Virus record (IMG/VR): IMGVR_UViG_3300006204_000004
Span: 62,067 to 126,066 of that record
Strand: one strand, 5' to 3'
Source: a virus
Taxonomy: Duplodnaviria > Heunggongvirae > Uroviricota > Caudoviricetes
Length of the DNA stretch: 64,000 bases
Below are positions 1 to 64,000 of this stretch, piece by piece. The notes under the pieces are model-generated. The model worked only from the letters and a program-made list of their open reading frames with translations. It was not told the origin of the DNA and did no database searches. The position numbers and the translations under genes were made by a program. Every line of letters starts with the position of its first letter. Positions within the stretch are counted from its first letter, which is position 1.

Positions 1-1864
1 AGAATTTGATACAGAGGCAAAAAAACAAAAGGCTATCAAACAAGAAATTGATGTTGCAAAAGAGATAGGAGCAAAAATATATGTTGTTTCTGATGGAGAT
101 ACCTTTATTTGGCTAAATCCAAAAACTGGAAGCTATATTGTTGATGAAACTGGAAATACGATAAAAAGAGAAATAAAACCAAAATCTGAAGCAAAGAAGT
201 TGGCAGATTTTATTGACCTCGTAGCCCTTTCGGTTTCAGATGTAAATAATACTATTCTTAAGACAAAAGATATTGACCCTACAGACCTTGCGAAGAAAAT
301 AGCAGGTATTTTAAAGAGAATGACTTTTGCTTCTTCCAAAATGTCTTTATATACATTTGTGGAAGTATTTCTTTTTAAATATCTTTCAGACATAGATGTT
401 TTAAAAGACGATAATTCTTTTGCTCATATCTATAGTTTATATGATGAAGACAAGAAAAAACGAAAAACTGACGCTGATATTTTAGGTGCATATATTGAAG
501 GACCAAGAGAACAAATGATAAAGCTTTTTCCTGAAGGTAAAGATGGAACAAGTATTATCAATGGTCAAATTTTCCATGTTAAAAAAGGAATTGATGGTCA
601 TTATATCGAAGAAGATGCTCACGCTTTATGCTTTAAAAATATAATGGAAGAATTTGCAAAATATGAAAAGAAAAACGGTAAATTTATTAATATAAGCAAG
701 GATTTTAAGTCAAAGTTATTTGAAACATTTATGAAGAATAGTGATGATAAATCAGATATGGGGCAATTTTTTACTCCATTAAAGATTGTTCGTGAAATGG
801 TTGATATGGTTACAATTTCTAATGGTATGAAGATTTGTGACCCTGCTTCTGGCGTAGGTAAATTTTTGCTAGAAGCAGCATCCAATATATCTTTTGAAAT
901 GAAATCGGGAAAATTAATTTCTGGAGTTGAATTAACAGGATTTGAAAAACAAATGTCTGGAAAAGATGATATAACAACTATCCTTGCAAAGGCAAATATG
1001 CTTATTTATTTTTCTAATCTGTTTAAAGATAACAATAATTTAACGGATATTCAGTATCTTTCCAATGAATTATTAAACAAAACATTTTATTCCAGCAAAA
1101 CTGCTCTTGGAACACTTGAAAATTTAGAAGAAAACAAATATGATTTAATACTTGCTAACCCTCCATATTATCAGGATAAAATCATATCGGACTTGGCATT
1201 AGCAACAGGATTCTATAAAGCTAAAGGAAATGGTGTAGAAACTTTATTTTTAGAGTGGATAATCCGTTCTTTAAAATATGGAGGAACAGCGAATATTGTT
1301 CTTCCTGATGGTATATTTACAAATCTAGGAAATACTAATTTAAAGCGACTTATACTTGATACTTGTTTTATTGAAAGCATAATTTCACTTCCTGTAGGAA
1401 GTTTCTTTAATACACCTAAGAAAACATATATTTTGACTTTAAAGAAAAAGACTGAAGAAGAAATAACTACTGGAATAAAACAATCCTATAAAATATTTGT
1501 ATATATCTGTAAAAGTATTGGAGAAGAATTGAATGTTACTAGGTTTGATACTCCTGACGATAATGATTTACATAGTGCAGTAAGCAAATATAATTCCTAT
1601 AAAAATTTGCCAAATAAAGATAATATACAAGAACCTTTCAAAAAGTGGTTTGAAGATGATGGAAAAATGAAACTATTATCTGTGGATAATTTCCCTTCAG
1701 ATTCAAATTGGAATATAGATAATTTCTGGACTGATGAAGAAAAGATAGAACTCGGTTTTAAAGAAGCAGATAATGTAATGACACTTAATGAATTTCAATT
1801 ATTCCTAGATGAACTTACAAATGACATTGCAAATTATAAGGAGGCTATGGAATGTCTGAAATGA
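1..1864 (+). CDS. hsdM: Type I restriction-modification N6-adenine DNA methyltransferase (M subunit), 5'-partial at window edge
   Basis: Reading frame is open from nt 2 to the ATG at 200 with no stop. SAM motif DPASGVGKFLLEA and catalytic NPPY (LILANPPYYQ). Overlaps the start of a downstream specificity subunit. Confidence 0.85.
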   Translation, partial: EFDTEAKKQKAIKQEIDVAKEIGAKIYVVSDGDTFIWLNPKTGSYIVDETGNTIKREIKPKSEAKKLADFIDLVALSVSDVNNTILKTKDIDPTDLAKKIAGILKRMTFASSKMSLYTFVEVFLFKYLSDIDVLKDDNSFAHIYSLYDEDKKKRKTDADILGAYIEGPREQMIKLFPEGKDGTSIINGQIFHVKKGIDGHYIEEDAHALCFKNIMEEFAKYEKKNGKFINISKDFKSKLFETFMKNSDDKSDMGQFFTPLKIVREMVDMVTISNGMKICDPASGVGKFLLEAASNISFEMKSGKLISGVELTGFEKQMSGKDDITTILAKANMLIYFSNLFKDNNNLTDIQYLSNELLNKTFYSSKTALGTLENLEENKYDLILANPPYYQDKIISDLALATGFYKAKGNGVETLFLEWIIRSLKYGGTANIVLPDGIFTNLGNTNLKRLILDTCFIESIISLPVGSFFNTPKKTYILTLKKKTEEEITTGIKQSYKIFVYICKSIGEELNVTRFDTPDDNDLHSAVSKYNSYKNLPNKDNIQEPFKKWFEDDGKMKLLSVDNFPSDSNWNIDNFWTDEEKIELGFKEADNVMTLNEFQLFLDELTNDIANYKEAMECLK

Positions 1865-2970
1865 ACTATAAAACTATTACAATTAGCGAAATATTTGATT
1901 TTACAATAAGTACAAATAGTGGATTGACAAAATCTTTTGTCAATTCACATAAAGGGAATATTCCTGTTTACGGTGCTTCTATTGAACCAGAAGTTCCATC
2001 TTACGGTTATATAGAAGATAATATTGATGGGATTAAGTACTTTGAAGATATTCTCACCTATAACAAAGATGGTGCAAGCGGAAGATTGTTTTACAGAGAG
2101 GGTAGGTTTACTATTTCTGAAAAGGTTGTACCTTTGGTTATATTTGATAAATATAAATGCTCATTAAGTTGTGACTATTTAAAATATGTAGTAGAATATG
2201 CAGCCTTAAAAAATAACACATATACATATGCCAATAAGGCAACAAAAGTAAAATTCAAAAACATCACTATTGAAATACCTATAGATGATAGAGGTTTTTT
2301 TGATTTAGAAAAGCAAAAAGAATTGGCTCTTAAATATCAGGAATTGGAAGAAAAAAAGAATGTATTATTAAATAAGATTGAATGTCTAAAAAGGGCTAAG
2401 ATAAAATTTGATTCTGATTATTCTGGATATGCTCAAATTGATTTCAACAAAATGGTAACACATCATAACGGTAAAGCGGCTTATACAAAGGAATATTGCC
2501 AAAAGCATAAAGGAGATATCCCTGTATATTCAGCAAATAACAATACACCTATAGCATTTATGGATAAGGCGGATTACTCTGGGGAATATCTTACCTATTC
2601 AAAAAATGGCTGTGCTGGCTATATTACCGTAAAAAATAGTGATTTTTCTGTGAATGGTGACAGATGTGTTATTACATTAAATAAAGGCTATGATAATATT
2701 GATTTACATTATTTAAAATATTTCTTAGAACCTGTTTTTAGGGCTAATATCAAGGGCAGAATTGGGATAAATGGCAAAAATGAATATACAAAAATTAATA
2801 GTACAATGATAAAAAAATTAAACTTAAAAATTCCTATTCCTGTCAAAAAAGATGGCTCTTTTGATTTGGAAAAGCAAAAAGAAATTGCTCAAAAGTACGC
2901 AATAATAGAATCCATAAAAAGAGATTTATATAATCGAGTATTAGAATTAACAAATATTGTCATTATATAA
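1852..2970 (+). CDS. hsdS: Type I R-M specificity subunit (two target-recognition domains)
   Basis: Overlaps the hsdM stop. Two half-repeats, each ending with the conserved helical repeat FDLEKQKE(L/I)A.KY. Size is typical of HsdS. Confidence 0.8.
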   Translation: MSEMNYKTITISEIFDFTISTNSGLTKSFVNSHKGNIPVYGASIEPEVPSYGYIEDNIDGIKYFEDILTYNKDGASGRLFYREGRFTISEKVVPLVIFDKYKCSLSCDYLKYVVEYAALKNNTYTYANKATKVKFKNITIEIPIDDRGFFDLEKQKELALKYQELEEKKNVLLNKIECLKRAKIKFDSDYSGYAQIDFNKMVTHHNGKAAYTKEYCQKHKGDIPVYSANNNTPIAFMDKADYSGEYLTYSKNGCAGYITVKNSDFSVNGDRCVITLNKGYDNIDLHYLKYFLEPVFRANIKGRIGINGKNEYTKINSTMIKKLNLKIPIPVKKDGSFDLEKQKEIAQKYAIIESIKRDLYNRVLELTNIVII

Positions 2971-2976
2971 TATACA

Positions 2977-3008
2977 CCCTCTGGTTTTAGCTACCAGAGG
3001 GTTATTTT
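2977..3008 (+). terminator. Rho-independent terminator after hsdS
   Basis: CCCTCTGGT-tttagct-ACCAGAGGG followed by TTATTTTG. Confidence 0.5.
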
Positions 3009-3061
3009 GAACTAATAAAATACTCATGTTTTCTCCTCCGAAAGGATGTGATACTTATGAA

Positions 3062-3601
3062 TTAAAAATCACTACCACATTGATTACAGTGCCATTGCTT
3101 AGCATTCCTACCAATACTAAAAATTCCAAAGAAAGCTGTATGCACTGCCTTTGAGGTTGTTGTAATCTTTTTTGTATTTGTTGAATTGCAATATGGGCAT
3201 TTAATAGATGGAGAAAATTCTGGTGCTTTTTCCATTAAATTATCATAATAATCATTTTCATCTTTTTCAGATTGTAGTCTACTATTAAATAAATTGTTAT
3301 CGTATTCTTTACTATTAACTACGTATTTCATACGCATTTGTTGTTCCCATTTTTCTAAGGAGCCTTCTAGCATTATCGTAGTCCAGTCATCTTCTGTACA
3401 ATGACAATTTATCATTTTTGTTCCGCAATCAGGACATTTTTCTTTACCTGCTATAATTTTACCACACTTGGGGCATATATTCATTCCTGTAGAAGATGGT
3501 TCGTTTTTTGCTATTTCATCTATTGGATAGCCGCACTTTGGACAATTTTTTGCTTTATCTGAAACTTCGCTCTGACATTCTGGACATTTTATTAAAGCCA
3601 T
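3062..3601 (-). CDS. Multi-CxxC zinc-ribbon protein (paralog 1 of 3)
   Basis: Several CxxC pairs. C-terminal module CPYCNSTNTKKITTTSKAVHTAFFGIFSIGRNAKQWHCNQCGSDF is shared with the ORFs at 6196 and 8266. Likely start is MALIKCPEC, with GGAGG 7 nt upstream. Confidence 0.55.
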   Translation of the reverse strand: MALIKCPECQSEVSDKAKNCPKCGYPIDEIAKNEPSSTGMNICPKCGKIIAGKEKCPDCGTKMINCHCTEDDWTTIMLEGSLEKWEQQMRMKYVVNSKEYDNNLFNSRLQSEKDENDYYDNLMEKAPEFSPSIKCPYCNSTNTKKITTTSKAVHTAFFGIFSIGRNAKQWHCNQCGSDF

Positions 3602-3898
3602 TTTATTCCTCCAACTATTGTAATAGGATAATATTAACATATTAAATCATATTATTATAGTTAGAACATGAGTTTTGTCATATTATTACAAAACAAATGA
3701 AATATATATCTTTTTATTTTAAAGATGTATACAAAAAGTCGATACTATTTTCACTGACTGTATGATAATGTATAATATCGACATTTTTTGGAGAATAGTA
3801 TTATTAGAATAATACGTAACAGTTAATATATTCTTGTTAATCAACAAACTTGAAACATGTGTTTTGTATTGTCAAATTTAGTCTAATATGATAAAATT

Positions 3899-5272
3899 AT
3901 GGAGGTCTTAACAAATATGGAGGATAAAAAAGTGAAATTAATAAGCATTACAATCAAAAAATTATATGGATACTATAACTATGATGTTGATTTTAATTCA
4001 GATGTTACATTTATTTACGGTTTAAATGGTTGTGGAAAAACAACAATACTTAATATTACCGAGGCTATAATAACTGGTCAGTTATTTAAGTTATTTAGCT
4101 ATAATTTTGATTTTATCAAATTAACTTATGCTAAATCAGGAAGAATAAATTATAAAAAGTCAATATTAATTCAAAATGATATAGCAAAACTCAAAATTCA
4201 CTTTAATAATAATGAATTCGTTATAAATTACGAAAACACTTTACACTCTTCTAAGAATATACATGAAATTCAAATGTATTATTATACGCATTATGATTTT
4301 TTAGTTGAAATCCAAAATACTTTTAATTATGTATACTTGCCTTTAAATCGTTCATATATGCCATATGATGAATTAAATAGTATTTTTCAATATCCTAAAT
4401 ATCGAAATAGTTTTACAAAGAAGAATGACATATATTTAAACAAAGAAGAACGAGATGGTGCAATGCAAAAGATAGAATCATTAATATATCAAAATCATTC
4501 AAGAGCTAGTTTAACAATAAACAGAATTAATGATCAATTTAGAAATAGTATTTTAAAGCCACAAATAGAAATAGGCACCACATATAAATTTTCAAATTAT
4601 TTGCGAGAAATTAAGAATTATAATATTCCCAAATTAGAAAAAACCAAAATGGAATATATAAGAATACTTAAAGATTTAAATATTATTAATTCTATTGAAG
4701 AAGAAAATTATAATAATTTTTTTAATAATTTTATTCTTGAATTTTCCAAATTCACGAACGACATTGAAGAGGTAAGTATATCACTTGAATTAATTTTTAA
4801 ATTTCAAGAAATTTCGCGAATTCAGAAAACAATAGATATAGCTGAAAAAATGGAACAACGAAAAGCAAAGGTTAGAAAACCGATGGAAACATTTTTAAGC
4901 ACAATGAATAATTTTATAGGTCATAGCGATGAAGAAAAGGAACTTTGTATTAATAATGAAGGAGAAATATATTTTAAAACAAAATATTCGAAAGAACAAA
5001 TATCTATACAGCATCTTTCATCTGGAGAAAAACAATTAATTACCTTCTTTGCAAATTTAATTTTTAATGTACAAGATAAATCGTATGGTATATTTGTTGT
5101 TGATGAACCTGAATTATCTTTACATTTATCTTGGCAAAAGATATTTATTGACAAAGTGTTAGAAATTAACAAAAATATACAACTAATATTTGCCACACAT
5201 GCACCTGAAATTATCGGAAGTAGAAGAAATAAAATGTATAAACTTGAGAAAAAATATATAAAGGCGGAATAG
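3899..5272 (+). CDS. ABC/AAA_15-type defense ATPase (AriA-like, PARIS-like)
   Basis: Walker A GLNGCGKTT, ABC signature LSSGEKQ, Walker B VVDEPELSLH, H-loop ATHAPE. Length 457 aa. Followed 5 nt later by a ~283 aa partner. Confidence 0.7.
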   Translation: MEVLTNMEDKKVKLISITIKKLYGYYNYDVDFNSDVTFIYGLNGCGKTTILNITEAIITGQLFKLFSYNFDFIKLTYAKSGRINYKKSILIQNDIAKLKIHFNNNEFVINYENTLHSSKNIHEIQMYYYTHYDFLVEIQNTFNYVYLPLNRSYMPYDELNSIFQYPKYRNSFTKKNDIYLNKEERDGAMQKIESLIYQNHSRASLTINRINDQFRNSILKPQIEIGTTYKFSNYLREIKNYNIPKLEKTKMEYIRILKDLNIINSIEEENYNNFFNNFILEFSKFTNDIEEVSISLELIFKFQEISRIQKTIDIAEKMEQRKAKVRKPMETFLSTMNNFIGHSDEEKELCINNEGEIYFKTKYSKEQISIQHLSSGEKQLITFFANLIFNVQDKSYGIFVVDEPELSLHLSWQKIFIDKVLEINKNIQLIFATHAPEIIGSRRNKMYKLEKKYIKAE

Positions 5273-5276
5273 TAAA

Positions 5277-6128
5277 ATGAATGAAGAATTGGATGATTTG
5301 TTATATTCAAATGAAGCTTTAGCCTCAAGATTTGTTCTTTTTCAAGGATTAAACGAAATAAATCTAATTGTTGAAGATACAGACAGAGAATATATTTATG
5401 AAACCATATTTAAACGTATGCTAGGGGATAATTATAATATTTCTGCTATATTTGCTGTCGGCGGTAAACAAGCTGTTATAGAAAGATATAAAGAGTTTCG
5501 TGATGAAACTGGTAGAATAAAAAATTTTTATATTGTAGATGGAGATTTCGATAGATATATTCATCAAGATGAAATGATATATGACACTTGTTTTATTTAT
5601 TTAGAAACATATAATATAGAAAATTACTTAATAGACGAAAAAGCTTGTTTGCAATTTTCAAAAGGTCATTTAAGATGCTTAGATAATGTTGTTAAAAATA
5701 AAGTTAATTTTAATGCGTGGAAAAACAGAATAATATCAGAATCTACTAAACTATTTTTATGTTATTGTTATGTGCAAAAATTTCACCCATATATAGAAAC
5801 TTTATCCCGCTCTTCTTTCTTGTTTCTTGATGATAAAACGGGTTTTGAAAGAGAAAATGCATACGAAAAATATTGGAATAATGAAATTTCTGTATTAGAC
5901 ACCAATCCACAAAATAAAATTGATGAAATTGATTCCATTTACAAATCAGTCAATGGCGATAATTACTTCAATCTTATTTGCGGGAAATTTTTATTAGACA
6001 GTTTATGTGCTTATTTAAGAAATTTGTTCGATGAGACTTTTAATAAAGAGGAATTTAAATGGCATTTAATCAATCATTTCGATATATCAAAATTAGACTA
6101 TATTAAGAATATAATTTTAACATCTTAG
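5277..6128 (+). CDS. DUF4435/TOPRIM-like partner of the ATPase (AriB-like)
   Basis: Tightly coupled to the upstream ATPase. Acidic motifs IVEDTDRE and YIVDGDFDR are compatible with a TOPRIM/OLD-type E...DxD arrangement. Size matches AriB. This is an inference, not a strong motif match. Confidence 0.45.
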   Translation: MNEELDDLLYSNEALASRFVLFQGLNEINLIVEDTDREYIYETIFKRMLGDNYNISAIFAVGGKQAVIERYKEFRDETGRIKNFYIVDGDFDRYIHQDEMIYDTCFIYLETYNIENYLIDEKACLQFSKGHLRCLDNVVKNKVNFNAWKNRIISESTKLFLCYCYVQKFHPYIETLSRSSFLFLDDKTGFERENAYEKYWNNEISVLDTNPQNKIDEIDSIYKSVNGDNYFNLICGKFLLDSLCAYLRNLFDETFNKEEFKWHLINHFDISKLDYIKNIILTS

Positions 6129-6195
6129 TACCCTAATTCATAGAAAGACGCCAATTATGGCGTCTCTCTATATTTATTATATTTTTATGTTTATT

Positions 6196-6378
6196 CTAAA
6201 ACCGACTACCACAGTTTCCACACTTCCAAGTCTTACCTGCATCATCTACTGCCCCTACCACACCAAACGTAGCTGTTTTAACGGCTCTGGTGGTAAGGGT
6301 TATTTTATTTATATTTTTTGAACCGCAGATAGGGCACTTTAGGATATTATTTATTTTGTCTAAGGATTTTTGTGTCAT
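6196..6378 (-). CDS. Small zinc-ribbon protein (paralog 2 of 3)
   Basis: CPICGSKNINKITLTTRAVKTATFGVVGAVDDAGKTWKCGNCGSRF matches the C-terminal module of the 3062 and 8266 proteins. Confidence 0.55.
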   Translation of the reverse strand: MTQKSLDKINNILKCPICGSKNINKITLTTRAVKTATFGVVGAVDDAGKTWKCGNCGSRF

Positions 6379-6511
6379 TTGTTTTAGTTTGGCTTCCTGC
6401 TCTATGTCAAAATGTAAAACATAATCATACTAGAATATACGTTCTGTATAGTATTTAGGCAAATAATGTAGTATACTGTAAATTATTGTATACTATATTT
6501 TATCATTTTGA

Positions 6512-7267
6512 TTGGAGAATTATATGATTAAAATAACAGATTATATTTTCTTTGGTGATTATAATTCACGGATACAGGAGTTGGCATGTTTATCTCCAGA
6601 AAAATGGACTTTTGATGGGTGTCCTGAAAACAGCATATTAAAGAATTATTTACAGTTTACACTTAATAAATTATTCGAAGAAAATAAGGTTATTGAAACA
6701 GATGTATATGCTGTATTTAATACTGGATTGTTTACTGAATTTTTTGAACCAATATATTTCTATTTGACACCTAATAATGCAGGCGGGACTCAAAAATGGT
6801 ATTTAAAACAAATTTGTACAGAATATGATCTTGGATTCTTTGGGATAACAAATATACCTGAAAGAGCTAATTATTTTCAAAATCCAGAACTGTTAATATT
6901 TGATGCAAAATGCAAAATAAATATACATTTTAGTCATATACTTAAGGATGACGAAAATGTAAAACGAATGCCTAAGGAAATAAAAGAAAGTGCTAATATG
7001 CAGTCTGCTTTGATAGGAGCTATAGATATAATGAAAAAAAGAGTGACTGCAAATTATAAAATTGCCGTACCACAATATTTTGATGGCAAAATACAATTGC
7101 TTTTACCATTATATTTATTAGAAAAACCACAGCCAGATTTAGCATTAGTTGTTACAAAAAATCCATCTGGCAACAGTTATCAAGGTCATACTTGTTTAAC
7201 AATGCAAATGGCTTATAATAATGCACGATTAATTGCTAAGCCAGATAGTAATTGGTTAATTCCATAA
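6512..7267 (+). CDS. Hypothetical protein
   Basis: Clean 251-aa ORF with an upstream extended -10 (TGTATAGTAT at ~6446). No motif I can name. Confidence 0.45.
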   Translation: MENYMIKITDYIFFGDYNSRIQELACLSPEKWTFDGCPENSILKNYLQFTLNKLFEENKVIETDVYAVFNTGLFTEFFEPIYFYLTPNNAGGTQKWYLKQICTEYDLGFFGITNIPERANYFQNPELLIFDAKCKINIHFSHILKDDENVKRMPKEIKESANMQSALIGAIDIMKKRVTANYKIAVPQYFDGKIQLLLPLYLLEKPQPDLALVVTKNPSGNSYQGHTCLTMQMAYNNARLIAKPDSNWLIP

Positions 7268-7401
7268 AATGTTGACTATATATCTCATTTGATATATAAT
7301 CACAATAGATGATGACATTTCATCTATATTCCCTCTTTGTATTTATACAAAGTTGATTTATTTAATTCCTTAAAAACTTTATATCATTTTTTAACATTCA
7401 A

Positions 7402-7436
7402 AAAAGCAATCTCGTTAAATTGAAATTGCTTTTATT
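7402..7436 (+). terminator. Putative rho-independent terminator
   Basis: AAGCAAT-ctcgttaaattga-AATTGCTT followed by TTATTT. Confidence 0.4.
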
Positions 7437-7462
7437 TACTTGAGAGTAAAAAGTTTATATGC

Positions 7463-8096
7463 TTAAGAAGCCAGTAAATCCTCACAGATTTCTGACTGAT
7501 CCTGCACTTCCTGAATTAATCGTGTTATGTGTAACTCGGGGTTCTGCCACATAAATCGAAAAATATGTTTTCGAAGATAATGCATCATGGCGCCTTCTGA
7601 CACTTTTCCTTTTGACGGTGTACGCTGGTAACGGATCTGTTCCGAATAGAGTTTTCCTTCCATTCGGAGTGACAGGCATTGAATGCTTCCCATCGCAATA
7701 CAGGACAGTGCCATGTGCATTTCAATCGCCTGCACTGCCTGCATGATTTTTCTGCGTGCATGGTCGCTTTCCACCTGCTCCAGGGCTGACGGTTCCGTTT
7801 TTTTCCGGTAATAATTCAGCCGGGGCATGTGCTGACCAGAAGTGATAACAGAAAGCTCCGGTCTGCTGCTTCAGCTCCCGGAAGGTGCATTCGATCTGGA
7901 ATCGGAAACTGTAAAGACGGATCATGGACAGATAACAGTCCGGTTTCAGGGCGAGGTCACGGATTACAGAAGTTACTCCGAGTTTATCGGAACGAAGCAT
8001 CAACCCCAGGGTAAGAACCACGAACCAGCGGAAAGCTGCTTTTCTGGAGAAGCAGGATACAAAAGAGGATAAAATTTTATCAATAAAATCGAACAT
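7463..8096 (-). pseudogene. IS4-family (IS10-like) transposase C-terminal remnant, frameshifted and N-terminally truncated
   Basis: Two overlapping minus-strand ORFs in different frames. YSFRFQIECTFRELKQ matches the IS4/IS10 Y-(2)-R-(3)-E-(6)-K C-terminal signature. The segment is ~50% GC in a ~28% GC background. Confidence 0.6.
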
Positions 8097-8265
8097 GGCA
8101 TATGGTCAACCACCGGAAAATATGGTAAACTCATACACAGAATAACTCTTTCAGGCGGTTTGTATCTTTCTTAAGTATTGGTAACTTAAAGATACCATAA
8201 AATGCCATAAAAGGGTTATTCTTTTTTATTAAAACTTTTTACTCTCCAGTTATTTACATTACTTT

Positions 8266-8622
8266 CTAAAAATCTGAACCGCACTGATTACAATGCCATT
8301 GTTTACCAATCTTCTTGCTGGCAAATCCAAAAATTCCAATTGACATCATTCTGCCAGTTGTTGTTATTTTCTTGGTATTAGAGCTATGGCAGTATGGACA
8401 CTCCACCACTGGTGCTGTCGCAACTGGTTTTCCAGGGTTGTTCTGTTTTCTTAATGATTCTTGATATGAATTTATTACTTTGCTTGTATTAGGATCGATT
8501 TCTTCTGTACTCAAATAAGTCATTTTCTGACCGCATTTAGGACATAAAAACTCACCATTTTTATCTGAATTAAAATCATAGGGTTCAAGACAATCATCAC
8601 AAAAATAAGTTACTATTTTCAT
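8266..8622 (-). CDS. Zinc-ribbon protein (paralog 3 of 3)
   Basis: C-terminal CPYCHSSNTKKITTTGRMMSIGIFGFASKKIGKQWHCNQCGSDF plus an N-terminal CDDC...CPKCG pair. Likely start is MKIVTYF. Confidence 0.55.
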   Translation of the reverse strand: MKIVTYFCDDCLEPYDFNSDKNGEFLCPKCGQKMTYLSTEEIDPNTSKVINSYQESLRKQNNPGKPVATAPVVECPYCHSSNTKKITTTGRMMSIGIFGFASKKIGKQWHCNQCGSDF

Positions 8623-8899
8623 AAGCTGATTACTCCCGTATTTTATTATAAGCATAATTATACTATCCACATAAGTATAATTCAAGTAGATTCTCCACAA
8701 ATCTGCAATGCATATGTGTTACTCCACATAACACAAAATAACAATAGTATGATATTCAAAACATTCAACAACGATTTAGATAAGATGTTTTGAATAAATA
8801 TCTTTAAGAAAGGAATTTATAAAAATGGATATTCAAAACATTACAAATAAAGAAACTGCTATGCATCTTCAGATAAATAGTAGCAGTCATCTATTTTCT

Positions 8900-9544
8900 T
8901 TATTTAGGTTCAAACTTTTTTACTATAGGAAGATGGCTTTCAGCTATATTTAAGAGATTATCCATTGTAATATTATTTGAATTACACTTCAATAGTGCAT
9001 CACTTAAAGTATTTATATCTTTACCAAAAACCTTTTCAAATTCATCCAAATTAATGATATTCTCAACGTTTTCTTCAAAAATATAAGATAAAAAAGTAAA
9101 TGATTTGCCTATGTAATAACAAAATAAATCCATTGCTTTGATAAAATCTTGAATCTTGGAAAGTTTTAAAGTTTTACTTTTTTTAAAAAAATCTGATTTT
9201 TGTTGTAATAAATCTTTTAGTAAAGTATCGTATTCTATTATATAAAAATTATCATCAAATGCTTCTGTAATATTAAATTCAGCCATCATTTCAATTTGAC
9301 TAGCATGATATTCTGAGTAAACATGTTTGATAAATGAATTCATTTCAAAATCTTTTAAATTAATATCATCATAAATATGAGTAAATTCATGGTATAATAT
9401 ATGCTTTGCAAAGGATGTTTTACACAAAAATCGATCAATACTAAAAATGTATTGACCATTGATATTCTTTATATTTGCAAAACTTCCTGCTGTTGCTTCA
9501 ATCAACTTTATTTTAAAAGAAGGCATTTTAAATGATATTTTCAT
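8900..9544 (-). CDS. HExxH zinc-metallopeptidase-like protein (ImmA/IrrE-like?)
   Basis: Motif YHEFTHIYDD (HExxH). No adjacent HTH partner seen. Confidence 0.45.
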   Translation of the reverse strand: MKISFKMPSFKIKLIEATAGSFANIKNINGQYIFSIDRFLCKTSFAKHILYHEFTHIYDDINLKDFEMNSFIKHVYSEYHASQIEMMAEFNITEAFDDNFYIIEYDTLLKDLLQQKSDFFKKSKTLKLSKIQDFIKAMDLFCYYIGKSFTFLSYIFEENVENIINLDEFEKVFGKDINTLSDALLKCNSNNITMDNLLNIAESHLPIVKKFEPK

Positions 9545-9653
9545 AAATTTTTGATATTCTTCATATAATTTGTTAACTGTAAACTCTGTTTGTTTTAATA
9601 ATATTATAACATTTTTATTAATTTTTAACCAACTCCTTATTTAAAAATTATAT

Positions 9654-9968
9654 TTAAAACCCTATCATAGCCAAACCACTAATTACACCTAATATGATAC
9701 TTAAAATCAACATAACAGTTATAAATTTCCTTATAAAATGTATGTCTTCCGCCATTTGATGAATATCTTTTTGTATGTTATATTGAGCATTAGTCCTAAC
9801 GTTCTGTGTTTTGCTATCATACTTTTTAGGATTATTAACATAATTTTGAACGTGATTAATACTCTTTCCAGTATTTGCTTTATTATCAGAATTTTGATTT
9901 GCTTTACAGTATGGACATATAACATCTGTATCTTCTATGTTTGAGTTACACCACTTGCATTTTTTCAT
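9654..9968 (-). CDS. Membrane-anchored zinc-ribbon protein
   Basis: N-terminal CKWC...CPYC, C-terminal hydrophobic helix VMLILSIILGVISGLAMIGF. Confidence 0.5.
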   Translation of the reverse strand: MKKCKWCNSNIEDTDVICPYCKANQNSDNKANTGKSINHVQNYVNNPKKYDSKTQNVRTNAQYNIQKDIHQMAEDIHFIRKFITVMLILSIILGVISGLAMIGF

Positions 9969-10090
9969 AGTTGTAGTCTCCTAATCATTTAATTGGACTA
10001 ATTATATCAGATTAAACCACATATTTCAACATTAAACTACTCTCCACAAGTAGTATAGCCAATCTCCACAATTGGCAAAACGTAAATAGT

Positions 10091-13000
10091 ATGATATTCA
10101 AAACAACAACGATTACATCGTGGTTATCTGGTACAAGTAATTCTATAAATGATGAGATTATACAACCTTTTCAAAATGCTGAACAAGTTATATGGAAATA
10201 TAATCAAGCAATACAACATAATTCGCTAACACAGCAAGGATGGGAAAGATTATTAGCACAATCAGATGATGGTCTGAAATCCTATTTAACAAGCATCAAA
10301 GGAACTTCGGCATCTATGATCGGATATACTACATCTTTACAAGGTAACATTGTAGGATTAAAAAAAGTATCATCTGCCATTACACAATATAATTCACTTA
10401 CTATAACTGGAACATCCGAACAAAATATGTTTGCTATGGCTGTTTCAACAACTAATGGTAAATTAGGAAGTTATTTAACAAGTCTAAATGGTGCAAAAGC
10501 AACTCTTGGTGGTTATACAGTTTCATTATTTAGTGCTACAGCAAAAACAATCGCATTAAAAGCAGCAACATTAGCATTAAATACAGCTATGACAATGGGA
10601 ATTTCTGTTGCTATTTCTGCCGTTATTGAAGGAATTCAATACTTATGTAATGCAAATGAAAGATATATAGAGTCTCAGAAACAAATCATTGATAAGACAA
10701 CTGAAAATATTCAAAAATATGAAGATGAAATCACTTCACTTAATGCTCTGCAATCCAAGTTGGAAGATGCAAAAGGCGATAAAACTGAGTTGGCAAAAAT
10801 CCAAAATGAATTGAATGCTGCTATTGGTAATACTCCAGAATTATTAAATACCGAATCTAATGCCTATGAAGTAGCAAATCAAAAAATCGAAGATAGAATT
10901 GAAAGGCTTAAAGAGCTAAGAGAGTTAGAACTTGAAAGAAAAATAACTGCTCAAAAAGAAATATTTAATAATTCCAAAGTTAGCAACGAATGGGGTTTTG
11001 ATCATAAATTTGATTATTTTTCAGACCATAAATTAAAATTAACATCAAGAAATAATAGCGATGAAGATTTTTTTAAGTATATTGATGATGACTTAAAAAA
11101 TAGATATGTATCTCTTCAAGAATTATTTAATAATCTGATTAAAAATAATTATGGAGATGGAAAAAAATCATACGCTGAAATATGGAAAGAGTTAATTGAT
11201 TCTTATGGCGGTGCTTTTTTTGATACGTCTGAAATACAAACTTTCTTTGATGAACAATCAAGTATAGCAAAAGAATTATTAAAAGAATATATAGATAATT
11301 CAGATAGTATTTTTAGTAAAGAAGAATTAAATTCAATAATTGAAAATCTTGTTGAAAGTGGTTACGCACAAGACCTAGAAGGTATACGGTCAGTAATAAC
11401 TTCTTTAGTCAAGAATGACGATTTGAAATCTACAATTGATGAATATTATAATTCTCTTTTTGATGAAAATATCGATAGCGATAAACTGTATCAAAAGATA
11501 AAATCACAATTTGATGAATTATCAAACAAATATCCTGAATTACAAAATATTCTAAATAACTTCTTTAATAATATTGGAACAGATATTAAAAATGGTGTTG
11601 AAAATACTATTGAGAATGTAGAAAAAATCACCACCATCTCAGGCATATTAGAAAAATTCGGACAGACAGAAGCCATTGACAAATACAAAGATAAAATATC
11701 TTCCTTACAGTCTTATCTTGAAAAATTAGAAGATGGCAACTTCTCTCCTGTTGATGCTGAGGCGTTAGCAAACGAATTTAATATAGTCGGTGTTACTGCT
11801 GAGGAATGTATCGATAAAATCAATGCTAAGATTCAGTCAGAAAAGAATAATATCATTGCTATAATTGATGATATTATTAAACAGGGACTTGCGGATGGAA
11901 GCATTGGTGATGCTGAATTAGAGAAACTTAGAAGTTATAGGGATATACTGGCTGAAATAGCGGATGTTAATCTGGATAATCAGTTATCACTCAAAACTGG
12001 CAATGCCCTTGCAGATGTACAATCCCTCTCCCAAGGTTTAGATCAGCTAGACAAAATCTACGCTGATATTCTTGACAAAGAAGCATTTGACTTCTCTTCC
12101 ATTTTGAATAATGATTCATTTAAAGAAGCATTCAGTGCTTATACAGATGAGTATGATAACTTCATCAATACTGTATCTAAATCACCAGATGATATCAATG
12201 CTTGCCAGGATGCGTTTAATAAGCTAACAGCAGCATATATCAAAGGTTCTGGCGTACTCAGCGAAGTAACAGAAGGTACAAAACAGCAGACAGTCAATAT
12301 GTTAAAACAGATGGGCGTTGCCAATGCTGCTGAAATTGTTGAACAGGCTCTTATTGAAAATGAAAAGATGCTTGCTGCACAGAAATATGCGACATCACAG
12401 GGATGTAAAGACCTTGAAAAAGCAACCTATGAAGAAATCAATGCCCTGATTGCAGAAGGCGAGACTACAGAGGAAGTCATGAAATACCTTGCCAAACTTG
12501 CAATTGAGAAATGGAAAGCAAATAAGGAAGAACTTAAAACTCAGGCAGACTGTGATAATCTTCTGAAACTTGCTGATTATGCGGGTGCTACTGCTGGACA
12601 GATCAGAGAATTGAAAAATGCAATGGCTGACCTGAATACATTTGATTTTACGAATCCTATGGGCAGTATGTTAGGTTCCGCAGTTGATAATTTCATTATA
12701 AATGCTGCGGAAAAAATGCCTGGTTTAAAAAAGAGTCCATTTTATAAGAATGTTGTCAAGAATAAAAAGAAACAGGACAAAGCAGATAAAACCATAAATG
12801 ATATTATGGAAGATGTAGAGAAACAACTTCTTGCAGATTTGAATGTCCCTGAATTCAAAGTTGATTATTCAGGTGGAATTACAACCAAAGATACACTTGA
12901 AAAACTCCAAAAAGAAGCAGAAAAGCAGGATAAAAAGAACGAAGAAACCGCTGAACAGTTTGACTGGATGGATATCAAATTAAACAATCTGATTGATACC

Positions 13001-16000
13001 GCATCCAAATTGAAGGACAAGATCAGTGACCTCCTCTCTTTCGGTTCCAAGAAGAAACAGACACAGAAAGCCATTGAAGCAACAACAAAAGCATTGGAAG
13101 CCGAATACAAGGCAATGAAGAAATATGCAGAAGTTGCCAAAACATTATCTGCTGATGCTGCAAAGGAAACAACCGAAACTGTTACTGAAAGCATCTCTGG
13201 TGCAGTGAGTGATGCTGTTAACGGTGCTGTATCTGATGTTTCCAGTTCAGTTGCGTCAGATGTAGTTGCCGAAGCAATGAAATATGTCGGCGTGCTTGAT
13301 TATGTCTGGGGAGGAACAAGCCTTACAAAAGGTGCGGACTGTTCTGGATTTGTACAGCAGGTTTATAGAAAGCTTGGTATGGAAATCCCAAGAAATACCA
13401 CTGGGCAGTATGGTGATTCAAACAGTATATCTGTCAGTAAAGCAGATTTACAGCCTGGAGATCTGGTATTTTTCCAGGGATCTCTTGGTTCACCTGGAAA
13501 TCCAAGGCACGTTGGAATTTATGCTGGAAATGGGCAGTTTATAGATTCACCAACAACAGGTAAAAAAGTTCAGATTACATCTTTATCCGGGCGTAGTGAT
13601 TATATCGGGGCAAAACGTTACGCTGGGGCATCTTCCGCGCCAGTTAATTCCTCTGTATCCTATGACACTCCATCTACGACAACAACGACATACACAAAAG
13701 TTGTCCCAGGCATTGACAGTAAAACACTGGCACATTACCAGAAACTTGTCCGCGAAGGTTCTTTTGACATTGAAACAATCACCAATGAAAAATTAAAGAA
13801 CGCAATCAAATCCTATCAGGAATGGTATGATAAGATGAAGTCATGCCGTGATAAGATTGAGGAATTAAATAATACCCTCAAAGAACTGTACCAGACAATG
13901 GCAGAAATCCCTATCGAGAAAAGGGATAAAAATGTCGATACGCTGGATACAAGGCTGGATATTATCAATTCCAAGCGTGACAACATCAATGCAGTGATTG
14001 TTGATCCTAAGAAGTATGCTTCTACAAAGAAAACACTTAAGCAATCCAAAAACAGTGTCAAAAAGGGAATAAAGACCAAAGCACAGAGAAATGCAACTGG
14101 TTTATCCAAGACTGAAATTGATACAATCAAATCCCAGATGAAAAAGGGTCAGACTATCCCCGCAAAGATTCTGGATAAGATTACAAATGGTGCTGTTTAT
14201 GAACAGTGTAAGCAATACAATGATGCTGTTTATGAACATAGCCAGTATGCGAAGTCTATTCGTACTGCCGGGGATTCCATTAAGAAGTATAATACGATTT
14301 CAGATCAGATTCTTGACGCAGAAAAAGCAAAGACAAAACAGTATAAGACTGCGTATAATACAACTTCAAAGAATTATGGGAAGTCTCTTGATAATGTAAA
14401 ATCCAAAGGTGCCCAGACAAAGAAAGCATTCGGTTCTAAGAAATTCGGTCTTACCAGTGCGGATATCAACAGAATAAATTCCTGTATCAAATCTGGTAAA
14501 CAGATTCCTACGGATTTAATGGTACAGCTTCAATCACAAAGCATTTTTGACTCCTGTGTTGAATACAACAAAGCTGTCATGGAGAATGAGCTTCTGAGGG
14601 AAAAGCTGGATGAAACAAGGTTTGACTTACAGAAACAGCAGCAAGCAGAGACAGCGGCACATTTACAGAATAAGACAGAAAAGCACCAGAATATTGCTGA
14701 CAAGGCATCTGCAAAGATGGAACGCAATGAGGCTCTTGCTGAAAATGCGGATACTCCAAAGAAAAAGAACAAATACCTCAGCAAGAACCTTGGGCTTTTA
14801 CAAACAGAATATAAGCACCTGATTAAAATTGCAGAGCTGGAGAATGACAGTGTAAAAGCTGCAAAACTCCGAGCAGAATTAGAGAAAGAAACAGCAGGTA
14901 TCATTGAACAGCAGTTCCAAAACATCAGCGGCTACTACTCTGCTAGGCGTGATAAGGTTTCAGATAAAGAATCGTTGCAGGATGTACGGTACGAGAATGC
15001 GCAGGTTGATGTTCAAAAAAAGAATGATATCCTGAACATTAAAACACGTTTTGCTGCTGAGCGAAATGCTGAATCTGAACAGGAATACACGGATACAGCA
15101 AAACTGTTCAATACAAACAGGACAAATGCGAAAAAGGCTGTAAACAAGGTTAAAAAGTTAAGCAGTTCGGATAAGGGCAAGATCCTGAAACTGATGGAAT
15201 CTAAGGAAGAAATTCCTGAGAATCTTATGGATAAGGTTGCGAAACTTGACCCAGATGCATACCAAAAACTGTTAAGCTATAACGATTCCCTTGACTGGCT
15301 GGAAAAAGCTGCATTAAATAAAAAGATTTCAAATGAAGAACTGATAAAGGCAAAGCGTGAGAATGAAATCCAGAAACACCAGAATGTAGCAGACCGTGCA
15401 CAGGATAAGATGGATAAGAATGACGCGCTTAGTGAGGTGTCTACTTCTGCTTCTGAACAGAATAAGTATGAAAAAGAGAATATCAAATATCTAAACACAC
15501 AGTACAAACACCTGCTTGAAATTGCAAAGCTGCACGAGGATGATGTGGAATACGCACGCCTGGAAGCAGAACAGCAGGCTAAGATTGCAGAAGCATACAA
15601 AGCAATGTTTGATAATGTGCAGACAGAGTTTGAAAATAAAATTTCTTTAATAAGCAATGACATTTTCGATCTTGATAATGAGATCAAGAAAGTCGAAGCA
15701 TCAGGAAGGCTTGTGGATGCATCATATTATAACCATAAGATTTCATTTGAAAATGAATCCCTTGCTAAATTAAAAGAGGAAGAGGCAAGCCTTGCGGAAC
15801 AGTTAAAGAATGTAAAGATGTTCTCCCCTGCGTGGTATGAATGCCAGGATGCAATCCAGGGTGTGCAAAATGCACAAGCGGATTCTTTATCAAAAGTGAA
15901 GGAATATAAGGACGCAATCAATGAAATTGCAGACACCATCCAGAATGATATCGTGGATGCATTTCATGATGTTACGGACGAAGCGGAATTGTTGGTTACC

Positions 16001-17758
16001 CTGCTGGGTGATGAACTGAGTGATGAAGATACAGGCGTATTAACGAAAGATGGACTTGCAGTATTATCCTTATATGTGTCACAGATGAATATCTGTAAGG
16101 ATGCAGCCGAATCCTTCCATAAAGAAATTAACTCCATGCAGGATGCGTTAGACAGCGGGACATTATCCTTTATTGATGCAAACGGTATCCAGCGGGAATA
16201 CGCTTCTGTATTTGAACTAAAGAAAGCAATCAAAGACTTTTACTCTTCTTACCGTGATGAAATCAAACATGTTTACGATTATGAGTCCAAAATTGTAGAC
16301 ATGATGATTAAGAAATACCAGTCTGAATTGGATTATTTGAAAGAGCTGATTGAAAAGAAAAAAGCGGAACTCGATGCCGAAAAAGACCTTCATGACTATG
16401 CTAAATCACTGAAAGAACAGACAGACAATATCAATTCCCTGCGGAAACAGATTGCTGCCTTAAAAGGTGACACATCTAAAGAAACAGAATCCCGTATCCA
16501 GAAATTGCAGTCACAGTTGAAAGAATCTGAATCATCGCTTGAAGAGCAGGAATATGAACGCTATATCTCTGACCAACAGGATATGCTTGACCATTTATAT
16601 GATGAATATGCCAAACTCGTAGACAATGTAATGAAAGACCATGACAAACTCTTAAAAGAAGGCTTGGACTTATTCGCGCAGACAGCTTCAGATGTACAGG
16701 ACGTAATTAAAGCAACAGCAGAAGAACATGGCTATGAAATTACTGCTGAAATGGAAAAGGTCATTGCATCCATTGAAGGCATGGGTCATTTAGACTCCTA
16801 TCTTGGTGTTGGAGGTACTATTACACAGTCCCTTGGCGATATCGTAAACGAGGTTCATAATGCTTATGTTGGCATATCTTCTGAATTCCAGGGGTTAAAA
16901 GATGCAATTGCTTCTATCGGTTACCAGGGGAAATATGATACTTCTGATCCTGATCATTCAGCTTCTTCTGGAAATACAACGGAAAGTACAGGGAATACTT
17001 CTATACCATCAGGAAATACAAGCACGCCAGCAGGTAATGTTACAAATACGGATTTGGACAAACTGCCAGACATGGATGCTGTAGGGGCAGCAACCAAAAT
17101 GGCTATAAATAAGCTGTTACGTAATGGGACAAATACTTATGACCCAAAGACAACATCAAGCTTGAACAAATACATCTATGGGAAATACGGGAGCGCGCTG
17201 ACCGTTGATGAGATGGCAAAGCTATCTGGATATCTTGGATTTAATTATACTTCCAAACAGTTAGCAGCAGAAAACCCTAACCATTCAGAACGTAAGATGA
17301 AAATGCTTAAAAAGCTACAAGCATATGGGTTTGCAAATGGGGGGATTGTTCCAGATGATGCTTTGAAATTAAAAGACCTTGGAATGGGACGTGCTTCAAA
17401 TGGGGATACGGTGATCGGCACATTAAAACCAAAAGAAAGCGTGTTCAATGAAAAACAGACAAAAATGATCCAGGAATATGTGAACAAGGCACCAGATTAT
17501 AAGACTGTGATGGATATTGGGAATTACATGGATAAGTTTGTGAAGATGCCAGCGGTTGAAAAGAAAGATAACCAGGTACAGAATATACTACAGGTTGGAG
17601 ATGTCAGTTTTAATCTGCCGAATGTATATGACTATGCTGATCTCATGAATGAGGCAAAGAACGATCCGAAATTTGAGGAAATGATTGCACGTATTATGAA
17701 ACATCAGCTTGGATTTGGAAGCTATTTGAAAAAGACAAATGTTACTTTCAGGCATTAG
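10091..17758 (+). CDS. Tail tape-measure protein (2555 aa) with embedded NlpC/P60 peptidoglycan hydrolase domain
   Basis: N-terminal hydrophobic segment and long coiled coils. NlpC/P60 at nt ~13290-13620 (WGG...DCSGFVQQVY...HVGIY). Internal ~230-aa duplication. Immediately upstream of the Dit/Tal genes. Confidence 0.6.
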   Translation: MIFKTTTITSWLSGTSNSINDEIIQPFQNAEQVIWKYNQAIQHNSLTQQGWERLLAQSDDGLKSYLTSIKGTSASMIGYTTSLQGNIVGLKKVSSAITQYNSLTITGTSEQNMFAMAVSTTNGKLGSYLTSLNGAKATLGGYTVSLFSATAKTIALKAATLALNTAMTMGISVAISAVIEGIQYLCNANERYIESQKQIIDKTTENIQKYEDEITSLNALQSKLEDAKGDKTELAKIQNELNAAIGNTPELLNTESNAYEVANQKIEDRIERLKELRELELERKITAQKEIFNNSKVSNEWGFDHKFDYFSDHKLKLTSRNNSDEDFFKYIDDDLKNRYVSLQELFNNLIKNNYGDGKKSYAEIWKELIDSYGGAFFDTSEIQTFFDEQSSIAKELLKEYIDNSDSIFSKEELNSIIENLVESGYAQDLEGIRSVITSLVKNDDLKSTIDEYYNSLFDENIDSDKLYQKIKSQFDELSNKYPELQNILNNFFNNIGTDIKNGVENTIENVEKITTISGILEKFGQTEAIDKYKDKISSLQSYLEKLEDGNFSPVDAEALANEFNIVGVTAEECIDKINAKIQSEKNNIIAIIDDIIKQGLADGSIGDAELEKLRSYRDILAEIADVNLDNQLSLKTGNALADVQSLSQGLDQLDKIYADILDKEAFDFSSILNNDSFKEAFSAYTDEYDNFINTVSKSPDDINACQDAFNKLTAAYIKGSGVLSEVTEGTKQQTVNMLKQMGVANAAEIVEQALIENEKMLAAQKYATSQGCKDLEKATYEEINALIAEGETTEEVMKYLAKLAIEKWKANKEELKTQADCDNLLKLADYAGATAGQIRELKNAMADLNTFDFTNPMGSMLGSAVDNFIINAAEKMPGLKKSPFYKNVVKNKKKQDKADKTINDIMEDVEKQLLADLNVPEFKVDYSGGITTKDTLEKLQKEAEKQDKKNEETAEQFDWMDIKLNNLIDTASKLKDKISDLLSFGSKKKQTQKAIEATTKALEAEYKAMKKYAEVAKTLSADAAKETTETVTESISGAVSDAVNGAVSDVSSSVASDVVAEAMKYVGVLDYVWGGTSLTKGADCSGFVQQVYRKLGMEIPRNTTGQYGDSNSISVSKADLQPGDLVFFQGSLGSPGNPRHVGIYAGNGQFIDSPTTGKKVQITSLSGRSDYIGAKRYAGASSAPVNSSVSYDTPSTTTTTYTKVVPGIDSKTLAHYQKLVREGSFDIETITNEKLKNAIKSYQEWYDKMKSCRDKIEELNNTLKELYQTMAEIPIEKRDKNVDTLDTRLDIINSKRDNINAVIVDPKKYASTKKTLKQSKNSVKKGIKTKAQRNATGLSKTEIDTIKSQMKKGQTIPAKILDKITNGAVYEQCKQYNDAVYEHSQYAKSIRTAGDSIKKYNTISDQILDAEKAKTKQYKTAYNTTSKNYGKSLDNVKSKGAQTKKAFGSKKFGLTSADINRINSCIKSGKQIPTDLMVQLQSQSIFDSCVEYNKAVMENELLREKLDETRFDLQKQQQAETAAHLQNKTEKHQNIADKASAKMERNEALAENADTPKKKNKYLSKNLGLLQTEYKHLIKIAELENDSVKAAKLRAELEKETAGIIEQQFQNISGYYSARRDKVSDKESLQDVRYENAQVDVQKKNDILNIKTRFAAERNAESEQEYTDTAKLFNTNRTNAKKAVNKVKKLSSSDKGKILKLMESKEEIPENLMDKVAKLDPDAYQKLLSYNDSLDWLEKAALNKKISNEELIKAKRENEIQKHQNVADRAQDKMDKNDALSEVSTSASEQNKYEKENIKYLNTQYKHLLEIAKLHEDDVEYARLEAEQQAKIAEAYKAMFDNVQTEFENKISLISNDIFDLDNEIKKVEASGRLVDASYYNHKISFENESLAKLKEEEASLAEQLKNVKMFSPAWYECQDAIQGVQNAQADSLSKVKEYKDAINEIADTIQNDIVDAFHDVTDEAELLVTLLGDELSDEDTGVLTKDGLAVLSLYVSQMNICKDAAESFHKEINSMQDALDSGTLSFIDANGIQREYASVFELKKAIKDFYSSYRDEIKHVYDYESKIVDMMIKKYQSELDYLKELIEKKKAELDAEKDLHDYAKSLKEQTDNINSLRKQIAALKGDTSKETESRIQKLQSQLKESESSLEEQEYERYISDQQDMLDHLYDEYAKLVDNVMKDHDKLLKEGLDLFAQTASDVQDVIKATAEEHGYEITAEMEKVIASIEGMGHLDSYLGVGGTITQSLGDIVNEVHNAYVGISSEFQGLKDAIASIGYQGKYDTSDPDHSASSGNTTESTGNTSIPSGNTSTPAGNVTNTDLDKLPDMDAVGAATKMAINKLLRNGTNTYDPKTTSSLNKYIYGKYGSALTVDEMAKLSGYLGFNYTSKQLAAENPNHSERKMKMLKKLQAYGFANGGIVPDDALKLKDLGMGRASNGDTVIGTLKPKESVFNEKQTKMIQEYVNKAPDYKTVMDIGNYMDKFVKMPAVEKKDNQVQNILQVGDVSFNLPNVYDYADLMNEAKNDPKFEEMIARIMKHQLGFGSYLKKTNVTFRH

Positions 17759-17922
17759 AAATAGATAAGTAGATAACTGGGAGGTGTAAAAGCCTCTCTG
17801 GGTATTGGATTAAATCGTAAACGTACTTATAACATAAACATATGTTCAGTATAGTATCCTGTCGATTATTGGTATATAATGTCATTTATAAATTATAATA
17901 CTAATGATTGGCGGGTAAATAA

Positions 17923-18657
17923 ATGGCAAATTATTTTCTGTTTTTAGACGAGTTAAAATCAAATGATAAATACAAACATTTTTGTATAGGCGGATGTTTT
18001 GTTGAAGAATTATATTATAGAGATAAAATTGTAAAACAGGTTAATGCCCTGAAAAATAATATTTTTGGCAATACTTCTATTATTTTACACGAGAATGAAA
18101 TCCGTTCATACAGAGATAAATATAAAATTTTAAAGAAAGACAGTGAAAAAGAGAAAAGATTTTGGGAAATGCTTGGTGAAATATATACAAAAAATGATAT
18201 CTATACATTATGCGCCGGAGTACATTCAGAAAATTTGAAAAAGTATTATCCGAGCAAAACGGAAAAAGATAGTGAATATTATATTGCTCTGCAAATTATT
18301 TTAGAAAATTTTGTACATTTTTTAATAGATGTAAAAGGAACTGGATGTGTATATTTTGAATCCAGGGATATGCAGTCAGATTTTGAGCTATGCAGACATT
18401 ATGATATGATTATTGAAAATGGAACCTTATTTCTTGAACCAGAGTTAATGAAAAAACATTTAAGGTGTATAAGTTTTCCATTAAAAATAGATAATAATAT
18501 TGGACTACAGCTTGCGGATTTTATACCGAATCCAGTTGTAAGGTATTTTCAAAATGATCAACAGAGGGAATTAAATATATTCACACAAATAAAAGAAAAG
18601 TCATATAATGGGAATATAGATAGAAATGATAGGTTTGGATTAAAAAAAGTTTTATAA
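17923..18657 (+). CDS. DUF3800-like protein (moron between TMP and Dit)
   Basis: C-terminal GLQLADFIPNPV is the LQxADf signature I associate with DUF3800. Own promoter-like extended -10 at ~17850. Confidence 0.5.
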   Translation: MANYFLFLDELKSNDKYKHFCIGGCFVEELYYRDKIVKQVNALKNNIFGNTSIILHENEIRSYRDKYKILKKDSEKEKRFWEMLGEIYTKNDIYTLCAGVHSENLKKYYPSKTEKDSEYYIALQIILENFVHFLIDVKGTGCVYFESRDMQSDFELCRHYDMIIENGTLFLEPELMKKHLRCISFPLKIDNNIGLQLADFIPNPVVRYFQNDQQRELNIFTQIKEKSYNGNIDRNDRFGLKKVL

Positions 18658-18862
18658 AAAATACTTGACACTATTATTTCAGTCTGTTAAAATAATCTGC
18701 AAGTGAAGAGTTCGGAATGACTTCGGGTCGCTTGGCTTTTCACAATATTGTTGCTTGAATGATTTCGGTCTCTTGGGCAGCCAATGTGATAAAGGCATAC
18801 TCTTTCCTGTACAGACTTTTGTTTGTGCTAACGAGGCACTTTTATCATCTCTTGTATATTAG

Positions 18863-18892
18863 AGCATCTGCTTAATTGCAGATGCTTTTATA
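18863..18892 (+). terminator. Rho-independent terminator
   Basis: AGCATCTGC-ttaatt-GCAGATGCT followed by TTTAT. Confidence 0.5.
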
Positions 18893-19310
18893 AATAGCGC
18901 AAAGTAGATTAATGCAACGGAATATTGTGCTAAAATACTATGCTCGTATGAGCCGGATATATTTATCCATTAAAAAATCAAAAAGGAAACTTTGATGAAA
19001 AATATAAATTATGAATTACATGGATGCTTAATTAAATCAAATATTTTAGAAGTTAGAATTCCTACAAAAGAAGAAATAATTAAGCAAAGAAAAAAATAAT
19101 ATATTTATAAATTACAGAAAAAGTTCTGATTGTAAAATGAATTCAACAGAAGAGCACAAGTAATTGGTAAGTCTAGCTGTTATATTTGTGACATTTGTAG
19201 AAGAGCATTTAAAGGAAGTAAGCCCAACTACACGATAAGTGAATTTTAGAAGCAGAAAAGATTGGAGTTGTCAGTCTTTTTTGTATTGTATATAAACTAT
19301 ATTTAATCAT

Positions 19311-19380
19311 TTTAAAGTTTTTGAAGTTTTACAGTTTTGTAGTTTTATGTTTTTGAGGTCTTATAGTTTTTAAGTCTTAG
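19311..19380 (+). repeat. Four tandem ~16-17 nt repeats (A.AGTTTTTG.AGTTTT-like), flanked by a promoter-like element and a T-run
   Basis: aaagtttttgaagtttt / acagttttgtagtttt / atgtttttgaggtctt / atagtttttaagtctta. Upstream TTGTCA-17-TATATA at ~19268; downstream weak hairpin plus T7 at ~19385-19412. Confidence 0.4.
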
Positions 19381-19516
19381 GAGAATGAGGATTGGCAGAA
19401 GATATCAGTCCTTTTTTTGTTATACGGTTTATTGATATAATAATTATAAATATAAAAGTAAATTCAACACACAAGGGCAGTCTCCGGGCTGCTCTTTTTC
19501 ATTGCAAAAAAAATAG

Positions 19517-19792
19517 ATGATGGAGGAACCGGTAATGTTTAGTAAGAGTAAAGCTGAGAGAGAACTGCTGTATGGTGAAATTAATAGGCTGAAAAAAATT
19601 AATAAGAAACTGGAAGATGAAAATAGACGATTGAGAAGTTCTATGGGGGATATTGAAAAATACAAGAAAAAATATAAAGAATTGATTAATTCTATTGAAA
19701 TTGTGAAGAAAAAGTATTGTGAAAAATTAGATACTTTTGATGGAATAAGTGTACTTTATAGAAAAGAGTTGGAAAAATTGGCAAGTAAATAA
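19517..19792 (+). CDS. Small coiled-coil protein
   Basis: 91 aa, heptad-rich (LKKINKKLEDENRRLR). Preceded by a terminator-like hairpin at ~19476-19500. Confidence 0.4.
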   Translation: MMEEPVMFSKSKAERELLYGEINRLKKINKKLEDENRRLRSSMGDIEKYKKKYKELINSIEIVKKKYCEKLDTFDGISVLYRKELEKLASK

Positions 19793-19852
19793 TATAAACA
19801 GAAATTTTAATCTAAGATAGTATTATCTTCAATTAGTCTTTGTGAGGCGCAA

Positions 19853-20325
19853 ATGACAAAGGGTAAATTCTATTTCTTATCAGACGAATATTGTGATAAA
19901 TTCTCAAAACACGACGTAATGGCAAATAAGGAAACTTCTTCTGATGGATTCCACAAAAGACCTTGCTTCTACTCTATTCAAGATGTTAAAAACAAGGATA
20001 TATATTGGATGATACCAATATCTTCTCAGATAGAAAAATACATAGAAATTCATAATCAAAAACTGAAACGTTATAAAATATATGACGGTTTAGAGTTTGG
20101 GTACGTTCAAGGCAGAGAAGCTGCATTTCTTTTACAAAATATTTGTCCTGTTACAGAAAATATATTGTTGAGAAATACATAGATGAACGTACTGGAAAGG
20201 ATGTGTCTATTCCTAAAGATTTAATGAGGAAAATAGATACAAAAGCAAAGAAAATAATGAATAAATACTATCAGGGAACAAAAATTGTCATAACTGATTT
20301 GGATTATATTTTTAAAAATTTATAA
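19853..20325 (+). CDS. ToxN/AbiQ-family (type III toxin-like) endoribonuclease, apparent -1 frameshift in an A4 run at 20157-20160
   Basis: N-terminus KGKFYFLSDEYCDKF...HKRP...YWMIPISS parallels the AbiQ/ToxN FY..S..Y...F / KRP / Y.APLSS pattern. Adding one A at 20157-20160 joins the two ORFs into ~158 aa. Confidence 0.5.
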
Positions 20326-20622
20326 ACAAGACGCAAATTTACCCGAGAGAAGTTCTTGAATTGGACAAACAACCTAAAGTTACTTTTATATAAAATTTAA
20401 AAAAGGATAAGGACTAAGGAGTGAATTAATTTTTAAATGAAGAAATAGAATTTTAGAAAACATATCAATAAGTTCATATCTCATAAATAATTTGTCTAGT
20501 AGCAAATATATAGATCATATTAAAGAAATTAATAAATGATAGACAAAATAAATCATTCTAATACCGAAACATATTAAAAAAACAAATATATTTATATTTT
20601 TAAACAGAAATGAGGTGAATAT

Positions 20623-21408
20623 GTGGATGCTACAAATTTTATATTTGATGGAAAAAGTTTAAGCGATTTTGGTTTTATTATATGTGAATTTAATGGGGAA
20701 ACAAATACTTCTACTCCATCAAATATTACATTCATCACCTTAAAAGTCCCTGACAATGATAGAAGAAGATTTTTATCATCTAATTATGAAGATGTAATTT
20801 CATTTGAATTTTCTATTGCTAAATATGAAAGCAAAAAAAATAATCTTTCAATAAATAGTTATGAAGACAGAGCAATAAGAAAGTGGTTATGCCGCGAAGA
20901 TGGTTTTCATGAACTTATAATCGAGCAGGATGATTTTTATAATATATACTATAATGCTCAGATTAATATAACTCCACAAATGGTTTGCGGACGAATACGT
21001 GGGTATAAGCTTACTATTACAACTGATAATGTATATGGTTATACTGAATTGTTAGAAACAGAATTTGATATAAACAGTTCTACTCAATATAATTTCTTAG
21101 CTTTATCTGACAAAGCGGACTACTTCTACCCTATCTGGGAAATTACTCCATTACAAAACGGTGATTTACATTTGAAAATTTTAGAAGATATAAATCAGAC
21201 ATATACTATTCTGAAATCTGTAAAGGCAAATTCTAAAATTACTATTGATTCTGAAAATGGAATTATTGAAGGAATAAGCCCCGATAATTTTAACTGGCAA
21301 CTACCACGGATTGTTCAAGGTTATGATGAAACACTCAATACAATCACTTCTACCCTTCCATGCCATATCAAATTAAAATACAAATTAGCGAGAAAGGTGG
21401 TGTGTTAG
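20623..21408 (+). CDS. Distal tail protein (Dit, siphovirus tail component)
   Basis: 261 aa, sits between the TMP and Tal. N-terminus is typical of Sipho_tail proteins. Confidence 0.6.
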   Translation: MDATNFIFDGKSLSDFGFIICEFNGETNTSTPSNITFITLKVPDNDRRRFLSSNYEDVISFEFSIAKYESKKNNLSINSYEDRAIRKWLCREDGFHELIIEQDDFYNIYYNAQINITPQMVCGRIRGYKLTITTDNVYGYTELLETEFDINSSTQYNFLALSDKADYFYPIWEITPLQNGDLHLKILEDINQTYTILKSVKANSKITIDSENGIIEGISPDNFNWQLPRIVQGYDETLNTITSTLPCHIKLKYKLARKVVC

Positions 21409-21471
21409 ATAAAGACTCCTAAAACAATTATAAAAACTAATCCAATTACTCACCGAATTGAGTCTCCTACT

Positions 21472-24400
21472 ATGTTATTAAAAAAAAGAAATGGCAATGT
21501 GATTGGAAGAATTAATTATAACAATCTTCAAATGTCCATATCTGGTTCAACATTTGATAACATAAAATTTAGCGTGTATAAAGAAATTGATGAGAAAACT
21601 TGTACATTCTGGAATGAAATTATAGACTTGAAAATTGTAGATGTTGTAGGATATGGGCAATTTGAAATATACATAGAAAAAGATACTGATCAAAATATTG
21701 TCAAGAAAATTGATGGGTACTCTCTTGAAACTGAACTTACTCAAATTCCTTTATATGATCTACATATAAATGACGATGATTATTTTAATTATGCATCACA
21801 GGAAGAAATAAACTTAGATTCTTATGGAAATATCAAGCCAATTAAATTCTATAATCCTTCTGATCCAAATCACAGTCTATTACATTTACTTCTAATGGAT
21901 AAAGCATGTCACTGGAGCCTTGGAGTAGTCCCTGAATATATCACCGTTACAAATAATGGAAAACAATCAAAAGAATTGTCCACATCATTTCAAAGAACAT
22001 TTACTATTGACGGGCAGAATATTTATGATTTCCTTGTAGGCGATCTAGCAAATGAAGCTAACTTAGTATACACATTTGATACCTATAATCGGAGAATAAA
22101 TATCTATGATAAATACAGTATTGGTGAAGATACCAATGTATTTATTAACACAAGAAATCTTGCTAGTGATATCAGCATTGATGATAATTCTGAATCCTTA
22201 AAAAATTGTTTTCGTGTAGCTGGCGGAGATGATGTTATAACGAATTACTTATCAGCTATCAACCTTACTGGTAATTATATTTGGGGATTCAGTGATTTAC
22301 AATATAAAGATATGCCAGAAGGATTAGTAAATGCTATCAAGTCATATCAAACATTAAAAAATACTTTGAGTGATGACTATTATGGTGGGTACGATGTATT
22401 CAATCAACTTCTCTTAGAAGGAAAATCTGTAAATACTATTTTGATATTCGATGGAAATGTAAATTCATATTCTAGCTTACCTTCTGCTTCTGGTAAAACG
22501 GGTCATTATTATTATGTAAGTAATGAAAATAAATACTATGTGAGTAATGGTACTTCATGGATAAGATGTGGTACATTTACAAGATTATGTTCTGCTTATG
22601 ACTATTTATCATATTTAGAAAGTTCTATGATGCCAAATGTTTCTCTTAGAACAACAAACGCACAGGAACAGGCTGGCAGAATTGAACGTGACCTTATAAA
22701 TACTCAAGTTGCTGTGCAAAATATGTCCATCTACTCTCCTACTTCATTTACAGGTGTAACAAATAACGTTGTAGCATATTGCAAGGTGATTATAGACAAT
22801 CGTTATACTGTTGAATCCATAGATGATATTACAAATAATTACCCAAGATACAATGGAAACACATGGACAGGAAAACTTCGTATTTATCGCACAACTGATA
22901 AAAACGATACAAGCATTATTACCGTATCTGTGAGAATTAACGACGATGAATTAAATTTTGCTAAGCAAAAAATATTAAAAGCTATAGCAAAAAATGAGAT
23001 GGCTGAAGTTGATCAGGATGTATTGGCTTATACTACTTCTGCTGATTATGGAAAATTAATTGCATATTTTCAAAAATATAGTTTGAATAGGTTGAAATCA
23101 TTTTATGATGGCTATGAAAACTGTCTTTCAATACTTATGTCATTTCAATCTTCTGCGAAAGATACATCTGCTTTTAATACTATCTATACAACTTACAGAC
23201 TACGAAGAGACGCAGTTTATGAAGTATACAAAATTCGAGAACAGGAAGTAAAAAAACAAAAACAATTAATCGAGCAAATTGAATCCGAAAAGAATGCAAT
23301 TCAATCACAGCTAGATTTTAAAACGTATCTTGACAATATAGATTCTTCATATTGGAAGTTATTTAATTCATATAGACGTGAAGACACCTATCAAAATAAT
23401 AATTATGTTTCTGATGGTCTAACTGATGGACAAATTCTGGCGAAATGCAAAGAATTACTTGATTATGCAAATTATCAATTAGGTATGGCATGTCAATTAC
23501 AAAGAACATGTTCCATCACTCTGAGTAATCTTCTCATTATGGATGAGTTTAAACCATTCTGGGATAAATTCCAAATTTACAATTATATTCGTGTATCAAA
23601 CGACGATGAGATTTTAAAGCTTCGTCTTATACAGATAGATATTGATTTTAATGCAATAGAACAATTGAATGTCACATTTGCAGAAAATATAAGTGGTAAT
23701 GGAAATATTGCAAGCGATATCGCTGATATTATTAAGCAGACTGGTTCAATGGCTTCATCATATAATTCTATCAAACAACAATCATTCCAGGGTAATAAAG
23801 CATTTAATGAAGTTGGAAAATGGTATGCTGATGGATTGATTGCAGCAAAAACTACAATTTCAAATTCAGATAATAATGAAGTCACATTTGGAAGTTATGG
23901 TATAAATTTAAAAGACATGACTGAAGAAGGTAATTATGGTGATTGGCAAACTAGACTTATAGGACAGGGGATATATTTCACAAATGATAACTGGAAAACT
24001 GTATATGCTGCATTAGGATCAATCTATATTGACGGAAATCGTACAACTGGACTTATTGCTGAAAATCTTATTGGCAAACTAATTGCTGGACAAACATTAT
24101 ATATTACAAATGAAAGTGGTTCATTTTTACTTTCGGGAAATACAGCAAAGTTTACTGATATAACTATTGATTATCAGGATAAAAATGGAAATCGTGTTAA
24201 AATTGGTGGGGCATCTGATAGAATCTTTTCCATATCCCATAATGGAAATGAAGTTCTATATTTTAATAATGTTTCTAATAAAATGGTTATGACTGGTACT
24301 CTTCAAGGATGTGATGGTGATTTTAGTGGGACATTGAATGCTTGTCATATGTCTGCAAGTACAATAACAGGTAGTACAATTTCTGCTAATGATTTGATTG

Positions 24401-25812
24401 GAAATAAAATCTCTGGTGGAAGTATCATTATTGGAAATAATTTTTCTGTTGATACAGGTGGAAATATGAAAGCCACTAATGCAAATTTCACTGGCACTAT
24501 TCATGCAGGGACTGCTATTTATAGCCCAAGCATAAATGGCGGATCAATTTCTGGTACTTCTATCAATATAAATAATCGTTTTATTGTAGATTCAAATGGA
24601 AATATGAGTGCTACACATGGTTCTTTCACTGGAACAATTAATGCTGGAACCTCTATTAATTCACCTAGCATAAATGGTGGAACCATTAATGGAACGTCTA
24701 TTAATATTGGTAACGGAAAATTTACGGTAGATACAAATGGCAACGTATACGCAGCTATGGGTACATTTTCAGGGACTATTTATGCAGATGCTGGATATTT
24801 TAAAGGAGATCTTACAGGTTGTCGTGGGATCTTTAGTGATAAAGTAATTGGTGCAGATGTACAAGCAAAAACATTTAGTCTTTGGAATTATGATACAAAT
24901 ACATATGAAACTGTCATTTCTTCAAAAAGAAAAACATCTTGGGTATACAGTAACAAAGGATATAACTTACCAAATGTAAGCGGTGTATGCGCGAATATCC
25001 TTGGTACAGAAATGTTTCGTGACGGTTCTGGAAAAGCATGTATTGATACAAATAATTTATACGTTGATAATATTTATGTCCCTTTTGAACTGGGAACATC
25101 GAATGGTACTAATAATTCCAGAGTTTACTATATGAATGGTAGCGTTGATAATTTTGGAATTCCTTCTGCTGGATGGGTAAAAAATTTTGTCAGAGTAAAA
25201 AATATCAGCATTGGAAATAACGATTATCGATATTCAAGTGGAAATTATACAAATGGTGATATAATTCTTCGGTTTGGAGCTAATGGTAAAGCCACAGATC
25301 ATTATGATGCTGTTGATGTACCTTCCATAGATTACGTACAAAATTATACACAAGGATATGTCGATGCCCATGCTGATACAAGTTCAGATATAAGATTAAA
25401 AAACAACATTAAAGACTTAGAAGATATTTCAAAACTTTATATGAAACTAAGACCTGTTAGCTATAAATACAAAAATGGTTTATATCCTCATAAGCCTGAT
25501 AATATAGAATTTGGTCTGGAGGCAGATAAAGTTGCAGATTTATTTCCATGTAGCAAATATAATATTGCTTGGAGGTCAAAAAAGCTTTCAGAAGAAGAAC
25601 GTTTTTATTGTCATGATTATGCATATCGTGTTGATTATAAGTCTATTGGAATTATGACAATACAAATGGTTCAGAATCAACAAAAAGAAATAGAGAAATT
25701 AAAAAATACACATTGTGATTTTAAAAATATAATTTCATCATTACAATGTGAAAATTCTATATTAAAGCAGCGCATAGAAAGATTGGAGGATTTAATAAAT
25801 GTTACAAATTAA
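21472..25812 (+). CDS. Tail-associated lysin/fibre protein (Tal) with C-terminal intramolecular chaperone (peptidase S74) domain
   Basis: N-terminal prophage-tail endopeptidase-like region. Gly/Ser/Thr-rich fibre repeats (GTINAGTSINSPSINGG...). C-terminal SSDIRLKNNIKDL...IEFGLEADKV autoproteolytic chaperone motif at nt ~25380-25800. Confidence 0.75.
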   Translation: MLLKKRNGNVIGRINYNNLQMSISGSTFDNIKFSVYKEIDEKTCTFWNEIIDLKIVDVVGYGQFEIYIEKDTDQNIVKKIDGYSLETELTQIPLYDLHINDDDYFNYASQEEINLDSYGNIKPIKFYNPSDPNHSLLHLLLMDKACHWSLGVVPEYITVTNNGKQSKELSTSFQRTFTIDGQNIYDFLVGDLANEANLVYTFDTYNRRINIYDKYSIGEDTNVFINTRNLASDISIDDNSESLKNCFRVAGGDDVITNYLSAINLTGNYIWGFSDLQYKDMPEGLVNAIKSYQTLKNTLSDDYYGGYDVFNQLLLEGKSVNTILIFDGNVNSYSSLPSASGKTGHYYYVSNENKYYVSNGTSWIRCGTFTRLCSAYDYLSYLESSMMPNVSLRTTNAQEQAGRIERDLINTQVAVQNMSIYSPTSFTGVTNNVVAYCKVIIDNRYTVESIDDITNNYPRYNGNTWTGKLRIYRTTDKNDTSIITVSVRINDDELNFAKQKILKAIAKNEMAEVDQDVLAYTTSADYGKLIAYFQKYSLNRLKSFYDGYENCLSILMSFQSSAKDTSAFNTIYTTYRLRRDAVYEVYKIREQEVKKQKQLIEQIESEKNAIQSQLDFKTYLDNIDSSYWKLFNSYRREDTYQNNNYVSDGLTDGQILAKCKELLDYANYQLGMACQLQRTCSITLSNLLIMDEFKPFWDKFQIYNYIRVSNDDEILKLRLIQIDIDFNAIEQLNVTFAENISGNGNIASDIADIIKQTGSMASSYNSIKQQSFQGNKAFNEVGKWYADGLIAAKTTISNSDNNEVTFGSYGINLKDMTEEGNYGDWQTRLIGQGIYFTNDNWKTVYAALGSIYIDGNRTTGLIAENLIGKLIAGQTLYITNESGSFLLSGNTAKFTDITIDYQDKNGNRVKIGGASDRIFSISHNGNEVLYFNNVSNKMVMTGTLQGCDGDFSGTLNACHMSASTITGSTISANDLIGNKISGGSIIIGNNFSVDTGGNMKATNANFTGTIHAGTAIYSPSINGGSISGTSININNRFIVDSNGNMSATHGSFTGTINAGTSINSPSINGGTINGTSINIGNGKFTVDTNGNVYAAMGTFSGTIYADAGYFKGDLTGCRGIFSDKVIGADVQAKTFSLWNYDTNTYETVISSKRKTSWVYSNKGYNLPNVSGVCANILGTEMFRDGSGKACIDTNNLYVDNIYVPFELGTSNGTNNSRVYYMNGSVDNFGIPSAGWVKNFVRVKNISIGNNDYRYSSGNYTNGDIILRFGANGKATDHYDAVDVPSIDYVQNYTQGYVDAHADTSSDIRLKNNIKDLEDISKLYMKLRPVSYKYKNGLYPHKPDNIEFGLEADKVADLFPCSKYNIAWRSKKLSEEERFYCHDYAYRVDYKSIGIMTIQMVQNQQKEIEKLKNTHCDFKNIISSLQCENSILKQRIERLEDLINVTN

Positions 25813-26047
25813 TAAAAGTATTTCGGTTACTGGTATCAGTTTAAAAGAACTGGAAGAAAATGGGACTAAAGTCACAAGGCATATTGCATATATGAATGCG
25901 AATATACCAGACAAGGGAGATTTTAGTATTAATAAATCTATTCAGGATAGAGAATTATTTGATAAATATAGCGTAGAAGTAATTAAGGATTTTAATGATT
26001 TTGAAAAACAAGTTTATGAATTATCGAAAGGAATGAATAATGAGTAA
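25799..26047 (+). CDS. Hypothetical phage protein
   Basis: Overlapping start-stop coupling with neighbouring genes. Confidence 0.4.
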   Translation: MLQINKSISVTGISLKELEENGTKVTRHIAYMNANIPDKGDFSINKSIQDRELFDKYSVEVIKDFNDFEKQVYELSKGMNNE

Positions 26048-26273
26048 AATGAATGAAAATACAGAAAAGAAAAATTTAATTACTACAAACATTGTGATAG
26101 AAGATGTAAGACAGCAACTTTTTAATATTATAAGCAATAGTGGACTTCCATCCTCTATTCAGGAATTAATTGCAAAGGATTTTTATTTACAAGTAAGAGA
26201 TGCCTCTATTCAAATTTATAATATGGAAAAAGCAAAATATGAAGAATCTTTGAAAGAATCTACTGCAAAATAA
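26040..26273 (+). CDS. Hypothetical phage protein
   Basis: Coupled to the upstream ORF. Confidence 0.4.
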   Translation: MSKMNENTEKKNLITTNIVIEDVRQQLFNIISNSGLPSSIQELIAKDFYLQVRDASIQIYNMEKAKYEESLKESTAK

Positions 26274-26310
26274 AAGTTAGATTCTTTTATTTTGCAGAAA
26301 GGAGGTTCTA

Positions 26311-27483
26311 TTGGGTCTTCAAGATAATGTTCAAAAAGTTACACTTGATTTTAATAATCCAAATATAAAGACTCTACGTTTTCATCAGTATGACAAAGAC
26401 GCACGAAAAATTGTAATTACATTCACTAATCTTGGACAAACTGTTCCTATTGACGCTTCAACTACAGAAGCTAGAATAAAATGGTTAAAGCCAGATGGAT
26501 ATCCCGTATTTAATGACGCTATTATCAATACTGATGGAACAGTTACTGTAATATGTACAGAACAGATGTTAATTGCGGATGGCATCGGTCATGCAGAAAT
26601 CATGCTTCTTGAAAAATCTTCTGAAAAAGTCCTGCATTCTATGCCTGTGAAAGCTGTTATTCAAAAATCTGTCTATTGTCATTGCAAATTGACTTCAACA
26701 GCAGAATTTGATGCATTAGTTCATATTCTTTTAAAAATACGAGAAGCTGAAAGAATTATTGAAAAATTCCCAGAATGGGAAGCTGCTGAAAATGCACGAA
26801 AACAAGCTGAACTTGCAAGAGAACAGGCTGAAAAAGAAAGAGAAAAAAATACTGCTATCGCAATTGCAAATGCTAACACTGCCGCTGACAATGCAAATAA
26901 TGCTGCTATAAAAGCAAACACTGCAACTATTAATGCCAATAATGCTGCTAACAAAGCTAATACCGCTGCTTCAAATGCAAATAATGCTGCCAATAATGCA
27001 AATAATGCTGCAATTAATGCGGATGATGCTGCCAATAATGCAATTCAAGCAACTCAAGATGCAAATAATGCAATAGACAAAATGAATCACAAACTTGCTG
27101 AAGCACAAGGCGTTATAAATGAAGCAAGACAAGCAATTATAGATATCAGCAATACAGAACAAGACATAAAAGATGCAGAAGCAGATCGTGTGAATGCTGA
27201 AAATAAAAGACAACAAGACTTTGATAAAAAAATGAATGACGCAGATCAAAAAATAAATGAAATGAATAAATTAATTGATGATTGTTCAGATGCTTTAGAA
27301 AATGCTACTGATGCTCTCGACAGAGCCGATAAAGCAAACGATACTGCGGATGAAACGATAGAAAAACTTAAAGTTGCTATTGAGTCTATCAAAGATTATA
27401 AAGGGAATCAGACAATCATATCTGTTACTCAGCCAGAGAGTCAAGATATTGATGATATATGGTTTATAGAAACCGAACGATAA
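26311..27483 (+). CDS. BppU-like baseplate/fibre protein with Ala/Asn-rich coiled-coil repeats
   Basis: N-terminus (KTLRFHQYDKDARKIVITF...) resembles the BppU N-terminal domain. TTG start with GGAGG 5 nt upstream. C-terminal motif TQPESQDIDDIWFIE. Confidence 0.55.
   Translation: MGLQDNVQKVTLDFNNPNIKTLRFHQYDKDARKIVITFTNLGQTVPIDASTTEARIKWLKPDGYPVFNDAIINTDGTVTVICTEQMLIADGIGHAEIMLLEKSSEKVLHSMPVKAVIQKSVYCHCKLTSTAEFDALVHILLKIREAERIIEKFPEWEAAENARKQAELAREQAEKEREKNTAIAIANANTAADNANNAAIKANTATINANNAANKANTAASNANNAANNANNAAINADDAANNAIQATQDANNAIDKMNHKLAEAQGVINEARQAIIDISNTEQDIKDAEADRVNAENKRQQDFDKKMNDADQKINEMNKLIDDCSDALENATDALDRADKANDTADETIEKLKVAIESIKDYKGNQTIISVTQPESQDIDDIWFIETER
26845..27060 (+). repeat. In-frame tandem coding repeats (NANNAA(I/N)KANTA... 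units)
   Basis: Repeated AATGC(A/T)AATAATGCTGC units. The antisense Ala-rich ORF 26721..27035 is their mirror image. Confidence 0.5.
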
Positions 27484-27507
27484 TTTTAGAAAGGAGAATT
27501 TATATTT

Positions 27508-28185
27508 ATGGGTTATAAATGGATAAAAGAAAATAAAATTTATTCATACACACCTAAAAAATTTCAATGTGACTTTTTAAGTGATATTGGAAAACTACCA
27601 ACTTCAAAAAGAATTGGTGAAAAGCAAGAAGAAGATACCATAAGTGATAACCCATGTGCCCCTGGATCAGAATGTTTTTGTTTTGAAGATGGCTCCATTT
27701 GGCTTCTTGGAATTGAAACAGACACATGGATAAAAGTTGGATTTAAATATGGAAGTTCCTCTGGAAATGGCGGATCAAGCAACCAGAATATTACAAGCTA
27801 CAATCAATTAAACGATATTCCATTAAAAAATCTAACGGGACATACGTCTACTCCACTTATCTTATCGAATTTGCAACCAGGAATTTATAAAATTACTGGA
27901 AACTATTCTGTAATTGCTAATTCTAAAAGCATGTCAGCGGATGCATGTGGAAATATCTTTATGATATCAAATGGAAAAATAATGGAACTTTCTTCTAAAG
28001 GTGTTACATTATTTGATCTTAAATCAGATGGAACATATACTACCGAATCCTATGCAACTGTTAGCAATATTTCTACAGAAATATTAAAACAACTAAATAG
28101 TGATAATTTCAACTTACAAATTGAAAATATAGTAAATCAAAATCTATCCTATGCAACAAATGTTGATATAGATAGTTTATTTTAA
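27508..28185 (+). CDS. Hypothetical phage structural protein
   Basis: Lies in the tail/fibre block. Confidence 0.4.
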   Translation: MGYKWIKENKIYSYTPKKFQCDFLSDIGKLPTSKRIGEKQEEDTISDNPCAPGSECFCFEDGSIWLLGIETDTWIKVGFKYGSSSGNGGSSNQNITSYNQLNDIPLKNLTGHTSTPLILSNLQPGIYKITGNYSVIANSKSMSADACGNIFMISNGKIMELSSKGVTLFDLKSDGTYTTESYATVSNISTEILKQLNSDNFNLQIENIVNQNLSYATNVDIDSLF

Positions 28186-28217
28186 TTAAAATTTATATTA
28201 AAAGGAGAAAAAATTTT

Positions 28218-29180
28218 ATGGCAAACACAACTAATTCTAAAACACTGGTAACATTTGACAACTTAACACGTTATGATGAGAAAATCAAAACCAAAATGGC
28301 TACAGATGATGCTACAACTCTGGCTTCTGCCAAAACATACGCTGATAGCCTTGCTGATAATTATGATGCATCTGGCACAGCCGAAGCAAAAGTTAAAGAG
28401 CTTGCGGATGGCGCAGTCAAAACAAACACTGACGCAATTGCAAAATTAAATGGCAATGATACTGTCGAAGGTTCCGTTGATAAGAAAATTAAGGATGCAG
28501 CAACTGCTCTTAAAGGAGAAATTTCTGCATCTGCATATGATGATACCGCACTTAAAGGAAGGGTTTCTGCAAATGAAACGGCTATCGCTGCGCTTGTAGG
28601 AAGTGGTGAAGGTTCCGTTGATAAGAAAGTTGCTGATGCTGTTGCAAAAATTGTAGCTGATGCACCTGAAGCATATGATACTTTAAAAGAAATTGCTGAT
28701 TGGATCGCATCTCATACAACAGACGCTACAGCAATGAATACTCAGATTAATACTAATAAGGACGATATCGCCACTCTGAAAGGTTTGGTTACTCAGCTTC
28801 CTGAAGGTAGTGAATCTGAAACTCTCATTGAATACATTGAAGAAAAACTTACTGATCTTAAAACAGAACTGACAACTGCAATTGCAACAGCAAAAACAGA
28901 AGCTATTACAACGGCTGGTACAAATGCAGATACTAAAATTGCTGACAAAGTTGGTGAAATTGGTACAGGTACTGTCAAGGATTATATTGATAATGCAAAA
29001 TCCGAAGCAATTACTTCTGCTACTGCTGACGCAACTAGTAAAGCAAACCAAGCTCTTGCAGACGCAAAAGAATATACAGACACATTAGCAGATCGTGTAA
29101 CGGATCTTGAAGAAAGACCTACATATGGCGAAGCTACCGATGAGGATATTGATTCTCTATTCCCAAATCTTGGGGTGTAA
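28218..29180 (+). CDS. Ala/Thr-rich coiled-coil fibre-like protein
   Basis: Internal repeat EGSVDKK(I/V)..A. Helical low-complexity sequence typical of fibre shafts. Confidence 0.45.
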   Translation: MANTTNSKTLVTFDNLTRYDEKIKTKMATDDATTLASAKTYADSLADNYDASGTAEAKVKELADGAVKTNTDAIAKLNGNDTVEGSVDKKIKDAATALKGEISASAYDDTALKGRVSANETAIAALVGSGEGSVDKKVADAVAKIVADAPEAYDTLKEIADWIASHTTDATAMNTQINTNKDDIATLKGLVTQLPEGSESETLIEYIEEKLTDLKTELTTAIATAKTEAITTAGTNADTKIADKVGEIGTGTVKDYIDNAKSEAITSATADATSKANQALADAKEYTDTLADRVTDLEERPTYGEATDEDIDSLFPNLGV

Positions 29181-29200
29181 TGTAGTTGTCAAATAAAAGA

Positions 29201-29240
29201 CACATTTTAAGGACGTGCTGCTCACTTCACACGTCCTTAT
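29201..29240 (+). terminator. Rho-independent terminator
   Basis: AAGGACGTG-ctgctcactt-CACACGTCCTT followed by ATTTT. Confidence 0.5.
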
Positions 29241-29272
29241 TTTAAGAAATTAAGGAGGGTATTTGAGATAGT

Positions 29273-29473
29273 ATGGCAACCACCATTAAGATTATAACAT
29301 TCAAAAATCTCGACAAAACTGTGAAAAATATGTATAGAGCGTTCGCTCCGATATCAATTGAAGAAAAAATAGTAAATACAGAAATTTCACCTACTCAACC
29401 AGAAGATCAAGATATTGGAGATATTTGGTTTATAGAAAATACTGAGAGGGTAATTCCTACGAATAAAATATAG
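29273..29473 (+). CDS. Small protein sharing C-terminal motif TQPEDQDIGDIWFIE with the BppU-like protein
   Basis: 66 aa. Near-identical 15-aa motif to the C-terminus of the 26311 protein. Confidence 0.4.
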   Translation: MATTIKIITFKNLDKTVKNMYRAFAPISIEEKIVNTEISPTQPEDQDIGDIWFIENTERVIPTNKI

Positions 29474-29522
29474 TAACCAACAATAAATATCTTAGATAAT
29501 ATACATAGAAAGGAAATATATA

Positions 29523-31187
29523 ATGTCTGCAAAAACAAAAAGACCAAATACGATAAAATATATGGGCAAGAAAATTGCAAACAATGGTGATGAAAATGAT
29601 TATTCAAAAACACCTATTGGTGCTGATTCTGATAATGTTGATCGACCAGATAATAGTACTGTTGAAGAATCTCTTGTCAAAATTGAAACGGAAAAAGTTG
29701 AAATTATTCCTGTAGAAGTTCTTCCAGAATCAAATATTAAAGTATATCCATACATCTATGCTTTAGTTAAGCCAAGTGAATCAAAAGGCATTCTTTATGA
29801 GTATAAAAATGATCGCTGGATTAATTATAGTAATGGTGCAAAAGGAATTTGGGTTGGAACAAAGGAAGAATGTGTTAAAGATTTTAATAATATAGAATCA
29901 GGAACAATTGTAATTATTATAAAAAAGAAATCAGATAGTGGTGAAACTCATACACATGACTATGTATGTCAGATTACTAAAGAGCCAACATATTCACAAT
30001 CAGGGATTAAAACTTATACTTGCTTTTTATGTGGGGATACCTACACAGAAGAAATTCCTGCGCTTATCGATAGTATTAATCCAGCAGGCGTAATTAGAAT
30101 TGGAGACAATGAATATGCAACATGGAAAGATACTATTTCATTTGATAGTTATTATAAAGATGATCAGACTGTTACGATTGAAGCCACTGATAATGAAACA
30201 GGTGTAAAAGAAATTTCTTATTACTTATCAAATACTGCCATAAATGATTCATCTATTGGCACAGTTACTTGGACATCATATACTGATCCATTTACAATCC
30301 AACCAAATGATAATTATATTGTGTATGCACGCATAACAGACAATGCAGATAATGTAACCTATATCTGTTCCGATGGTATTGTAATGGATAACATTCCACC
30401 TGTGTTTGAAGGACTAGAAGATGGCGGTATCTACCCTGCTGGCACTGTTCTAACTGTTGAGGAAGGCGCTACCCTATCTGTCAATGATGAGGTTGTAGAA
30501 CTTGTAAATAATTCCTATACGTTTACAGAACCGATGGATAATATTAGATTATCCATTACTGATAGAGCTGGAAATGCCAATTTTATAAGTATTGTAGTCG
30601 AAAATACTAATATCGGCACAGCACCTAAAGAAGAAATCCTAAATTGGGAATATTCACTCGACAAAAATTATAAAACCATTACATTGAAAAAATTTAAAAG
30701 GTATGATGTAACAGATGTAAGAATATACGGAAGTTATGATATAGATGGGGATATATATGCTACTAGATTAAATTCTGAAGTGGAATATACAAGTGATGGA
30801 CTATTTTCTTCAAAGATAGATTTGAAAACAGTTACTTTTAATGATGATGTTGATACACGTAACGTGACAAATATATCTGCAATGTTTTATAATTGTTTTT
30901 CATTAGAAAGTGTTAATTTTGGTAAGAACTTTACTACAGACAAAGTTGAGAGAATGGCATATATGTTTCATGGCTGTTCGTCTCTAAAATCATTGGATTT
31001 AACAAATTTTAATAACGCAATTGCAAAAAATACTTACAATGGACATTTATTAATGTTTGGTAAATGCAATAATTTATCAGCGATATATGTATCAAGAGAT
31101 AAATGGTCAGAAGATATAAGGCAAGATGCTGGGAAAAATAATATGTTCTCTGAATGTGGAGTATCTAATGTAACTTATGTCGATTAA
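29523..31187 (+). CDS. Receptor-binding/tail-fibre protein: Ig-like and Cys-rich repeat region plus C-terminal BspA-type leucine-rich-repeat cassette A (expressed copy)
   Basis: LRR_5/BspA-type repeats (NISAMFYNCFSLESVNFG..., AYMFHGCSSLKSLDL...). The constant region contains the inversion crossover sites at 30537-30594. Confidence 0.65.
   Translation: MSAKTKRPNTIKYMGKKIANNGDENDYSKTPIGADSDNVDRPDNSTVEESLVKIETEKVEIIPVEVLPESNIKVYPYIYALVKPSESKGILYEYKNDRWINYSNGAKGIWVGTKEECVKDFNNIESGTIVIIIKKKSDSGETHTHDYVCQITKEPTYSQSGIKTYTCFLCGDTYTEEIPALIDSINPAGVIRIGDNEYATWKDTISFDSYYKDDQTVTIEATDNETGVKEISYYLSNTAINDSSIGTVTWTSYTDPFTIQPNDNYIVYARITDNADNVTYICSDGIVMDNIPPVFEGLEDGGIYPAGTVLTVEEGATLSVNDEVVELVNNSYTFTEPMDNIRLSITDRAGNANFISIVVENTNIGTAPKEEILNWEYSLDKNYKTITLKKFKRYDVTDVRIYGSYDIDGDIYATRLNSEVEYTSDGLFSSKIDLKTVTFNDDVDTRNVTNISAMFYNCFSLESVNFGKNFTTDKVERMAYMFHGCSSLKSLDLTNFNNAIAKNTYNGHLLMFGKCNNLSAIYVSRDKWSEDIRQDAGKNNMFSECGVSNVTYVD
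30537..30594 (+). repeat. Inversion crossover sites R1 (30537-30575, 39 bp) and R2 (30572-30594, 23 bp) inside the fibre gene
   Basis: R1 matches the reverse complement at 33868-33906 (37/39). R2 matches the reverse complement at 32141-32163 (23/23). Homology to the inverted cassettes stops exactly at these sites. Confidence 0.7.
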
Positions 31188-31219
31188 CGAAATAAATTTC
31201 TCATTTACAGAAAATATAT

Positions 31220-31280
31220 CTTCCATCTTAGATGATTAATAGATTGAATTTTTATCTTGAATAATCATCTAAGATGGAAG
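31220..31280. terminator. Bidirectional hairpin between convergent cassettes A and B
   Basis: Perfect 19-bp inverted repeat CTTCCATCTTAGATGATTA ... TAATCATCTAAGATGGAAG with a 23-nt loop. Confidence 0.55.
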
Positions 31281-31298
31281 CATAGGAATATTTTTATT

Positions 31299-32129
31299 TT
31301 AATCTACATAAGTAACCTCTGATACACTACATTCATAAAACATCATCATTGTATCTGCTTGAGAAATTATCCATTTTGTCTTAGAAACAAAAATATTTAT
31401 AAGATTTGAGCAATATTGAAACATTCCAAGCATATTTTTAACCTTAGAAGTATTAAAACTTGCTAGGTCTAAAGATTTTAAATTTTTACATCCATTAAAC
31501 ATATTAGACATAGATTCTACTTTTTGTGTATCAAATGGAATAGTTAAATCACCTAGATTTTCACATTTACAAAACATGAAATCCATATCTGTTACATTAG
31601 ACGTAATTAATCCATCTATATTAAGATCTCTTAAATTTATACACTTATAAAACATATATTCCATATTTGTAACATTTGAAGTGTTAAAATTAGATAAATC
31701 TATAGATTCTATTTTTTCACATCCAGAAAACATATACTCTAAATTGACAACGTTAAACTTATTATTTCCCCAATTAATTGTTTTTAAATTTTTGCATCCA
31801 TCAAACATATGACTAAAATCTGTAAAATCAGAAATACCTATATCACTAAAATCTATTGATACTAAATCAACACAATGTTGAAATAATCGGCTCACTTCTC
31901 CAAATTTAACGCCATTTTTAAATGTTATTGATTTTATTCCATATGTCATAAAAAGTGCAAAATAATTACCACCATATCCATCATCCATACTAATAAATGT
32001 ATTATATTTTTTATTATTTACTGTATATGTATCATATATAGTTATATCCTTTGCTTCTCCTTTGTGTTTATACGAGTGTAATCGTATTTCATTATTTTCT
32101 TCATTTAAAATGTAACTCCAATCCAACAA
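31299..32129 (-). CDS. Promoterless alternative C-terminal BspA-LRR cassette B (inverted orientation)
   Basis: Homology to cassette A begins at NANFISI, encoded by R2' just upstream of the annotated TTG. The C-terminus ECSVSEVTYVD parallels ECGVSNVTYVD of cassette A. No upstream promoter or RBS context. Confidence 0.65.
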   Translation of the reverse strand: MLDWSYILNEENNEIRLHSYKHKGEAKDITIYDTYTVNNKKYNTFISMDDGYGGNYFALFMTYGIKSITFKNGVKFGEVSRLFQHCVDLVSIDFSDIGISDFTDFSHMFDGCKNLKTINWGNNKFNVVNLEYMFSGCEKIESIDLSNFNTSNVTNMEYMFYKCINLRDLNIDGLITSNVTDMDFMFCKCENLGDLTIPFDTQKVESMSNMFNGCKNLKSLDLASFNTSKVKNMLGMFQYCSNLINIFVSKTKWIISQADTMMMFYECSVSEVTYVD

Positions 32130-32140
32130 AGGATCTATAC

Positions 32141-32163
32141 CAATACTTATAAAATTGGCATTT
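32141..32163 (-). repeat. R2' inverted crossover site
   Basis: Exact reverse complement of 30572-30594 (AAATGCCAATTTTATAAGTATTG). Confidence 0.7.
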
Positions 32164-32299
32164 TAAGATCTATTCAGGCTTGTATTTGTATATAGATATG
32201 TGCCTGGCGTGGCTTAATTTGGGAAATAGAGTATATTTATTGTGTACTTTTGTAGAAAATTTTCGGAATGATTTTTTTGAGAACTATTTGAAGAAAACC

Positions 32300-32328
32300 T
32301 TGAAATCTATTGTCAGATATGCTATATT
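32300..32328 (+). promoter_or_regulatory. Sigma-A-like promoter for antitoxin-like sRNA A
   Basis: TTGAAA-17 nt-TATATT. Confidence 0.5.
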
Positions 32329-32334
32329 ATAAAT

Positions 32335-32430
32335 ATAAAAGGAGCAACCGCCCACAAAGTGGTTGACTTCCCAGGTTAATTATATAAACCTACCTGATCC
32401 GGCAAGATACAAGGTAGGTTTATTTATTTT
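32335..32430 (+). ncRNA. Candidate antitoxin sRNA A (par/RNAII-like), ends at bidirectional terminator
   Basis: ~95 nt from promoter to hairpin AAACCTACCT-16 nt-AGGTAGGTTT plus ATTTATTTT (32386-32430). Convergent with peptide gene A. Confidence 0.45.
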
Positions 32431-32519
32431 CGCTTGTTATTCCTATCTATGTAGGCAAGCAGCGCGATTAGAAAGTTACCGCCTAAAAGCAAAAGGCTTA
32501 AGACTTGGTAAGTATCCAT
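32424..32519 (-). CDS. Fst-like type I toxin peptide A (31 aa: MDTYQVLSLLLLGGNFLIALLAYIDRNNKRK)
   Basis: SD GGGAGGTGGTG 8 nt before the ATG. The SD can pair with upstream CCTCCCT (sequestering hairpin). Stop lies immediately at the shared terminator. Minus-strand promoter TTGAAG-17-TATGAT at ~32600-32628. Confidence 0.5.
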   Translation of the reverse strand: MDTYQVLSLLLLGGNFLIALLAYIDRNNKRK

Positions 32520-32694
32520 CTGCACCACCTCCCTTCTTTTCAAGTTAGGGAGGTTACCACCTTGTAACACGATTACTCCGTAAGATAATCATATCACAGA
32601 TGGTATCCTGCTTCAACAATTTTTTACATGATTCTCTATTGTTTTAAGGTGTGTTTGTACTTACGTCTTAAAAACTGCGATTATTTATTGATAG

Positions 32695-33906
32695 TTAGTT
32701 AATCGCAAGTGCTCCCCAAGGAGAGCCGGTGGCAGATCCGTGGTAAGTAATGTGAGGTACATTATAAAATGCGTCTGGGTCAATAGATTCAACAGATGAT
32801 GGAATTATTAAATTAGATATATTAGTACAATTATGAAATGCACTTCTTCCAATCTTTATTATACTATCAGGAATTATAAAATTCGTTAATAATTTTTGAC
32901 CATAGAATAATAGCGAAGGAATTTCTTCTATATTTTGAGATTGTATAGTAAAGCTTGTAAATTTTACAAATTGCCAAATATTACTTATTTTATTTACATT
33001 TTCTCCGATATATACATCACATCCGCTTTCGGAACATAAATATCGTAATTCAATACCAAATGTATCAGCATGATCTGAATTATAATAAAATTCTGTAACG
33101 CTTTTTGAATCTCCAAAACTTGAAGCATGATTACTTATTAGCTTATTATAACTATTTGGAATTGTAATTTTCTTTAAATTAGGACATTTATTAAAAATTC
33201 CTGCACCAATTTCTTCAACTCCTTCTGGAATATTTACACTTATCAAATTTGTTGCATTTTCAAATGCTAATTCATTAATAATTTTGACTGAATTTGGAAT
33301 TTCTATAGATGCTCCACTTCCAATTCCATCAATAGTTAATATAGAGCTACATTCTGAAAAACATCTTAAAGGTATTTCTTTAATGCCAGAAGAAAGAACT
33401 ATATGTTGTAAATTTGAACAACAAATACCATTTATTTTCGTTACGTTATTTGTCATATTAATTGTTTTCAATGACGAACTTCTTATATAATGTATATCAG
33501 AAACAGTATCAGGAAGTGATATACTTATTAAATCGTTAACTTCTTTAAGATTGATTTTGGTTGTTTTATATTTTTGACCATTAAATTCAAAGGTGTCAGG
33601 GACTATAACATCACCACTCAACGATGTTAATCCCGTTTTGGAATAATTGTTTTCTGTTAATTCAAAATCTTCATACTCGCTTTTCCCGCAAACAGTACAA
33701 ATTCCATCAACAAAGTCATGGTGTCCACTGGCAGGAATGGTTTCTGTATAAGTATCACCACATTCACAAGTATAAGTTATAATCCCATCTTCTGTACATG
33801 TAGCTTCTTTTGTAATTTCTTGGGTATAATTATGTACATGAATTATATCTATACTAATTGAAGAACTATTTCCAGCTCTATCAGTTAAGGATAATCTAAT
33901 ATTATC
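32695..33906 (-). CDS. Promoterless alternative C-terminal cassette C (Cys-rich repeat plus BspA-LRR), inverted orientation, no start codon
   Basis: Annotated ORF (TTG at 33621) continues in frame upstream to 33918 with no ATG. The 5' end DNIRLSLTDRAGN is encoded by R1' and parallels DNIRLSITDRAGN of the expressed gene. Confidence 0.6.
   Translation of the reverse strand, partial: DNIRLSLTDRAGNSSSISIDIIHVHNYTQEITKEATCTEDGIITYTCECGDTYTETIPASGHHDFVDGICTVCGKSEYEDFELTENNYSKTGLTSLSGDVIVPDTFEFNGQKYKTTKINLKEVNDLISISLPDTVSDIHYIRSSSLKTINMTNNVTKINGICCSNLQHIVLSSGIKEIPLRCFSECSSILTIDGIGSGASIEIPNSVKIINELAFENATNLISVNIPEGVEEIGAGIFNKCPNLKKITIPNSYNKLISNHASSFGDSKSVTEFYYNSDHADTFGIELRYLCSESGCDVYIGENVNKISNIWQFVKFTSFTIQSQNIEEIPSLLFYGQKLLTNFIIPDSIIKIGRSAFHNCTNISNLIIPSSVESIDPDAFYNVPHITYHGSATGSPWGALAIN
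33868..33906 (-). repeat. R1' inverted crossover site
   Basis: Reverse complement of 30537-30575 with 2 mismatches. Confidence 0.7.
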
Positions 33907-33966
33907 TGTTAAAATTAGCAGTTATTTATAAAAGATACCAGGAGATCACATCTTAAAAAATACATA

Positions 33967-33995
33967 TTGCATCTTTAAATTGTATATGCTATAAT
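33967..33995 (+). promoter_or_regulatory. Sigma-A-like promoter for sRNA B
   Basis: TTGCAT-17 nt-TATAAT. Confidence 0.5.
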
Positions 33996-34001
33996 TGTCA
34001 C

Positions 34002-34092
34002 AGGCAAAAGGATATAATAAGTCTATAAAGACAAAGAACGAAATCCCCGAACTGTGCTGGAACACTGTTCGGGGATTCTTCTTTACTTTTTA
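34002..34092 (+). ncRNA. Candidate antitoxin-like sRNA B ending at bidirectional terminator
   Basis: Hairpin AATCCCCGAAC-14 nt-GTTCGGGGATT at 34042-34077 followed by a T-rich tail. Convergent with peptide gene B. Confidence 0.4.
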
Positions 34093-34114
34093 TAGCGGTA
34101 AAGCATCCGCTAGG

Positions 34115-34261
34115 CTACTTGTTGTCCTCATTGTCGCTGTCCAACCATTTGCAGATATAGTAGGCAACTACACCAGCCATAACAGAAACTAAAAAGGATA
34201 TAATAATGTCTATAAAAACACCTCCTCCTGTTGCCAGGTATCGGTAAGACAACATAGTCAT
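34115..34261 (-). CDS. Small hydrophobic peptide B (48 aa: MTMLSYRYLATGGGVFIDIIISFLVSVMAGVVAYYICKWLDSDNEDNK), type I toxin-like
   Basis: TM core plus acidic tail. Directly downstream of the recombinase stop; its own stop abuts the shared terminator. SD is distant (AAAGGAG ~31 nt upstream), with possible coupling to a 5-codon leader. Confidence 0.4.
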   Translation of the reverse strand: MTMLSYRYLATGGGVFIDIIISFLVSVMAGVVAYYICKWLDSDNEDNK

Positions 34262-34304
34262 TATACCATATTCATCATTAATCGACAATATGCTCCTTTA
34301 TTAT

Positions 34305-35294
34305 TCAAATACAAAAATCTTTTCTTGGATGCTTCGTACACAGGATATCCTTTTGCTTTGAAACAGTAACATGCGTATATATTTCTGTAACATTGATAGA
34401 ACTATGCCCCAACATTTCCTGGATGTATCGAATATCTACATCTGCTTCTAATAAACTTGTTGCAAATGTATGCCGGAACATATGCGGTGTGATATGCAAG
34501 TTTATTTTAGCGACAGCAGCATACTTATTAATCATTCTGCGCACCGATTGATCGGATAAAGCTTCACCTATATTATTTATAAAAAAGTGATTTGTAGTTT
34601 CAATCTTTGTTCTGAATGTTTCTCTATATTCTTTTAGAATTTTTATTACTGGCTCATTTCCAATATGGATACGCCTTTCTTTGCTTCCTTTTCCGTAGAT
34701 CAATACTACTCCATTATCTAAATCAATATTGTTATCTTTTAGTTCACAAAGTTCTGATATCCTCATTCCTGTAGAAAATAAAAGCTCAATCACGGCTGCA
34801 TCCCTCAATGCATTTTTTCTTTGGTATTCTGTTTTAGAGTTATCTAATTGCTGATAAATAGATGCTAATAGTTTTTCTACTGTATTTAGTGGTATTGTTT
34901 TGGGTAATATGTTAGGTTCACGAAACTGTATTTGCAGTTTATTAAATGGATTTTTATAAATGATATCTTTGTATTCGAGATAATGAAAAAATGATTTTAT
35001 AGAAGCTATTTTTCTTTTGACAGTCTTTGGCTTATACTGTATATGTAGTTTAGATATATACTCTTCTATTGTGTTTGATGTGATATTTGTAATGGTAGGA
35101 TCTGAGATCCCTGCTGTAGATTGAACAAATTGTTTCAAATCAATACGGTATGCCTTTAATGTTTTTCGATCTAAACGCTTTTGTGACTCACAATATTTTA
35201 AATAATTTTCTATGTATGATTGTAAATTGCTTGTTAATGTGTTTGTAGACTTTTTCTTGGAGTAATTCTTTTCATTATTCATTGTTTTATTCAT
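34305..35294 (-). CDS. Tyrosine site-specific recombinase (XerC/D-Rci size), candidate shufflon invertase
   Basis: C-terminal catalytic region HTFATSLLEADVDIRYIQEMLGHSSINVTEIYTHV and an N-terminal core-binding domain. Lies ~400 bp from cassette C. Confidence 0.85.
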   Translation of the reverse strand: MNKTMNNEKNYSKKKSTNTLTSNLQSYIENYLKYCESQKRLDRKTLKAYRIDLKQFVQSTAGISDPTITNITSNTIEEYISKLHIQYKPKTVKRKIASIKSFFHYLEYKDIIYKNPFNKLQIQFREPNILPKTIPLNTVEKLLASIYQQLDNSKTEYQRKNALRDAAVIELLFSTGMRISELCELKDNNIDLDNGVVLIYGKGSKERRIHIGNEPVIKILKEYRETFRTKIETTNHFFINNIGEALSDQSVRRMINKYAAVAKINLHITPHMFRHTFATSLLEADVDIRYIQEMLGHSSINVTEIYTHVTVSKQKDILCTKHPRKDFCI

Positions 35295-35678
35295 GTTAGT
35301 TATATCTCCCTCTTTTGTATTTTTATTTTGTTTATATTCATTCTATCGAATACACATACAAAAGCCAATATATTTATCATTTATCTTAAATCTAAATAAC
35401 TAAATCTCAAAAAAGAAAGGAAATTAAATTTATGGAAATTTATATTAAAGAGGAAACTAAATTACAATTATTAGTTTCTACCCCCTCCCTTGAAGATTTT
35501 CAAGAAATTGTAGACAAAGTAACAGAATTAGAAAATAAAGTAAATCAAATACAAGTGCTTCTGGATCAGCAGAGTTAGTATAATACTTTACTGTATAGAA
35601 GTGTTTTTTTTAACATTTGATTTGCTTCTTATTAACGCTAATTATATAACTAAATATAATAAGAAAGGACGAAATTAT

Positions 35679-36972
35679 ATGTATAATTACGACATGTATG
35701 TAAAAAAAGAAAACGAATTGCATTTTTTAAAAAACTCTTCTAGTACAGTAGCTGCTGAAATTATGACAGGAGCAACTGACAGTTCGAATGGAAAAGAAGG
35801 ACTTGTACCAGCTCCTACTTCTATTGATAAAAATAAATATTTAAAAGGAAATGGTATTTGGAGCGATATAGAATATTCTAAAAAAGCTGAACAAGATGAA
35901 AATGGTAATAATATTTTTGATACATATGCAAAGAAAAGTTTATATGTTGATAATATTGTGAGTGTTGGAAGGAAAGATGGATCAAATATTGGAGAATATA
36001 GTATTGCTATTGGTGATAGGGTAACTGCTTCTGAAAGAAGTAGTTACGCAGAAGGAGCTTTAACAATTTCATCTGGTGAAAATGCACATGCAGAGGGACT
36101 ATTTACCACTGCGAGCGGTTATACTTCTCACTCAGAGGGGGGGAGAAACTGTCGCTTCTGGAACCATGTTTCATGCAGAAGGTGATAGAACGAAAGAGAT
36201 AGGAGACGCGTCTCATGCAGAAGGTTATTTTACAATTACTAGAAAATTTAATTCTCATGTTTGTGGACAATATAATGTAGATTCAACTTATATTTCGAGT
36301 CTTCCTATATTTGCTATAGGAAATGGGATGAATGAAGGTAGTCGATCTAACGCATTTTCTGTAATGGATAATGGAATAACTAAATCAGCATCAACGATTA
36401 CAGCAGAAACAACAGCAGATTATGCGGAATTTTTTGAATGGGAAGATGGAAATATTAATAATGAAGATAGAGTAGGAAAGTTTGTAACTTTTCATGGAGA
36501 TAAAATTGTTATTGCTAATTCTAAGAATGATTATATTCTTGGTATTATATCTGGAGCACCTTTTGTTTTAGGAAATGGAGACTGCGATGTATGGACAGGG
36601 ATGTGGTTAAGGGATGAATTTAATCGTATTATTTATGAACCAGCCCCGAAGACAGAAATTGATGAATCGACAGGTGATATAAAAGAAGTATTTGATGAAG
36701 ATGGGAATTTAATTTATGAAGGTAAGAGATGCAAACTTAATCCAAAATATGATTCATCGCAGAAATACATTTCAAGATTTGATAGAGTAGAATGGTCACC
36801 TGTAGGAATGCTGGGTGTTTTATCTGTTATTCAAGACGGTACCTGTGAAGTAGACGGCTATTGTTGTTGTTCTGACGATGGAATTGCTACTGCTTGTGAT
36901 AGAAATACAGAAGGTGCTTACAGGGTAATTAAGAAGATTTCTGATCGAGTTGTAAGGGTAGTGTTTAGATAA
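35679..36972 (+). CDS. Second tail-fibre protein with (x)ASGxxSHAEG repeats, interrupted by a +1 frameshift in a G7 tract
   Basis: N-terminal fibre motif EGLVPAPTSIDKNKYLKGNGIWSDI. Repeats YAEGALTISSGENAHAEGLFTTASGYTSHSEGG | ETVASGTMFHAEG continue in the next frame. RBS AAGAAAGGA 9 nt before the ATG at 35679. Confidence 0.55.
36137..36143 (+). repeat. G7 homopolymer at the frameshift site
   Basis: GAGGGGGGGAGAA. G6 would restore the reading frame. Confidence 0.9.
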
Positions 36973-37000
36973 AAGTTAAGAGAGAATCGCTGTATTATTT

Positions 37001-37043
37001 AATAGGGTATACTAGATTGATTCTAGTATACCCTATTTTTTAC
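37001..37043 (+). terminator. Strong rho-independent terminator after fibre gene
   Basis: AATAGGGTATACTAGA-ttga-TCTAGTATACCCTATT followed by TTTTAC. Confidence 0.55.
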
Positions 37044-37148
37044 GATTTTTACAATAAATAAAAAATATATAATCTACATAAATAATTTAATGTTTATTAA
37101 TGTTATATTTTTGTAATTTCGCATTATTGTTTTTTTACTTTATCATTT

Positions 37149-37768
37149 TCATTTTTGAAGAGAATTGATTGTAAAATTCAATTTTAATAGTATTTTATAA
37201 ATTTCGTCTCCATGTTCTTGCAAATTCATTATTGATACCATATCATATTCTGCTGAAGCATAATCTTTAACTATTAAATAACATAATGCTCTTCTTGAAT
37301 AATATAAAATGTTATTATTATCCATATCTATTGCATTTGTATATGCATTTATAGCATCATTATATTGTTCATCCTTATAATATGCATCTCCAAGATTGAA
37401 ATATGTATTAGAGTCTTCTATTATATTCAATGAATCTTGATAGGCTATGATTGCATTTTTATAATCAAGATTATTATAGTAAAAATTTCCTAATGCATTA
37501 TAATTATATGCATTATTATTATCATATTTTATGGCATTATTTATATCAATAACTCCTTGTTCAAAATTTCTATTATTAAAATTATAAGCCCATGCTCTAT
37601 AATAATAACATTCTGCATATTTTTCATCAATTTAATAGCTATATTATAATCCTGAATTGCCTGATCAAATTTATCATATGCATCCTGTATGTCTGAAGAT
37701 GAATCATAAAATTTTTTTCTCCCAATTTCATAATTAACACGTCCTCTATAAAAATAATATTTTAGCAC
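37149..37768 (-). CDS. TPR-repeat protein, apparent -1 frameshift at a T3/A3 run (~37630-37632)
   Basis: Two ORFs with TPR-like sequence (AYYKDEQYNDAINAYTNAI...). Adding one A restores ...AIKIDEKYAECYYYRAWAYN. Confidence 0.5.
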
Positions 37769-37807
37769 TTCGAGTAACGATTATTCAAAGTATTGTTTAT
37801 AAACTCT

Positions 37808-38782
37808 TTATTGCTTATTTTTATTATAAAAATCTATCGCTTTTATAATATATTCTTCGACCTCTTCATCTTTAATGCATTTGGGGATAATTTTTCTTAC
37901 CTTTCTAAAATCTAATCTATGACTTTGTGTAACCGTTACTCGAAGTTGGAGTAGCTGAGATTCTATAAAAGTTTTCTTTTCTTCATATGTTTTTAATTTT
38001 TTATCCAAAATATTGTTTCTTATTCCTTTGACCATTTTTTCATTTATCTTAAAATCATTCAAATAATTAAGTATTATTCGTTGTGCATCCGAATCTAAAA
38101 AAGCCAGTTCATAGGCTAATCTAATAGAGATTTTTTTTCGATCCACTAAAACTTTTGCATCGTCAATGAGTTCGTTTAGTTTTAAATATATATTAATCAT
38201 TTTCCTTGTCAGACCATGTTCTTCACCTATCTTATCACCAGACAACTTTGAGTAACCGTTACTCGAAGCAATGCCTTGATGTCTTTCTGCATCCATTTTC
38301 ACTTTAATAGAATAAGCAAGCTGCATGGGTTTATAATCATTTCTTTGTCTATGTATCAAATTATCATCAATACATATAAGCTCTATCTGGTCGTTAGATA
38401 AATCTTTTTTCAAAATATATGGTACTTCCAGATTTAACTCTTTAGCTATATCTACACGATTATGTCCACTCAATATCATGAATTTATCATCCTTTTTTAC
38501 ACAAATAACAGGTGTAAAAATACCATTTAATTGAATAGATTCTTTTAATCGTTCTCTATCTTCCCCATGATGTAAATCTAATCTAAGCTTTTCGTCCTCA
38601 TAAGGTATAAACATATTTGCAGGGGCAGTAAGTATTTCATTCTCTAAGTTTTGTTCCTTTTCTAATTCTCTAGCAATTGTTTTTGTAAGATTATCGTCAG
38701 AAGATTCTTCGTTTAGCATTCCAACATAATCCATTTCCTGATCCATAAATCTATTTTTTCTAGCCATCCAGATCCTCCTCAT
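37808..38782 (-). CDS. parB: ParB-family partition protein
   Basis: ParB N-terminal box (TPVICVKKDDKFMILSGHNRVDIAKELNL) plus HTH region. Overlaps the parA stop. Confidence 0.75.
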   Translation of the reverse strand: MRRIWMARKNRFMDQEMDYVGMLNEESSDDNLTKTIARELEKEQNLENEILTAPANMFIPYEDEKLRLDLHHGEDRERLKESIQLNGIFTPVICVKKDDKFMILSGHNRVDIAKELNLEVPYILKKDLSNDQIELICIDDNLIHRQRNDYKPMQLAYSIKVKMDAERHQGIASSNGYSKLSGDKIGEEHGLTRKMINIYLKLNELIDDAKVLVDRKKISIRLAYELAFLDSDAQRIILNYLNDFKINEKMVKGIRNNILDKKLKTYEEKKTFIESQLLQLRVTVTQSHRLDFRKVRKIIPKCIKDEEVEEYIIKAIDFYNKNKQ

Positions 38783-39599
38783 ATATATCTATAATTCTCT
38801 TAGCAATTTTTTTATAATCTAATGAAGCATTATTAAATTTTTCATAAGCTTGTAATGGCATACATAGGGTTTTTATTTCAGCCATTTTAATCGTCTTTCT
38901 CACCGTAGATACAAATACATCCCCTGGGAGAGCTTCTGTAATTTTTTGCAAATTTTCAAATGCTTTTTTGTGTGAATTGGTTGATTCATATATAGCTAAA
39001 ATAATTCCTATAATATATGCATGAGATTCTTTATTTCGAGAATCGCGTAATTTTTTTAGATCTTGTTCTACAGCAATGATACCGCGAATTGAATTATCAT
39101 CAGATAGAGTAGGGCAGATGATATAATCTGCTGCAATATATGTCATATTAAGTAAAACGTTTCTAGCTGGTGGATTATCAATAATAATAAAATCATATTT
39201 TTTTAAAAGTATTTCACATACATCTTTTAGTAAATAAATATCATCACGCTCCATATATGTCTTATCAGCTTTAGACAGTATTGGAGAAGCAGGAATTATA
39301 TCATACCATTCTACTGAATATATTGCATCAGCAATTTTACATTCTTGTTGAAAAATATCATGTATTGTATACTCTGGTGATTTTATTCCTGAATTTCTAC
39401 TTGAATCACATTGTTGATCTAAATCAATTAGTAAAACTTTATATCCTTCATTGGTTAAACATGCAGCTATTTCAATGGCTGAACTGGTTTTTGCCGTTCC
39501 ACCTTTTTGGCTGCACAAAGCAAATACTTTACCCATTTCATTTCCTTTCTTTTTGTTGATAATGTAATTATAGCAAGGGTAATTAAAAAAATCAATCAT
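38760..39599 (-). CDS. parA: ParA/Soj-family partition ATPase
   Basis: Deviant Walker A KGGTAKTSSAIE. Probable true start MGKVFAL at ~39536. Confidence 0.8.
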   Translation of the reverse strand: MIDFFNYPCYNYIINKKKGNEMGKVFALCSQKGGTAKTSSAIEIAACLTNEGYKVLLIDLDQQCDSSRNSGIKSPEYTIHDIFQQECKIADAIYSVEWYDIIPASPILSKADKTYMERDDIYLLKDVCEILLKKYDFIIIDNPPARNVLLNMTYIAADYIICPTLSDDNSIRGIIAVEQDLKKLRDSRNKESHAYIIGIILAIYESTNSHKKAFENLQKITEALPGDVFVSTVRKTIKMAEIKTLCMPLQAYEKFNNASLDYKKIAKRIIDIYEEDLDG

Positions 39600-39865
39600 T
39601 TAATAGGATATATTAAATTTAAAGTACAAATTGTATTTTAATACTTTGCAAATGTATAATAAATATTATGATACTATATTTATAGTTGAATTGTGAAAAA
39701 AATGAGAATGTAATTGATGTTGTTTTCATTGATACAACATTTTTATTTCTTATTTATGGATCATTGTTTAGTTGATTTTATCGTATCTTCAGTGTTATTT
39801 GACGTTAAAATATGTAGATTGTTTTGTATTCTGTTGTATATTTAAGCGAGATGAATTGTATTTTA

Positions 39866-40260
39866 TAACGGTGAACTTTGTAGAAAAAATCTATGTATTT
39901 TAACGGGATAATTTATAGATAGAAAGGATATAAAATGTATGTTATACAGTGAATTTTGTAGAAATATTTTCAAAACGCCTACATTAAATACCGTTAAATA
40001 GTCGTCCTATTAAAATTCTTAGATAAAATTCAAAGATTTAACGGTATTTTATGTAGGTGTTTACATATTTAACGTTTGAATATGTAGATATATTCTGCAA
40101 TGCTAAATATTTATAACGTAGTAATACGTAGATAAATCATATATTTAACGTTTAATTACGTAGAAAATAAGTATAAATTTATTCAGCAGCAAATTTTTAA
40201 TTGACTTTAACGGTGAAAATGTAGATAATAATATATTATAGCGGTGAATTTGTAGAATAC
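39866..40260 (+). repeat. Iteron array (at least 9 copies of ~20 bp TAACGGTGAA..TGTAGAA, one inverted) upstream of rep; candidate theta-replication origin
   Basis: Copies at 39866, 39901, 39945, 39975 (inverted), 40038, 40069, 40114, 40145, 40207, 40239. Confidence 0.7.
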
Positions 40261-40261
40261 G

Positions 40262-41485
40262 ATGGGGGAGAAATATATGTCTGATAAATATGAAGAAAAA
40301 AATGTGCCATACAAAGATAATAAGTATTCAAAATCAAATTATCTAATATCTGCAAAATATGCTTCAAGTCTACTAGAAAATAAAATAACTGCTATATCGT
40401 TGGCAAAAATACAAAAAAAAGAGTATACAGAAGATAAGAATGGCAGAATTGTATGTAGTATGACTGCTAATGAATTGAGAAAATTGTTAAATGCGAATGC
40501 AGGATCGTTTTATTCACAGTTAGAACCAGTGGCGATGAATATGACATCAAGGACTATTGGGTTTAGTGATCCTAGTAGAAATGGTGGAATGTTTGACTAT
40601 ATTTCTGTTATAGATAGAGCAAGGTATGAAAATGGGGTATTTAGTATATTCTACAATTCGGACGTTAAAGAATATTTATCCGATTTTAAAGCAAATTTTA
40701 CAGTTTTAGAATTGCCTACGATGTTAAAATTTAAAAACGTATATAGTTTTAGATTGTATGAATTATTATCTAGTAAGTCATATTATAGAAAAGGTATTCC
40801 TAAAGAGCTAAAAACACAGGTGTTTAGGATCGAATTTAATTTGTCAGAATTGAAGCTAAACATGGGAGTAGTAAATGCTGAATTGGATGCTGTACGAAAA
40901 GAATTAAATAATAAACAGGCACCAAATTATGATAAGGCAATAGAAAAATCCCCTGAAAAAAAATTTAATACATGGTATGAATTTAAAAGGGGAGTGTTGG
41001 ATACAGCCATAAAGGAAATAAACAATAAAACAGATATGAAAGTAAGTTTCAATCCTTTGAAGGGTGGTCGGGGAGCTAAGGTATATGGCGTAGAATTTAT
41101 TGTTGATTTGACGGGCAAAAATGTAGAAGCTATTGAAAATGTTTTAGAAACAGTAAAAGAAATGACTGATGATGAAAAAATTGATTTTGTCATAGATGCA
41201 AAGATGATTCTTAAAGAATTTTCTACTAAAGATGTAAGAGTAATTTGTGAAAAGTCGGGATATGATATTGAAAAAATAAAAGAAGCGTATCACATATATT
41301 CTAAACAAAAAAATATATCTAATCCTACAGGATGGATGATTTCTTGTATAGAGAATGAGTATCAAAATGATTGGGATACTGGAAATGAAAAGAATAGTAG
41401 TTTTAATAATTTTAGTCAAAGAAAGTATAACTATGAAGAATTGGAACGGGAGTTACTCAATATGGGAATGTTTCACGGAAAATGA
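40262..41485 (+). CDS. Plasmid replication initiator (Rep_3-like, iteron-binding)
   Basis: Immediately downstream of the iterons. N-terminal region LISAKYASSLLENKITAISLAKIQ is typical of Rep_3 initiators. Confidence 0.6.
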   Translation: MGEKYMSDKYEEKNVPYKDNKYSKSNYLISAKYASSLLENKITAISLAKIQKKEYTEDKNGRIVCSMTANELRKLLNANAGSFYSQLEPVAMNMTSRTIGFSDPSRNGGMFDYISVIDRARYENGVFSIFYNSDVKEYLSDFKANFTVLELPTMLKFKNVYSFRLYELLSSKSYYRKGIPKELKTQVFRIEFNLSELKLNMGVVNAELDAVRKELNNKQAPNYDKAIEKSPEKKFNTWYEFKRGVLDTAIKEINNKTDMKVSFNPLKGGRGAKVYGVEFIVDLTGKNVEAIENVLETVKEMTDDEKIDFVIDAKMILKEFSTKDVRVICEKSGYDIEKIKEAYHIYSKQKNISNPTGWMISCIENEYQNDWDTGNEKNSSFNNFSQRKYNYEELERELLNMGMFHGK

Positions 41486-41595
41486 GTTTGGTATTTTACA
41501 TAGATTTTTACCACATAATACGTGGTAATTTATATGTGATATATCTATAAAGAAAAAGACCTTAAAAGTTATATTTCATTTGATTTAAAAATCTT

Positions 41596-42267
41596 GTGAA
41601 AGGGAATGTTTCACGGAAAATGCCTAAAAATAAAATTGTCAAGACCTTACCAGATAGGATATTTTATAGATTGTGGAAAGCAGCAGATAGTGATATTAAG
41701 ATCTATGAGTATATAGATTCTTTTACAAGTCCATTGTCAAATACTTACATTGATTTTCGTAAGAAGTACAAGCTGGATGAATTACAAGTTATAAAGATGC
41801 TGGAAAATATATACAGAGCAGCACATTTGAATGTAAGAGAAATCATAGATGCATCCGGGAGGAAAAAGGCAGATATAGGTTACATATTTTGTATTCCCAT
41901 TCGGACACTTGAAGACTGGTGCTCTGGAAAGAATAAATGTCCATCTTACGCCAGGCTGATGATGATAAGAAAGTTTGAGCTGTTGAATCTGGGCAAATAC
42001 ATTTATCTTGAGTCTGATAATCATATTGTGTATAATGCATATAAGAGTAGAAGGGTAGAAGTAGAACGGAAGAATGCAGAAATTGTGATGACAGAAAATA
42101 ATATAGATATTGATAATAAAAACGATTATCGTATATCTAATAAGAATGGTTATATGATGTCTATGAAAGAATATGAGCAGTTACATGTTCACAATAGTAA
42201 TAAAGATATACAAGATATTATTGCAGCAACAGATTATCTGAGGGACTATATGAAAAAAGGTAATTAA
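41596..42267 (+). CDS. Hypothetical protein
   Basis: The 5' end repeats the last 21 nt of rep (GGGAATGTTTCACGGAAAATG). Confidence 0.4.
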   Translation: MKGNVSRKMPKNKIVKTLPDRIFYRLWKAADSDIKIYEYIDSFTSPLSNTYIDFRKKYKLDELQVIKMLENIYRAAHLNVREIIDASGRKKADIGYIFCIPIRTLEDWCSGKNKCPSYARLMMIRKFELLNLGKYIYLESDNHIVYNAYKSRRVEVERKNAEIVMTENNIDIDNKNDYRISNKNGYMMSMKEYEQLHVHNSNKDIQDIIAATDYLRDYMKKGN

Positions 42268-42283
42268 GAAAGAGGAGATATAT

Positions 42284-42850
42284 ATGGATGCTTTTAAATT
42301 AGATAATTATGAAAATGATAAATGTACAATCGAAGATATATATGCTTTACCAGATGGACAAAGGGCAGAGCTGATTGATAGCGAATTATATATGATGGCT
42401 ACTCCTAGTAGAATTCACCAAAGAATTGTTATGGAATTGTCATTTAGAATAAGAGATTATATAGGAAATAAGAATTGGGATTGTGAAGTGTATCCAGCAC
42501 CATTTGCAGTATTTTTAAATGCTAATAATGATATTTATGTAGAACCTGATATTTCTGTGATTTGTGATAAGAACAAGCTAACTGATGAAGGGTGCAATGG
42601 TGCACCGGATTGGATTATAGAGATTGTTTCTCCGTCAAGTCGTCCAATGGATTATAATAAAAAGCTATTCAAATATAGGACGGCAGGAGTGAGGGAGTAT
42701 TGGATTGTTGATTATGAACGTAATCTTATAACTGTTTATAACTTCGAGAATGATGAAATGAGAGATTATACATTTATAGATGAGGTAAAAGCTGGAATAT
42801 ACGATGATTTTGTAATTGACTTTTCAGTGATTAATATTGACGAACAATAG
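42284..42850 (+). CDS. Uma2/DUF820-family PD-(D/E)xK endonuclease
   Basis: Motifs EPDISV..D, DWIIEIVSPSS, REYWIVD. Confidence 0.8.
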   Translation: MDAFKLDNYENDKCTIEDIYALPDGQRAELIDSELYMMATPSRIHQRIVMELSFRIRDYIGNKNWDCEVYPAPFAVFLNANNDIYVEPDISVICDKNKLTDEGCNGAPDWIIEIVSPSSRPMDYNKKLFKYRTAGVREYWIVDYERNLITVYNFENDEMRDYTFIDEVKAGIYDDFVIDFSVINIDEQ

Positions 42851-42995
42851 AATACAAAATAGTTACACAATCCTCTCTATAAAGTTTTTAGATATTGAAA
42901 TATATAATTGCACATTGGAAATATGAAAAACGCATACAGAACGATTATTTCAAAAAATGGGGGACAAAAAACATCCCCATTTCCTAAATTAACAC

Positions 42996-43024
42996 TTGCA
43001 AATGAGCAAGGTATCATTTATAAT
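42996..43024 (+). promoter_or_regulatory. Sigma-A promoter for sRNA C
   Basis: TTGCAA-17 nt-TATAAT. Confidence 0.55.
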
Positions 43025-43030
43025 CAGATT

Positions 43031-43142
43031 AGAAACAGCCAAAGGGTATTTGCACGTCCGATGGTTGTCACCGGAAACTAATTGTGTTTCAAATTAATTT
43101 AGGCTATCCCCTATTGCGAGTAGGTGATAGCCCTTTTATTTG
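43031..43142 (+). ncRNA. Candidate antitoxin sRNA C (RNAII-like)
   Basis: ~110 nt ending at hairpin GGCTATC-17 nt-GATAGCC plus CTTTTATTTG (43102-43142). Convergent with peptide gene C. Confidence 0.45.
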
Positions 43143-43213
43143 CGGTGGTTGTCGAGATAAGATAAAGCTGCGAATACAACTAACAGCAACGTCAAAATTT
43201 CTAACGTATCCAT
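43136..43213 (-). CDS. Fst-like type I toxin peptide C (25 aa: MDTLEILTLLLVVFAALSYLDNHRK)
   Basis: SD AAAGGAGGT 4-5 nt before the ATG. 5' UTR hairpin CTTTCC-gggaac-GGAAAG overlaps the SD. GGTGGTTGT at the mRNA 5' end is complementary to ACAACCACC at its 3' end. Paralogous to peptide A. Confidence 0.5.
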   Translation of the reverse strand: MDTLEILTLLLVVFAALSYLDNHRK

Positions 43214-43615
43214 ATGTACCTCCTTTCCGTTCCCGGAAAGTACAACCACCAGACTATCCCTACGCTGTTCTAATCTGACTATGAAATATTATAGCATATT
43301 ATGTCTGTTATTGCTATACGAAAAAATAAATTATATATTGCATTTGATTGTAAGAAATGATAATATAAAAATGTAATTCAATAATTAATTGTTTTATCCA
43401 ATAAAACTCCTGAGATGCACCCCACAATTTGTATCTTAGGAGTTTTATTATTATAGAAGAATTCTATAATAATAGTTAGTCAAGTTTTATAATCTTTTAA
43501 CCTTATTTTAATGTTTTCTCAATATTTTGTTGTATTTTCATATATAGTTGTGTTATAGTTGTAATTAACTTATATACTTACAAGAGTAAATTCAACAAAT
43601 AAGGAGGAACCAGTT

Positions 43616-46600
43616 ATGAAGAAATGCTTTTTAAAGAAAGTGCTTGCAAGTATTTTATCTTCGGCTATGATTGTATCTGCAGTACCGCAGACAAATTTAG
43701 CAACTATATCTGCAGCAAAGAAAAATGTAGGACTTAATACTACTTTTAAAACCTTGAAGGTTGGCAAAAGTTACAAATTGAAATTGAAAAATAATTCTAT
43801 TAATTGGAAAATCCAAAAAGTATCAACTACGAATAAAAGAATTTGTACGGTTTACAAAAAGAAATCTACGTCCGTTTTATTAAAGGGTAAAAATGAAGGA
43901 CGAGCTACAATTAAGATCAAAGTTAAAACCAGCAAAAGAAGGACGTTTAATAAGAAAACATTAAAATGCAGGGTCAAGGTTGTACCAAGAAAGTTTACAC
44001 CTGCCCCAGAACCGCAACCTGATCCAGTTCCAGAACCGATAACTACATATAGTATAACATTCAATACAAATGGTGGAAGTTATATTTCTGGGCAATCAGT
44101 TGAAAGTGGAAAAATAATCATAAAACCGAATGATCCTGTAAGACAAGATTATGTATTTAAAGGATGGTATAGTGATATTAATCTTGAAAATGTATATGAT
44201 TTTTCAAGTGCTGTAACAGGAAATATAACATTATATGCAAAATGGAATAATACATATACAGTAAAATTTCAAACAAATGGTGGAAATACTATTGAAGACC
44301 AGATTATAGAAAATGGTGAAAAAGTCACAAAACCAAACGATCCTACGAGATCAAGATCGATATTTTTAGGGTGGTTTAGTGATGGTCAATTAAAAGAAAA
44401 ATATGATTTTTCAAGTACAGTTACAAAAGATATGACTATTTATGCCAGATGGCAAGTTGAAAATGATTATCAACCTAATTGGGGTTATACGGGTGGGAAT
44501 ACTACAGGAAATAATTCAGGAAATAATAATGCAATGCCAGTTAAATATACAGTGAAATTTGATTCAAATGGCGGAAGTAAAATCGAAGACCAGATTATTG
44601 TAGACGGTAACAATGCTATAAAACCAAAAGATCCAATAAAAGAAGGATATATTTTTGATGGTTGGTATATGGATAGTGAATTTAAAGAAACATTTGATTT
44701 TAAAATGGATATAACAAAAAATGTCACATTATATGCAAAGTGGACGAATAAAATTACATATACAGTGACGTTTGATTCTAACGGAGGCAATAAAATCCAA
44801 GAACAAATTATTGAAGATGGAAATTGTGCCATAATACCTGATAATCCGATAAGAAATGGTTATATTTTTGATGGATGGTATACAGGAAAGGAACAAAATG
44901 AAAAATTTAACTTTGAAAGTATTATATTAGAAAATATAACATTATATGCAAAATGGATAATTGATGACAATATGAAGTTTGATTTGGGAAAAATTGAGAA
45001 TTTAGTAAGTGATGGAACTATTACAATTTCTCAAAAAAATGATACATCTATTAAATTTATGGATGGAGTTTTTTTGAATAAAGAAGTTAATAATACTTCA
45101 GATGCTTTAGATATTTTAGATAAGGTGTCTCCAATCTTGACAGTAGACGATAATAATATTGTTGAAACTATAGGAGATATTGAAACATATTCAGAAAATT
45201 TTGGAAGTGATTTTGAAGAGAATTATTATTTATTTAAGCCTGAGATAGGTGGTATTCCTGTAGAAGGAAGTGATATTATTTTAATTACAGGTGACGACCA
45301 TATTCCTCAAGTATTAATAAATTCTTATAATAATGATATTGAAAAAGTTAATATAATTCCAGATGAAGATGTAACAAATAGTATAGAAGATATTATAAAA
45401 AATAATATTATGTCTAATGTAAAAGAGGGTGTGGAATCTGAGTTGATATCTGCGATATTAGAATCGTTGAGTTATGATAAAAAGTTAGTTATATATGCGA
45501 TAGGTGAGGATAAAAAACCACAACTTGCTTGGAAAGTAATAGTAACCAGCAAAACTAATATAGAAGAGGGCGGAAACGTTATCGATGATATTGATATAGA
45601 ATCTTTATCTGAGAGTATGGTGCCCAATATATGTTTGAGTTATTATATTTGTGCAAATGGTTCTGATGGAGGGTCAATTATTGTACAGTCACCAGTGGGT
45701 CAAGGTATTTGGACACCTACACAGGCAGAAGGAGAAGATATAAAAGGTAATTCTCAAACATTTAATTGTGAAGTTCAAGATAATGAATATCGAATGGTTG
45801 ATAATATTCGTAATATTTCAACATATCGAACATTATATAGATCATATGGGTTTTTAGGACTAGGAAAACAAGAAGCAGTTTTGCCTGGGGAGATTTCAAA
45901 AAAAGGATTATTTGGATGGAACAAAAAAACAGTATCTGCACATACAACAATGGCAAAAGCATATGATTATTATAAAAATAATTTAAACAGAAAATCTTAT
46001 GATGGTAGTGGGGACGATATAAAACTAAGTGTTGAATATGTTCCTGATAGTACAAATGCATTTGGTTGGTTATTTAATGTTTTTTTTAATAGCAATGCAT
46101 GTTGGCATCCATATTATAAACAATTTATGTTTAATAACGCAGGAGGATTTGAAGCTGCATTAGATGTATGTGGACACGAATTTACACATGCTGTTATAAA
46201 TACAATAGTAGGAGGAAAAAGTTTAGAAACAACTTTAACTTATATTGGCGAAACGGGTGCATTAAACGAGTCGTATGCAGATATATTAGGTTGCTTAATC
46301 GAAAGAAAAACAGGACATGATAAATGGCTTATTAGTGAAGACGCTACTGATGGTGCTATACGAGATATGTCAAATCCTTCAGTATATGATCAACCTGATC
46401 ATTATGATAATAAATATACGGGTGATAACAACAGTAAATATGTACATACAAATAGTGGTATTTTTAACTACGCAGCCTATAAAATGATGACAGATAATCG
46501 AACATCAAATATTTCTGATGATAAATGGGCCAAAGTATTTTATAAATCACTTTATCGCTTAACAACAGATGCTGATTTTTTAGAAGCAAGTTTAGCCGTA

Positions 46601-47179
46601 ATTAATTCCGCTAAAACTTTAGGTTTTACATATGATCAATTAGAAGCAATACGTGATGCATATAAAGCAGTAGGAATCATTGAAGATAATACTGTAAGAA
46701 TTGTGCTACGTTGGGGCGAAATACCACAAGATTTAGATGCACATCTTGTTGGGCCTGCAGTTAATGATGGAGAAAAGTTTCATGTGTATTTTTCTAATAA
46801 GCATTATTATAGTGAAAACGAAGATAATATTGCTGACTTAGATTATGATTATACTAATGGAAATGGTATAGAAATTATTTCAATACGTACTTTAACTCCA
46901 GGTGATTATTATTATTATGTACATGATTATAGTAATAAAGGTAGTACAGATTCTATGGAGATGTCAAAGTCTGATGCAATTGTTAAAGTGTATCAAGGTA
47001 CAACAAATGAAATATTAAAAACAACTGATGGAAAAGATGCATCATTTAATATTGATAAGACAAAGAATGCAACTTTATGGACGGTAATGCATATACATAT
47101 AAATGAGAATCACACAATAGATATTAAAAGTGAAAATAACTATGCATATCATTATAATGAAGATACAATTGGACAATAA
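43616..47179 (+). CDS. Secreted M4 (thermolysin-like) zinc metalloprotease with five Listeria-Bacteroides-type repeats
   Basis: Signal peptide. Five repeats of YTVKFDSNGG...GYIFDGWY...NVTLYAKW. HExxH (VCGHEFTHAV) plus GALNESYADI third ligand. Confidence 0.8.
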   Translation: MKKCFLKKVLASILSSAMIVSAVPQTNLATISAAKKNVGLNTTFKTLKVGKSYKLKLKNNSINWKIQKVSTTNKRICTVYKKKSTSVLLKGKNEGRATIKIKVKTSKRRTFNKKTLKCRVKVVPRKFTPAPEPQPDPVPEPITTYSITFNTNGGSYISGQSVESGKIIIKPNDPVRQDYVFKGWYSDINLENVYDFSSAVTGNITLYAKWNNTYTVKFQTNGGNTIEDQIIENGEKVTKPNDPTRSRSIFLGWFSDGQLKEKYDFSSTVTKDMTIYARWQVENDYQPNWGYTGGNTTGNNSGNNNAMPVKYTVKFDSNGGSKIEDQIIVDGNNAIKPKDPIKEGYIFDGWYMDSEFKETFDFKMDITKNVTLYAKWTNKITYTVTFDSNGGNKIQEQIIEDGNCAIIPDNPIRNGYIFDGWYTGKEQNEKFNFESIILENITLYAKWIIDDNMKFDLGKIENLVSDGTITISQKNDTSIKFMDGVFLNKEVNNTSDALDILDKVSPILTVDDNNIVETIGDIETYSENFGSDFEENYYLFKPEIGGIPVEGSDIILITGDDHIPQVLINSYNNDIEKVNIIPDEDVTNSIEDIIKNNIMSNVKEGVESELISAILESLSYDKKLVIYAIGEDKKPQLAWKVIVTSKTNIEEGGNVIDDIDIESLSESMVPNICLSYYICANGSDGGSIIVQSPVGQGIWTPTQAEGEDIKGNSQTFNCEVQDNEYRMVDNIRNISTYRTLYRSYGFLGLGKQEAVLPGEISKKGLFGWNKKTVSAHTTMAKAYDYYKNNLNRKSYDGSGDDIKLSVEYVPDSTNAFGWLFNVFFNSNACWHPYYKQFMFNNAGGFEAALDVCGHEFTHAVINTIVGGKSLETTLTYIGETGALNESYADILGCLIERKTGHDKWLISEDATDGAIRDMSNPSVYDQPDHYDNKYTGDNNSKYVHTNSGIFNYAAYKMMTDNRTSNISDDKWAKVFYKSLYRLTTDADFLEASLAVINSAKTLGFTYDQLEAIRDAYKAVGIIEDNTVRIVLRWGEIPQDLDAHLVGPAVNDGEKFHVYFSNKHYYSENEDNIADLDYDYTNGNGIEIISIRTLTPGDYYYYVHDYSNKGSTDSMEMSKSDAIVKVYQGTTNEILKTTDGKDASFNIDKTKNATLWTVMHIHINENHTIDIKSENNYAYHYNEDTIGQ

Positions 47180-47234
47180 TTATAATCTGATACTTTGCGT
47201 AGTTTTATACAATTTATAGTTTAAACATTAAAAA

Positions 47235-47291
47235 TTGTAAAATAGGGAAAATTTTATACTAATATCATATCCTATATTCCCTATTTTACAA
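47235..47291. terminator. Inverted repeat / bidirectional terminator between protease and dut
   Basis: TTGTAAAATAGGGAA-27 nt-TTCCCTATTTTACAA. Confidence 0.4.
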
Positions 47292-47627
47292 TTTTAGGAT
47301 GTATTTATTTATCTTCTATTCTAAAAAACTTTCTCTAATTTTTTTCACACATATAAGTATCTCCTGTATTTTTACACAGTCTCTGTTTAAATTGAAACTA
47401 AAAGTGCTGATTATGAAAAGGAGAAAGGTGAAGACAACACGTTTATGCTTTAAGTTGTTGTTGGTAGAGTTGATTAGATAGAATTTATGTATGTTATAAT
47501 TTAGTTAGTAGGTATGTTGGTGAAATAGTAAACAAAACTATTCGTAAAAGGATAGTTTTACGAATAGTTTTGACATAAATAAATAATTTATAATAAACTA
47601 TAATGTTAAATATTACTATTAATTAAT

Positions 47628-48071
47628 TTATTTTATTCCAGTGCTTCCATGTCCGCCTCGATTTGTATGATTTAGTTTAGAGACTTCATAAAATTCGAAT
47701 TCAGGTTGATGCTCTAAAATTCTAAATTGACATATTCTATCATTTATGTGTATTTCTGTATCTCGCATTGCAAGTGCGGGGAAAAACCATTGATCATTGT
47801 CTCCACAATAGGATTCATCAATAAGTCCCATGTGATTTGTTTGTATTATACCGAAATTTTTAAAGGTAGAACTTCTTGGTATTATATGTGCTTCATATCC
47901 TTTTGGTAATTGTACAGCTATCCCAAGAGGTATTAATTTAAATTCTCCTTTTTTTAGTTTTATATTTTCTGCTGATCTCAAATCAATCCAATCTGATTTT
48001 CCGTTAATATAACATAATTTCTCAATTTTATCTGAAAAATATTTAATGTATATTTTTATTTTTTCTTTCAT
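47628..48071 (-). CDS. dut: dUTP diphosphatase
   Basis: Motifs [24 protein letters not shown]. Confidence 0.85.
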
Positions 48072-48892
48072 TAATAATCCTTTCTTTATAATATATTTTA
48101 AGATTAAATCTTGATTTTTACTTTATAAAAATTATGTTAAACCAATATTACAGTTTATTATTTAGTACTTTTATGCTCACATGGAATACGTTGTCCATAA
48201 ATATATTTTTTATTTTTTAATTTGCAATGTATAATTATTTTTGCTTTATTAGTTTCATCTAAAATACTATAATTACAATTTTCACATTCATTTGTTGTTA
48301 TCATTTTTTCACTCATGAATTTTAATCCTCTTTTTCTTTATTTTACATTTTTTAATTTGTTTGTTGATATTTTTATATATCATTTTTAGTATATCTTCGA
48401 AATTACCATATTCATAATTATAAAATGGAATATAATAATTTCCTTTTAGGTCATATACATTTAGAAAAATAGATCCATCAGTTGTGTCAATTGTGATTTC
48501 TCCTTCTATAGAAGCAGATGAATTATATTTTACAACAGGAAAACGCATAGAATAATATTTTCTGTCGCAATCACTTATTATTTTATTATAAGAAAATCCT
48601 AAAGCATGTAAGTTTTTATGGGAGAAGTCTTTCATTATGTATTTATTTTTTAATATATTTTCCAAGTAAATTATCCTTTCATAATTTTATTTAGAACTTA
48701 TGATTAATTATTTTTATTAGTAAGTTTTAATATATCAGAAATAAATGATAGTGTGTGTAAAGGATCATTTAGAAAAATTATATTTATAAAGTCTTCTATA
48801 GAAAACTTATAATTATTTATAATATTAGAATCATTAATTGAATTATTTTTATGAGGAATATTTTTTGTCACTTTATCTAACTCCATAAATAT

Positions 48893-49402
48893 TTAGTTTG
48901 TTACTATATGTTTGTCGTCATTTGTAATGTAGTAATTTTGAATTACACCTTGACAAAATGGTTTGCCTTGATCTATATTAAATTCAAATTCGCTATTGTT
49001 TGTCATTTTAATAATAATATGATATTCTTCTGTTGGATCTGAATTATTTGCGTCGATAATACCAGTTATATTTACAAGATCAAAATTGGATATCGAATTA
49101 TTATTTTGAGTATGAAATAATAAAATTTTATTATCTGGGATTTTTGTACATTTAATTCCAGTTGGTATTACCATTTCTCCTTCCGAACAAAAAATTACAT
49201 CCATAGGAATAAAAAAATCATATCCTGCAGATTTGTTTGTTTTACGCGTTGGAAGTTTTATATTATTATACATAGCTTGAATGTATTCAGGGTTGTTTTC
49301 ATCTTCTGGGAAAAATTTTATCCAATCTCTTGTAAATATCTCTATAGATACTTTCTCAAATCGTGTTGTTGTTATATTTTCTGGTTTTAAATTTTTTCTC
49401 AT
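48893..49402 (-). CDS. dUTPase-like fold protein (divergent, lacks motif V)
   Basis: SAGYDF (motif I-like), IPTGI, GKPFCQGVI. Confidence 0.4.
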   Translation of the reverse strand: MRKNLKPENITTTRFEKVSIEIFTRDWIKFFPEDENNPEYIQAMYNNIKLPTRKTNKSAGYDFFIPMDVIFCSEGEMVIPTGIKCTKIPDNKILLFHTQNNNSISNFDLVNITGIIDANNSDPTEEYHIIIKMTNNSEFEFNIDQGKPFCQGVIQNYYITNDDKHIVTN

Positions 49403-49541
49403 ATAAATTCCTTTCCTTGTTATAATTTTGTTTTTACATATATGATTATGTTATAAATCTTTTACTTAACGGTTGCTATGTGCATAACCTATTAACTCCT
49501 TTACCTATTTGCCAATGCTCATTTTAAAATCATCTAATGTT

Positions 49542-50075
49542 TTACACTCTTTTGTTCCACATTTTTATAATATCTTCCAAATACGGAGAATATGTTCCGT
49601 TAATTGAAGCGGTGTTCATATAGCATTTTTGACACTGTATAACGAAACCTTCATCTCCACCAATTCTATGCTCTTGGACAACACTAATTCTTGCATCTCC
49701 TCCACAGAACGGACACGGTTTTAATCTGGAACTCTTTTTGTCAATCCTATCTTCTAGCGGCGTTTCCAGATATCTCAAGTCCCATTCGTTATTTTCAATT
49801 ACTTTCATTGGAATCCAGAACTGATGTCTTAATCCATAGTCAATTATGATTCCGTTTTCGTCATTCCATGCCCTGATTGAAAGTTTTTCTGCGCTCAAAT
49901 TGCAGTCCTCAATTTCTTTGAAGAAATCCTTCATGGAAATATCTTGACTTATCCCTTGCCACTCATACCAAGGGGAAACCTGCGCATCATTAATAACGTC
50001 TCTAAAGCATATAACATCTGGATTTTCGTATGCGTGATGACAGATGCCGTTAATTCCATCCGCTTTAAAACTCAT
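49542..50075 (-). CDS. Lar-family (restriction alleviation) zinc-ribbon domain protein with N-terminal extension
   Basis: C-terminal KPCPFCGGDARISVV...IQCQKCYMNTAS is the Lar-family pattern. Confidence 0.5.
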   Translation of the reverse strand: MSFKADGINGICHHAYENPDVICFRDVINDAQVSPWYEWQGISQDISMKDFFKEIEDCNLSAEKLSIRAWNDENGIIIDYGLRHQFWIPMKVIENNEWDLRYLETPLEDRIDKKSSRLKPCPFCGGDARISVVQEHRIGGDEGFVIQCQKCYMNTASINGTYSPYLEDIIKMWNKRV

Positions 50076-50496
50076 TTGTTTTCCCTCCTACAACAATCCC
50101 TCATTCAGATTTTCAAGACTGATTTTCATTCCGTCAACTTTTCCGTTTCTTATACTCTCCACATCTGCAATCGCAAGATAAGACTTATCAAAATCCTTCT
50201 TGTCAATTAAAAACGCAAAGCATAGCCCCACGTCTTTTAATGCCTTTTTCAAAAGATCTAAATGTAGTGAAATGTATTGTTTTTGTTCATCTGTCATCTT
50301 ACAAATTCCTTCCTCTCCAAATTTCCGCACCTATGCGTACCAATCAAATCAAAATCATCTTTACATCTGCATTTCTTCCTTTTGACATCTTCCTCTGACA
50401 GCCAAGCCTGATGCAATCTGCACCAATATGTAGGATTTTTACATATTTTATTGTCAAGCCCCATTAATGGATGTCTTTGGTCTGCTATTTGGTAGG

Positions 50497-50790
50497 TCAT
50501 GGGGTATCGCTCCAATCTATTCTCTGGAAACATTCATCGCAAAATCTATCGCTCTCCACCAAACAATGACTACACTTAGGACATATTCCGAATTTAAGCC
50601 GTCCCATTCTCCCAACTGCTTTAGGTTTCACTCTCTGCATTTTCTCTTTATCAGAAAAGGATTTCAAAAATTCCTCATGCTTTTCTTTTTTGTATGCTTC
50701 TATATCTTCTTTTGCTGGTGGATTTATATGTACTATTGGCATTATTATTACTCTCCCTCCCGTGAAATACCTTGACCGCATTTTGGACAA
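50497..50790 (-). CDS. Hypothetical zinc-ribbon protein
   Basis: CPKCSHC...CDEC. Confidence 0.35.
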   Translation of the reverse strand: MSKMRSRYFTGGRVIIMPIVHINPPAKEDIEAYKKEKHEEFLKSFSDKEKMQRVKPKAVGRMGRLKFGICPKCSHCLVESDRFCDECFQRIDWSDTP

Positions 50791-52783
50791 TATTTTGATG
50801 TCGGACTATAAAAGCAGCCACACACAGAACAGCATTTTCTTGGTCTTCCATTATCATTTCCAATGACAGGCTTCTTCCCCTTTGCCTTTCCCTTGCCTCC
50901 CGGCATTCCTCGACTGTGCCGATTGCTCGGTACTGCTGTAATTCTTCTAAATACCCCGCAACTTGTCTATGCTCCCAATATTCCTTTATAAAATTATTAG
51001 AAATATCAGCATTTTCAAGCTCTTTAACTCCATTTAGATGTTCGTATCTCGCGGTTTTTCTTTTACAATGCTCTATTATTTCATCAATTGTCAACTTGTT
51101 CATTCCGCTACCTCCTCGTATAATAAGTTTGTAAGCAAGAAATATTGCTTATGAACTTATTCTTTTTATGTGTATAGTGGTAAGGACATCTAAGAGGAAC
51201 TCCCCTCACCCTGATTCCCGTCTATACAGTTAATAGTTACATTTTCATTTTCCATAATGGTTAATCCTGTGTTATGATATCAGGTAGAGTCTGATGTCCG
51301 AAGGCACTGCTGTTCCTCCATTTCTGCCAGCTTATCCTCGGCTTCTTGGCGTGTGAGGAAAACGGTTTTGCCAAAATAGGTTTTATTAAAAGTCCTTTTG
51401 TTTGTTTCTATTTCTACAAAACCCTCTTTTATAATTATTTTCTTTACAATCTGCCTAGATATATCCTTTTTTACGATGATAAAAATTTTATCCCCAACCT
51501 TACAAGGAAACATTTCCTCATACCTCTTAACCACTTCATACGCCTTTTGCAGTAAGCCTTTGCAAATAAACTTTGTTTCGGGTTTATGGTACTGGCAATC
51601 TCCGCAAGCGTCATCTTCCAAACAACGACTTAATTCATCTGATAATTTCTTTTCTGCCATAACTTCTCCTTTCATTGTTCAATCAAATCAATAAAAGCAA
51701 TATCATTTGCAACCGGCATAACAACTCTTCCGTCAGGAAGTTCAACAATCGCAACAGAATAATTTCCGGGGCCACCGTCACAAAATTCCTCATAATTTAC
51801 ACCCCATTCATGGAAATATCCTAAATCAAATTCCATGCTGTTCCATTTTCCATTTTCATATATGTTGCATTTACCCTTACATCTTCTTAATTTCTCCATA
51901 TCTTTCCCTCTCTTTCTCAAAATGGATATTTTGCAATCCTGCCGATATGCGGGCGGTTAATCTCTGTATATTGGATTTCCACACATATCAATTCCAATCA
52001 GTACACCTTTCAAATCTTCAGCACCTACACCATTTTCATAAAACACACACTTTTCAAAGTCGCATTCTCTGTGTGCGTATTTGCAGTACAGCTTGTTATC
52101 TTCTTCTAACACAAAATCGCAATCCACATCATTCAAAACGGACACCTGCTTTCTTTTAATTCAGCCTTTAATCCCAACCATACTTTTCTCCGTCTGCAAT
52201 AAAGGCTTTTTCTCTTTCTATCGCTTGCGGATTATCTACTTCTCCCCACATTTTAAAAACTCCCATATGACATCATCAGCGTTTGAAAAATCATATTTTA
52301 TTGTTGGTTGCCGTCCGTATGTATAGTTTTTGATTTCTTTATGGTGTCCTCTTATCTGTATTCCTCCTGCGCTTACATCACAGAAATCTATGCCTTGAAA
52401 ATTCTCAAATCCTTTAAGATATTTTTTGATTGTGTTTTCAATTCTAAGCATTTCTTCTTTGTATTTTTCAAGCGTTTCCAATTTGACAAATGGAATCTGA
52501 TAAAATCCCTCACTGTATAATGTATTTCTTCTTTTGCATTCCTTTTCCGCTTCTTCCCAAATGCCAAATATGTTTTCCCAATCCAGATATTGAGCGTATC
52601 CTTCGAATCGCCATCTTAATTCATTCCAAGAATCAATTTCTGCTTTACATGGTTTTATTTTGTATTCTCCGTTCTTTCCGCCTTTTGAACCAACATAATA
52701 GAAAACTTTTCCTTTGTAATATTTCACTAAAAGCCTATCGCTTACATTTCCGTTAAATGGCTTATTCAAACTCTCACTTCCTT

Positions 52784-53502
52784 TCAAAATGGATACAAAC
52801 TTAATTCAACCGTTTCTCCTTCCGCCGCACAGACACATTTAACGCCCTCTCCAACGACATTTTGAACCTCTGGAAAACATTCATCTGGATTTGTACTATC
52901 ACCGCTTAAATGACACAATATGACGGTTCTAAGGTCGCTTGATTTATTCGCCTTTATAAAGTCCTTTACCGTTTCTAACTCCATGTGCCCCGTAGGACAT
53001 GGCTTCTCTTTGCACTATCGGAAATGTATTTCTTCTGATAGTTACAAGAAATCAAGATGTGGTTAATTCCGCTAAACCGCCATTTGACAAGTTCTGTGTC
53101 GGTTATGTAGAGAAGCTTCCCCATGTCCTCGTGCTCGCTTAAAAATCCGTAACAAGGACACTCTGAACCGTCGTTGTTTGTGTGCATGAATTTACCGTTA
53201 TTGTCGGTCAAATCAAATGCTTGTACCTTTACTTGCGAACTGTACTTAAAACTCATAGACTCCAAACTTCTGTATGGGGCAAATATCGGTATTCCCATAT
53301 TCTCAAAGTCCTTAACTGCCTTTGCGTGGTCGCCGTGTCCGTGGCTGACTACCGCACCGACAACATCAGATATATTAAAGTCAATTCCTTTAAGTATTTG
53401 TTTTCTTGCTAAACCCAAATCTAAGAGAAGTATATTGCCGTCATTGTTATATAAGGCGTAACAATTTCCGCTACTGCCAGTGCCGATACATCTAACGAAC
53501 AT
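52784..53502 (-). CDS. Metallo-beta-lactamase-fold hydrolase, apparent frameshift in a C4/G4 run at 52988-52991
   Basis: HxHxDH motif (VVSHGHGDHAKA). Second ORF continues as MELETVKDF...VILCHLS. One extra G on the minus strand fuses them (…LRGHMELET…). Confidence 0.6.
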
Positions 53503-53982
53503 CTAAACCACCTCGCTTTCTTCTGCATATTCCTTAATATTTTATGGTTTTCTTTTTCAAACACTTCTTACATACAAATGTACGTTCATATCTTACTGGG
53601 TGTTCATATCCTTTTGCAAAAACCCGTACCTGCCCTGATATATCTTCAAATTTATACTTACAAAGCGGTTTTTTCTTTAATCTTCAATTTTTCTATACAT
53701 ATAATCGCTTTCTTCACTGCAAGAAATAATTTCTCCGCTTTCAATCTGGACATTCACCCTGCCATCACGAAATCTATATCCATCAACTATTACACCTTGT
53801 TTCCATTCTCCGTTATAAAGAATTTCTGCTCTTTCTCCGACTATGTAAGGGAATTTAAGTTTGTTTTCCATTGAAAAATCCTCCAATCTCATATTATTTG
53901 CGGACTTCTTTCCGAAGAAGTCCGCGAGTGAGTAACGTTACTTTTAGTAGAAATATTTTTATTTTTATTAAATAAAAATAAT

Positions 53983-54549
53983 TTATATACAATATAAAAT
54001 AATTCTATTAGACAATAATGATTCTTTTACAGAAATGACTCGTTGATTTGATGAACCACGCCAATTTAATGATATGTCACGTTGTGAAACTAAGTATCTA
54101 TCATCTATTAACACATCACATTGAGATATAATTTTTTGCCTTTTTAATCTATCTATTGCTGATTTTTTATGAGCTTTAGGATGATATTGACATTTTTGTT
54201 CAAATATGTATTCCCATGTATATCCTGTATATAGCCAAATGGATTTGTATTGCGATGAAAAACGGATTCTATTGACTAAATCCAATACATCATCAATATT
54301 TTCTTCTGCCAGAGGCTCTCCACCAAGGATACTGACCCGTTTTATAAATGGTCTGTTTGCTAGTTCCAAGAATTTATTTTTTACTTCTTCTGTCCATTCT
54401 TTTCCACCATTAAAATCCCATGTTTCAGGATTAAAACAATTTTTACACCTTAGATGACATCCTTGAACAAATAATGCAATACCAATACCTTCTCCATTTG
54501 ATAAATCTAAACTACGAATTTGTGCATATCTCATATTTCTTTTCTCCAT
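53983..54549 (-). CDS. nrdG: Anaerobic ribonucleotide reductase activating protein (radical SAM)
   Basis: CxxxCxxC cluster GCHLRCKNCFN. Sits adjacent to nrdD. Confidence 0.8.
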   Translation of the reverse strand: MEKRNMRYAQIRSLDLSNGEGIGIALFVQGCHLRCKNCFNPETWDFNGGKEWTEEVKNKFLELANRPFIKRVSILGGEPLAEENIDDVLDLVNRIRFSSQYKSIWLYTGYTWEYIFEQKCQYHPKAHKKSAIDRLKRQKIISQCDVLIDDRYLVSQRDISLNWRGSSNQRVISVKESLLSNRIILYCI

Positions 54550-54559
54550 TTAGTTTATT

Positions 54560-55078
54560 TCATATATTTTTATTTTTTTCTATATATTTTCGCATCGAAA
54601 CAATATAATCTTTTGTAAGATCCTTTCTTCTTTTTCCAAGAATTATATATCTTAATCCATTAAAGTTTATATTGAAATCTCTTTTTATTTGTGATATAGA
54701 TTTATTTGTGAATAATACTTCATAAAATACCATATTAAAGTCGCATTCAACCTTATTATATTATTAATTTTTCTAATTGGGAATTTACCAGAATAAATAC
54801 TGTTGTAATAAGAGTTTTTACCATCATAGCAATATTTTCCTTGATTTATTTCATATACACAAGAGGTACTTACTGTATTTACATTTGCAATTTCACCAAC
54901 TTCTAAATCAGAATATAGTAAATCATATACTATTTTTTATAAACTAATTTTCAACACCCAATGTTTTAACATCATATTTTCTAATTGGATATGATATTGG
55001 CGGTTTAAACCATGCATTTCCATCATTAATTGCCCTAATTGTAGTGTTTGTTACATTAAATATTTTAGCGATTTTATA
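54560..55078 (-). pseudogene. Decayed homing endonuclease remnant (tandem NUMOD1/IENR-like HTH modules) between nrdG and nrdD
   Basis: No ORF of 60 aa or more. Fragments IAKIFNVTNTTIRAINDGNAW and SISQIKRDFNINFNGLRYIILGKRRKD in different frames. The first fragment is in frame directly after the nrdD stop. Confidence 0.45.
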
Positions 55079-57367
55079 TTAATCACCTTCCTTATACTCA
55101 TGATCATCTAAATGCACCCACCGATCCATAATTTCCTGAGTCCTGCCCTGGTTCCAATAGTGACTTCCAATATATCCACAGGTACGTCTTGCTATATTCA
55201 TTTTATCTTGGTCACGATTCTTACAATTTGGACATTCCCATACAAGTTCATTATTCTCTTTTACAATCTGAATTTCTCCACTATATCCACATAATTGGCA
55301 ATAATCTGATTTAGTATTTACTTCTGCATACATGATGTTTTCATATATGAATTTCATTACTTCCAGTAAAGCATGAATGTTATCATTCATATTGCTACTT
55401 TCAATATAAGAGATGGCTCCTCCAGGACTCAACTCTTGGAACTTACTTTCTATTTCAAGTTTTGCAAATGGATCAATTTCTTCCCTTACATTTACATGAT
55501 AAGAATTCGTAATGTAATTTTTATCAGTAATACCTTCAATAATACCAAACCTTTTTTGTAGACATTTTGCAAATTTATATGTAGTGGATTCAATTGGTGT
55601 GCCATATAAGCTGTAATCAATTTTTTCTTTCATCTTCCATTGATTGCACTTATCATTTAATGCTCTCATAACCTTTAATCCAAATTCAGTACCTTCAGCA
55701 TTATCAGTATGTGATTTACCAGTCATATATTTTACACATTCATATAAACCTGCATATCCAAGAGATATTGTGGAATATCCATTATGTAATAACTCATCTA
55801 TTGGCTGATGTTTATTTAACCTTGCTAATGCTCCATATTGCCACATAATAGGAGCTGCGTCAGATAAAGTTCCTTCCAATCGTTCATGACGGCACTTGAG
55901 AGCTTTATGACATAATTCTGTACGCTCTTCAAACAGTTCCCAGAATCTATCAAAATCTCCTTCAGACGAAAGTGCTAAGTCTACCAAATTGATTGTAACG
56001 ACACCCTGATTGAATCTTCCATAAAACTTAGGCTGACCATTCTTATCATGCCATACTGTCAAAGCGGATCTGCAGCCCATTACAGGATACATATTCCCAT
56101 TTTTCAATCTCTTCATTACCTTCTCTGACATAAAATCAGGAACTAACCTTTTTGCTGTACACATTGCTGCAAGTTCTGTAAGATACCAATATTTACTGTC
56201 CTCATGGATATTATCTTCTTCTAATACATATAACAACTTAGGAAATGCAGGTGTAATATAAACACCCACTTCATTTTTTAATCCTTCAATTCTTTGTACT
56301 AACATTTCATGTATAATCATTGCCAGTTCTTCTTTATACTCTTTTGTCTCTCCAATATACATGAATACCGACAAAAATGGAGACTGCCCGTTTGTATTTG
56401 TCATAGAATTTAACTGATATTGAAATGTTTGTACACCATCCTGAATTTCTTTCTGCAAATCTTTTTTTGCCCATTCAATAGATTCTTTACCTGCAAATCC
56501 CCATGATAAATATTTTTTTAGATATCTGTTATAGCTATCTCTAACAAATGGAGCTAGGTGTGTTAATGTGATTGTTGCTCCACCATACTGAGATGATGTG
56601 ACTGCTGTAATAATCTGCGTTGCAATTGTCATTGCTGTTAAGAATCTATGAGGTTTTTCAATCAAAGTACCATTTATGACTGTTCCGTTTTGTAGCATAT
56701 CATCAAGATTAATCAAACAACAATTATGCATATGTTGAGCAAAATAATCTGCATCGTGAAAGTGAATAATTCCCCCGTCATGTGCTTGTACTACATCTTC
56801 TGGAAGTAAAAATCTTCTTGTAATATCTGTACTTGTAATACCTGCCAAATAATCCCTCTGAGTCGTTACTACTGATGCACTTTTATTAGAATTTTCTGAG
56901 TTCCAATAATCATTTACTCCATCAATCAATTCAAGAATACTTTTATCTGTCGTATTACTTTCTCTAACAAGTTTTCTTCTATATCTATATTCTATATACT
57001 TTGTAGCAACATCTTTTCTTATGCTTGCCATAAGCTTATTTACTACCTGATCCTGAATTTCTTCCACAGTCATACTTTTATTCAGAGATTCTATGTAATT
57101 TGCAATATCTCTAGCCTTTTCTTTCGCATAAGCAGTTTCTTCGCCATCAACGTCAATAAACGCTTTTAACACTGCTATTTCTATTTTTTCTTTATCAAAT
57201 TTAACCTTACGTCCATCTCTTTTTTGTACTGTCAAATAACTATTTCCTCCACTGATTTTATTATTATATTTGTATAAATATCCCCAATGCCGTTTCCAAG
57301 CATTAGCATAATCATACAATAATTTTACTTTCATCATAAATTTCCATGTATGCAAATGCTCCGACAT
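55079..57367 (-). CDS. nrdD: Anaerobic ribonucleoside-triphosphate reductase (class III)
   Basis: ATP-cone N-terminus. C-terminal Zn ribbon CQLCGYSG...CPNCKN. Glycyl-radical motif RRTCGYIGS. Confidence 0.9.
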   Translation of the reverse strand: MSEHLHTWKFMMKVKLLYDYANAWKRHWGYLYKYNNKISGGNSYLTVQKRDGRKVKFDKEKIEIAVLKAFIDVDGEETAYAKEKARDIANYIESLNKSMTVEEIQDQVVNKLMASIRKDVATKYIEYRYRRKLVRESNTTDKSILELIDGVNDYWNSENSNKSASVVTTQRDYLAGITSTDITRRFLLPEDVVQAHDGGIIHFHDADYFAQHMHNCCLINLDDMLQNGTVINGTLIEKPHRFLTAMTIATQIITAVTSSQYGGATITLTHLAPFVRDSYNRYLKKYLSWGFAGKESIEWAKKDLQKEIQDGVQTFQYQLNSMTNTNGQSPFLSVFMYIGETKEYKEELAMIIHEMLVQRIEGLKNEVGVYITPAFPKLLYVLEEDNIHEDSKYWYLTELAAMCTAKRLVPDFMSEKVMKRLKNGNMYPVMGCRSALTVWHDKNGQPKFYGRFNQGVVTINLVDLALSSEGDFDRFWELFEERTELCHKALKCRHERLEGTLSDAAPIMWQYGALARLNKHQPIDELLHNGYSTISLGYAGLYECVKYMTGKSHTDNAEGTEFGLKVMRALNDKCNQWKMKEKIDYSLYGTPIESTTYKFAKCLQKRFGIIEGITDKNYITNSYHVNVREEIDPFAKLEIESKFQELSPGGAISYIESSNMNDNIHALLEVMKFIYENIMYAEVNTKSDYCQLCGYSGEIQIVKENNELVWECPNCKNRDQDKMNIARRTCGYIGSHYWNQGRTQEIMDRWVHLDDHEYKEGD

Positions 57368-57443
57368 CTATAATTACCATTCCAATAACATTAATCAAAA
57401 AATAGATTTTTATCACTTCTCTTCACACAATGAAACAGGCATT

Positions 57444-57683
57444 TTATGTAGTTTTTACAAATTTATATCCAGGCACCCTAAGTGCTCTTGACATACCAAT
57501 ACCACAATCTGTTTCTAACATACCGCATTCTAGCATTTTATTTATTTGATATTGAATGCTGGATGTGCTTTTGATTCCTGTAATATCGCATAATTCTCTA
57601 AAAGATGGCGAATAACCATGATCTTCTATATAAGAAATTATACTTTGTAAAATATTTTCTCTTGTTTTATCTCCTTTTTTCAT
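57444..57683 (-). CDS. LexA-like winged-helix DNA-binding domain protein (no peptidase domain)
   Basis: Sequence ...ENILQSIISYIEDHGYSPSFRELCDITGIKSTSSIQYQINKMLECGML resembles the LexA N-terminal domain. Only 79 aa. Confidence 0.45.
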   Translation of the reverse strand: MKKGDKTRENILQSIISYIEDHGYSPSFRELCDITGIKSTSSIQYQINKMLECGMLETDCGIGMSRALRVPGYKFVKTT

Positions 57684-57920
57684 AGTTATAATTCTCCGTG
57701 TGAAAAATAATAATGGCTATCTTTTGATATTTCCATTTCCACTATTACGTAAGTTTAATGTCCAGTGTGTAACAGAATCATCAATATTTGCATGTGTTTT
57801 TGCTCTTCGTATATTATTAATTACATATTCTTGTTCTCCTATTGTGGCTGTTACAAAACCATCTGGTTTATTAATAAGTTCTCTTGCTAATTCATGAGTT
57901 ATATTGATGAGGTTTTAAAT

Positions 57921-58396
57921 TCATAATCCCCCCTCCTCTCCATAATAGTTTTTGATATAATCACAAGCATTTGTTAAAGCATTATATCCAGTTTCAATTC
58001 TATCAATCTGAATATATTTCCAAGGGTGAATAAATGATTTTAGACCTTTCTCATTAGTACTAATATGTTCAAAGAATCCTATAATGGGTTTGTTGTGCAG
58101 ATATGCATAAAATATTTCATCATAAGTTTCTACTGAATGTTTTATATTATCGAGATTAACTAGAATAATATTTGATTCCATAATTTTTCTAAGTACAAAA
58201 TTAAATATTTCTTTTTCTTTTTTATCATAATTAGTTTTATTTGAATAATAATCTATGGGAGATATACAGATAAAATTATCAGAATATGTATTAAAATATT
58301 CTTTTACTCTATTACACCACTTTTTTGGATCAGAATAATATTTCATCCCATAAATTTCTAAAGCTCCTGACAAATAAATTTTTTTTCTTCAAATTT
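57921..58396 (-). CDS. Nucleoside 2-deoxyribosyltransferase-like protein
   Basis: Likely TTG start giving MKKKIYLSGA..., an N-terminus typical of the family. RBS GGAGGA upstream. Confidence 0.4.
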
Positions 58397-58961
58397 ATTC
58401 CTCCAGATTTTTTATGAATTTTTTAGCTTTGTCTTTTAGATCGTCTAAAGTTCCATTATTTTCTATAACATAATCGTAGTTGTAATTAAATACGTTTTTA
58501 TCAGACAGATTAGATGTAATTTTATGAATGGAACTTCTTGTGATCAATATTGTTTTCGCATTAAATCTTAATACGGCTCTAGTAATTTCTTTTGGCTCAC
58601 GGATATGTAAAAATAGTAGTATATTTTCATCACTTCTATTAAATTCAAGTACTTTATTTTTCAAACTTTTAAATGGCATATCACAATAATTATTTGTTAG
58701 AGCTTTTAAATCAGATAAAAACTTTCTATCTTTTTCTGTTTTTTCACCATTCCATCCAATTTCTCTAGCAATTTCTTTAACTTTATCTACAGATGAAAAA
58801 TTATCTACTGTATGAAATCTTTTCATAATATCGTTTAGTTCATCAGATACATATTTTACGAAACTATCTTTGCCTACCTCGCCTGAACCATTAATAATAA
58901 ATATTTGTTTGTTCAAATACTTACCTCCAGTGTTTATAACTTGAAATATTTTTAAAGTCAT
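58395..58961 (-). CDS. P-loop (d)NMP kinase-like protein
   Basis: P-loop INGSGEVGKDSF. Confidence 0.4.
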   Translation of the reverse strand: MTLKIFQVINTGGKYLNKQIFIINGSGEVGKDSFVKYVSDELNDIMKRFHTVDNFSSVDKVKEIAREIGWNGEKTEKDRKFLSDLKALTNNYCDMPFKSLKNKVLEFNRSDENILLFLHIREPKEITRAVLRFNAKTILITRSSIHKITSNLSDKNVFNYNYDYVIENNGTLDDLKDKAKKFIKNLEE

Positions 58962-59039
58962 GATGTGTTACCAGTTCATATTCAATTGTGGACTTCCCTG
59001 ATCCAGAAGCCCATAATAAAACAATAATTATATATGCAT

Positions 59040-59717
59040 TTACATTTCCTTCTTCTGTACTCTTCCACAAGACTTCTTCTCTGGACAATAACCAAGATAA
59101 TCACATTTAGGAACAAATAAATTATCTACAATCCATGCCCATTCTTTAGAAACTTTGTATAATGCAGTACAAATATCTCCAAATAATGTTCTGTATTCAT
59201 GGTATGCACGACTACACATACGATTATGTGACATATCTACGAGGTTACGTAAATTCCGTTTATCAACAATTTTGGTAGTCATTCCAAGCGGAAGTAATAA
59301 TGCTGAATCTTCTCTTGGTGTTCCTATATCTTCTAATTCAACAAGAGCTTTATTGATTTGATGAATTGCTTCTGTATAAATTTCATATCTTTTTTCATCA
59401 TTCCTAATACTTTCAGGAACAACATAATCAAATCCGTGCTCATAATCTATGTATCTTGTACTTGCTTGCAAACGTGTAGGCGATCCTCCCAAATGTGTAT
59501 ACCATTCACGGATGACTCTAGCAGAATATCCATCAATAATCATTTCAACATTCACATATTCAAGTGTTCTTCCATGATTAGATGTAATGCAATCAATTCC
59601 ACGTCTATAATTTTTTGAATCATCTGTAATATCCGCTCCCCAACACACTCCTGCTCTTTTACCAATCAAAGTGATTGGATTTTTAGTTGTTTCCTCTAAA
59701 ATAGTTATACTTCCCAT
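59040..59717 (-). CDS. ThyX-like flavin-dependent thymidylate synthase (divergent)
   Basis: Region HGRTLEYVNVEMIIDGYSARVIREWYTHLGGSPTRLQASTRY parallels the ThyX H..LEH...SR...RHR...S.RY pattern. Confidence 0.5.
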   Translation of the reverse strand: MGSITILEETTKNPITLIGKRAGVCWGADITDDSKNYRRGIDCITSNHGRTLEYVNVEMIIDGYSARVIREWYTHLGGSPTRLQASTRYIDYEHGFDYVVPESIRNDEKRYEIYTEAIHQINKALVELEDIGTPREDSALLLPLGMTTKIVDKRNLRNLVDMSHNRMCSRAYHEYRTLFGDICTALYKVSKEWAWIVDNLFVPKCDYLGYCPEKKSCGRVQKKEM

Positions 59718-59772
59718 ATTTACACCTCAAACTTTTTTATATCTTTGATAACCTTGAAATAACACTTTTATT

Positions 59773-60033
59773 TTATATTGTGTCTATTTTTTCAAAAAGT
59801 TCTATGATTGCCCTCTTATTATGAGTATGTGGAATAATATCGACATCTTTTCCAAGCATAGATAATATTCCAAGCATACTTGATGCATCTAAAATACATC
59901 TCCCTCTAACGATGTCAATATCAAATTCCTTTGTATATGGAGTACATATTTCACATAATTTATTTGCGAATTCTGGTGTGCTAATGTGTATTCGCATTTT
60001 AAGTTCTTTATTTATAGATGATTTATTACTCAT
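59773..60033 (-). CDS. HPr-like small protein
   Basis: Weak similarity to the PTS HPr fold (…DASSMLGILSMLGKDVDI…). Confidence 0.3.
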   Translation of the reverse strand: MSNKSSINKELKMRIHISTPEFANKLCEICTPYTKEFDIDIVRGRCILDASSMLGILSMLGKDVDIIPHTHNKRAIIELFEKIDTI

Positions 60034-60097
60034 TTAAACTCCTTTACTATTAATTTTAATGCTGCTACATTGTATTTTTTATGTAGCAGCATTAAAA

Positions 60098-60979
60098 TTA
60101 GTCTTTGGTTACAATAGTATCTGCGCCTTGAACAGTGATCCAGCCATGCTTATATCGTGCTTCTGCTTCTTTCATTTTAATAAGATTGTCTGTAATGCTT
60201 TCTGATAAAATTGTATTTGCTTCTGCCTTTGCATTTGCTTCTGTCACTTTAATGTCAGCTTCGTTTTTTGCTCGGATCATTTTTGTTTCAGCTTCTACTC
60301 TAACTGTCTCCTGTTCAGCTTCTGCCTGCTGTTTTTTCTGCAATGCCGTTACTCTATTATCAATTGCTTGTTTTAGCTTTTTATCTGGATGAACATCGAT
60401 AATAGATGCATCTAAAACTTCTATTCCATATTCACTACTAAATGCATTTCCAAGATAATCAGTCAGTTTATTGTTAATTTCACTTCTGTTACCAGAATAA
60501 ATATCCATCATGCTATAGTTTGTTGTAACTTCAGAAACTTTGGATTTTAATACTGGCTTCACTCGATTATCAACAATTTTTTCTCCATCCATACCTTTAA
60601 ATTTCTTATATGTATTTACTAGCGTATCCTGTTTAAATCGGTATGACATCTGAAAGCTAATAGAGATACTGGCATCATCTGCGGTTGATACTTTAAAAGA
60701 ATCATCTTCTTTGCTTCCTTCTCGCTCATCCTTTGTAAGTAATAACTGTTCATTTCCAATGGTAAATAGTCTTACTTTCTTGGTTGGTGGTACAATATGC
60801 CAACCTTCTCTGATTGTATTATCTTGAACACCACCATTCATTGAAAATACAACGCCTTCGTAACCTGTAGGAATTCTTTTTGAACAGAATGCACTAGCTA
60901 TCATAGAAAATACAATGAAAATTGCGAGGGCTATGCTTCCTACCAACCCTGATTTGTTGTTTGTTGATTTGTTACTCAT
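60098..60979 (-). CDS. SPFH/band-7 (prohibitin/flotillin-like) membrane protein
   Basis: N-terminal TM helix, SPFH core, C-terminal Ala/Glu-rich coiled coil. Confidence 0.7.
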   Translation of the reverse strand: MSNKSTNNKSGLVGSIALAIFIVFSMIASAFCSKRIPTGYEGVVFSMNGGVQDNTIREGWHIVPPTKKVRLFTIGNEQLLLTKDEREGSKEDDSFKVSTADDASISISFQMSYRFKQDTLVNTYKKFKGMDGEKIVDNRVKPVLKSKVSEVTTNYSMMDIYSGNRSEINNKLTDYLGNAFSSEYGIEVLDASIIDVHPDKKLKQAIDNRVTALQKKQQAEAEQETVRVEAETKMIRAKNEADIKVTEANAKAEANTILSESITDNLIKMKEAEARYKHGWITVQGADTIVTKD

Positions 60980-61149
60980 ACTTCTTTTTTCTCCTTTTCT
61001 TCTTTTTTTGTGTTGTCTTTATTTATAGAGTCATTTGCATCATCCCAAAGACGTATTAAAAGTTTTCCAAGTGGTTTAAATGCAAATGCTAATAAAAACC
61101 ATAGTAATATTCCAGCAACAATGATAAGAACTATAAATATAGGATTCAT
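60976..61149 (-). CDS. Small membrane protein (57 aa), translationally coupled partner of the SPFH gene
   Basis: MNPIFIVLIIVAGILLWFLLAFAFKPLGKLLIRLWDDANDSINKDNTKKEEKEKKEV. Its TGA overlaps the SPFH ATG (ATGA). Confidence 0.4.
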   Translation of the reverse strand: MNPIFIVLIIVAGILLWFLLAFAFKPLGKLLIRLWDDANDSINKDNTKKEEKEKKEV

Positions 61150-61249
61150 ATGTGCTTTCTCCTTTTTTATATTTTGTGGTGAGTATTATTCAAGATTATT
61201 GTGTGTATGTTATAATTTTCTATATCAAATACGCCAATATTTAATTTGT

Positions 61250-63253
61250 TTATGATATCAATTTAATAAAATCTTCTTCTGAAATAATAGGTACATTTAA
61301 TTGTTTTGCTTTTGTATTTTTCCCAGACGTGCTTGTAATATTATTGTTTATTAGGTATGAGGTCTTTGATGATACTGATCCTGATACTTTTCCACCAAAC
61401 TGTTCAATAACACTTACTAGATCATTGCGACTTTTATAGTGATTAAGTGATCCTGTAATAACAAATACTTTGTTCGATAGAATCAAATTGTCAGTTATAT
61501 TATATGGTTCTTTTATATCGGATTCTATATTAAACTCTTTTGAAAGTTTTATTATTTCTTTTTTCTTTTGTGTGATATAATCATTCAATGATTTACACAT
61601 TACTTCTCCAAACCCATCCAGATCATTAGCATTAAACTTCCCATAGTTATAAAATACATAAATGTCGTCTAATAAATCTCTAATAGCGATTTTCTTACAA
61701 AATGATGATACTGTTTTGCTTGCAGTTCGTCCAATCAAAGGAATACATAATCCATATATGAATCTATCCAATGTAGTATTTCTACTTTTTTCAATGCTCT
61801 CTAGCAGCTTATCTACAGATTTCTTACCAAAACCATCAAGTTTATACATTTCTTCCATATGTTCTGACAGGCAGTAAATATCTATAAATGAATTTAACCA
61901 TCCTAAATCAATAAATTTTTGTAGTGTCTGTTCAGATAATCCATCTATATTGATTGCATTTTTACTTACAAAATGTGAGAGTTTACCAAGTAACTTACCT
62001 TTACAATCTGGATTAGTACATATTAGAATTTCTGTATCGCTGTCTTTAACCCTTTGTGTATTCCACCCACAAACAGGGCAAACACTTGGAATGTAAATAG
62101 ATTCTTTTGCTGATATACAATCCATTTTTTCTGCATACTCTATCTGGGGGATAATCATATTTGCCTTATAAACACCAATTTCTTGATACTTTGACACAAT
62201 TCCAAGACTTTTCATAATTGAAATATTATGAAGTGAAGCTTTCTCAACTATTGTTCCATCAATCTCTACCGGCTCAAATACGGCTGTTGGCGTTAAAACT
62301 CCTGTCTTACCCATTGTAAATTCAACATCCAACAACTTTGTAGGATAAACATCATCATAGAACTTATATGCCAGAGAGTGTTTTGGATGGTGTCCTGTTA
62401 CTCCTAATGATTCTCCATAGAGAATATCATTATATACAATAACTAATCCATCTATTGGAAATCTTTTTTCTTTCGCAATATACTTTAGTGAATCAATATA
62501 CTCTTCATAATGATTTTTCCACCCCTTTATTAATACACATGGAACAATTTCAAATCCTAATTTTTCTATACGAGAAAGTCTATATGACATTGTTACCACA
62601 TCATAAACATCTTCAATTCCAGGAACTTTCCATGCAATGAATTTAATATATCTTTGTGATGCTACTCCACTATCTAATTGCCTAACTGATCCGCTTACAA
62701 GATTCCGTGGATTCTTATACTTTTCCTTCTCAGGAAGTTTGCTGTTAATCTTTTCAAAGTCATCATATGTAATGATAGCCTCGCCTTCAACTTCCAAATG
62801 TCCCGTGTAATCTATATGCAACGGAATATTTTCAAATACTCTTGCATTATGAGTTATGATTTCTCCCTCTTCACCATTTCCACGAGTCTCTGCCTGAATT
62901 AACTCGCCATTCTCATAAGTAAGCAGTACAGTTAAACCGTCCATCTTGCACATAAGTAAACAATCTCTATCACCAGCAAATTTCTTTAAATCGTCTACCG
63001 ACTTCGTTTTATCGAGTGATAACATAGGATGCGAATGTTTCACCTTTTCAAGATTTGACTTGACTTCATATCCAACTGTATGTGTTGGCGAATTGCTCAT
63101 TACAACTTTTGTTTCTTTCTCTAACTTTTTTAGTTCATCAAATAAGTTGTCATATTCTTGATCTAATATTTCTGATACAGAATTGTTGTAATATGAATCT
63201 CTATATTGATTAAGCTGCTGTGTCAATTTCTTTATTCTTTGTACTTTATCCAA
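61250..63253 (-). CDS. ligA: NAD-dependent DNA ligase
   Basis: KxDG adenylation motif (CKMDGLTV). Cys4 zinc finger CPVCG...CTNPDC. C-terminal BRCT. Confidence 0.9.
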   Translation of the reverse strand: MDKVQRIKKLTQQLNQYRDSYYNNSVSEILDQEYDNLFDELKKLEKETKVVMSNSPTHTVGYEVKSNLEKVKHSHPMLSLDKTKSVDDLKKFAGDRDCLLMCKMDGLTVLLTYENGELIQAETRGNGEEGEIITHNARVFENIPLHIDYTGHLEVEGEAIITYDDFEKINSKLPEKEKYKNPRNLVSGSVRQLDSGVASQRYIKFIAWKVPGIEDVYDVVTMSYRLSRIEKLGFEIVPCVLIKGWKNHYEEYIDSLKYIAKEKRFPIDGLVIVYNDILYGESLGVTGHHPKHSLAYKFYDDVYPTKLLDVEFTMGKTGVLTPTAVFEPVEIDGTIVEKASLHNISIMKSLGIVSKYQEIGVYKANMIIPQIEYAEKMDCISAKESIYIPSVCPVCGWNTQRVKDSDTEILICTNPDCKGKLLGKLSHFVSKNAINIDGLSEQTLQKFIDLGWLNSFIDIYCLSEHMEEMYKLDGFGKKSVDKLLESIEKSRNTTLDRFIYGLCIPLIGRTASKTVSSFCKKIAIRDLLDDIYVFYNYGKFNANDLDGFGEVMCKSLNDYITQKKKEIIKLSKEFNIESDIKEPYNITDNLILSNKVFVITGSLNHYKSRNDLVSVIEQFGGKVSGSVSSKTSYLINNNITSTSGKNTKAKQLNVPIISEEDFIKLIS

Positions 63254-63265
63254 CCATGTTCTCCT

Positions 63266-63622
63266 TTACTGACTTTCTTTTAGCAAAACATCTTTTAAAA
63301 TTTCAATTACATATTCTCTATCGTTAAAACCATCATCATAAGTTTTCCATTCTTTATTTTTATAATTTCCTGTGATTCTATCAGTAACCGTAATAATGCC
63401 ACGAATTCTATCTAAATTTAAATGATATGGTTTATCTTCTATAATAAAGCGGTTTTCAAAATATGGCTCAAACCAACTCGCAAAGCACCATTTCCATTGC
63501 TTTGTTGTTGAATCAAAATAGAGAAATTTAGGGTCATAATCATCATTAGAAACAGAATAAATTTCTCTAACATCGTTATCTCTCTTATCAATTGCTTTAA
63601 ACATTTTTACTTCTTTAAACAC
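63266..63622 (-). CDS. Hypothetical protein
   Basis: Clean 118-aa ORF. Confidence 0.3.
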   Translation of the reverse strand: MFKEVKMFKAIDKRDNDVREIYSVSNDDYDPKFLYFDSTTKQWKWCFASWFEPYFENRFIIEDKPYHLNLDRIRGIITVTDRITGNYKNKEWKTYDDGFNDREYVIEILKDVLLKESQ

Positions 63623-63636
63623 ACACTTTATTCATG

Positions 63637-63997
63637 CTACACATCATTATTTTCTCTATTATTAGCCTTTACAACATCGAACCCATCTGGATAACGTGCT
63701 TTCAATTTATCAATATTCATTTGCATAATTTCATCCAAATCCCATCTAAAAGCGTGACACATCATGGCAATATACCACATAATATCTCCCATTTCCTTTT
63801 TTTGCATGTTCCTCATCAAAATCTTTTTCATGAAAGATCCATTTCTTAATCATGTCATTAAATTCACCAACTTCTCCAGATAAGCCAAGACAAGCATTTA
63901 AAACTGTACCTGTATCTTCTCCAATTCCATCGTCTGTTGTATCTGATAAGGTTAAATTTAATAACCTCCTTGTTGCATTGTCATCATTTGTTCTCAT
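63637..63997 (-). CDS. MazG-like nucleotide pyrophosphohydrolase, apparent +1 frameshift in a T7/A7 run at 63796-63802
   Basis: EVGEF and EMGDIMWY motifs split across two overlapping ORFs. A6 instead of A7 joins them (…DEEHAKKEMGDIMWY…). Confidence 0.55.
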
Positions 63998-64000
63998 TGC

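Follow-up and report, generated by a model that had tools for sequence, protein, structure and literature searches.

Organization of the Cargo Block

The window (the whole 64,000-nucleotide stretch of phage DNA that was analyzed) carries a 2.8-kb block between the tape-measure and Dit genes of a gut-bacterium phage, and the first-pass annotation was right to regard this block as cargo (a moron block). From the tape-measure gene (TMP) to Dit, its + strand holds four ORFs of at least 60 aa, namely a DUF3800 gene, a coiled-coil ORF, and two fragments of a cptN toxin gene, accompanied by a structured small RNA, terminator-like hairpins, and a short T-rich repeat. A blastn search of GenBank phages with positions 17700-20700 gave 0 matches, and Rfam yielded no relevant family for the region, for the window as a whole, or for homologous loci. 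A putative 34-aa ORF (18995-19099, + strand), annotated as a gene in five related assemblies, has no PHROG match and no assigned family.

The T-rich tandem repeat occupies 19310-19379, on neither strand in particular (period 16, 4.3 copies, 73% matches, TRF score 70), and has a sub-period of 8 (TTTTNNAG, ~9 copies). In 300 dinucleotide shuffles of 18892-19516 the TRF score never rose above 56, so the array previously described as four ~17-nt repeats at 19311-19380 is statistically real. The repeat folds no better as RNA than its shuffles do (z = -0.19), and one indel and one substitution were observed within it among relatives that are 99.5% identical to the window. The promoter formerly proposed for this repeat (TTGTCA-17-TATATA) did not survive scrutiny: its "-35" falls inside a terminator-like hairpin of 14 pairs, three of them G-C, at 19252-19284 (+ strand, followed by a T-run), and a promoter scan gave it no support, promoter-like sites being no commoner in the region than expected by chance (17 vs. 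19.5).

The 91-aa coiled-coil gene (19517-19792, + strand) is preceded by an intrinsic terminator at 19473-19496 (+ strand), and this arrangement, already noted from the letters, is conserved in the syntenic phage L004, which shares the terminator and has a 93-aa ORF in the equivalent place (80% nucleotide identity of the window's gene to L004 3398-3644). The family matches of the coiled-coil protein are weak and of the coiled-coil type only, a search of IMG/VR found no relatives of it, and the gene is missing from the remaining cptIN loci. From this synteny, the coiled-coil gene is evidently phage backbone that is common to L004 and lies outside the toxin-antitoxin (TA) cassette, and the terminator at 19473-19496 marks the right-hand boundary of the variable cargo slot.

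A Frameshifted cptN Gene

The last gene of the block had been read as a 158-aa ToxN/AbiQ-like toxin. Its broader placement, as a relative of type III-class toxins, was sound; its length and family were not. No 158-aa ORF exists, as positions 19853-20325 span 473 nt and are split between an ORF of 109 aa (19853-20182) and one of 60 aa in the -1 frame (20143-20325). The 5' part of the gene (19853-20182, + strand, frame 0, 109 codons) ends in the out-of-frame tail NILLRNT*, and the 3' part (20158-20325, + strand, -1 frame, 55 codons) encodes the equivalent of the catalytic Tyr104 and the C-terminal helices. The break lies in a run of four A's at 20157-20160 (+ strand), where the CptN frame requires five (GAA AAA TAT), and the addition of one A to this run restores a full-length, 157-aa CptN. 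The repaired protein matches the NCBIfam model of CptIN (NF047359) with 166 bits against a cut-off of 90 (E 4.6e-49, profile positions 1-150 of 150) and the crystal structure entry of CptN from E. rectale (PDB 4RMO) with an E of 2e-14, aligned over 4RMO residues 3-151. By contrast with the match to NCBIfam CptIN, the 109-aa fragment reached only 19.7 bits with the PF13958 model, whose cut-off is 25, the repaired protein did not match that model at all, and the PADLOC AbiQ model reached an E of only 0.0067.

The catalytic role of Tyr104 in CptN was described by Rao et al. (2015; PMC4627078). In the alignment, IVEKY of the repaired toxin stands opposite IEREY of 4RMO, the last Y being Tyr104 (counted from the alignment numbering), and the equivalent residue is Y109 of the repaired protein, which is out of frame in the native gene. 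The native reading frame breaks after residue 102 and continues for seven missense residues to a stop upstream of the catalytic tyrosine; the window thus has no uninterrupted frame with the complete CptN active site (Asp81, Ser85, and Tyr104 in CptN Er). Recoding at the A4 run was considered and rejected on two counts, namely that on inspection the sequence offers no zero-frame X XXY YYZ heptamer for programmed -1 frameshifting and that four A's are too few for transcriptional slippage.

Sequencing often errs in homopolymers such as this A-run, and the 55 codons downstream are still open; one might therefore suppose the frameshift to be an artifact of sequencing or assembly, with an intact toxin neutralized in trans by a cptI array elsewhere in the host genome. 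This explanation is very improbable: the A4 run is shared by five independent assemblies, all 99.4-99.55% identical to the window, that derive from at least four sequencing runs and from separate studies. These assemblies depart from the window at 13-18 further positions, and in each of them gene callers give 109 aa for the toxin. Moreover, the locus no longer has its cognate promoter and array in cis, and conserved positions of the toxin carry nonsynonymous changes, among them G21D in the window's toxin and P55Q within the IPISS motif of the window's close relatives, both at positions that are invariant among intact homologs. These changes are best read as relaxed constraint. Intact CptN relatives are 82-87% identical to the repaired toxin, and among 5.8 billion sequences no intact relative exceeds 87% identity to it, while the 109-aa product forms a separate cluster of its own.

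Loss of the cptI Antitoxin and Its Promoter

The statement that no canonical repeat array precedes the toxin was confirmed by two routes. For CptIN, such an array was taken to be 40-48-nt tandem repeats in 1.9-3.4 copies directly upstream of the toxin. TRF found no tandem array in the 300 nt upstream of the window's cptN, and a cptI profile searched with nhmmer against the whole 64 kb returned nothing (best E 0.31). In most intact relatives, in turn, cptN comes directly after a promoter, a pair of ~47-nt cptI repeats, and a terminator, and TRF detected the repeats (47 nt x 2.2 copies, score 134-167) in eight of ten homologous loci. Relative to the intact cptIN loci, including that of the syntenic L004, ~220 nt are absent from the window; the rho-independent terminator GAGGACTCTTCGGAGTCCTC with its T-run, kept in homologs, is among the missing elements.

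A remnant of the cptIN leader persists at 19814-19842 (+ strand) as the hairpin AAGATA-GTAT-TATCTT followed by TAGTCTTTG, where it stops at the deletion junction. Intact loci read TAGTCTTTTG, then 135 nt with two cptI repeats and the terminator, then TGAGGTACAAATG, whereas the window joins TAGTCTTTG directly to TGAGGCGCAAATG. These junctions suggest that ~135 nt, comprising the two ~47-nt cptI repeats and the terminator, were deleted at a TTG microhomology, and the promoter region of cptIN is likewise absent. The 1-nt deletion in the A-run truncates the toxin upstream of the catalytic tyrosine; the relic would thus have no need of an antitoxin, and it lacks one.

The question raised by the first-pass annotation was whether the toxin is orphaned, miscalled, or neutralized by a non-canonical partner, either the repeat RNA or the 91-aa coiled-coil protein. 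The third option takes its appeal from the missing adjacent array, the statistical reality of the repeat, and the position of the coiled-coil gene directly upstream, and yet it is very unlikely. The toxin ORF is frameshifted in six independent sequences, the window included, with the Tyr104 equivalent gone; the repeat, tried as an antitoxin, was rejected as unstructured, with a 16-nt period as opposed to 40-48 nt for cptI and no cptI similarity; and L004 has an intact cptIN, array included, between the same coiled-coil gene and Dit, so the coiled-coil protein, likewise tried and rejected, is no replacement for the antitoxin. "Orphaned" comes closest, with the amendment that the gene is a pseudogene, and "miscalled" is right insofar as the family is CptN rather than ToxN/AbiQ. 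A broken toxin frame and the loss of promoter, cptI repeats, and terminator make the gene a pseudogene, not an orphan that wants a partner. Given the lost cptI, the frameshift in five assemblies, and the removal of the catalytic tyrosine, positions 19814-20325 are evidently the decayed relic of a canonical CptIN type III TA locus. The 109-aa fragment, which keeps the IPISS motif, could still be produced from a weak promoter or by transcription running on from the coiled-coil gene.

A DUF3800 Gene Followed by a Structured RNA

At the other end of the block, the DUF3800 gene (17923-18657, + strand, 244 aa) is intact, and its earlier assignment was upheld by PF12686 (46.5 bits vs. a cut-off of 21; E 8e-12). 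The protein has 288 homologs, a search of IMG/VR found no relatives of it, and no PADLOC model matches it. Its N-terminal DE and C-terminal QxxD motifs are present, and D9, E10, E57, E128, E146, Q196, and D199 are invariant in a 40-sequence DUF3800 alignment. An AF2 model (pLDDT 94.4) predicts an RNase H2-like fold, as the top Foldseek matches in the PDB are RNase HII, RNase HIII, and RNase H2A, at TM values of only 0.44-0.47, the best being RNase HII 1eke (E 3e-3, probability 1.0). All three substitutions in the gene relative to the 99.5% relatives are synonymous.

Directly behind this gene lies an element that the earlier reading overlooked, a structured small RNA of ~190 nt at 18698-18891 (+ strand), composed of two GAAUG hairpin modules, a 3' stem domain, and a terminator. 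It is preceded at 18665-18693 (+ strand) by a promoter, TTGACA-17-TAAAAT with a TG in front, that is joint-best in the region (11 of 12 positions), and TTGAC-N15-19-TAnnnT directly follows DUF3800 in 31 of 34 homologous loci, as against 4.4% of background windows. Each module has a GAAUG / CGCUUG internal loop, with GAATG at 18715 and 18757, 42 nt apart; the third domain is a long 3' stem, and the intrinsic terminator falls at ~18862-18888. The minimum free energy of 18698-18891 is -66.9 kcal/mol (z = -5.66). A covariance model finds a single copy in the window (176 bits), and the RNA occurs directly 3' of DUF3800, on the same strand and in one copy, in each of 14 distinct loci; the DUF3800 loci inspected carry two to three repeated hairpin modules and a terminator after the gene.

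Because MAFFT misaligned four divergent members when all 14 RNAs were included, a 10-sequence alignment and covariance-model-based alignments were used. On the MAFFT alignment, RNAalifold predicts 57 pairs, and compensatory changes occur in 29 of these. In the model-fitted alignment, with which this independent result agrees, 92.4% of cells are paired (shuffles, 75%; slid controls, 38-45%), and both sides change in 39 of the 57 pairs. An Rfam search with 881 nt returned no match to the RNA up to E = 10, and further searches at E <= 1 and at the gathering threshold gave no DUF3800-family match either; the RNA is set apart from the motifs DUF3800-I to -XI by way of Rfam 15, which holds DUF3800-I and DUF3800-IX. 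Five IMG/VR matches to a pattern of the 3' domain were all discarded as chance occurrences in AT-rich DNA. Positions 17850-18891 are therefore described here, from sequence and conservation, as what is evidently a live cassette: an intact DUF3800 gene, then a promoter and a ~190-nt structured RNA with its terminator.

The 42-nt module spacing falls within the 40-48 nt of cptI, and the RNA has a promoter and terminator as an antitoxin locus would, which might suggest a displaced or diverged CptI antitoxin parted from cptN by later insertions. This is extremely improbable, for the RNA stands directly 3' of DUF3800 in 13 other loci with no CptN-like gene called nearby, a search of nine cptN loci did not turn it up, and it bears no resemblance to the cptI profile; the true position of cptI is marked by the leader remnant and deletion junction.

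The role of the RNA can be framed in two ways, each put forward tentatively. Genes of this DUF3800 subfamily and the multi-hairpin RNA 3' of them might constitute an unrecognized class of protein-RNA TA or abortive-infection system built on an RNase H2-like nuclease, a mobile anti-phage cassette of prophages in which each GAAUG-type hairpin binds one protomer. DUF3800 protomers would then dock on the hairpin modules, the RNA would restrain or direct the DUF3800 nuclease, resembling a type III TA pair, and the nuclease would protect the lysogen against other phages. Conversely, the RNA may not be an inhibitor at all; it is conceivable, if somewhat doubtful, that it is a cofactor, guide, or substrate of a nuclease ribonucleoprotein, or an independent sRNA that travels with the gene. 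DUF3800 proteins are tied to Cas12a2/a3 loci and retron type VII, which are RNA-guided and RNA-templated, respectively, and several DUF3800 motifs have been judged complex enough for "sophisticated" functions (Weinberg et al., PMC5737381); against this, no complementarity to a target and no guide-like variable segment were seen, and what does vary is covarying stems.

Implications

Taken as a whole, the block is very probably a tail-module cargo slot of a temperate, Lachnospiraceae-type phage, with one dead cassette, the CptIN relic, and one live cassette, the DUF3800-RNA pair. The puzzle of a toxin without an antitoxin hence receives an ordinary answer, and the locus offers a natural example of how a type III system dies, by loss of array and promoter together with a toxin frameshift, fixed across several samples. 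In Lachnospiraceae, cptIN cassettes emerge as phage cargo, both beside the integrase and within the tail module. Likewise, the DUF3800-linked RNAs gain a well-supported structured member outside Rfam, and the TA-like reading, if true, would give DUF3800-associated RNA motifs a function.

Comparison with Known Systems

The closest known system for the relic is CptIN itself, as the window's repaired toxin is a full-length CptN and most of its closest relatives display the canonical layout of promoter, ~2.2 47-nt repeats, terminator, and toxin, whereas the window lacks the promoter region, repeats, and terminator and its toxin is frameshifted. The cptI repeat period is 40-48 nt, and truncated cptN genes that retain their repeat arrays have been reported (Blower et al., 2012; PMC3401426); in the window, unlike in those cases, the array is gone too. 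The 2012 survey of CptIN recorded 33 chromosomal loci and none on phages (PMC3401426), and the tail-module site of the window's cptIN, between tape-measure and Dit, is unrepresented in it. With ToxIN and AbiQ, the toxin shares the class of RNA-antitoxin endoribonucleases and an (I/V)P(I/L)SS-type active-site motif, but it falls under the PF13958 cut-off and belongs by sequence to the CptN family.

For the live cassette, the nearest precedent is the association of DUF3800 genes with structured RNAs that lack an assigned function (Weinberg et al., 2017; PMC5737381). Motifs DUF3800-I to -XI (RF02969, RF02968, and others) are likewise covarying multi-stem RNAs beside DUF3800 that are followed by a Rho-independent terminator; the window's RNA differs from them in consisting of two GAAUG/CGCUUG modules and a third domain and in being encoded always directly 3' of the gene, in the same orientation and behind a sigma-70-type promoter of its own. 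DUF3800 is also the effector of retron type VII (Mestre et al., 2020; PMC7736814), in which a DUF3800/RNase H2-like protein accompanies a structured non-coding nucleic acid in a defense-type locus, as in the window. Such retrons include an adjacent reverse transcriptase and msr/msd RNA, however, and no match to a reverse transcriptase is found among the four + strand ORFs of at least 60 aa between TMP and Dit; in addition, retron-linked DUF3800 proteins lack the conserved Q of QxxD, which the window's protein retains. Finally, relative to type III TA systems the order of the DUF3800-RNA cassette is reversed, with the protein first and the RNA, under its own promoter, second.

Cargo Between the Tape-Measure and Dit Genes

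The interval that follows the 2555-aa tape-measure gene (end at 17758) and precedes Dit (20623-21408; PHROG 33, with N- and C-terminal DUF6558 domains) carries a DUF3800 gene and its RNA, which are intact, conserved and co-inherited, together with a type III toxin-antitoxin locus of the cptIN family that is structurally dead. The DUF3800-like gene of the first-pass annotation stands as a 244-aa ORF (17923-18657) and is followed by ~860 nt without a long ORF, a terminator hairpin (19473-19496), a 91-aa coiled-coil ORF (19517-19792) and a toxin-like gene (19853-20325). The syntenic phage locus L004 (CANDMV010000046.1) runs from the tape-measure end through other small cargo ORFs to the same terminator, then on to the coiled-coil gene and Dit (80% and 84% nucleotide identity, respectively), with an intact cptIN between these two. 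Homology between L004 and the window stops at 17811, just past the tape-measure stop; the variable cargo slot, which opens there and closes near 19468 with the conserved terminator, contains four unrelated small ORFs in L004. The window's cptN remnant is separated from Dit by a 270-nt spacer (20326-20595; 22% GC), within which neither an ORF nor a repeat was found and which is absent from L004, where 67 nt part the two genes. The strongest tandem repeats of the window are both coding (21 nt x 7.3 copies at 26890-27043, within ORF 26311-27483, and 213 nt x 2 copies at 44541-44957, within the 1187-aa ORF 43616-47179).

The DUF3800-RNA cassette (about 17850-18891) is 74% identical in the homologous locus L020, there upstream of the tape-measure gene; it lies just past a PhageMin_Tail tape-measure gene in other phages (L072, L074 and L076) and between endolysin and Xis/Int genes in L075, while intact cptIN cassettes adjoin integrases in IMG/VR contigs. 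Given these positions across L004, L020 and the other phages, insertions next to the tape-measure gene recur in this phage group and are not the exception that tail-module insertions had been taken to be. L020 also has a large ORF (1-2113; >1055 aa) matching PF05183, just upstream of the cassette and of the 2111-aa tape-measure gene; PF05183 is the RdRP family, which includes the YonO-type phage RNA polymerase.

A CptN Pseudogene Without Its Antitoxin

The toxin-like gene had been described as a 158-aa ToxN/AbiQ-like product, a description that fails on both counts: the 473-nt interval reads 109 aa and then 60 aa in the -1 frame, and the Pfam ToxN_toxin profile (PF13958) falls below its cut-off. 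One extra A in the A4 run at 20157-20160 yields a 157-aa protein that matches the NCBIfam "CptIN family toxin" model over its full length (166 bits versus a cut-off of 90), as well as the crystallized Eubacterium rectale CptN (4RMO; E 2e-14). Because the latter alignment passes unbroken through the repaired junction (ICPVTEKYIVEKY versus MFPISDKYIEREY), the equivalent of Tyr104, the catalytic and specificity residue of CptN (PMC4627078), is placed downstream of the frameshift and is therefore absent from the 109-aa product. Sequencing error was rejected as the source of the frameshift, as the A4 run is present in all five relatives' assemblies, which come from at least four sequencing runs, share 99.4-99.55% identity with the window and differ from it at 13-18 other positions; gene callers report the 109-aa gene in each. 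Among 5.8 billion proteins searched, no intact CptN closer than 87% identity was found, and the 109-aa product clusters on its own. Two changes at positions invariant in intact homologues, G21D in the window's cptN and P55Q in the IPISS motif of its relatives, point to relaxed constraint; in the DUF3800 gene, by contrast, 3/3 substitutions are synonymous. Judged by its sequence, the toxin gene is a CptN pseudogene, an ordinary, pseudogenized member of a known family.

Comparison was made with ten related cptN loci from Lachnospiraceae and other Clostridia genomes (cptN 36-87% identical), eight of which place 2.2 copies of a 47-nt repeat immediately before cptN (TRF 134-167), a layout that fits the published description of the CptIN family (repeats of 40-48 nt, 1.9-3.4 copies; PMC3401426). 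In the intact order, a TTGACA...TATAAT promoter and a variable leader hairpin come first, then TAGTCTTTTGACTC, two cptI repeats and a GC-rich terminator, with TATTGTGAGGTACAAATG last. Aligned with L004, the window lacks ~220 nt comprising the two repeats with their promoter region and terminator, such that TAGTCTTTG directly abuts TGAGGCGCAAATG, flanks between which the homologous locus L001 has 135 nt; a cptI profile search of the entire 64-kb window returned no match (best E 0.31). A deletion taking promoter and antitoxin together would silence the toxin as well, and the frameshift would have either preceded the deletion or been fixed later. Independent decay of cptIN is seen in other lineages: in L011 (3988-4372), where both cptI repeats are kept and cptN has an internal ~100-nt deletion, and in L007 (3800-4429), which has a lone cptI repeat and a truncated, 143-aa toxin.

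Two non-canonical partners had been suggested for the apparently orphaned toxin, and both were rejected. In L004 an intact cptI array accompanies the coiled-coil gene, which the other cptIN loci lack; the gene thus belongs to the phage backbone and is no antitoxin. The tandem repeat at 19310-19379 is real, with a period of 16 nt (TRF score 70, reached by 0/300 dinucleotide shuffles of the surrounding 625 nt, the highest scoring 56) and an 8-nt sub-period, TTTTNNAG, occurring about 9 times; nevertheless, its RNA folds no better than shuffles (z = -0.19), is unlike cptI and has a unit far shorter than the 40-48-nt cptI repeats. The TTGTCA hexamer of the promoter proposed ahead of it falls within a terminator-like hairpin (19252-19284). 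Downstream of the repeat, which was found only in the 99.5% relatives, a hairpin (GGAUUGGC...GUCAGUCC) leads into a U7 run (19310-19420 in all), and together with the promoter-like site these elements could define a ~110-nt U-rich, unstructured transcript.

A Structured RNA Downstream of DUF3800

Immediately after the DUF3800 stop lies a promoter, TTGACA-17-TAAAAT preceded by TG, which ties for the best promoter match in the region. It is followed by a predicted structured RNA of ~190 nt that ends in a terminator (18698-18891) and whose + strand is fixed by conserved G-U pairs. The folding energy of the sequence (-66.9 kcal/mol, z = -5.66) is far below that of shuffles, and the same arrangement, with a recognizably homologous RNA, recurs in loci whose DUF3800 proteins are 51-84% identical to the window's. 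Ten sequences aligned with MAFFT alone gave an RNAalifold consensus of 57 pairs, 29 with compensatory changes. The covariance model derived from this alignment has a single hit in the window (176 bits) and likewise one immediately 3' of DUF3800 in each of 14 distinct loci; the cptN loci searched gave no hit. In a 14-sequence alignment, paired cells reach 92.4% (75% in shuffles, 38-45% in slid controls) and both-side changes occur in 39 of 57 pairs (22 and 10-20, respectively), counts that lean towards structure because this alignment was fitted to the model. In order, the RNA comprises two similar hairpin modules, a long third stem domain and the terminator. Each module combines an outer stem with a GAAUG / CGCUUG internal loop (GAATG at 18715 and 18757) and a covarying inner hairpin.

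More distant members of the DUF3800 subfamily (35-44% identity; L034-L061 and L068) have different RNAs within about 300 nt after the gene, by eye on the same plan: a promoter directly 3' and two to three hairpins, with AAUGC-N-UAGCUA-like or AUUACGAUAGUUA-type loops. They match nothing in Rfam and could be additional, as yet unrecorded, DUF3800-linked motifs with the same module plan as the RNA in the window. The promoter motif is present 3' of the DUF3800 gene in 31 of 34 loci, versus 4.4% of background windows. Two neighboring Rfam matches were also encountered: Clostridiales-1 RNA (RF01699, 81.6 bits) at 3176-3295 of L046, ~450 nt downstream of DUF3800, and a group I intron-like match (RF00028, 44.4 bits, E 5e-8, just below the gathering score of 50) at 137-510 of L030, just ahead of a DUF3800 gene that shares 79% identity with that of the window.

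Proposed Function and Relation to Known Systems

The DUF3800 protein retains the invariant DE and QxxD motifs, and its confidently predicted structure (pLDDT 94.4) best matches RNase HII, RNase HIII and RNase H2A in the PDB, in agreement with the literature (PMC7736814, PMC10910872). The repeated RNA modules would bind the nuclease, restraining or directing it, and the pair would give the lysogen a defence or addiction function analogous to that of type III systems. Such a toxin-antitoxin-like role is a tentative proposal, and a cofactor or guide role for the RNA instead carries similar weight; Weinberg et al. offered no hypothesis for DUF3800-associated RNAs (PMC5737381). Neither the window's RNA nor those of the homologous loci match any family in Rfam 15, where DUF3800-I and DUF3800-IX, of the 11 published motifs, are present. 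Judged against that collection, and on sequence and covariation grounds, the RNA is a new and well-supported addition to the DUF3800-associated structured RNAs, a class that is known but unexplained.

Follow-up and report, generated by a model that had tools for sequence, protein, structure and literature searches.

The window analysed here, a stretch of 64,000 nucleotides of phage DNA, carries what we take, with a probability of roughly 80%, to be a multi-segment site-specific DNA inversion switch, that is, a shufflon in the broad sense. The switch would be carried on a phage-plasmid of about 130 kb from low-GC gut Clostridia, and its flipping would put any of three leucine-rich-repeat (LRR) tips on one tail-fibre protein, the tips presumably recognising different host surface receptors. 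The initial annotation had proposed shufflon-like switching of the fibre C-terminus as its main reading, and this is supported by naturally inverted genomes and by fusion proteins found in public assemblies.

The tail-fibre gene (29523-31187, plus strand) lies downstream of tape-measure, Dit and Tal-like genes and carries two exchange sites, R1 and R2. In the AlphaFold model, its constant N-terminal part (aa 1-338, 29523..30536) starts with a low-confidence N-terminus, followed by a Cys-rich motif (aa 151-180) and by Ig-like beta-sandwich domains. A structure search with this model returned Ig-like adhesin domains as fold matches of the constant part, and no phage receptor-binding protein was found among the fold matches to the fibre. 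Based on gene position and the adhesin-like fold, the fibre can be regarded as a putative receptor-binding protein. Relatives are 72-79% identical to it over the constant part only. R1 and then R2 encode the final two beta-strands of the constant Ig-like domain, with the strand motif DN..LS.TDRAGN that is common to all family members.

Three C-termini are available to this constant part, all of them DUF285/BspA-type LRR_5 modules according to Pfam. The body of cassette A (30595..31187, plus strand; DUF285, LRR_5), which includes the stop codon, is the one currently expressed; its model is confident and of LRR type for aa 365-554, with a fold match to TpLRR. Cassette B (31299..32162, minus strand, 287 codons; DUF285, 3e-29) is silent and has no start codon. 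It had been annotated as a start-less ORF at 31299-32129; the missing start codon holds, whereas the interval is only that of a mechanical ORF, the frame opening at 32162 (AAT GCC AAT TTT...) with a TAA at 32165-32163 immediately upstream. Cassette C (32695..33906, minus strand, 403 codons; LRR_5, 4e-33), equally silent and start-less, reads from 33906 to a stop at 32695 and has stop codons upstream. Translation and Pfam bear out its earlier description as an LRR module with an extra Cys-rich repeat, a second copy of the constant-region motif preceding the BspA-type LRR_5 C-terminus.

Cassettes A and B converge on a hairpin (31220..31280) with a perfect 19-bp stem and fold energies of −31.5 and −32.2 kcal/mol on the two strands (z −5.3 and −6.6). 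Whichever state the locus is in, this hairpin stays between the two cassette bodies. The stem is as first described; the proposed termination in both directions is plausible, making the hairpin a candidate two-way terminator, and a simple terminator scan did not call it. The R1-invertible segment also contains, as cargo, a gene with a ribosome-binding site for a 31-aa small hydrophobic peptide of the Hol-Tox family (32424..32519, minus strand; PF16935, 2e-10). A terminator-like hairpin is located downstream of it (32389-32406), and the region gives a sub-threshold Rfam match to BsrG.

R1 (30537..30575, plus strand) recurs inverted as R1' (33868..33906, minus strand) at the 5' end of cassette C, with 37 of 39 positions matching and the similarity extending to 56 nt at 82%. 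It opens with the dyad core GATAAT-ATTAG-ATTATC (30537-30553; 33890-33906 in R1'), which together with its flanks forms ATGGATAAT/ATTAG/ATTATCCAT (30534-30556) with perfect 9-bp arms. Two copies of the core GATAATNNNNNATTATC are present in the 64-kb window, versus 0.07 expected, and GATAAT-N5-ATTATC is read in frame as D-N...L-S. In the distant relatives L067, L068, L069 and L010 the inverted repeat has shrunk to an 18-nt core; loci with a silent cassette have exactly two cores each, those without cassettes one or none. R2 (30572..30594, plus strand; AAATGCCAATTTTATAAGTATTG) shows similarity over 30562-30594 to R2' (32141..32173, minus strand) at the 5' end of cassette B, with 23 of 23 positions identical between 30572-30594 and 32141-32163 and 30 of 33 over the extended stretch. 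Allowing up to three mismatches, the 23-mer occurs twice in the window against 0.00 expected. Neither the R1/R1' nor the R2/R2' match is due to chance. Both sites and their inverted copies had been annotated with the unextended positions and identities; the two sites are not equivalent, R1 alone containing the conserved dyad core.

Evidence for inversion came from comparing public assemblies from different samples. Fusion proteins for all three tips are present, with exactly the predicted junctions for B and C: constant+A (P0001, P0039), constant+B (P0180, 634 aa, on at least 24 contigs and found in L114-L120) and constant+C (P0186 and P0184, 741 aa), P0186 from L113 matching the window-based prediction at 740 of 741 positions. 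The expectations that B and C would continue the constant region in frame upon inversion, and that one gene yields three fibre variants, were thus borne out. Inversions set genomes that are otherwise almost identical apart from the window. L113 is collinear with the window up to 30575 (99.6%), inverted over 30537-33906 (98.6%) and collinear again from 33868 (99.9%). L114 is collinear up to 30594, inverted over 30562-32173 (97%) and collinear from 32141. Both have the reciprocal flanks expected; the search for alternative orientations suggested by the initial annotation returned breakpoints at R1/R1' and R2/R2', respectively. Cassette A is a silent, inverted, stand-alone ORF (P0037, P0038) in L103-L106, L113 and L114. 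Two contigs have the exact sequence of the window, both in state A, and the most frequent database forms are B-expressing genomes and their derivatives (P0180 as above; P0059 on 50 contigs). The contigs were assembled with SPAdes, MEGAHIT (k119/k141) or Logan, many of them with k = 119-141, and the exact repeat stretches of 18-42 nt are below these k-mer lengths; the junctions are therefore not assembly guesses. At the level of assembled sequence, these comparisons show that inversions occur in nature at exactly R1/R1' and R2/R2'.

Further lineages flip as well. Between L005 and L107/L109/L110 the flanks are 99.9% identical, and a segment of 2,243 nt lies in opposite orientation with 100% identity; from one A/G marker, the crossover can be assigned to the 23 nt at the start of the repeat, the stretch that holds the dyad core. 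A third lineage that flips is that of L010, whose distal core codes for precisely the C-terminal end of P0048, a truncated protein. As judged from these alignments, the R1 crossover is shown to lie in or beside the dyad core GATAAT-N5-ATTATC.

The status of R2 is less clear-cut. It may be that R1 alone is a true site and that the R2 exchange reflects rare short-homology or illegitimate recombination between shared coding stretches of 23-33 nt, cassette B being nearly locked in the window. R2 has no dyad core, showing just a weak CCAAT-N9-ATTGG symmetry, and what precedes B is a degraded piece of the right half of R1 (ATAGATCTTAAAAT) that contains an indel and a stop codon and might be left over from an earlier, lost R1. 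The A-to-B product is moreover confined to one sublineage, the one with C' and a 348-aa ORF, and therefore a single rare event could account for it. On the other hand, L103 and L115, which have consecutive ENA accessions, flanks 99.9% identical and states two inversions apart, lie on opposite sides of the R2 exchange. They differ by only about 0.08%, which makes this exchange recent. Identity over 23 nt is also very short for RecA-type recombination, and the predominance of B-expressing genomes and derivatives in the databases likewise speaks for R2 as a working site. We therefore consider illegitimate exchange at R2 a possible explanation, albeit a somewhat doubtful one.

A tyrosine recombinase of 329 aa is encoded next to the cassettes (34305..35294, minus strand; Pfam Phage_integrase, 2e-43, and SAM_1), as had been annotated. 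It had been designated Rci-like; the description that the matches bear out is XerC/XerD-like, with NCBIfam scores under the equivalog cut-offs and with XerC, XerD and XerA as the top matches by family and by structure. The protein aligns to XerD (1a0p) with the catalytic R, K, HxxR, H and Y residues all conserved, and it has no arm-binding domain. No further recombinase, serine recombinases included, was found in the window. The gene adjoins the cassettes in L067, L068, L069, L103-L105 and L113-L115, spanning four lineages (the window group, L067, L068 and L069). Homologues with 50-62% identity are found on the unrelated faecal phage contigs L121 and L122, each with one core within 0.2-1 kb of the recombinase gene where about 0.01 or fewer would be expected. 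This co-occurrence points to a recombinase family that recognises the core, whatever its role. From adjacency and site co-occurrence, we infer that the enzyme is the invertase.

The flips could also be real and the adjacent enzyme serve plasmid-dimer resolution or phage-plasmid integration, with an invertase acting in trans, for example a XerC/D-type enzyme of the host working at the dif-like core, or one whose gene lies in another part of the approximately 130-kb element. The gene is located beside parAB and rep, the inner arms of Xer dif sites (ATAA-spacer-TTAT) look similar to the core, and the single-core, cassette-less arrangement in L121 and L122 is that of a resolution or integration module, which may be the primary job of the family. 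In the flipping lineages L005/L107-112 and L010, no recombinase is present between the fibre gene and parB, as seen from synteny with L002; there, the enzyme would act from elsewhere or another enzyme would be responsible. However, the recombinase was never seen at the locus without cassettes and is missing from the cassette-less relatives L002, L006 and L070, a motif search of the 64-kb window found no third, free-standing core as a possible resolution site, and a cognate-looking core accompanies the family across unrelated phages, which makes an invertase in trans unlikely. The absence of any switch, with the repeats being coding sequence shared by independently expressed paralogues with promoters and starts of their own, or the apparent inversions being misassemblies at inverted repeats, would fit repeats that encode a conserved motif within coding sequence, but this highly improbable reading is already contradicted by start-less cassettes that lie shortly after stop codons and turn up in fusion with the constant part, by the presence of such fusions in dozens of contigs that stem from various studies and assemblers, by repeats shorter than the k-mers and by inverted segments 97-100% identical between states with reciprocal flanks.

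For the inversion switch we propose the following mechanism. A single promoter and a single start codon would drive the constant part, with the start-less cassettes B and C lying inverted downstream, C opening with R1' and B with R2'. The XerD-like recombinase would bind both core arms and exchange strands over the asymmetric centre, an asymmetry that would allow inversion only. Exchange between R1 and R1' would invert 30537-33906 and fuse cassette C to the constant part, whereas exchange between R2 and R2' would invert 30562-32173 and fuse cassette B, giving three alternative LRR tips on one fibre. The displaced cassette would turn silent and retain its reciprocal flank, so that inversions would be reversible and could be chained. 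We infer that the LRR tips set the host range.

Several known systems share parts of this design. With the Xer/dif modules (XerC/D-dif, XerS-difSL, XerH-difH) it has in common the recombinase matches, a core of arm, short spacer and arm with ATAA...TTAT inner arms, and, in the distant homologues, a single core adjoining the gene; here, however, the enzyme scores under the XerC/XerD cut-offs and the sites are paired, inverted and within a coding region, leading to inversion rather than resolution. The Mycoplasma systems for inverting surface-antigen genes (M. pulmonis vsa with HvsR, M. agalactiae vpma with Xer1) likewise have the gene for a Xer-like tyrosine recombinase next to the locus, and one expression site, which holds the promoter and the 5' end, recombines with silent 5'-truncated genes at short conserved sites; those are chromosomal genes for bacterial lipoproteins in immune or phage evasion, in contrast to a virion protein, and sites and proteins differ. 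The R64 shufflon (Rci, sfx, pilV) also uses a tyrosine recombinase, inverts segments singly or in groups and exchanges the C-terminal part of a surface adhesin by which partner specificity is determined. Its target is the tip of a conjugative pilus instead of a phage fibre, and its sfx sites lack symmetry, one arm being conserved, compared with a symmetric core, two site classes and a XerC/XerD-like enzyme here.

Among phages, Gin (Mu), Cin (P1) and Min (p15B) switch tail-fibre C-termini by DNA inversion, and Min of the phage-plasmid p15B does so with several nested invertible segments that give many fibre variants (PMC6109161). The inverted fibre C-termini and the nested segments on a phage-plasmid are likenesses to the present locus. 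Gin, Cin and Min are serine invertases that act on 26-bp sites with a Fis-dependent enhancer in Proteobacteria, whereas a tyrosine recombinase adjoins the cassettes here.

This kind of switch is thus already known from other phages, and the initial view that the arrangement is not commonly described has to be revised. Its nearest published counterpart is the Rin shufflon of Bifidobacterium breve and B. longum prophages, which works with a phage tyrosine invertase (Mavrich et al. 2018, PMC6109161) and was reported in Eggerthella lenta prophages too (PMC8778435). Rin belongs to integrated prophages of Actinobacteria, its cassettes resemble the TP901-1 receptor-binding protein head or H-type lectins, and it recombines at rix, an asymmetric 11-mer (TTCCCTAACCC) that a motif search found to be absent from the 64-kb window; the present switch belongs to a phage-plasmid of low-GC Clostridia, with BspA/DUF285 leucine-rich repeats, a dyad core GATAAT-N5-ATTATC and a second, unrelated site R2. 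Both have in common a phage-encoded tyrosine recombinase of XerD-like build, without arm-binding domain, adjoining the locus, a constant N-terminal receptor-binding gene with several C-terminal cassettes lacking promoters behind it, short sites of crossover where the cassettes begin, arrangements that vary between genomes, and presumed host-range switching in gut phages.

The fibre ORF (29523-31187, 554 aa) is composed of a constant N-terminal part (aa 1-338), which serves three alternative cassettes, and an exchangeable leucine-rich repeat (LRR) tip. Cassette A is expressed in the window, and cassettes B and C lie silent and inverted downstream. On the minus strand, cassette B is open in frame from 32162 (AAT GCC AAT TTT ATA AGT ATT GGT...) with a TAA directly upstream, and cassette C from 33906 (GAT AAT ATT AGA...) behind upstream stop codons; neither has a start codon. 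DUF285 and BspA-type LRR_5 matches were found by Pfam in all three C-termini. The gene forms the end of a siphovirus-type tail module, after those for a tape measure with an NlpC/P60 domain (10091-17758), Dit (20623-21408) and a Tal-like protein of 1446 aa. In the AlphaFold model of the fibre (mean pLDDT 68.7), Ig-like beta domains extend to residue 356, and a short linker of low confidence (358-362) separates them from an LRR domain modelled with confidence (365-554). On this model the exchange sites R1 and R2 (aa 339-357) would encode the final two strands ahead of the domain boundary. The C-terminal domain matched the fold of the BspA-family TpLRR and the middle part that of Ig-like adhesin domains or repeats; comparison of the fibre with PHROG and with solved phage RBP structures gave no match. 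Gene position and predicted fold together suggest a receptor-binding role.

Two further elements of this region were considered. The constant region (aa 151-180) contains a Cys-rich motif, ITKE(P/A)T…G…TYTC..CG.TYTE.IPA, of which cassette C has a second copy. The inverted repeat I2 (29973-30022 / 33767-33816; 50 nt, 78%), a candidate third site, corresponds to this shared motif, and no breakpoint was found there. At 31220-31280 lies a perfect hairpin of very high stability on either strand. A simple terminator scan did not call it, and its Rfam match to mir-392 is spurious, all Rfam matches being sub-threshold.

The initial annotation had read this locus as an inversion switch of the fibre tip, and all the features it named were found in the window. 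It had further proposed that related genomes should show the region in alternative orientations, and this is borne out by two loci, L113 with breaks at R1/R1' and L114 with breaks at R2/R2'. Against the window, L113 keeps the same order as far as 30575 (99.6%), matches in inverted orientation over 30537-33906 (98.6%) and returns to the window's order at 33868 (99.9%). In L114 the collinear stretches end at 30594 and resume at 32141, and the interval 30562-32173 is inverted (97%). The reciprocal flanks agreed base for base with prediction in both: silent cassette A now lies behind the former upstream flank of C in L113, and behind B's former, decayed flank in L114. At the protein level, P0186 and P0184 (741 aa) are fusions of the constant part with cassette C, P0186 being identical in 740 of 741 residues to the fusion predicted from the window. 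P0180 (634 aa) joins the constant part to cassette B with the junction DRAGNANFISIGIDPLLDWSY and was found on at least 24 contigs from many studies. The counterparts were seen as well, with cassette A as a detached ORF (P0037 and P0038, 217 aa) and cassette B in its silent form (P0059, 297 aa, 50 contigs). Among the window, L113, L114-L120 and L103-L105, states A, B and C (and C') were seen, and two further lineages occurred in both orientations. L103 and L115, which carry consecutive ENA accessions and have flanks 99.9% identical, are separated by two inversions, L103 being in state C' and L115 in state B. Many of the flipped-locus contigs had been assembled at k=119 or 141, exceeding the repeat length, so that the junctions are spanned by real sequence. 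Both contigs with the exact window sequence are in state A; L001, identical to the window in sequence and orientation, was uninformative as a test case. Taken at the level of assembled sequence, these arrangements support the interpretation as an inversion switch.

The flipped alleles came to light solely through cluster-member listings. A search with the constant region returned relatives 72-79% identical over aa 1-338, with C-termini unrelated past the motif DRAGN. At 100% identity P0001 alone was obtained, the flipped alleles being hidden in 90% clusters with fragments or cassettes as representatives. IMG/VR scans with the constant part, cassette B and cassette C gave nothing related, and metagenome and genome scans with the family alignment returned distant relatives and three closer loci only, the window's own phage not among them.

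The exchange sites of cassette C, R1/R1', are contained in the inverted repeat I1 (30537-30592 / 33851-33906), with a 39-nt core matching at 37/39 positions. Those of cassette B, R2/R2', lie in I4 (30562-30594 / 32141-32173), which matches at 30/33 positions overall and at 23/23 in its core. Neither pair is attributable to chance: the R2 23-mer, with up to three mismatches allowed, occurred twice against 0.00 expected, and of the 17-nt dyad core of R1, GATAATNNNNNATTATC, the 64 kb contain exactly two copies where 0.07 would be expected. In distant relatives the inverted repeat is as short as 18 nt and is always the same element (GATAATTGCAGATTATCC in L067 and L068, GGATAATATACGATTATC in L069, GATAACTACTTATTATCT in L010). 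The resulting site consensus is GATAAT-N5-ATTATC, which takes the form ATGGATAAT-ATTAG-ATTATCCAT in the window, with perfect 9-bp arms and an asymmetric centre. Exactly two cores were counted at each locus with a silent cassette, and one or none at cassette-less loci. The extent of the repeat varied, comprising only the 18-nt core in lineages with an adjacent recombinase (L067-L069) and 43-57 nt in those without one (L005, L071, L072).

Two other lineages provided information on the exchange itself. Between L005 and L107/L109/L110 the flanks are 99.9% identical, and a segment of 2,243 nt is inverted at 100% identity. The 42-nt shared core of this lineage, ATGGATAATTGTATATTATCATT[A/G]ACTGATAAAGCAGGGAAT, contains one marker, which travelled with the cassette; the crossover therefore took place within the first 23 nt of this core. 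The same mapping gave no result for the window and L113, TTA being present on both arms in L113. In L010 the distal core is parted from its cassette by an IS66 element; this IS66-family insertion (TnpC, TnpB, TnpA) occupies 7424-10074, between the silent cassette body and the core site. The truncated protein P0048, found on six contigs, ends in exactly the peptide encoded behind the L010 distal core, and a third lineage has therefore been seen flipped too. The product of this flip, a truncated 356-aa fibre (P0048 on six contigs, P0051 on two), is presumably non-functional. R2 does not contain the GATAAT-N5-ATTATC core. The A-to-B exchange in R2 is real, and because it was seen in one sublineage only, it may represent a rarer event or proceed by a different mechanism.

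The presumed invertase is encoded by a 329-aa ORF on the minus strand (34305-35294), approximately 400 bp from cassette C. Pfam assigned to it only a SAM-like N-domain (SAM_1) and a Phage_integrase catalytic domain. The alignment with XerD (1a0p) covers the whole protein, and the catalytic R-K-H-R-H-Y residues are all conserved (TGMRISEL, GKGSKER, HMFRH, LGH, IYTHV). The NCBIfam scores are under the equivalog cut-offs for both XerC (256.6 bits against 335) and XerD (250.2 against 329.6), and the NCBIfam and PDB families returned were of Xer type only. By its sequence the enzyme is XerC/XerD-like. The window's larger ORFs yielded no second recombinase, and a resolvase-family protein was likewise not found among its ORFs. 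The gene adjoins the cassettes in the window group, L067, L068 and L069, and is absent from the cassette-less loci L002, L006 and L070. In the L005 and L010 lineages, which also flip, no recombinase is adjacent. ORFs of 348, 366 and 190 aa at the same position in relatives had no Pfam match and are not recognisable recombinases.

Homologues of the enzyme with 50-62% identity were found on unrelated human-faecal phage contigs that carry no cassettes. Each is accompanied by a single GATAAT-N5-RTTATC core 0.2-1 kb from the gene, where about 0.01 or fewer would be expected. In L121 (MT835475.1) this core is palindromic (8689-8705), and in L122 (MT838418.1) it lies inside a longer palindrome, CCGAG…CTCGG (2844-2860); neither contig has fibre cassettes, and both cores may serve the same recombinase family as resolution or attachment sites. 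The single core beside homologues on unrelated contigs supports its assignment as the putative cognate site of the family and suggests that the recombinase originated in a resolution- or integration-type module. We infer that the inversions are catalysed by the 329-aa enzyme. A more far-reaching scheme, which we consider rather improbable as a whole, is that a Xer-type family and its dif-like core once served resolution or integration in phages or plasmids and were then recruited to alter a virion protein, with the L005 and L010 fibres switched in trans, possibly by host Xer on the in-frame core, and with the core-less R2 exchange as a second recombination mode at the same locus.

Several small genes accompany the switch. 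A 31-aa Hol-Tox-family peptide gene with a strong ribosome-binding site (32424-32519, minus strand; PF16935, 2e-10) has its own terminator-like hairpin (32389-32406) and overlaps a sub-threshold Rfam match to BsrG, a type I toxin mRNA (32310-32582). It lies within the R1-invertible segment, so that state C places it behind the fibre gene and in the same direction; the relative L006, which has no cassettes, also carries a copy (84% identity). Between the last cassette and the recombinase lie a small transmembrane ORF (34115-34288, minus strand; …YYICKWLDSDNEDNK) and a sub-threshold Rfam match to the SpF66 sRNA (34030-34248). In relatives this gap holds a 348-aa multi-TM ORF (L103, L114), a HicA toxin (L005) or a Phd/YefM antitoxin (L069), and it looks like a hot spot for toxin/addiction cargo. 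In L107, of the L005-type lineage, an IS605 OrfB / TnpB (Cas12f-like) gene (1-958) is located immediately upstream of the tail module.

Beyond the recombinase follow a Peptidase_G2 tail-spike-like gene and genes for ParB, ParA and a Rep3/RepM-type initiator. Because these partition and initiator genes occur together with the tail module on contigs of 126-133 kb, the element is a phage-plasmid. Its GC content in the window is 30.9%. The nearest isolate relative of the fibre, with 65% identity, is from Eubacterium plexicaudatum ASF492, others being found in uncultured Eubacterium MAGs; deposited phage and plasmid collections held no near relative of the fibre. Defence-type cargo is present as well (200-2970 and 3899-6128), with a type I restriction-modification methylase (N6_Mtase) and specificity subunit (Methylase_S) followed by AAA_21/AbiEii-like and DUF4435 genes; a single HsdS gene was seen. 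A 1187-aa protein with Listeria-Bacteroides repeats and a thermolysin-type M4 peptidase domain (43616-47179, plus strand) is an unusual secreted or surface protease for a phage-plasmid.

To our knowledge, the tyrosine-recombinase version of tail-fibre switching (Rin) has been described only in Actinobacteria prophages. With the present locus the principle reaches gut Clostridia and their phage-plasmids, the swapped parts being BspA-type LRR domains and the site a compact in-frame core; very few phages of these bacteria have been cultured. In full-text literature searches, neither a Clostridia phage-plasmid with such a system nor a version with LRR cassettes came up. In human gut metagenomes the three states are common, with at least 24 contigs for the B-expressing form alone, so that orientation could be scored in read sets that already exist as a means of tracking phage-host dynamics. 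For engineering, the 17-nt core and the 329-aa recombinase offer a candidate inversion module of small size. Such fibres will be split or wrongly annotated by assemblies and gene callers, and recognition of the switch improves virome annotation.

Classical tail-fibre switching by inversion in Mu, P1 and p15B depends on the serine invertases Gin, Cin and Min. Like them, the present locus combines a constant N-terminal fibre part with alternative C-termini carried on invertible DNA, whereas the adjacent enzyme is of the tyrosine and not the serine (resolvase/invertase) family. As in the R64 shufflon (Rci/sfx), segments invert singly or grouped via repeated sites, here through two nested site pairs that give one-step and two-step products. 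R64 differs in using one asymmetric sfx family, where the present locus has two unrelated sites of which R1 is dyad-symmetric, and in its target, pilV instead of a phage tail gene. Systematic surveys show an enrichment of programmed inversions in tail-fibre genes (PMC9881135). The invertase of the Rin shufflon in Bifidobacterium prophages was described as the first of the tyrosine family to be encoded by a phage (PMC6109161), and the shufflon was later described in Eggerthella prophages (PMC8778435). The present locus works alike: a constant N-terminal segment of the putative RBP is combined with at least two promoter-less C-terminal cassettes (A, B and C), the adjacent tyrosine recombinase lacks an N-terminal arm-binding domain, and alternative arrangements occur among genomes. 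The rix site, TTCCCTAACCC, is absent from the window even with one mismatch, its place being taken by GATAAT-N5-ATTATC. The two systems differ in host phylum (Actinobacteria versus gut Clostridia), in replicon (integrated prophage versus phage-plasmid) and in cassette fold, which is BspA/DUF285 LRR here, unlike that of Rin, and the present locus has as its site a dif-like dyad core read in frame, with R2 as an additional, unrelated exchange site.

Follow-up and report, generated by a model that had tools for sequence, protein, structure and literature searches.

The closest described relatives of the locus considered here are type I toxin-antitoxin systems of Bacillus subtilis. In bsrG/SR4, carried by the SPbeta prophage, a small toxin is encoded convergently to an antisense RNA that overlaps the 3' end of its gene. 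A long helix, P1, joins nt 1–35 of the bsrG mRNA to nt 232–262, the Shine-Dalgarno (SD) sequence lies within a stem, and the stop codon is in stem-loop SL3 (Jahn and Brantl, 2013, PMC3834814). The terminator loop of SR4 contacts loop 3 of bsrG, and when SR4 binds, P1 opens and the SD helix becomes longer (PMC3834814). Systems like bsrE/SR5 and bsrH/as-bsrH are widespread in Firmicutes; BsrE is weakly toxic, and SR5 leaves the structure around the bsrE SD unchanged (PMC6562991). YhzE-2, a relative of the type I toxins, is non-toxic, and an RNA of about 110 nt has been detected at the Enterococcus faecalis EF3263 locus (Fozo et al., 2010, PMC2887945). The par locus of E. faecalis plasmid pAD1 (fst, RNA I/RNA II) has a toxin of another Pfam family, PF13955, with complementary repeats in the two 5' regions and overlap confined to the terminator. 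T1TAdb lists overlap of the sRNA with the end of the ORF for the TxpA and BsrE-G-H families, but does not list it for Fst/RNAII (PMC8594479).

The window (the whole stretch of DNA analyzed, 64,000 nt) contains a module of this general kind at 32300–32630. [quoted passage not shown] The Bacillus family is known; what is new is one further family member at the present locus. A preliminary description had assigned it to the par/Fst group of Enterococcus. The sequence features listed there were all recovered where it had placed them, including a GC content above that of the surroundings (0.37–0.41 across 32300–32600, 0.22–0.29 in the flanks). The type I toxin-antitoxin label is kept, while the Fst/par family label is not supported by the profile and RNA comparisons given below. 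The features are as follows.

30537..33906, both strands: invertible segment containing the module, with inverted repeats at 30537–30592 and 33851–33906 and two silent BspA-LRR/DUF285-type C-terminal cassettes

34305–35294, minus strand: tyrosine recombinase

32588..32616, minus strand: toxin promoter, -35 TTGAAG (32616–32611), 17-nt spacer, TG-extended -10 TATGAT (32593–32588)

32336..32581, minus strand: predicted full-length toxin mRNA, ~246 nt, comprising the 5' UTR, 31-codon ORF, stop-codon hairpin and sRNA-complementary 3' region

32569..32579, minus strand: 5' strand of helix P1, GGAGUAAUCGU, pairing with 32351..32341

32547..32553, minus strand: anti-SD CCUCCCU in the 5' UTR

32528..32533, minus strand: Shine-Dalgarno GGGAGG, 8 nt upstream of the ATG, near-invariant in 62 loci

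32519..32424, minus strand: toxin ORF, ATG at 32519, TAA at 32426–32424, encoding 31 aa, MDTYQVLSLLLLGGNFLIALLAYIDRNNKRK

32386..32421, both strands: common hairpin; read on the plus strand it is the sRNA's intrinsic terminator, with UUAUUUAUUUUCG after it, and read on the minus strand it is the toxin-mRNA stem-loop next to the stop codon, the counterpart of SL3 in bsrG

32341..32351, minus strand: 3' strand of helix P1, GCGGUUGCUCC, exact complement of the sRNA 5' end

32335..32434, plus strand: predicted antitoxin sRNA, about 97–100 nt, with two stem-loops, SL1 (32341–32371) and the terminator

32300..32328, plus strand: antitoxin sRNA promoter, -35 TTGAAA (32300–32305), 17-nt spacer, TG-extended -10 TATATT (32323–32328)

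At 31 aa the toxin ORF is below the 60-aa cut-off of the ORF track and, as had been pointed out, is absent from it. The encoded peptide has one hydrophobic helix, VLSLLLLGGNFLIALLAYI, followed by the basic C-terminal tail DRNNKRK, in line with the small hydrophobic, basic-tailed product proposed earlier for a type I module. A Pfam profile search with the 31-aa peptide matched PF16935 (Hol_Tox) at E = 2e-10 and 40.8 bits (cut-off 23.3), the alignment covering residues 1–31 and profile positions 1–34 of 34; PF13955 (Fst_toxin) gave no match with E values up to 10 allowed. When the reference toxins were run in the same way, BsrG, TxpA, and BsrE all exceeded the Hol_Tox cut-off, with BsrE the highest-scoring of these B. 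subtilis toxins (47.9 bits) and TxpA matching over its N-terminal 17 residues only, while Fst matched PF13955 and not Hol_Tox. The central to C-terminal stretch FLIALLAYID is very similar to the corresponding BsrE motif, FIIALLTYIE, a comparison based on Pfam scores rather than on an alignment of curated sequences. TxpA is longer, at 59 aa, as is BsrG, at 38 aa. Variation in the ORF among related loci is mostly at third codon positions, with a pN/pS of 0.17 in the toxin frame vs. 0.67 and 3.2 in the other two, and the ORF is under frame-specific purifying selection. A 61-aa plus-strand ORF antisense to it (32363–32548) was considered as an alternative coding sequence and rejected, as it runs through the conserved terminator and the frame-specific selection favors the minus-strand frame.

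Related loci were compared in sets of different size: 82 for the promoters, 62 for the RNA alignment, 29 for a duplex test, and 12 relatives for comparison with Rfam. Both promoters given in the preliminary description are present and recur in the relatives. On the toxin side, the best-scoring candidate has 17-nt spacing in 78 of 82 loci and a TG extension in 69, and the -10 ends 68–72 nt upstream of the ATG in 57 of the 82, with differing spacer sequences; transcription in the window is predicted to start near 32581. The plus-strand promoter has 10 of 12 matches and shares the top score in a 4.6-kb promoter scan. Among the related loci, the best-scoring candidate on this side has 17-nt spacing in 76/82 (TG-extended in 61/82), usually in the form TTGnnn-17-TATAnT. 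It nearly always lies a similar short way from the conserved SL1, in spacer and outer flanking sequence that is unrelated from locus to locus. Promoter-like matches by themselves are not above chance (36 observed, 32 expected from shuffles). There is no plus-strand gene downstream of the sRNA.

The sRNA is predicted to fold stably (MFE -30.5 kcal/mol, z = -4.3 relative to shuffles), and its whole length is complementary to the 3' part of the toxin mRNA. It overlaps the stop codon and the last two to three codons of the ORF, because the U-tract of its terminator is the reverse complement of these codons and the stop. The hairpin at 32386–32421 begins 2 nt past the toxin stop codon, and 5 of its 11 stem pairs covary across loci. 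With this covariation and the conserved promoter, a convergent sRNA of about 95–100 nt ending beside the stop codon, as originally suggested, is still the prediction. On the toxin strand the hairpin is expected to be a poor terminator, since the U-run there is short. The locus shows no clear terminator for this transcript, and the antisense promoter directly abuts P1. The core of SL1 is near-invariant, with a G-U pair, possible only on the sRNA strand, in 39 of 40 sequences. A basal GGAG/CUCC extension of SL1 was also tried, but is poorly supported, with many unpaired cells across loci; P1 in the toxin mRNA accounts better for the conserved GGAG.

Helix P1 pairs the 5' end of the toxin mRNA with the segment complementary to the start of the sRNA. 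It has 11 bp, with compensatory changes at nine of the 11 pairs and 95% of cells paired across the 62 loci, values reached by none of 500 shuffles and by no slid control. It also forms in the single-sequence MFE fold of the mRNA (-92.9 kcal/mol, z = -6.6 relative to shuffles). Frequent U-G pairs in P1 (columns 19–294, 22–291, and 16–297) are possible on the toxin strand only, so that P1 is read as an RNA helix; an origin as a DNA-level terminal inverted repeat was rejected on this ground. From this covariation, we infer that the functional toxin transcript ends near 32336. Given the ends that P1 brings together, the mRNA would be ~245 nt long, rather than ~200 nt as first estimated, and would span the whole ~97-nt sRNA gene. 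The earlier picture of convergent RNAs overlapping at their terminators thus stands as far as the common hairpin is concerned, and fails in that the overlap would not be confined to it.

Sequestration of the SD by CCTCCCT in the 5' UTR (32553–32547) had also been proposed, and this pairing does appear in the single-sequence MFE fold, with 8 bp. Across loci it is possible in 96.5% of cells, with one-sided changes and no compensatory pairs. In the consensus fold, the anti-SD segment pairs instead with a 3' sequence, GGGAGGCUAACCAC, and the SD with the coding region rather than with the anti-SD. The SD is predicted to be paired in every fold; its partner is the anti-SD or, with three covarying pairs, the coding stretch GCGCUGCUUGCCU. 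Taken together, the Pfam match, the conservation of both promoters (in some 76–78 of 82 related loci), and the covariation argue that the features of the module are real.

At the level of existing RNA models the module is less easily recognized. No Rfam family matched anywhere in the 64-kb window at gathering thresholds, and RatA went undetected in the Rfam search. Aligned from end to end, the BsrG model (RF01412) scores 22.6 bits (gathering score 55) on the correct strand of 32582..32310, and in 11 of the 12 relatives, where its placement is consistently of this kind, it scores 17.8–39.5 bits (best E 6e-6); as all of these scores are below 55, RNA-level kinship to bsrG would be distant. As in bsrG/SR4, a PF16935 toxin gene is paired with a convergent antisense RNA over its 3' end. 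A long P1, whose 3' strand is complementary to the sRNA, closes the toxin mRNA, the SD is in a stem, the stop codon adjoins a stem-loop that can pair with the sRNA terminator, and the carrier is a phage-related element. In bsrE/SR5 and bsrH/as-bsrH the toxins, at ~30 aa, are likewise short and the antisense RNA again lies over the 3' end. There are also differences. SR4 is 183 nt long with four stem-loops, one of them an extra, non-complementary one at its 5' end, whereas the sRNA here is ~97 nt with two, and its promoter abuts P1; bsrG ends in a terminator of its own, SL4, located after P1, whereas the present locus has no separate toxin terminator; and the hosts are Clostridia/Lachnospiraceae rather than Bacillus.

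By analogy to bsrG/SR4, bsrE/SR5, and txpA/RatA, on which the proposed mechanism is modeled, we infer transcript ends, toxicity, RNase III involvement, a translational switch, and a biological role as follows. The minus-strand promoter would give the ~245-nt mRNA for a 31-aa, single-helix membrane peptide, and the plus-strand promoter a ~97-nt sRNA that is perfectly complementary to the message from its last codons through the stop-codon hairpin and linker to the 3' strand of P1. Without bound sRNA, the toxin mRNA would have its 5' end paired with the far 3' end in P1 and its SD base-paired as well, so that the full-length message should be poorly translated. First contact between the RNAs may occur at the complementary hairpin loops. 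In the extended duplex, the toxin mRNA would then become open to RNase III and subsequent decay, as in the Bacillus systems (PMC3834814, PMC6562991). The duplex could also displace the mRNA 5' end from P1, leaving the anti-SD CCUCCCU locked on the SD; since the anti-SD/SD pairing lacks compensatory changes, this translational-switch step is proposed from conservation and analogy. If the element were lost or sRNA transcription stopped, the sRNA would disappear before the toxin mRNA, and membrane damage by the peptide would follow, a consequence that may addict the host to, or stabilize, the phage-plasmid-like carrier. No new mechanism is revealed. By comparison with known systems, the module is a probable addiction or stabilization device of this element, a role that is plausible because the element carries Rep3, ParA/ParB, tail-fibre genes, NrdD, and LigA, and that parallels the plasmid maintenance role of par on pAD1.

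Other readings of the locus were weighed against this one. The par/Fst assignment would require an Fst toxin, a bidirectional terminator as the sole overlap, and repeats in the sRNA 5' region that repress the toxin initiation region as on pAD1. Two promoters do converge on a common hairpin beside the stop codon, as in par, and the peptide is, as there, a small hydrophobic one, with a single helix and a charged tail. But the peptide has a full-length Hol_Tox match in place of one to PF13955, the profile that Fst itself matches, and the best duplexes of the sRNA with the toxin 5' region are not stronger than chance (mean -34.5 kcal/mol vs. -32.1 for shuffled sRNAs, z -0.55, 29 loci). P1 covariation moreover puts the toxin mRNA 3' end past the sRNA start, giving overlap beyond the terminator in a bsrG/SR4-like layout with a 5'–3' helix, and the sRNA reaches the ORF end, the trait listed for TxpA and BsrE-G-H (PMC8594479); a par-type system is thus very unlikely here. 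The name that Pfam gives the family, "putative holin-like toxin," raises the question of a holin or holin accessory factor, with the antisense RNA timing lysis, in an element that has tail-fibre genes and an NlpC/P60 protein. No endolysin is adjacent, the module being located between silent tail-fibre cassettes; an identical copy on another contig (L001) sits between genes without any phage-related Pfam family, and several copies are possible in one genome. Brantl and Müller, reviewing the B. subtilis systems, also question a holin-like action for membrane-targeting type I toxins such as BsrG (PMC6562991), and a role in lysis seems extremely improbable.

The alternative that deserves somewhat more attention, while still improbable, is that the peptide is an antisense-regulated small membrane regulator that does not kill but benefits the element, perhaps by inhibiting competence, as ComI of B. 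subtilis pBS32 does, or by modulating a host membrane process. Some relatives in the family are non-toxic or weakly toxic (PMC2887945, PMC6562991), and the strong conservation of the peptide would fit a specific interaction. The NCBIfam ComI match is weak, however, at 16.2 bits far under its cut-off of 55, and heavy translational and antisense control, multicopy genomes, and mobile carriage are hallmarks of type I toxins. Finally, a compact unit of ~330 bp found in many unrelated contexts, with several copies per genome, might be a MITE-type mobile DNA or a transcription insulator marked by the terminal inverted repeat GGAGUAAUCG ... CGGUUGCUCC, with the ORF and RNAs incidental. The one-strand U-G pairs in this repeat are an RNA signature, the ORF is under frame-specific purifying selection, and both promoters are conserved, all of which leaves this reading with next to no probability.

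The type I module lies, as first noted, in an invertible region. Contig L109 holds 30537–33906 inverted between flanks that are 100% and 99.8% identical to those of the window, with the 331-nt module 100% identical and flipped along with it; contig L110 and the window have the other orientation. When viral contigs were searched with the recombinase, both close matches ended at this gene. In the orientation of the window, the sRNA gene and the expressed tail-fibre gene are codirectional, whereas in the inverted form of L109 the toxin gene is ~65 nt downstream of a newly fused 741-aa tail-fibre gene and in the same direction. Because the neighboring tail-fibre gene is codirectional with the sRNA in one state and with the toxin in the other, read-through could make the balance between toxin and antitoxin depend on how the switch is set. 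That the position in the tail-fibre shufflon is functional rather than accidental, either in this way or because the module penalizes deletion of the cassette block, is a speculative idea and probably not correct. Toxin-antitoxin genes have been proposed to stabilize integron cassette arrays. Stabilization of an excisable element has also been proposed for txpA/RatA of the B. subtilis skin element and for EF3263 (PMC2887945), and is conceivable here.

Relatives of the module are numerous. At least 499 related loci were found in species genomes, mostly of Lachnospiraceae and often several per genome, and 21 more on viral contigs, so that the studied Bacillus TxpA/BsrG/BsrE family now reaches a large subfamily in gut Clostridia and on phage contigs; a literature search found no experimental study of this Clostridia/Lachnospiraceae subfamily. 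At the database level the peptide alone is recognized, through PF16935, and neither RNA reaches any Rfam threshold. The related loci could serve as seeds for covariance models to annotate such RNAs in gut genomes, and flag a likely maintenance module on the phage-plasmid-like element; the 62-locus alignment adds comparative support for a 5'–3' helix equivalent to the one determined biochemically in bsrG. Searches of phage and plasmid collections were less productive. No match was found by tblastn of the peptide, where the low-complexity filter may mask a hydrophobic sequence, or by megablast of window positions 25–45 kb against phages, and blastn of the module against plasmids gave just three short matches (~50 nt) in Enterocloster plasmids. 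A protein database search, run with a 48-aa GTG-extended reading of the toxin ORF, returned 52 matches, all but two with PF16935 and three named "putative holin-like toxin." Many of these "cover" the GTG extension only through upstream starts in the gene calls and a 5' UTR conserved as DNA. The identical peptide has been called on four other contigs, including L001, where the gene context differs, and L004, which shares that of the window. The window itself has a second, diverged module of the same layout at 42996–43293.

Reading both strands recovered every element listed in the preliminary description, at the same coordinates:

32616-32588, minus strand: putative toxin promoter TTGAAG-17-TATGAT, with TG extension
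32553-32547, minus strand: anti-Shine-Dalgarno (anti-SD) sequence CCTCCCT in the 5' UTR, able to pair with the SD
32533-32528, minus strand: Shine-Dalgarno (SD) sequence GGGAGG
32519-32424, minus strand: toxin ORF of 31 codons, product MDTYQVLSLLLLGGNFLIALLAYIDRNNKRK
32386-32421, both strands: hairpin beginning 2 nt past the toxin stop codon
32300-32328, plus strand: putative antisense promoter TTGAAA-17-TATATT, with TG extension, joint top score in a local scan

By themselves, promoter-like hexamers do not exceed chance expectation in DNA this rich in A+T (36 found in the local scan, 32 expected), so the case for module A rests on comparative evidence. The region is GC-rich relative to its surroundings, as had been noted (G+C 0.37-0.41, flanks 0.22-0.29). 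Compared with the element, module A (32300-32630) is some 12-15 percentage points higher (~40% vs. 25%), an excess that could reflect constraint on RNA structure or an origin in a G+C-richer genome.

The 31-aa peptide matches Pfam PF16935 (Hol_Tox, "putative holin-like toxin") across all 34 model positions (40.8 bits, cut-off 23.3, E = 2e-10), while Fst_toxin (PF13955) gives no match with E values up to 10 allowed. Sequences that we take to be those of BsrG, TxpA, and BsrE each score above the PF16935 threshold, and what we take to be Fst matches PF13955 only. Together with the work of Fozo et al. (PMC2887945), who found that the family member EF3263 has an RNA of ~110 nt overlapping its 3' end, the Pfam results place the predicted toxin in the TxpA/BsrG/BsrE family and not, as first proposed, in that of Fst. 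Relatives are numerous. The identical peptide occurs on four other contigs, with a different gene context in at least one (L001) and the window's in another (L004). In a protein database search 52 relatives came up; PF16935 is present in all except two, and three (from Petralouisia, Eubacterium, and Clostridium) are named "putative holin-like toxin." Scanning one genome per species gave at least 499 related loci, most in Lachnospiraceae, and among the loci listed there were up to three per genome, some as tandem two-copy loci; viral contigs held 21 more. A literature search for experimental work on this toxin subfamily found none. Among 61 toxin ORFs variation falls mostly in third codon positions, and the annotated frame has a pN/pS of 0.17, compared with 0.67 and 3.2 for the alternative frames, which argues that the predicted peptide is translated and under purifying selection.

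Type I toxin loci typically show tandem duplication and decay. Four genome-contig loci (L045, L056, L057, and L063) each carry a tandem pair of Hol_Tox modules within 0.4-0.9 kb, with one copy truncated in L057; in a further locus, L025, the ORF is frameshifted and extended.

Promoters were compared at 82 distinct loci, each module being anchored on its ORF. At 78 of these the top-scoring promoter on the toxin strand has a 17-nt spacer, usually as TTGnnn-17-TAnnnT; a TG extension is present in 69 of the 82 and, in most, 68-72 nt lie between the end of the -10 box and the ATG. On the antisense strand the spacing of the top-scoring promoter is 17 nt in 76 loci, usually TTGnnn-17-TATAnT (TG extension in 61 of the 82), and nearly all of these have a similar short distance to a near-invariant stem-loop, aaccgcccacaaagtggtt. 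The two -35 boxes form the edges of the module. Because hexamers and spacing are kept while the spacers and the sequence beyond the module are unrelated between loci, both predicted promoters show the pattern expected of working ones.

An alignment of 62 toxin-strand regions, from -10 box to -10 box, was folded with RNAalifold. Without guidance, the 5' end of the toxin RNA paired with its far 3' end in an 11-bp minus-strand helix, P1, joining GGAGUAAUCGU (32579-32569) to GCGGUUGCUCC (32351-32341). Both sides have changed in nine of the 11 pairs, with 95% of cells paired; one position is G-C in 45 sequences vs. A-U in 16, and another is C-G in 21, U-A in 20, and U-G in 17. Across the whole structure under test, the observed values were not reached in any of 500 shuffles, and sliding the partners by 1-3 columns dropped pairing from 96% to 34-50%. 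A mere inverted repeat in the DNA is ruled out as an explanation of P1 by the frequent U-G pairs, which are possible on the toxin strand only. Since the 3' strand of P1 is the exact complement of the first nucleotides of the predicted sRNA, the predicted toxin transcript crosses the whole sRNA gene; the selected form, as read from sequence, must be ~245 nt long.

This bears on the hairpin at the stop codon, in which five of 11 pairs covary across loci and which had been described as the overlapping terminator of the convergent RNAs. A U-tract, UUAUUUAUUUUCG, the reverse complement of the last toxin codons and the stop codon, comes after it on the plus strand, and there the description holds, but the P1 covariation indicates that the toxin RNA runs past it. 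With just 2-4 U after it on the toxin strand, the hairpin would be a poor terminator in that direction. The window's own sRNA is predicted to form two stem-loops (-30.5 kcal/mol, z -4.3); the first, SL1, is almost invariant, with a G-U pair in 39 of 40 sequences that is formable on the plus strand only.

Folded singly, the 246-nt toxin RNA (-92.9 kcal/mol, z -6.6) holds P1, a second long-range helix, the stop-codon hairpin, and an 8-bp anti-SD/SD stem, in agreement with the suggestion that CCTCCCT can pair with the SD. That pairing is kept in 96.5% of cells, with one-sided changes only. The consensus fold offers an alternative, with the anti-SD paired to a 3' segment and the SD to a coding stretch (three covarying pairs); the SD is predicted to be base-paired in either.

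The overall layout equals that of bsrG/SR4. In the bsrG mRNA, P1 is formed by nt 1-35 and nt 232-262 and branches into SL1-SL3, with the SD within the SL1 stem and the stop codon within SL3 (Jahn & Brantl, 2013; PMC3834814). The SR4 terminator loop touches bsrG loop 3; upon binding, the 5' 33 nt of bsrG become single-stranded and the SD helix lengthens from 4 to 8 bp, inhibiting translation on top of RNase III-dependent decay (PMC3834814). With the Rfam BsrG model (RF01412), end-to-end alignments on the correct strand were obtained for module A (22.6 bits, local E 0.002-0.005) and for 11 of 12 relatives (17.8-39.5 bits, E down to 6e-6), all of them below the gathering score of 55. There are differences: the module A sRNA is predicted at ~97 nt with two stem-loops, whereas SR4 has 183 nt and four, the toxin RNA lacks a separate terminator past P1, and the antisense promoter directly adjoins P1. 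A mechanism like that of par (Fst/RNAI-RNAII), the locus first suggested as the parallel, was looked for and not found: even the strongest pairing of the sRNA with the 5' part of the toxin RNA did not exceed what shuffled sRNAs give (z -0.55). Unlike in par, the predicted sRNA overlaps the end of the toxin ORF, an arrangement that T1TAdb gives as typical of two families, TxpA and BsrE-G-H, but not of Fst/RNAII (PMC8594479).

[quoted passage not shown] The toxin mRNA would be structurally closed and translated poorly, and the sRNA made from the strong, conserved plus-strand promoter would pair with its 3' region, with first contact probably at the complementary hairpin loops. Pairing would lead to cleavage and decay of the toxin mRNA, presumably by RNase III, and might also act as a translational switch by locking the SD into the anti-SD stem. 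In a maintenance role, loss of the element would release synthesis of the putative toxin.

The gene content of the window suggests a phage-plasmid-like element, and a Megablast search of its 25-45 kb part against a phage collection found no match. Besides NrdD and an NAD-dependent ligase, it encodes a 2555-aa NlpC/P60 protein, tail-fibre and tail-spike-type proteins, a tail-fibre protein with Peptidase_S74, and a Peptidase_G2 protein. Its defence genes are those for the methylase and specificity subunit of a type I restriction-modification system and for an AbiEii-like ATPase with DUF4435. Replication, partition, and tail-fibre features are as follows:

40262-41485: Rep3 initiator
39599-37808: ParA/ParB
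29523-31187: expressed tail-fibre gene
31299-32173 and 32695-33906: silent C-terminal cassettes of BspA-LRR/DUF285 type, in opposite orientations
30537-30592 and 33851-33906: inverted repeats bounding the cassettes
30562-30594 and 32141-32173: second repeat pair
34305-35294: tyrosine recombinase, adjacent to the cassettes

Module A sits between the two silent cassettes, which face the expressed 554-aa gene; the crossover repeats fall within coding sequence. A recombinase lookup identified two public assemblies of the same element, and a third contig that ends inside the repeat. One assembly (L110) runs collinear with the window, the two being 100% identical. In the other (L109), 30537-33906 is inverted (98.6% identity over 3370 nt, flanks 100% and 99.8%), yielding a 741-aa fusion gene, and the 331-nt module is unchanged in sequence but reversed in orientation, which bears out its placement inside an invertible region. 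The stretch 29523-35294 is a tail-fibre shufflon of one expressed gene and two silent cassettes. At 31220-31280, just past the stop codon of the expressed gene, the two 19-bp arms of a perfect inverted repeat (CTTCCATCTTAGATGATTA / TAATCATCTAAGATGGAAG) flank a 23-nt loop. This possible terminator would, in the present orientation, shield the cassettes and module A from read-through transcription.

A second, diverged module with the architecture of module A and its toxin on the minus strand is found at 42996-43293:

43293-43288, minus strand: TG-extended -10 box TATAAT
43212-43136, minus strand: ORF for a 25-aa peptide, MDTLEILTLLLVVFAALSYLDNHRK, behind the SD GGAAAGGAGG
42996-43001 and 43019-43024, plus strand: convergent promoter TTGCAA-17-TATAAT, adjoining the 5'-3' helix

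The peptide has no Pfam match and only a weak phmmer match to that of module A (E 0.05). The predicted 260-nt RNA (-97.9 kcal/mol, z -8.7) has a 5'-3' helix of ~16 bp, TCAGAUUAGAACAGC with GCUGUUUCUAAUCUGA, and a hairpin past the stop codon.

A third small toxin-antisense pair is possible at 33967-34290, just outside the inverted repeat and beside the recombinase:

34288-34260, minus strand: candidate promoter TTGTCG-17-TATAAT
ending at 34115, minus strand: candidate ORF, start codon uncertain, with a hydrophobic helix and acidic tail (...GVFIDIIISFLVSVMAGVVAYYICKWLDSDNEDNK)
~34041-34078: hairpin with T-runs on both strands
33967-33972 and 33990-33995, plus strand: candidate convergent promoter TTGCAT-17-TATAAT

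Its sole family match is weak (NCBIfam CD_typeI_toxin, 15.8 bits vs. a cut-off of 60), and it shows a local G+C bump resembling that of module A.

What the first reader, a model, noticed from the sequence alone, without database searches (positions are those of the whole stretch)
37808..41625. Plasmid-type maintenance (parAB, iteron origin, Rep) physically linked to a phage tail module: phage-plasmid signature
parB/parA (37808-39599) are followed by at least 9 iterons of ~20 bp (TAACGGTGAA..TGTAGAA, 39866-40260, one inverted). A Rep_3-like initiator (40262-41485) and two type I TA modules follow. These lie within 1 kb of phage fibre genes and 8 kb upstream of phage nucleotide-metabolism genes. 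No integrase/attachment architecture typical of an integrated prophage is seen. The tyrosine recombinase present is better explained as the invertase. This fits an extrachromosomal phage-plasmid, as in Clostridium botulinum c-st-like or P1-like lifestyles.
Basis: partly seen in the sequence, partly recalled or inferred. Interest (0 to 1): 0.6.

Follow-up and report, generated by a model that had tools for sequence, protein, structure and literature searches.

The report
Plasmid replicon inside a large gut phage
A complete low-copy-plasmid maintenance cassette (partition genes, repeated origin sites, initiator protein) sits inside the genome of a very large SPbeta-like tailed phage of mouse-gut Lachnospiraceae. 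The element is therefore most likely a phage that lives as a plasmid, which is a known lifestyle, here in a lineage not yet described.

Summary
parB (37808-38782) and parA (38760-39599) are followed by an AT-rich spacer. Then come 10-11 iterons (TAACG-N8/9-GTAGA, 39800-40257, one inverted), where about 2 would be expected by chance in the whole window. A Rep_3 initiator follows (40262-41485).

I add three features. A 15-bp palindrome repeated inside parB is a candidate parS. Two conserved iteron-like sites lie inside rep. A conserved partner gene sits at 41596-42267.

The cassette lies between siphovirus tail genes and phage-type nucleotide-metabolism genes. The same order recurs in Eubacterium plexicaudatum ASF492 (238-kb contig) and in many mouse-gut contigs. 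On those contigs the same molecule also carries portal, SPbeta-type head and tail genes, holin and endolysin.

The only recombinase in the window belongs to an invertible LRR tail-fibre switch. Relatives carry a second, XerD-like recombinase outside the window, so integration cannot be excluded.

Only one type I toxin-like gene follows rep; a paralogue lies at 32.4 kb.

The phage-plasmid reading is supported (about 0.7). The extrachromosomal state is inferred, not shown. The virion module is related to SPbeta-like phages, not to P1 or c-st. Verdict: new member of a known kind, moderate interest.

The parts
37772..37786 (.). Degenerate third copy of the candidate parS palindrome, just downstream of the parB stop codon
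   Evidence: 2 mismatches to GAGTAACCGTTACTC. All matches in the 64-kb window lie in or next to parB. Chance expectation is 0.05.
37927..37941 (.). Candidate parS copy inside parB (GTGTAACCGTTACTC)
   Evidence: It lies 323 bp from the other copy, so the two are in different reading frames and are not a repeated peptide. It is kept at the same position in L024, L076, L023, L025 and L001.
38250..38264 (.). Candidate parS copy inside parB (perfect 15-bp palindrome GAGTAACCGTTACTC)
   Evidence: The L005 lineage, whose ParB is only 66% identical, carries a different palindrome at the equivalent position (ACTTTGGGAAC-TCA-GTTCCCAAAGT).
37808..38782 (-). parB (ParB_N plus HTH, Spo0J-like). The likely true start is the ATG at 38767.
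   Evidence: Gene calls of 318-319 aa in identical contigs.
38760..39599 (-). parA (small Soj-like Walker ATPase with no N-terminal HTH)
39600..39799 (.). AT-rich spacer (15-25% GC). It is the divergent parA promoter region and a candidate DNA-unwinding element.
   Evidence: 100-nt windows. Promoter-like sites on the minus strand at 39697-39668 and 39658-39630, with another at 39595-39567 just inside parA. Function is inferred.
39800..40257 (+). Iteron array: 9 direct copies, 1 inverted copy (39978-39996) and 1 degenerate copy (about 39943) of TAACG-N8/9-GTAGA. Most spacings are about 31, 44 or 62-66 bp (3, 4 or 6 helical turns); 35 bp is the exception.
   Evidence: Arrays with the same half-sites and variable middles are present upstream of rep in L005/L006, L024, L076, L023 and L025.
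40201..40229 (+). Promoter-like site for rep (TTGACT-17-GATAAT), overlapped by the iteron at 40208; the iteron at 40239 starts 10 nt downstream. This suggests autorepression.
   Evidence: The regulatory role is inferred.
40262..41485 (+). rep, a Rep_3 family initiator (WH1 plus WH2). From the sequence, the second ATG at 40277 is the likelier start because GGGGGAG lies before it.
   Evidence: 182 homologues at E<=1e-10, all 120 listed carrying Rep3_N and Rep3_C; sources name them plasmid replication initiators.
40650..40667 (-). Iteron-like site inside rep
   Evidence: Exact match to the N8 pattern. Kept at the same position in L005, L024, L076 and L023.
41109..41127 (+). Second iteron-like site inside rep, inverted relative to the first
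   Evidence: The half-sites are kept while the middle varies between lineages.
41596..42267 (+). Conserved unknown gene (223 aa) that always follows rep in the phage-type relatives
   Evidence: 76-87% identical in L005/6/7 and L024. Present in L076-78 and L089-94. Absent from L023/L025. Only match is phrog_25567, function unknown.
42284..42850 (+). Uma2-family endonuclease-like gene, part of the conserved block
   Evidence: 1e-30. Conserved in relatives.
43139..43213 (-). Candidate type I toxin (MDTLEILTLLLVVFAALSYLDNHRK) with an AGGAGG Shine-Dalgarno sequence. Terminator-like hairpin at 42978-42960. A possible addiction module.
   Evidence: Peptide conserved in L003, L006 and L024. No Rfam family matches. 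Function is inferred.
10091..17758 (+). Tape-measure-type giant protein (2555 aa) with an NlpC/P60 domain
   Evidence: phrog_4211, phrog_329.
20623..29180 (+). Distal tail (Dit), Tal-like 1446-aa protein with an S74 chaperone domain, and three fibre or baseplate-type genes
   Evidence: Identical block in Logan contigs.
29523..35294 (.). Invertible LRR/BspA tail-fibre switch. It comprises an expressed gene (29523-31187, +), two promoterless cassettes on the minus strand (open to 32162 and 33921), and a tyrosine recombinase (34305-35294, -).
35601..36972 (+). Fibre or appendage gene with a Peptidase_G2 autoproteolytic domain. It is split into two frames here but is one 410-aa ORF in ASF492.
47628..63253 (-). 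Phage-type nucleotide and DNA metabolism block: two dUTPases, Lar, NrdG, NrdD, dNMP kinase-like, ThyX, SPFH, NAD-dependent ligase

Best explanation
The window is part of a very large (probably more than 200 kb) temperate SPbeta-like siphovirus of mouse-gut Lachnospiraceae (Eubacterium plexicaudatum group). I propose that it maintains its prophage as a low-copy plasmid.

Proposed mechanism, all steps inferred:
- Rep (Rep_3, WH1 plus WH2) binds the 10-11 helically phased iterons at 39800-40257.
- This melts the adjacent AT-rich stretch (39600-39800) and starts theta replication.
- Rep bound at or beside its own promoter (the iteron at 40208 overlaps it, the one at 40239 starts just downstream), and perhaps to two inverted sites inside rep, limits its own synthesis and the copy number.
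- The divergent parA-parB operon segregates the copies. ParB loads on the palindromes inside and next to parB, and the Soj-like ParA ATPase moves the complexes apart.
- A small hydrophobic toxin gene downstream may add post-segregational killing.
- Lytic growth would use the phage's own DNA-metabolism genes and the SPbeta-type virion and lysis genes.

Shown here: the domain identities, the repeat statistics, the conservation of every cis element in relatives, and the co-residence of the cassette with virion and lysis genes on the same contigs.

Inferred: origin firing, centromere function, autoregulation and the extrachromosomal state.
For: Cassette identity.

Iterons: 10 matches within 460 bp against about 2 expected per 64 kb. 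Arrays are conserved in five diverged relatives, with constant half-sites and variable middles.

Candidate parS: 3 sites, all in or at parB, against 0.05 expected. Positions are conserved, and the palindrome changes together with a diverged ParB.

Embedding in phage DNA.

Linkage is not an assembly artefact. An independent scaffold, L001, joins the fibre gene to parB-parA-rep at 97-99% identity. The same gene order occurs in ASF492, in IMG/VR contigs and in contigs listed from 55 blocks of the assembly collection.

Whole-element content in relatives:
- The 96-kb contig 3300006201_000008 holds portal (5.6e-70), holin, endolysin, anti-repressor, RusA, two tape-measure genes, Dit, Tal, fibres and then parB-parA-iterons-rep.
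- A single 105,391-bp contig carries portal, the XerD-like recombinase and Rep.
- Precomputed Pfam hits to YonB, YonD, YonG, YomU, YomV, YomW and YomX, plus an RdRP-family polymerase gene (which I take, from my own knowledge, to be YonO-like), place the virion and transcription modules with SPbeta.

Stable carriage: the element is in the axenic isolate ASF492. Its 238-kb contig overlaps an IMG/VR viral call at 99.9%.

Precedent in the same portal family: 17 PLSDB 'plasmids' of 122-197 kb carry portal homologues. phiCD211/phiCD5763 are extrachromosomal 131-kb siphophages (PMC5786514).

In L083 the second recombinase is flanked by phage genes on both sides, so in that assembly it is not at a host junction.
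Against: No direct evidence of circularity, copy number or absence of chromosomal junctions. I could not read the ends of the 238-kb ASF492 contig or of any other long contig.

A conserved 340-aa tyrosine recombinase lies about 8 kb upstream of the portal in relatives. Several contigs end close to it. Homologues about 70% identical occur on Mb-size chromosomal contigs (P0287). An integrative or dual lifestyle therefore remains possible.

In MAG contigs L023 and L025 the same parB-parA-rep cassette (about 80% identical, about 28% GC) sits next to cellular-type genes of 41-45% GC. The cassette can therefore occur in a host-like context.

The Pfam ParB hit is below its threshold. No DnaA-box enrichment was seen.
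Confidence: 0.7

Rival explanations
1. Integrative, or dual-lifestyle, temperate phage. The prophage normally sits in the chromosome through the conserved XerD-like recombinase found upstream of the packaging genes in relatives. The Rep_3/ParAB cassette would then serve only transiently, for example as an episome after infection or excision, or during early theta replication.
For: The recombinase is conserved in L079, L082 and L083. The 86-kb contig ends about 0.5 kb from it. Close homologues sit on chromosomal-size contigs. Low-GC rep cassettes lie in a host-GC context in L023/L025. pBtic235 is reported to integrate transiently (PMC9700832). Pfeifer et al. note that phage-plasmids may alternate between states (PMC7969092).
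Against: A full partition system with a conserved centromere candidate, and an iteron copy-control layout, are hard to explain without long-term plasmid maintenance. In L083 the recombinase is flanked by phage genes on both sides. No tRNA gene was found in the window, and I did not search for direct repeats at its edges.
Confidence: 0.17
2. A megaplasmid that merely hosts an integrated prophage, as in the 'Hodor' Rep_3/ParAB megaplasmids of the human gut. Rep and par would belong to the plasmid backbone and the tail genes to a passenger prophage.
For: The Hodor preprint describes 211-389 kb Rep_3 plus ParA/ParB megaplasmids, often filed in viral databases, some with embedded prophages (PMC12934698). 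The closest PLSDB Rep hits are 242-kb Butyrivibrio and Roseburia plasmids.
Against: The cassette is flanked on both sides by phage-type genes. It keeps that position across lineages that differ by 15-35% in protein sequence. No T4SS, relaxase or sortase genes appear in the 64 kb or in any locus read. IMG/VR calls about 168 kb of ASF492 DNA viral (57 kb plus 110.5 kb). The 110.5-kb piece overlaps the 238-kb contig. Placing the 57-kb piece on the same contig is my inference from gene spacing. Phage-type genes are seen from about 18 kb to at least 41 kb of the 238,379-bp scaffold. The best PLSDB Rep identity is only 40.7%.
Confidence: 0.08
3. A defective remnant. The cassette and tail genes would be decaying leftovers in a chromosome and no longer form a working phage or plasmid.
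For: The fibre gene at 35601-36972 is frame-split in the window. The ToxN-like ORF looks truncated. L023 shows 4 kb without long ORFs next to the cassette.
Against: Almost all large ORFs are intact. Identical or near-identical copies occur in many samples. Relatives have complete virion, lysis and packaging sets. The cis elements are conserved in detail.
Confidence: 0.05

Closest known systems
Rep_3-family iteron theta replicons (RepE of mini-F, pi of R6K, RepA of pPS10/pSC101, and Gram-positive theta plasmids)
   Same: Initiator with WH1 plus WH2 domains above the Pfam thresholds. A weak direct sequence match to RepE structures. An array of about 19-bp iterons directly upstream of rep, next to an AT-rich stretch. 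An iteron overlapping the rep promoter.
   Different: Identity to any deposited plasmid Rep is at most 40.7%. No DnaA-box enrichment was found. Two conserved iteron-like sites lie inside the rep ORF. The host replicon is a phage genome.
Phage-plasmids in the sense of Pfeifer et al. 2021 (P1, N15, SSU5, pBtic235 and others)
   Same: Virion and lysis genes and plasmid replication plus partition genes on one molecule. Cargo of defence systems and toxin genes. Large size. pBtic235 is a 235-kb circular jumbo prophage whose repA-containing region is dispensable for lytic growth but needed for lysogeny (PMC9700832). That is the division of labour I propose here.
   Different: No sequence relationship to P1 or c-st was found: Rep and Dit searches of 50,697 phage records returned only uncultured gut phages. 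From my own knowledge, not tested here, P1 is a myovirus whose larger ParA carries an HTH domain. Here ParA is small and Soj-like, and the candidate parS lies inside parB, as in B. subtilis spo0J (also from my own knowledge).
Big plasmid-borne siphophages of Clostridioides difficile (phiCD211/phiCDIF1296T, phiCD5763) and other SPbeta-like large siphoviruses found as 'plasmids' in PLSDB
   Same: Distantly related portal (22-29% identity). Genomes of 120-200 kb. Firmicute hosts. Carried as extrachromosomal circles.
   Different: The C. difficile phages are reported to use ParM-like segregation (PMC5786514), not ParAB plus Rep_3. No record in the phage or plasmid collections matches the window DNA at megablast level, and none in the plasmid collection has its Dit.
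Bacillus phage SPbeta
   Same: Relatives carry the YonB, YonD, YonG, YomU, YomV, YomW and YomX domains, an RdRP-family polymerase gene that I take to be YonO-like (from my own knowledge), a giant tape measure with a cell-wall hydrolase domain, and nucleotide-metabolism genes.
   Different: From my own knowledge, SPbeta integrates with the serine recombinase SprA and has no plasmid replicon. This lineage has a Rep_3/ParAB cassette, tyrosine recombinases and a genome that seems to be nearly twice as large.
'Hodor' conjugative megaplasmids (bioRxiv 2026, PMC12934698)
   Same: [quoted passage not shown] Gut Bacillota. Often classified as viral. More than 200 kb.
   Different: Hodors are conjugative and encode sortases and huge surface proteins, and prophages are passengers in a minority of them. 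Here no conjugation genes were seen and the cassette is internal to the phage gene order.

Membership tests
Rep_3 iteron-type replicon | Initiator with Rep3_N (WH1) and Rep3_C (WH2) domains | tested here: met
   79.7 and 39.0 bits against cut-offs of 22.4 and 21.1. All listed homologues carry both domains.
Rep_3 iteron-type replicon | Array of directly repeated initiator-binding sites next to rep | tested here: met
   10 pattern matches in 39800-40257 against about 2 expected per 64 kb, with 0 of 100 shuffles reaching the totals. Conserved in relatives. Binding itself was not tested.
Rep_3 iteron-type replicon | AT-rich unwinding region and host-factor (DnaA) boxes | tested here: inconclusive
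   15-25% GC at 39600-39800. DnaA-box matches are not enriched: 34 against 25.7 expected, with only one imperfect match in the origin.
Rep_3 iteron-type replicon | Supports autonomous replication | not testable with these tools
   Needs cloning of 39.6-41.5 kb into a non-replicating vector.
ParABS (Walker-type) partition system | ParA with a deviant Walker A ATPase fold | tested here: met
   AAA_31 at 3e-34; Soj structures at 2.4e-21; a KGGTAKTS motif in the sequence.
ParABS (Walker-type) partition system | ParB with ParB_N and HTH domains, encoded downstream of parA | tested here: met
   Pfam hits are below their cut-offs (22.1 and 17.6 bits). Supported by 8 ParB-named PHROG families, best 1.7e-16, and by ParB/Spo0J structures, best 2.8e-5 over residues 74-252. 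Overlaps parA in an operon.
ParABS (Walker-type) partition system | Cis-acting centromere bound by ParB | tested here: inconclusive
   A candidate was found: a palindrome repeated only in or at parB, with conserved positions, which changes together with a diverged ParB. Binding was not tested.
Phage-plasmid | Virion, packaging and lysis genes on the same molecule as plasmid genes | tested here: met
   The window holds the tail module and the cassette. In relatives, portal, holin, endolysin and tail-tube-like genes lie on the 96-kb contig that carries the cassette, and a 105-kb contig carries portal, recombinase and Rep. SPbeta-type head domains were seen on other relative contigs. The head half of the window's own molecule lies outside the 64 kb.
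Phage-plasmid | Prophage maintained extrachromosomally | not testable with these tools
   No reads, no contig ends and no complete assemblies were available. No close relative is in PLSDB.
Phage-plasmid | No dependence on an integrase | tested here: inconclusive
   The window's only recombinase is tied to the LRR inversion switch. Relatives have a second, XerD-like recombinase outside the window's range.
SPbeta-like large siphoviruses | SPbeta-type head and tail proteins and a YonO-type RNA polymerase | tested here: met
   Precomputed Pfam hits in relatives L079, L082 and L083. Portal tblastn hits go to SPbeta-like and other 120-170 kb siphoviruses. This was seen in relatives, not in the window itself.
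P1-like or c-st-like phage-plasmids | Sequence relationship of the replicon or virion genes to P1 or c-st | tested here: not met
   Rep and Dit tblastn against 50,697 phage records returned only uncultured gut-phage records. DNA searches found nothing.
Hodor-type conjugative megaplasmids | T4SS/relaxase and sortase-linked surface module | tested here: not met
   None among about 50 window ORFs scanned, nor in the relative loci read. Regions outside the loci were not seen.

The most novel reading that the evidence does not exclude
The element is a circular jumbo phage-plasmid of about 238 kb that is resident in Eubacterium plexicaudatum ASF492, a member of the Altered Schaedler Flora used in gnotobiotic mice. 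Its compact 3.8-kb parS-parB-parA-iteron-rep cassette is a mobile replicon module that also turns up in non-phage, host-GC contexts in related genomes. If so, a standard laboratory community has carried an unrecognised giant plasmid-prophage. The cassette would also be a ready-made replicon for genetic tools in Lachnospiraceae, which largely lack them.
Probability: 0.4. Interest if true: 0.55.

Novelty: new member of a known kind. Interest (0 to 1): 0.4.

Why it matters
Phage-plasmids are well documented in enterobacteria, Bacillus and Clostridium. Very few are described for the dominant gut Clostridia, and I found none for this lineage in the phage, plasmid or literature collections I could search.

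If the plasmid state is confirmed, three things follow:
- A large fraction of 'viral' contigs from mouse-gut metagenomes would belong to plasmid-like residents. These carry defence islands, phase-variable receptor-binding proteins and secreted proteases.
- A member of the Altered Schaedler Flora would carry a jumbo plasmid-prophage that could be induced and studied in gnotobiotic mice.
- The small, well-delimited rep/par cassette could seed shuttle vectors for Lachnospiraceae.

It adds no new principle.

Tried and rejected
- Megablast of 34-48 kb against the phage and plasmid collections found nothing.
- An Rfam gathering scan of the whole window found nothing, so there is no support from known antitoxin RNAs.
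- DnaA boxes are not enriched.
- GC skew follows transcription direction and does not mark an origin.
- The tRNA scan was empty, so there is no tRNA-type att candidate in the window.
- TRF found no ToxI-like array near the ToxN-like ORF.
- Exact-protein look-ups with the hsdM and ligase ORFs failed, probably because the ORF-list starts are wrong or, for hsdM, the gene is cut by the window edge.
- The N-terminus of the window's tape measure retrieved only a 50% relative. I therefore walked upstream through Dit and the relatives' own proteins.
- I first read MAG contigs L023/L025 as megaplasmids sharing the replicon. The 28% GC cassette beside 41-45% GC cellular genes, and a 4-kb ORF-poor stretch, make an integrated or decayed copy equally likely. 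I left this open.
- I suspected that the 238,379-bp metagenome scaffold was the ASF492 element because the lengths nearly match. Its 21-kb locus has no megablast match to any ASF492-derived locus I hold, though I did not confirm that those loci cover the same region, so I did not equate the two. The similar length is only suggestive of a complete genome size.
- A search for perfect palindromes around parAB gave few hits, until the 15-mer inside parB proved to be repeated and conserved.

Full report
**What is at the coordinates**

The window is AT-rich (about 29% GC). On the minus strand, 38760-39599 encodes a 279-aa Walker-type ParA. It matches AAA_31 at 3e-34, phrog_164 at 7.6e-43, and Soj structures at 2e-21.

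It overlaps by 23 nt a 324-aa ParB at 37808-38782. The Pfam ParB_N and HTH_ParB hits are below their cut-offs. However, eight ParB-named PHROG families match (best 1.7e-16), as do ParB/Spo0J structures (best 2.8e-5 over residues 74-252).

Divergently, 40262-41485 encodes a Rep_3 initiator with both winged-helix domains above threshold. It also gives a weak direct match to RepE of mini-F.

**The origin region**

Between parA and rep lies a stretch of about 200 bp at 15-25% GC, followed by the iteron array.
- TAACG-N9-GTAGA (at most 1 mismatch) hits 8 times in 39800-40164. One hit is inverted, at 39978.
- The N8 form hits at 40208 and 40239.
- Chance expectation for the whole 64 kb is 2.0 and 1.75, and no shuffle reaches the totals.
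- A degenerate copy lies near 39943.
- Most spacings (31, 32, 44, 62, 66 bp) are close to whole helical turns; one is 35 bp.
- A promoter-like site, TTGACT-17-GATAAT at 40201-40229, is overlapped by the iteron at 40208, and the last iteron (40239) starts 10 nt downstream. This is the usual layout for autorepression, but that role is inferred.

The array starts 66 bp earlier than stated and has 10-11 copies.

Candidate parS. A 15-bp palindrome, GAGTAACCGTTACTC, occurs at 38250 (perfect), 37927 (1 mismatch) and 37772 (2 mismatches). These are the only matches in the window, against 0.05 expected.
- The two best copies lie inside parB, 323 bp apart, so in different reading frames.
- They are kept at the same positions in five relatives.
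- In the lineage whose ParB is only 66% identical, a different perfect palindrome occupies the equivalent position.
- This co-change makes it a good parS candidate.
- From my own knowledge, not tested here, B. subtilis also has a parS inside spo0J.

Intragenic iteron-like sites. Two sites lie inside rep, at 40650(-) and 41109(+). They are conserved in position in four relatives, while their middles vary. They may serve copy control, but this is unproven.

**Downstream of rep**

The genes that follow are a conserved unknown (41596-42267; only match phrog_25567) and a Uma2 endonuclease-like gene (42284-42850). Both travel with rep in all phage-type relatives.

The claim of 'two type I TA modules' is only partly borne out.
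- One 25-aa hydrophobic peptide gene lies at 43139-43213(-). It has an AGGAGG ribosome-binding site and a terminator-like hairpin, and it is conserved in relatives.
- A paralogue lies at 32433-32519(-), not after rep.
- Rfam finds no known RNA.

**Surroundings in the window**

Left of the cassette:
- a 2555-aa tape-measure-type protein with an NlpC/P60 domain
- Dit
- a 1446-aa Tal-like protein with an S74 chaperone domain
- fibre-like genes
- three LRR/BspA genes
- a tyrosine recombinase
- a Peptidase_G2 fibre gene

Further left is a defence island with type I hsdM/hsdS, an AAA_21 plus DUF4435 pair, and DUF3825.

Right of the cassette:
- an M4 metalloprotease with Listeria-Bacteroides repeats
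- then, on the minus strand: two dUTPases, Lar, NrdG/NrdD, a dNMP-kinase-like gene, ThyX, an SPFH protein and an NAD-dependent ligase

The plasmid cassette is thus flanked by phage-type genes on both sides.

**The recombinase in the window**

The plus-strand LRR gene (29523-31187) shares two short sites with the regions just upstream of the two minus-strand LRR ORFs.
- 30537-30575 matches the site upstream of one cassette, and 30573-30594 matches the site upstream of the other.
- Those ORFs have no start codon of their own. Their frames are open up to 32162 and 33921, exactly into the shared sites.
- Inverting 30537-33906 in silico gives a single 741-aa ORF.
- The other cassette begins with the same NANFISI peptide as the expressed gene.
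- Contigs from two other samples stop at window position 30554. This is what an assembler does at a site that exists in two orientations.
- The recombinase has a 69% identical orthologue next to an LRR gene in L076. It is absent from lineages without inverted cassettes.

I therefore agree that it is an invertase for tail-fibre switching, not the integrase of the phage.

**Relatives and the rest of the element**

No deposited phage or plasmid matches the DNA. Public assemblies, however, hold many relatives.
- Logan contigs from run ERR2497922 are 100% identical to parts of the window.
- An independent scaffold (L001) links the fibre gene to parB-parA-rep at 97-99% identity. The linkage is therefore not an assembly chimera.
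- Rep homologues at 77-88% identity sit in the same gene order in IMG/VR contigs of 89 and 96 kb, in a 105-kb ENA contig, in contigs listed from 55 blocks of the assembly collection, and in the isolate Eubacterium plexicaudatum ASF492 (contig AQFT02000004.1, 238,228 bp, Rep at about 98.6 kb).

I walked upstream along the 96-kb IMG/VR contig and found, in order:
1. portal (phrog_2739, 5.6e-70)
2. capsid-region genes
3. a tail-tube-like protein with an Ig domain
4. holin, endolysin, anti-repressor and RusA
5. a first tape-measure gene (1272 aa)
6. a defence island of about 16 kb (ToxN, GmrSD, a transposase)
7. the second tape-measure gene
8. Dit, Tal and fibres
9. parB-parA-iterons-rep, 63.5 kb from the portal

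Precomputed Pfam hits on related contigs name YonB, YonD, YonG, YomU, YomV, YomW and YomX domains, plus an RdRP-family polymerase gene that I take to be YonO-like from my own knowledge of SPbeta. The virion and transcription modules are thus SPbeta-like.

Portal homologues occur in 120-170 kb siphoviruses of Bacillus, Lactococcus, Staphylococcus and Clostridioides. They also occur in 17 PLSDB 'plasmids' of 122-197 kb.

**Size and state of the element**

- The ASF492 locus overlaps the IMG/VR viral call 2563367173_000002 (110.5 kb) at 99.9% identity.
- A second viral call from the same genome (57 kb) holds the head genes.
- If, as the gene spacing suggests, the 57-kb piece lies on the same contig, then with the tail and replicon region between them most of the 238-kb contig would be this element. 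That placement is an inference, not a read-out.
- A different, diverged relative sits on a 238,379-bp scaffold.
- More distant relatives give several contigs of 157-164 kb.

I could not read any contig ends. Circularity and the absence of host flanks therefore remain untested.

**Points against a pure plasmid lifestyle**

- Relatives have a conserved 340-aa XerD-like recombinase about 8 kb upstream of the portal.
- On the 238-kb scaffold it is flanked by phage genes on both sides, so there it is not at a host junction.
- One contig ends about 0.5 kb from it, and the 96-kb contig ends a few kb short of where it would lie. Homologues about 70% identical occur on chromosomal-size contigs.
- It could be a dimer resolvase, as in many plasmids and P1, or an integrase.
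- In two MAG contigs the parB-parA-rep cassette (about 80% identity, about 28% GC) lies next to cellular-type genes of 41-45% GC: DUF4317, CarD-like, LarC, AAA plus VWA, and MCP. This could be a chromosomal remnant or another replicon using the same module.

**Comparison with what is known**

The replicon works like classical Rep_3 iteron plasmids joined to a Soj/Spo0J-like ParABS system.

The whole element fits the phage-plasmid category of Pfeifer et al. They note that such elements need no integrase, may carry recombinases, and are frequent in Bacillus and Clostridia (PMC7969092).

The nearest functional precedents are:
- pBtic235, a 235-kb circular jumbo prophage whose repA region is dispensable for lytic growth but tied to lysogeny (PMC9700832)
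- the 131-kb plasmid-borne siphophages of C. difficile, which use ParM instead (PMC5786514)

P1 and c-st are analogies only. No sequence link was found.

The 'Hodor' megaplasmids share Rep_3/ParAB and large size. They are conjugative backbones with passenger prophages (PMC12934698), which the conserved internal position of the cassette argues against here.

**Verdict**

- The main open point is direct evidence for the extrachromosomal state.
- The finding is a new member of a known kind. It is of moderate interest because the lineage is undescribed, appears very large, is widespread in mouse-gut data and is present in a standard gnotobiotic strain.

Noticed in passing
window 29523-35294: A shufflon-like tail-fibre switch. 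One expressed LRR/BspA gene, two promoterless inverted C-terminal cassettes that can be fused in frame at shared sites, and an adjacent tyrosine recombinase. Contigs from other samples break at 30554.
   Followed up: yes
window 1-9968 and 10091-17758; L035:7445-11263; L029:8909-16900: In relatives there are two tape-measure-type genes (1272 aa and about 2660 aa), separated by a variable defence island of about 16 kb. The window starts inside that island and holds only the second gene. The second gene is also markedly GC-richer (38-39%) than its surroundings (about 29%).
   Followed up: partly
window 1-7267: A defence island: type I hsdM (cut by the window start) and hsdS, an AAA_21/AAA_15 ATPase plus DUF4435 pair (which from my own knowledge resembles the PARIS AriA/AriB pair), and DUF3825. 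The variant contig L017 has the same hsdS (100% identical), a 65% identical ATPase/DUF4435 pair, plus PemK and GmrSD.
   Followed up: partly
window 35601-36972: The Peptidase_G2 fibre gene is split into two overlapping ORFs in different frames. ASF492 has a single 410-aa ORF. In scaffold L001 similarity to the window stops at 36182, so the C-terminal part is swapped there. This could be a frameshift, a recombination scar or a sequencing error.
   Followed up: partly
window 32433-32519 (-): A second small hydrophobic toxin-like ORF (MDTYQVLSLLLLGGNFLIALLAYIDRNNK), a paralogue of the one at 43139-43213. It lies between the two inverted LRR cassettes.
   Followed up: no
window 17923-20182: A DUF3800 gene and a 109-aa ORF with a weak ToxN hit lie between the tape measure and Dit. 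Relatives carry other cargo in this slot, including a 165-aa ORF without a Pfam hit, and a full 163-aa ToxN lies upstream of the tape measure in L029. No ToxI-like repeat array was found; there is only a 16-nt x4 repeat at 19310-19379.
   Followed up: partly
window 43616-47179: A 1187-aa secreted M4 (thermolysin-type) metalloprotease with four Listeria-Bacteroides repeats, carried as cargo next to the replicon. In L005 it is fused to the Uma2 ORF (917 aa). In ASF492 I found no protease homologue between Uma2 and the first dUTPase gene, and that interval is at 38-44% GC.
   Followed up: no
L023:5057-11167 and L025:961-5929: The same parB-parA-iteron-rep cassette (about 80% identity, about 28% GC) sits beside cellular-type genes of 41-45% GC in two 'uncultured Eubacterium' MAG contigs. 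There is an IS insertion between parA and rep in L025, and an ORF-poor 4 kb in L023. This could be an integrated remnant or a second kind of replicon.
   Followed up: partly
L079:526-1548; L082:1-791; L083:10001-11023: A conserved 340-aa XerD-like tyrosine recombinase about 8 kb upstream of the portal in relatives. In L083 it is flanked by a large RdRP-family polymerase gene (likely YonO-like), PhoH, ClpP and HU on one side, and by endolysin and packaging genes on the other.
   Followed up: partly
window 57444-57683 (-): A 79-aa ORF with a LexA_DNA_bind domain (annotation from the identical contig L012), between nrdD and the dNMP-kinase block. It is a possible small repressor or regulator.
   Followed up: no
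AQFT02000004.1 (238,228 bp) and ERZ28587063 scaffold_17 (238,379 bp): Two contigs of almost the same length, apparently carrying diverged relatives of this element. This hints at a complete genome of about 238 kb, but the ends were not examined.
   Followed up: partly
L056-L059 (IMG/VR contigs of 97-164 kb): Four contigs of more distant relatives end within 6-185 bp of the 3' end of the ligase gene. This suggests a recurrent assembly break or a genome terminus there.
   Followed up: no
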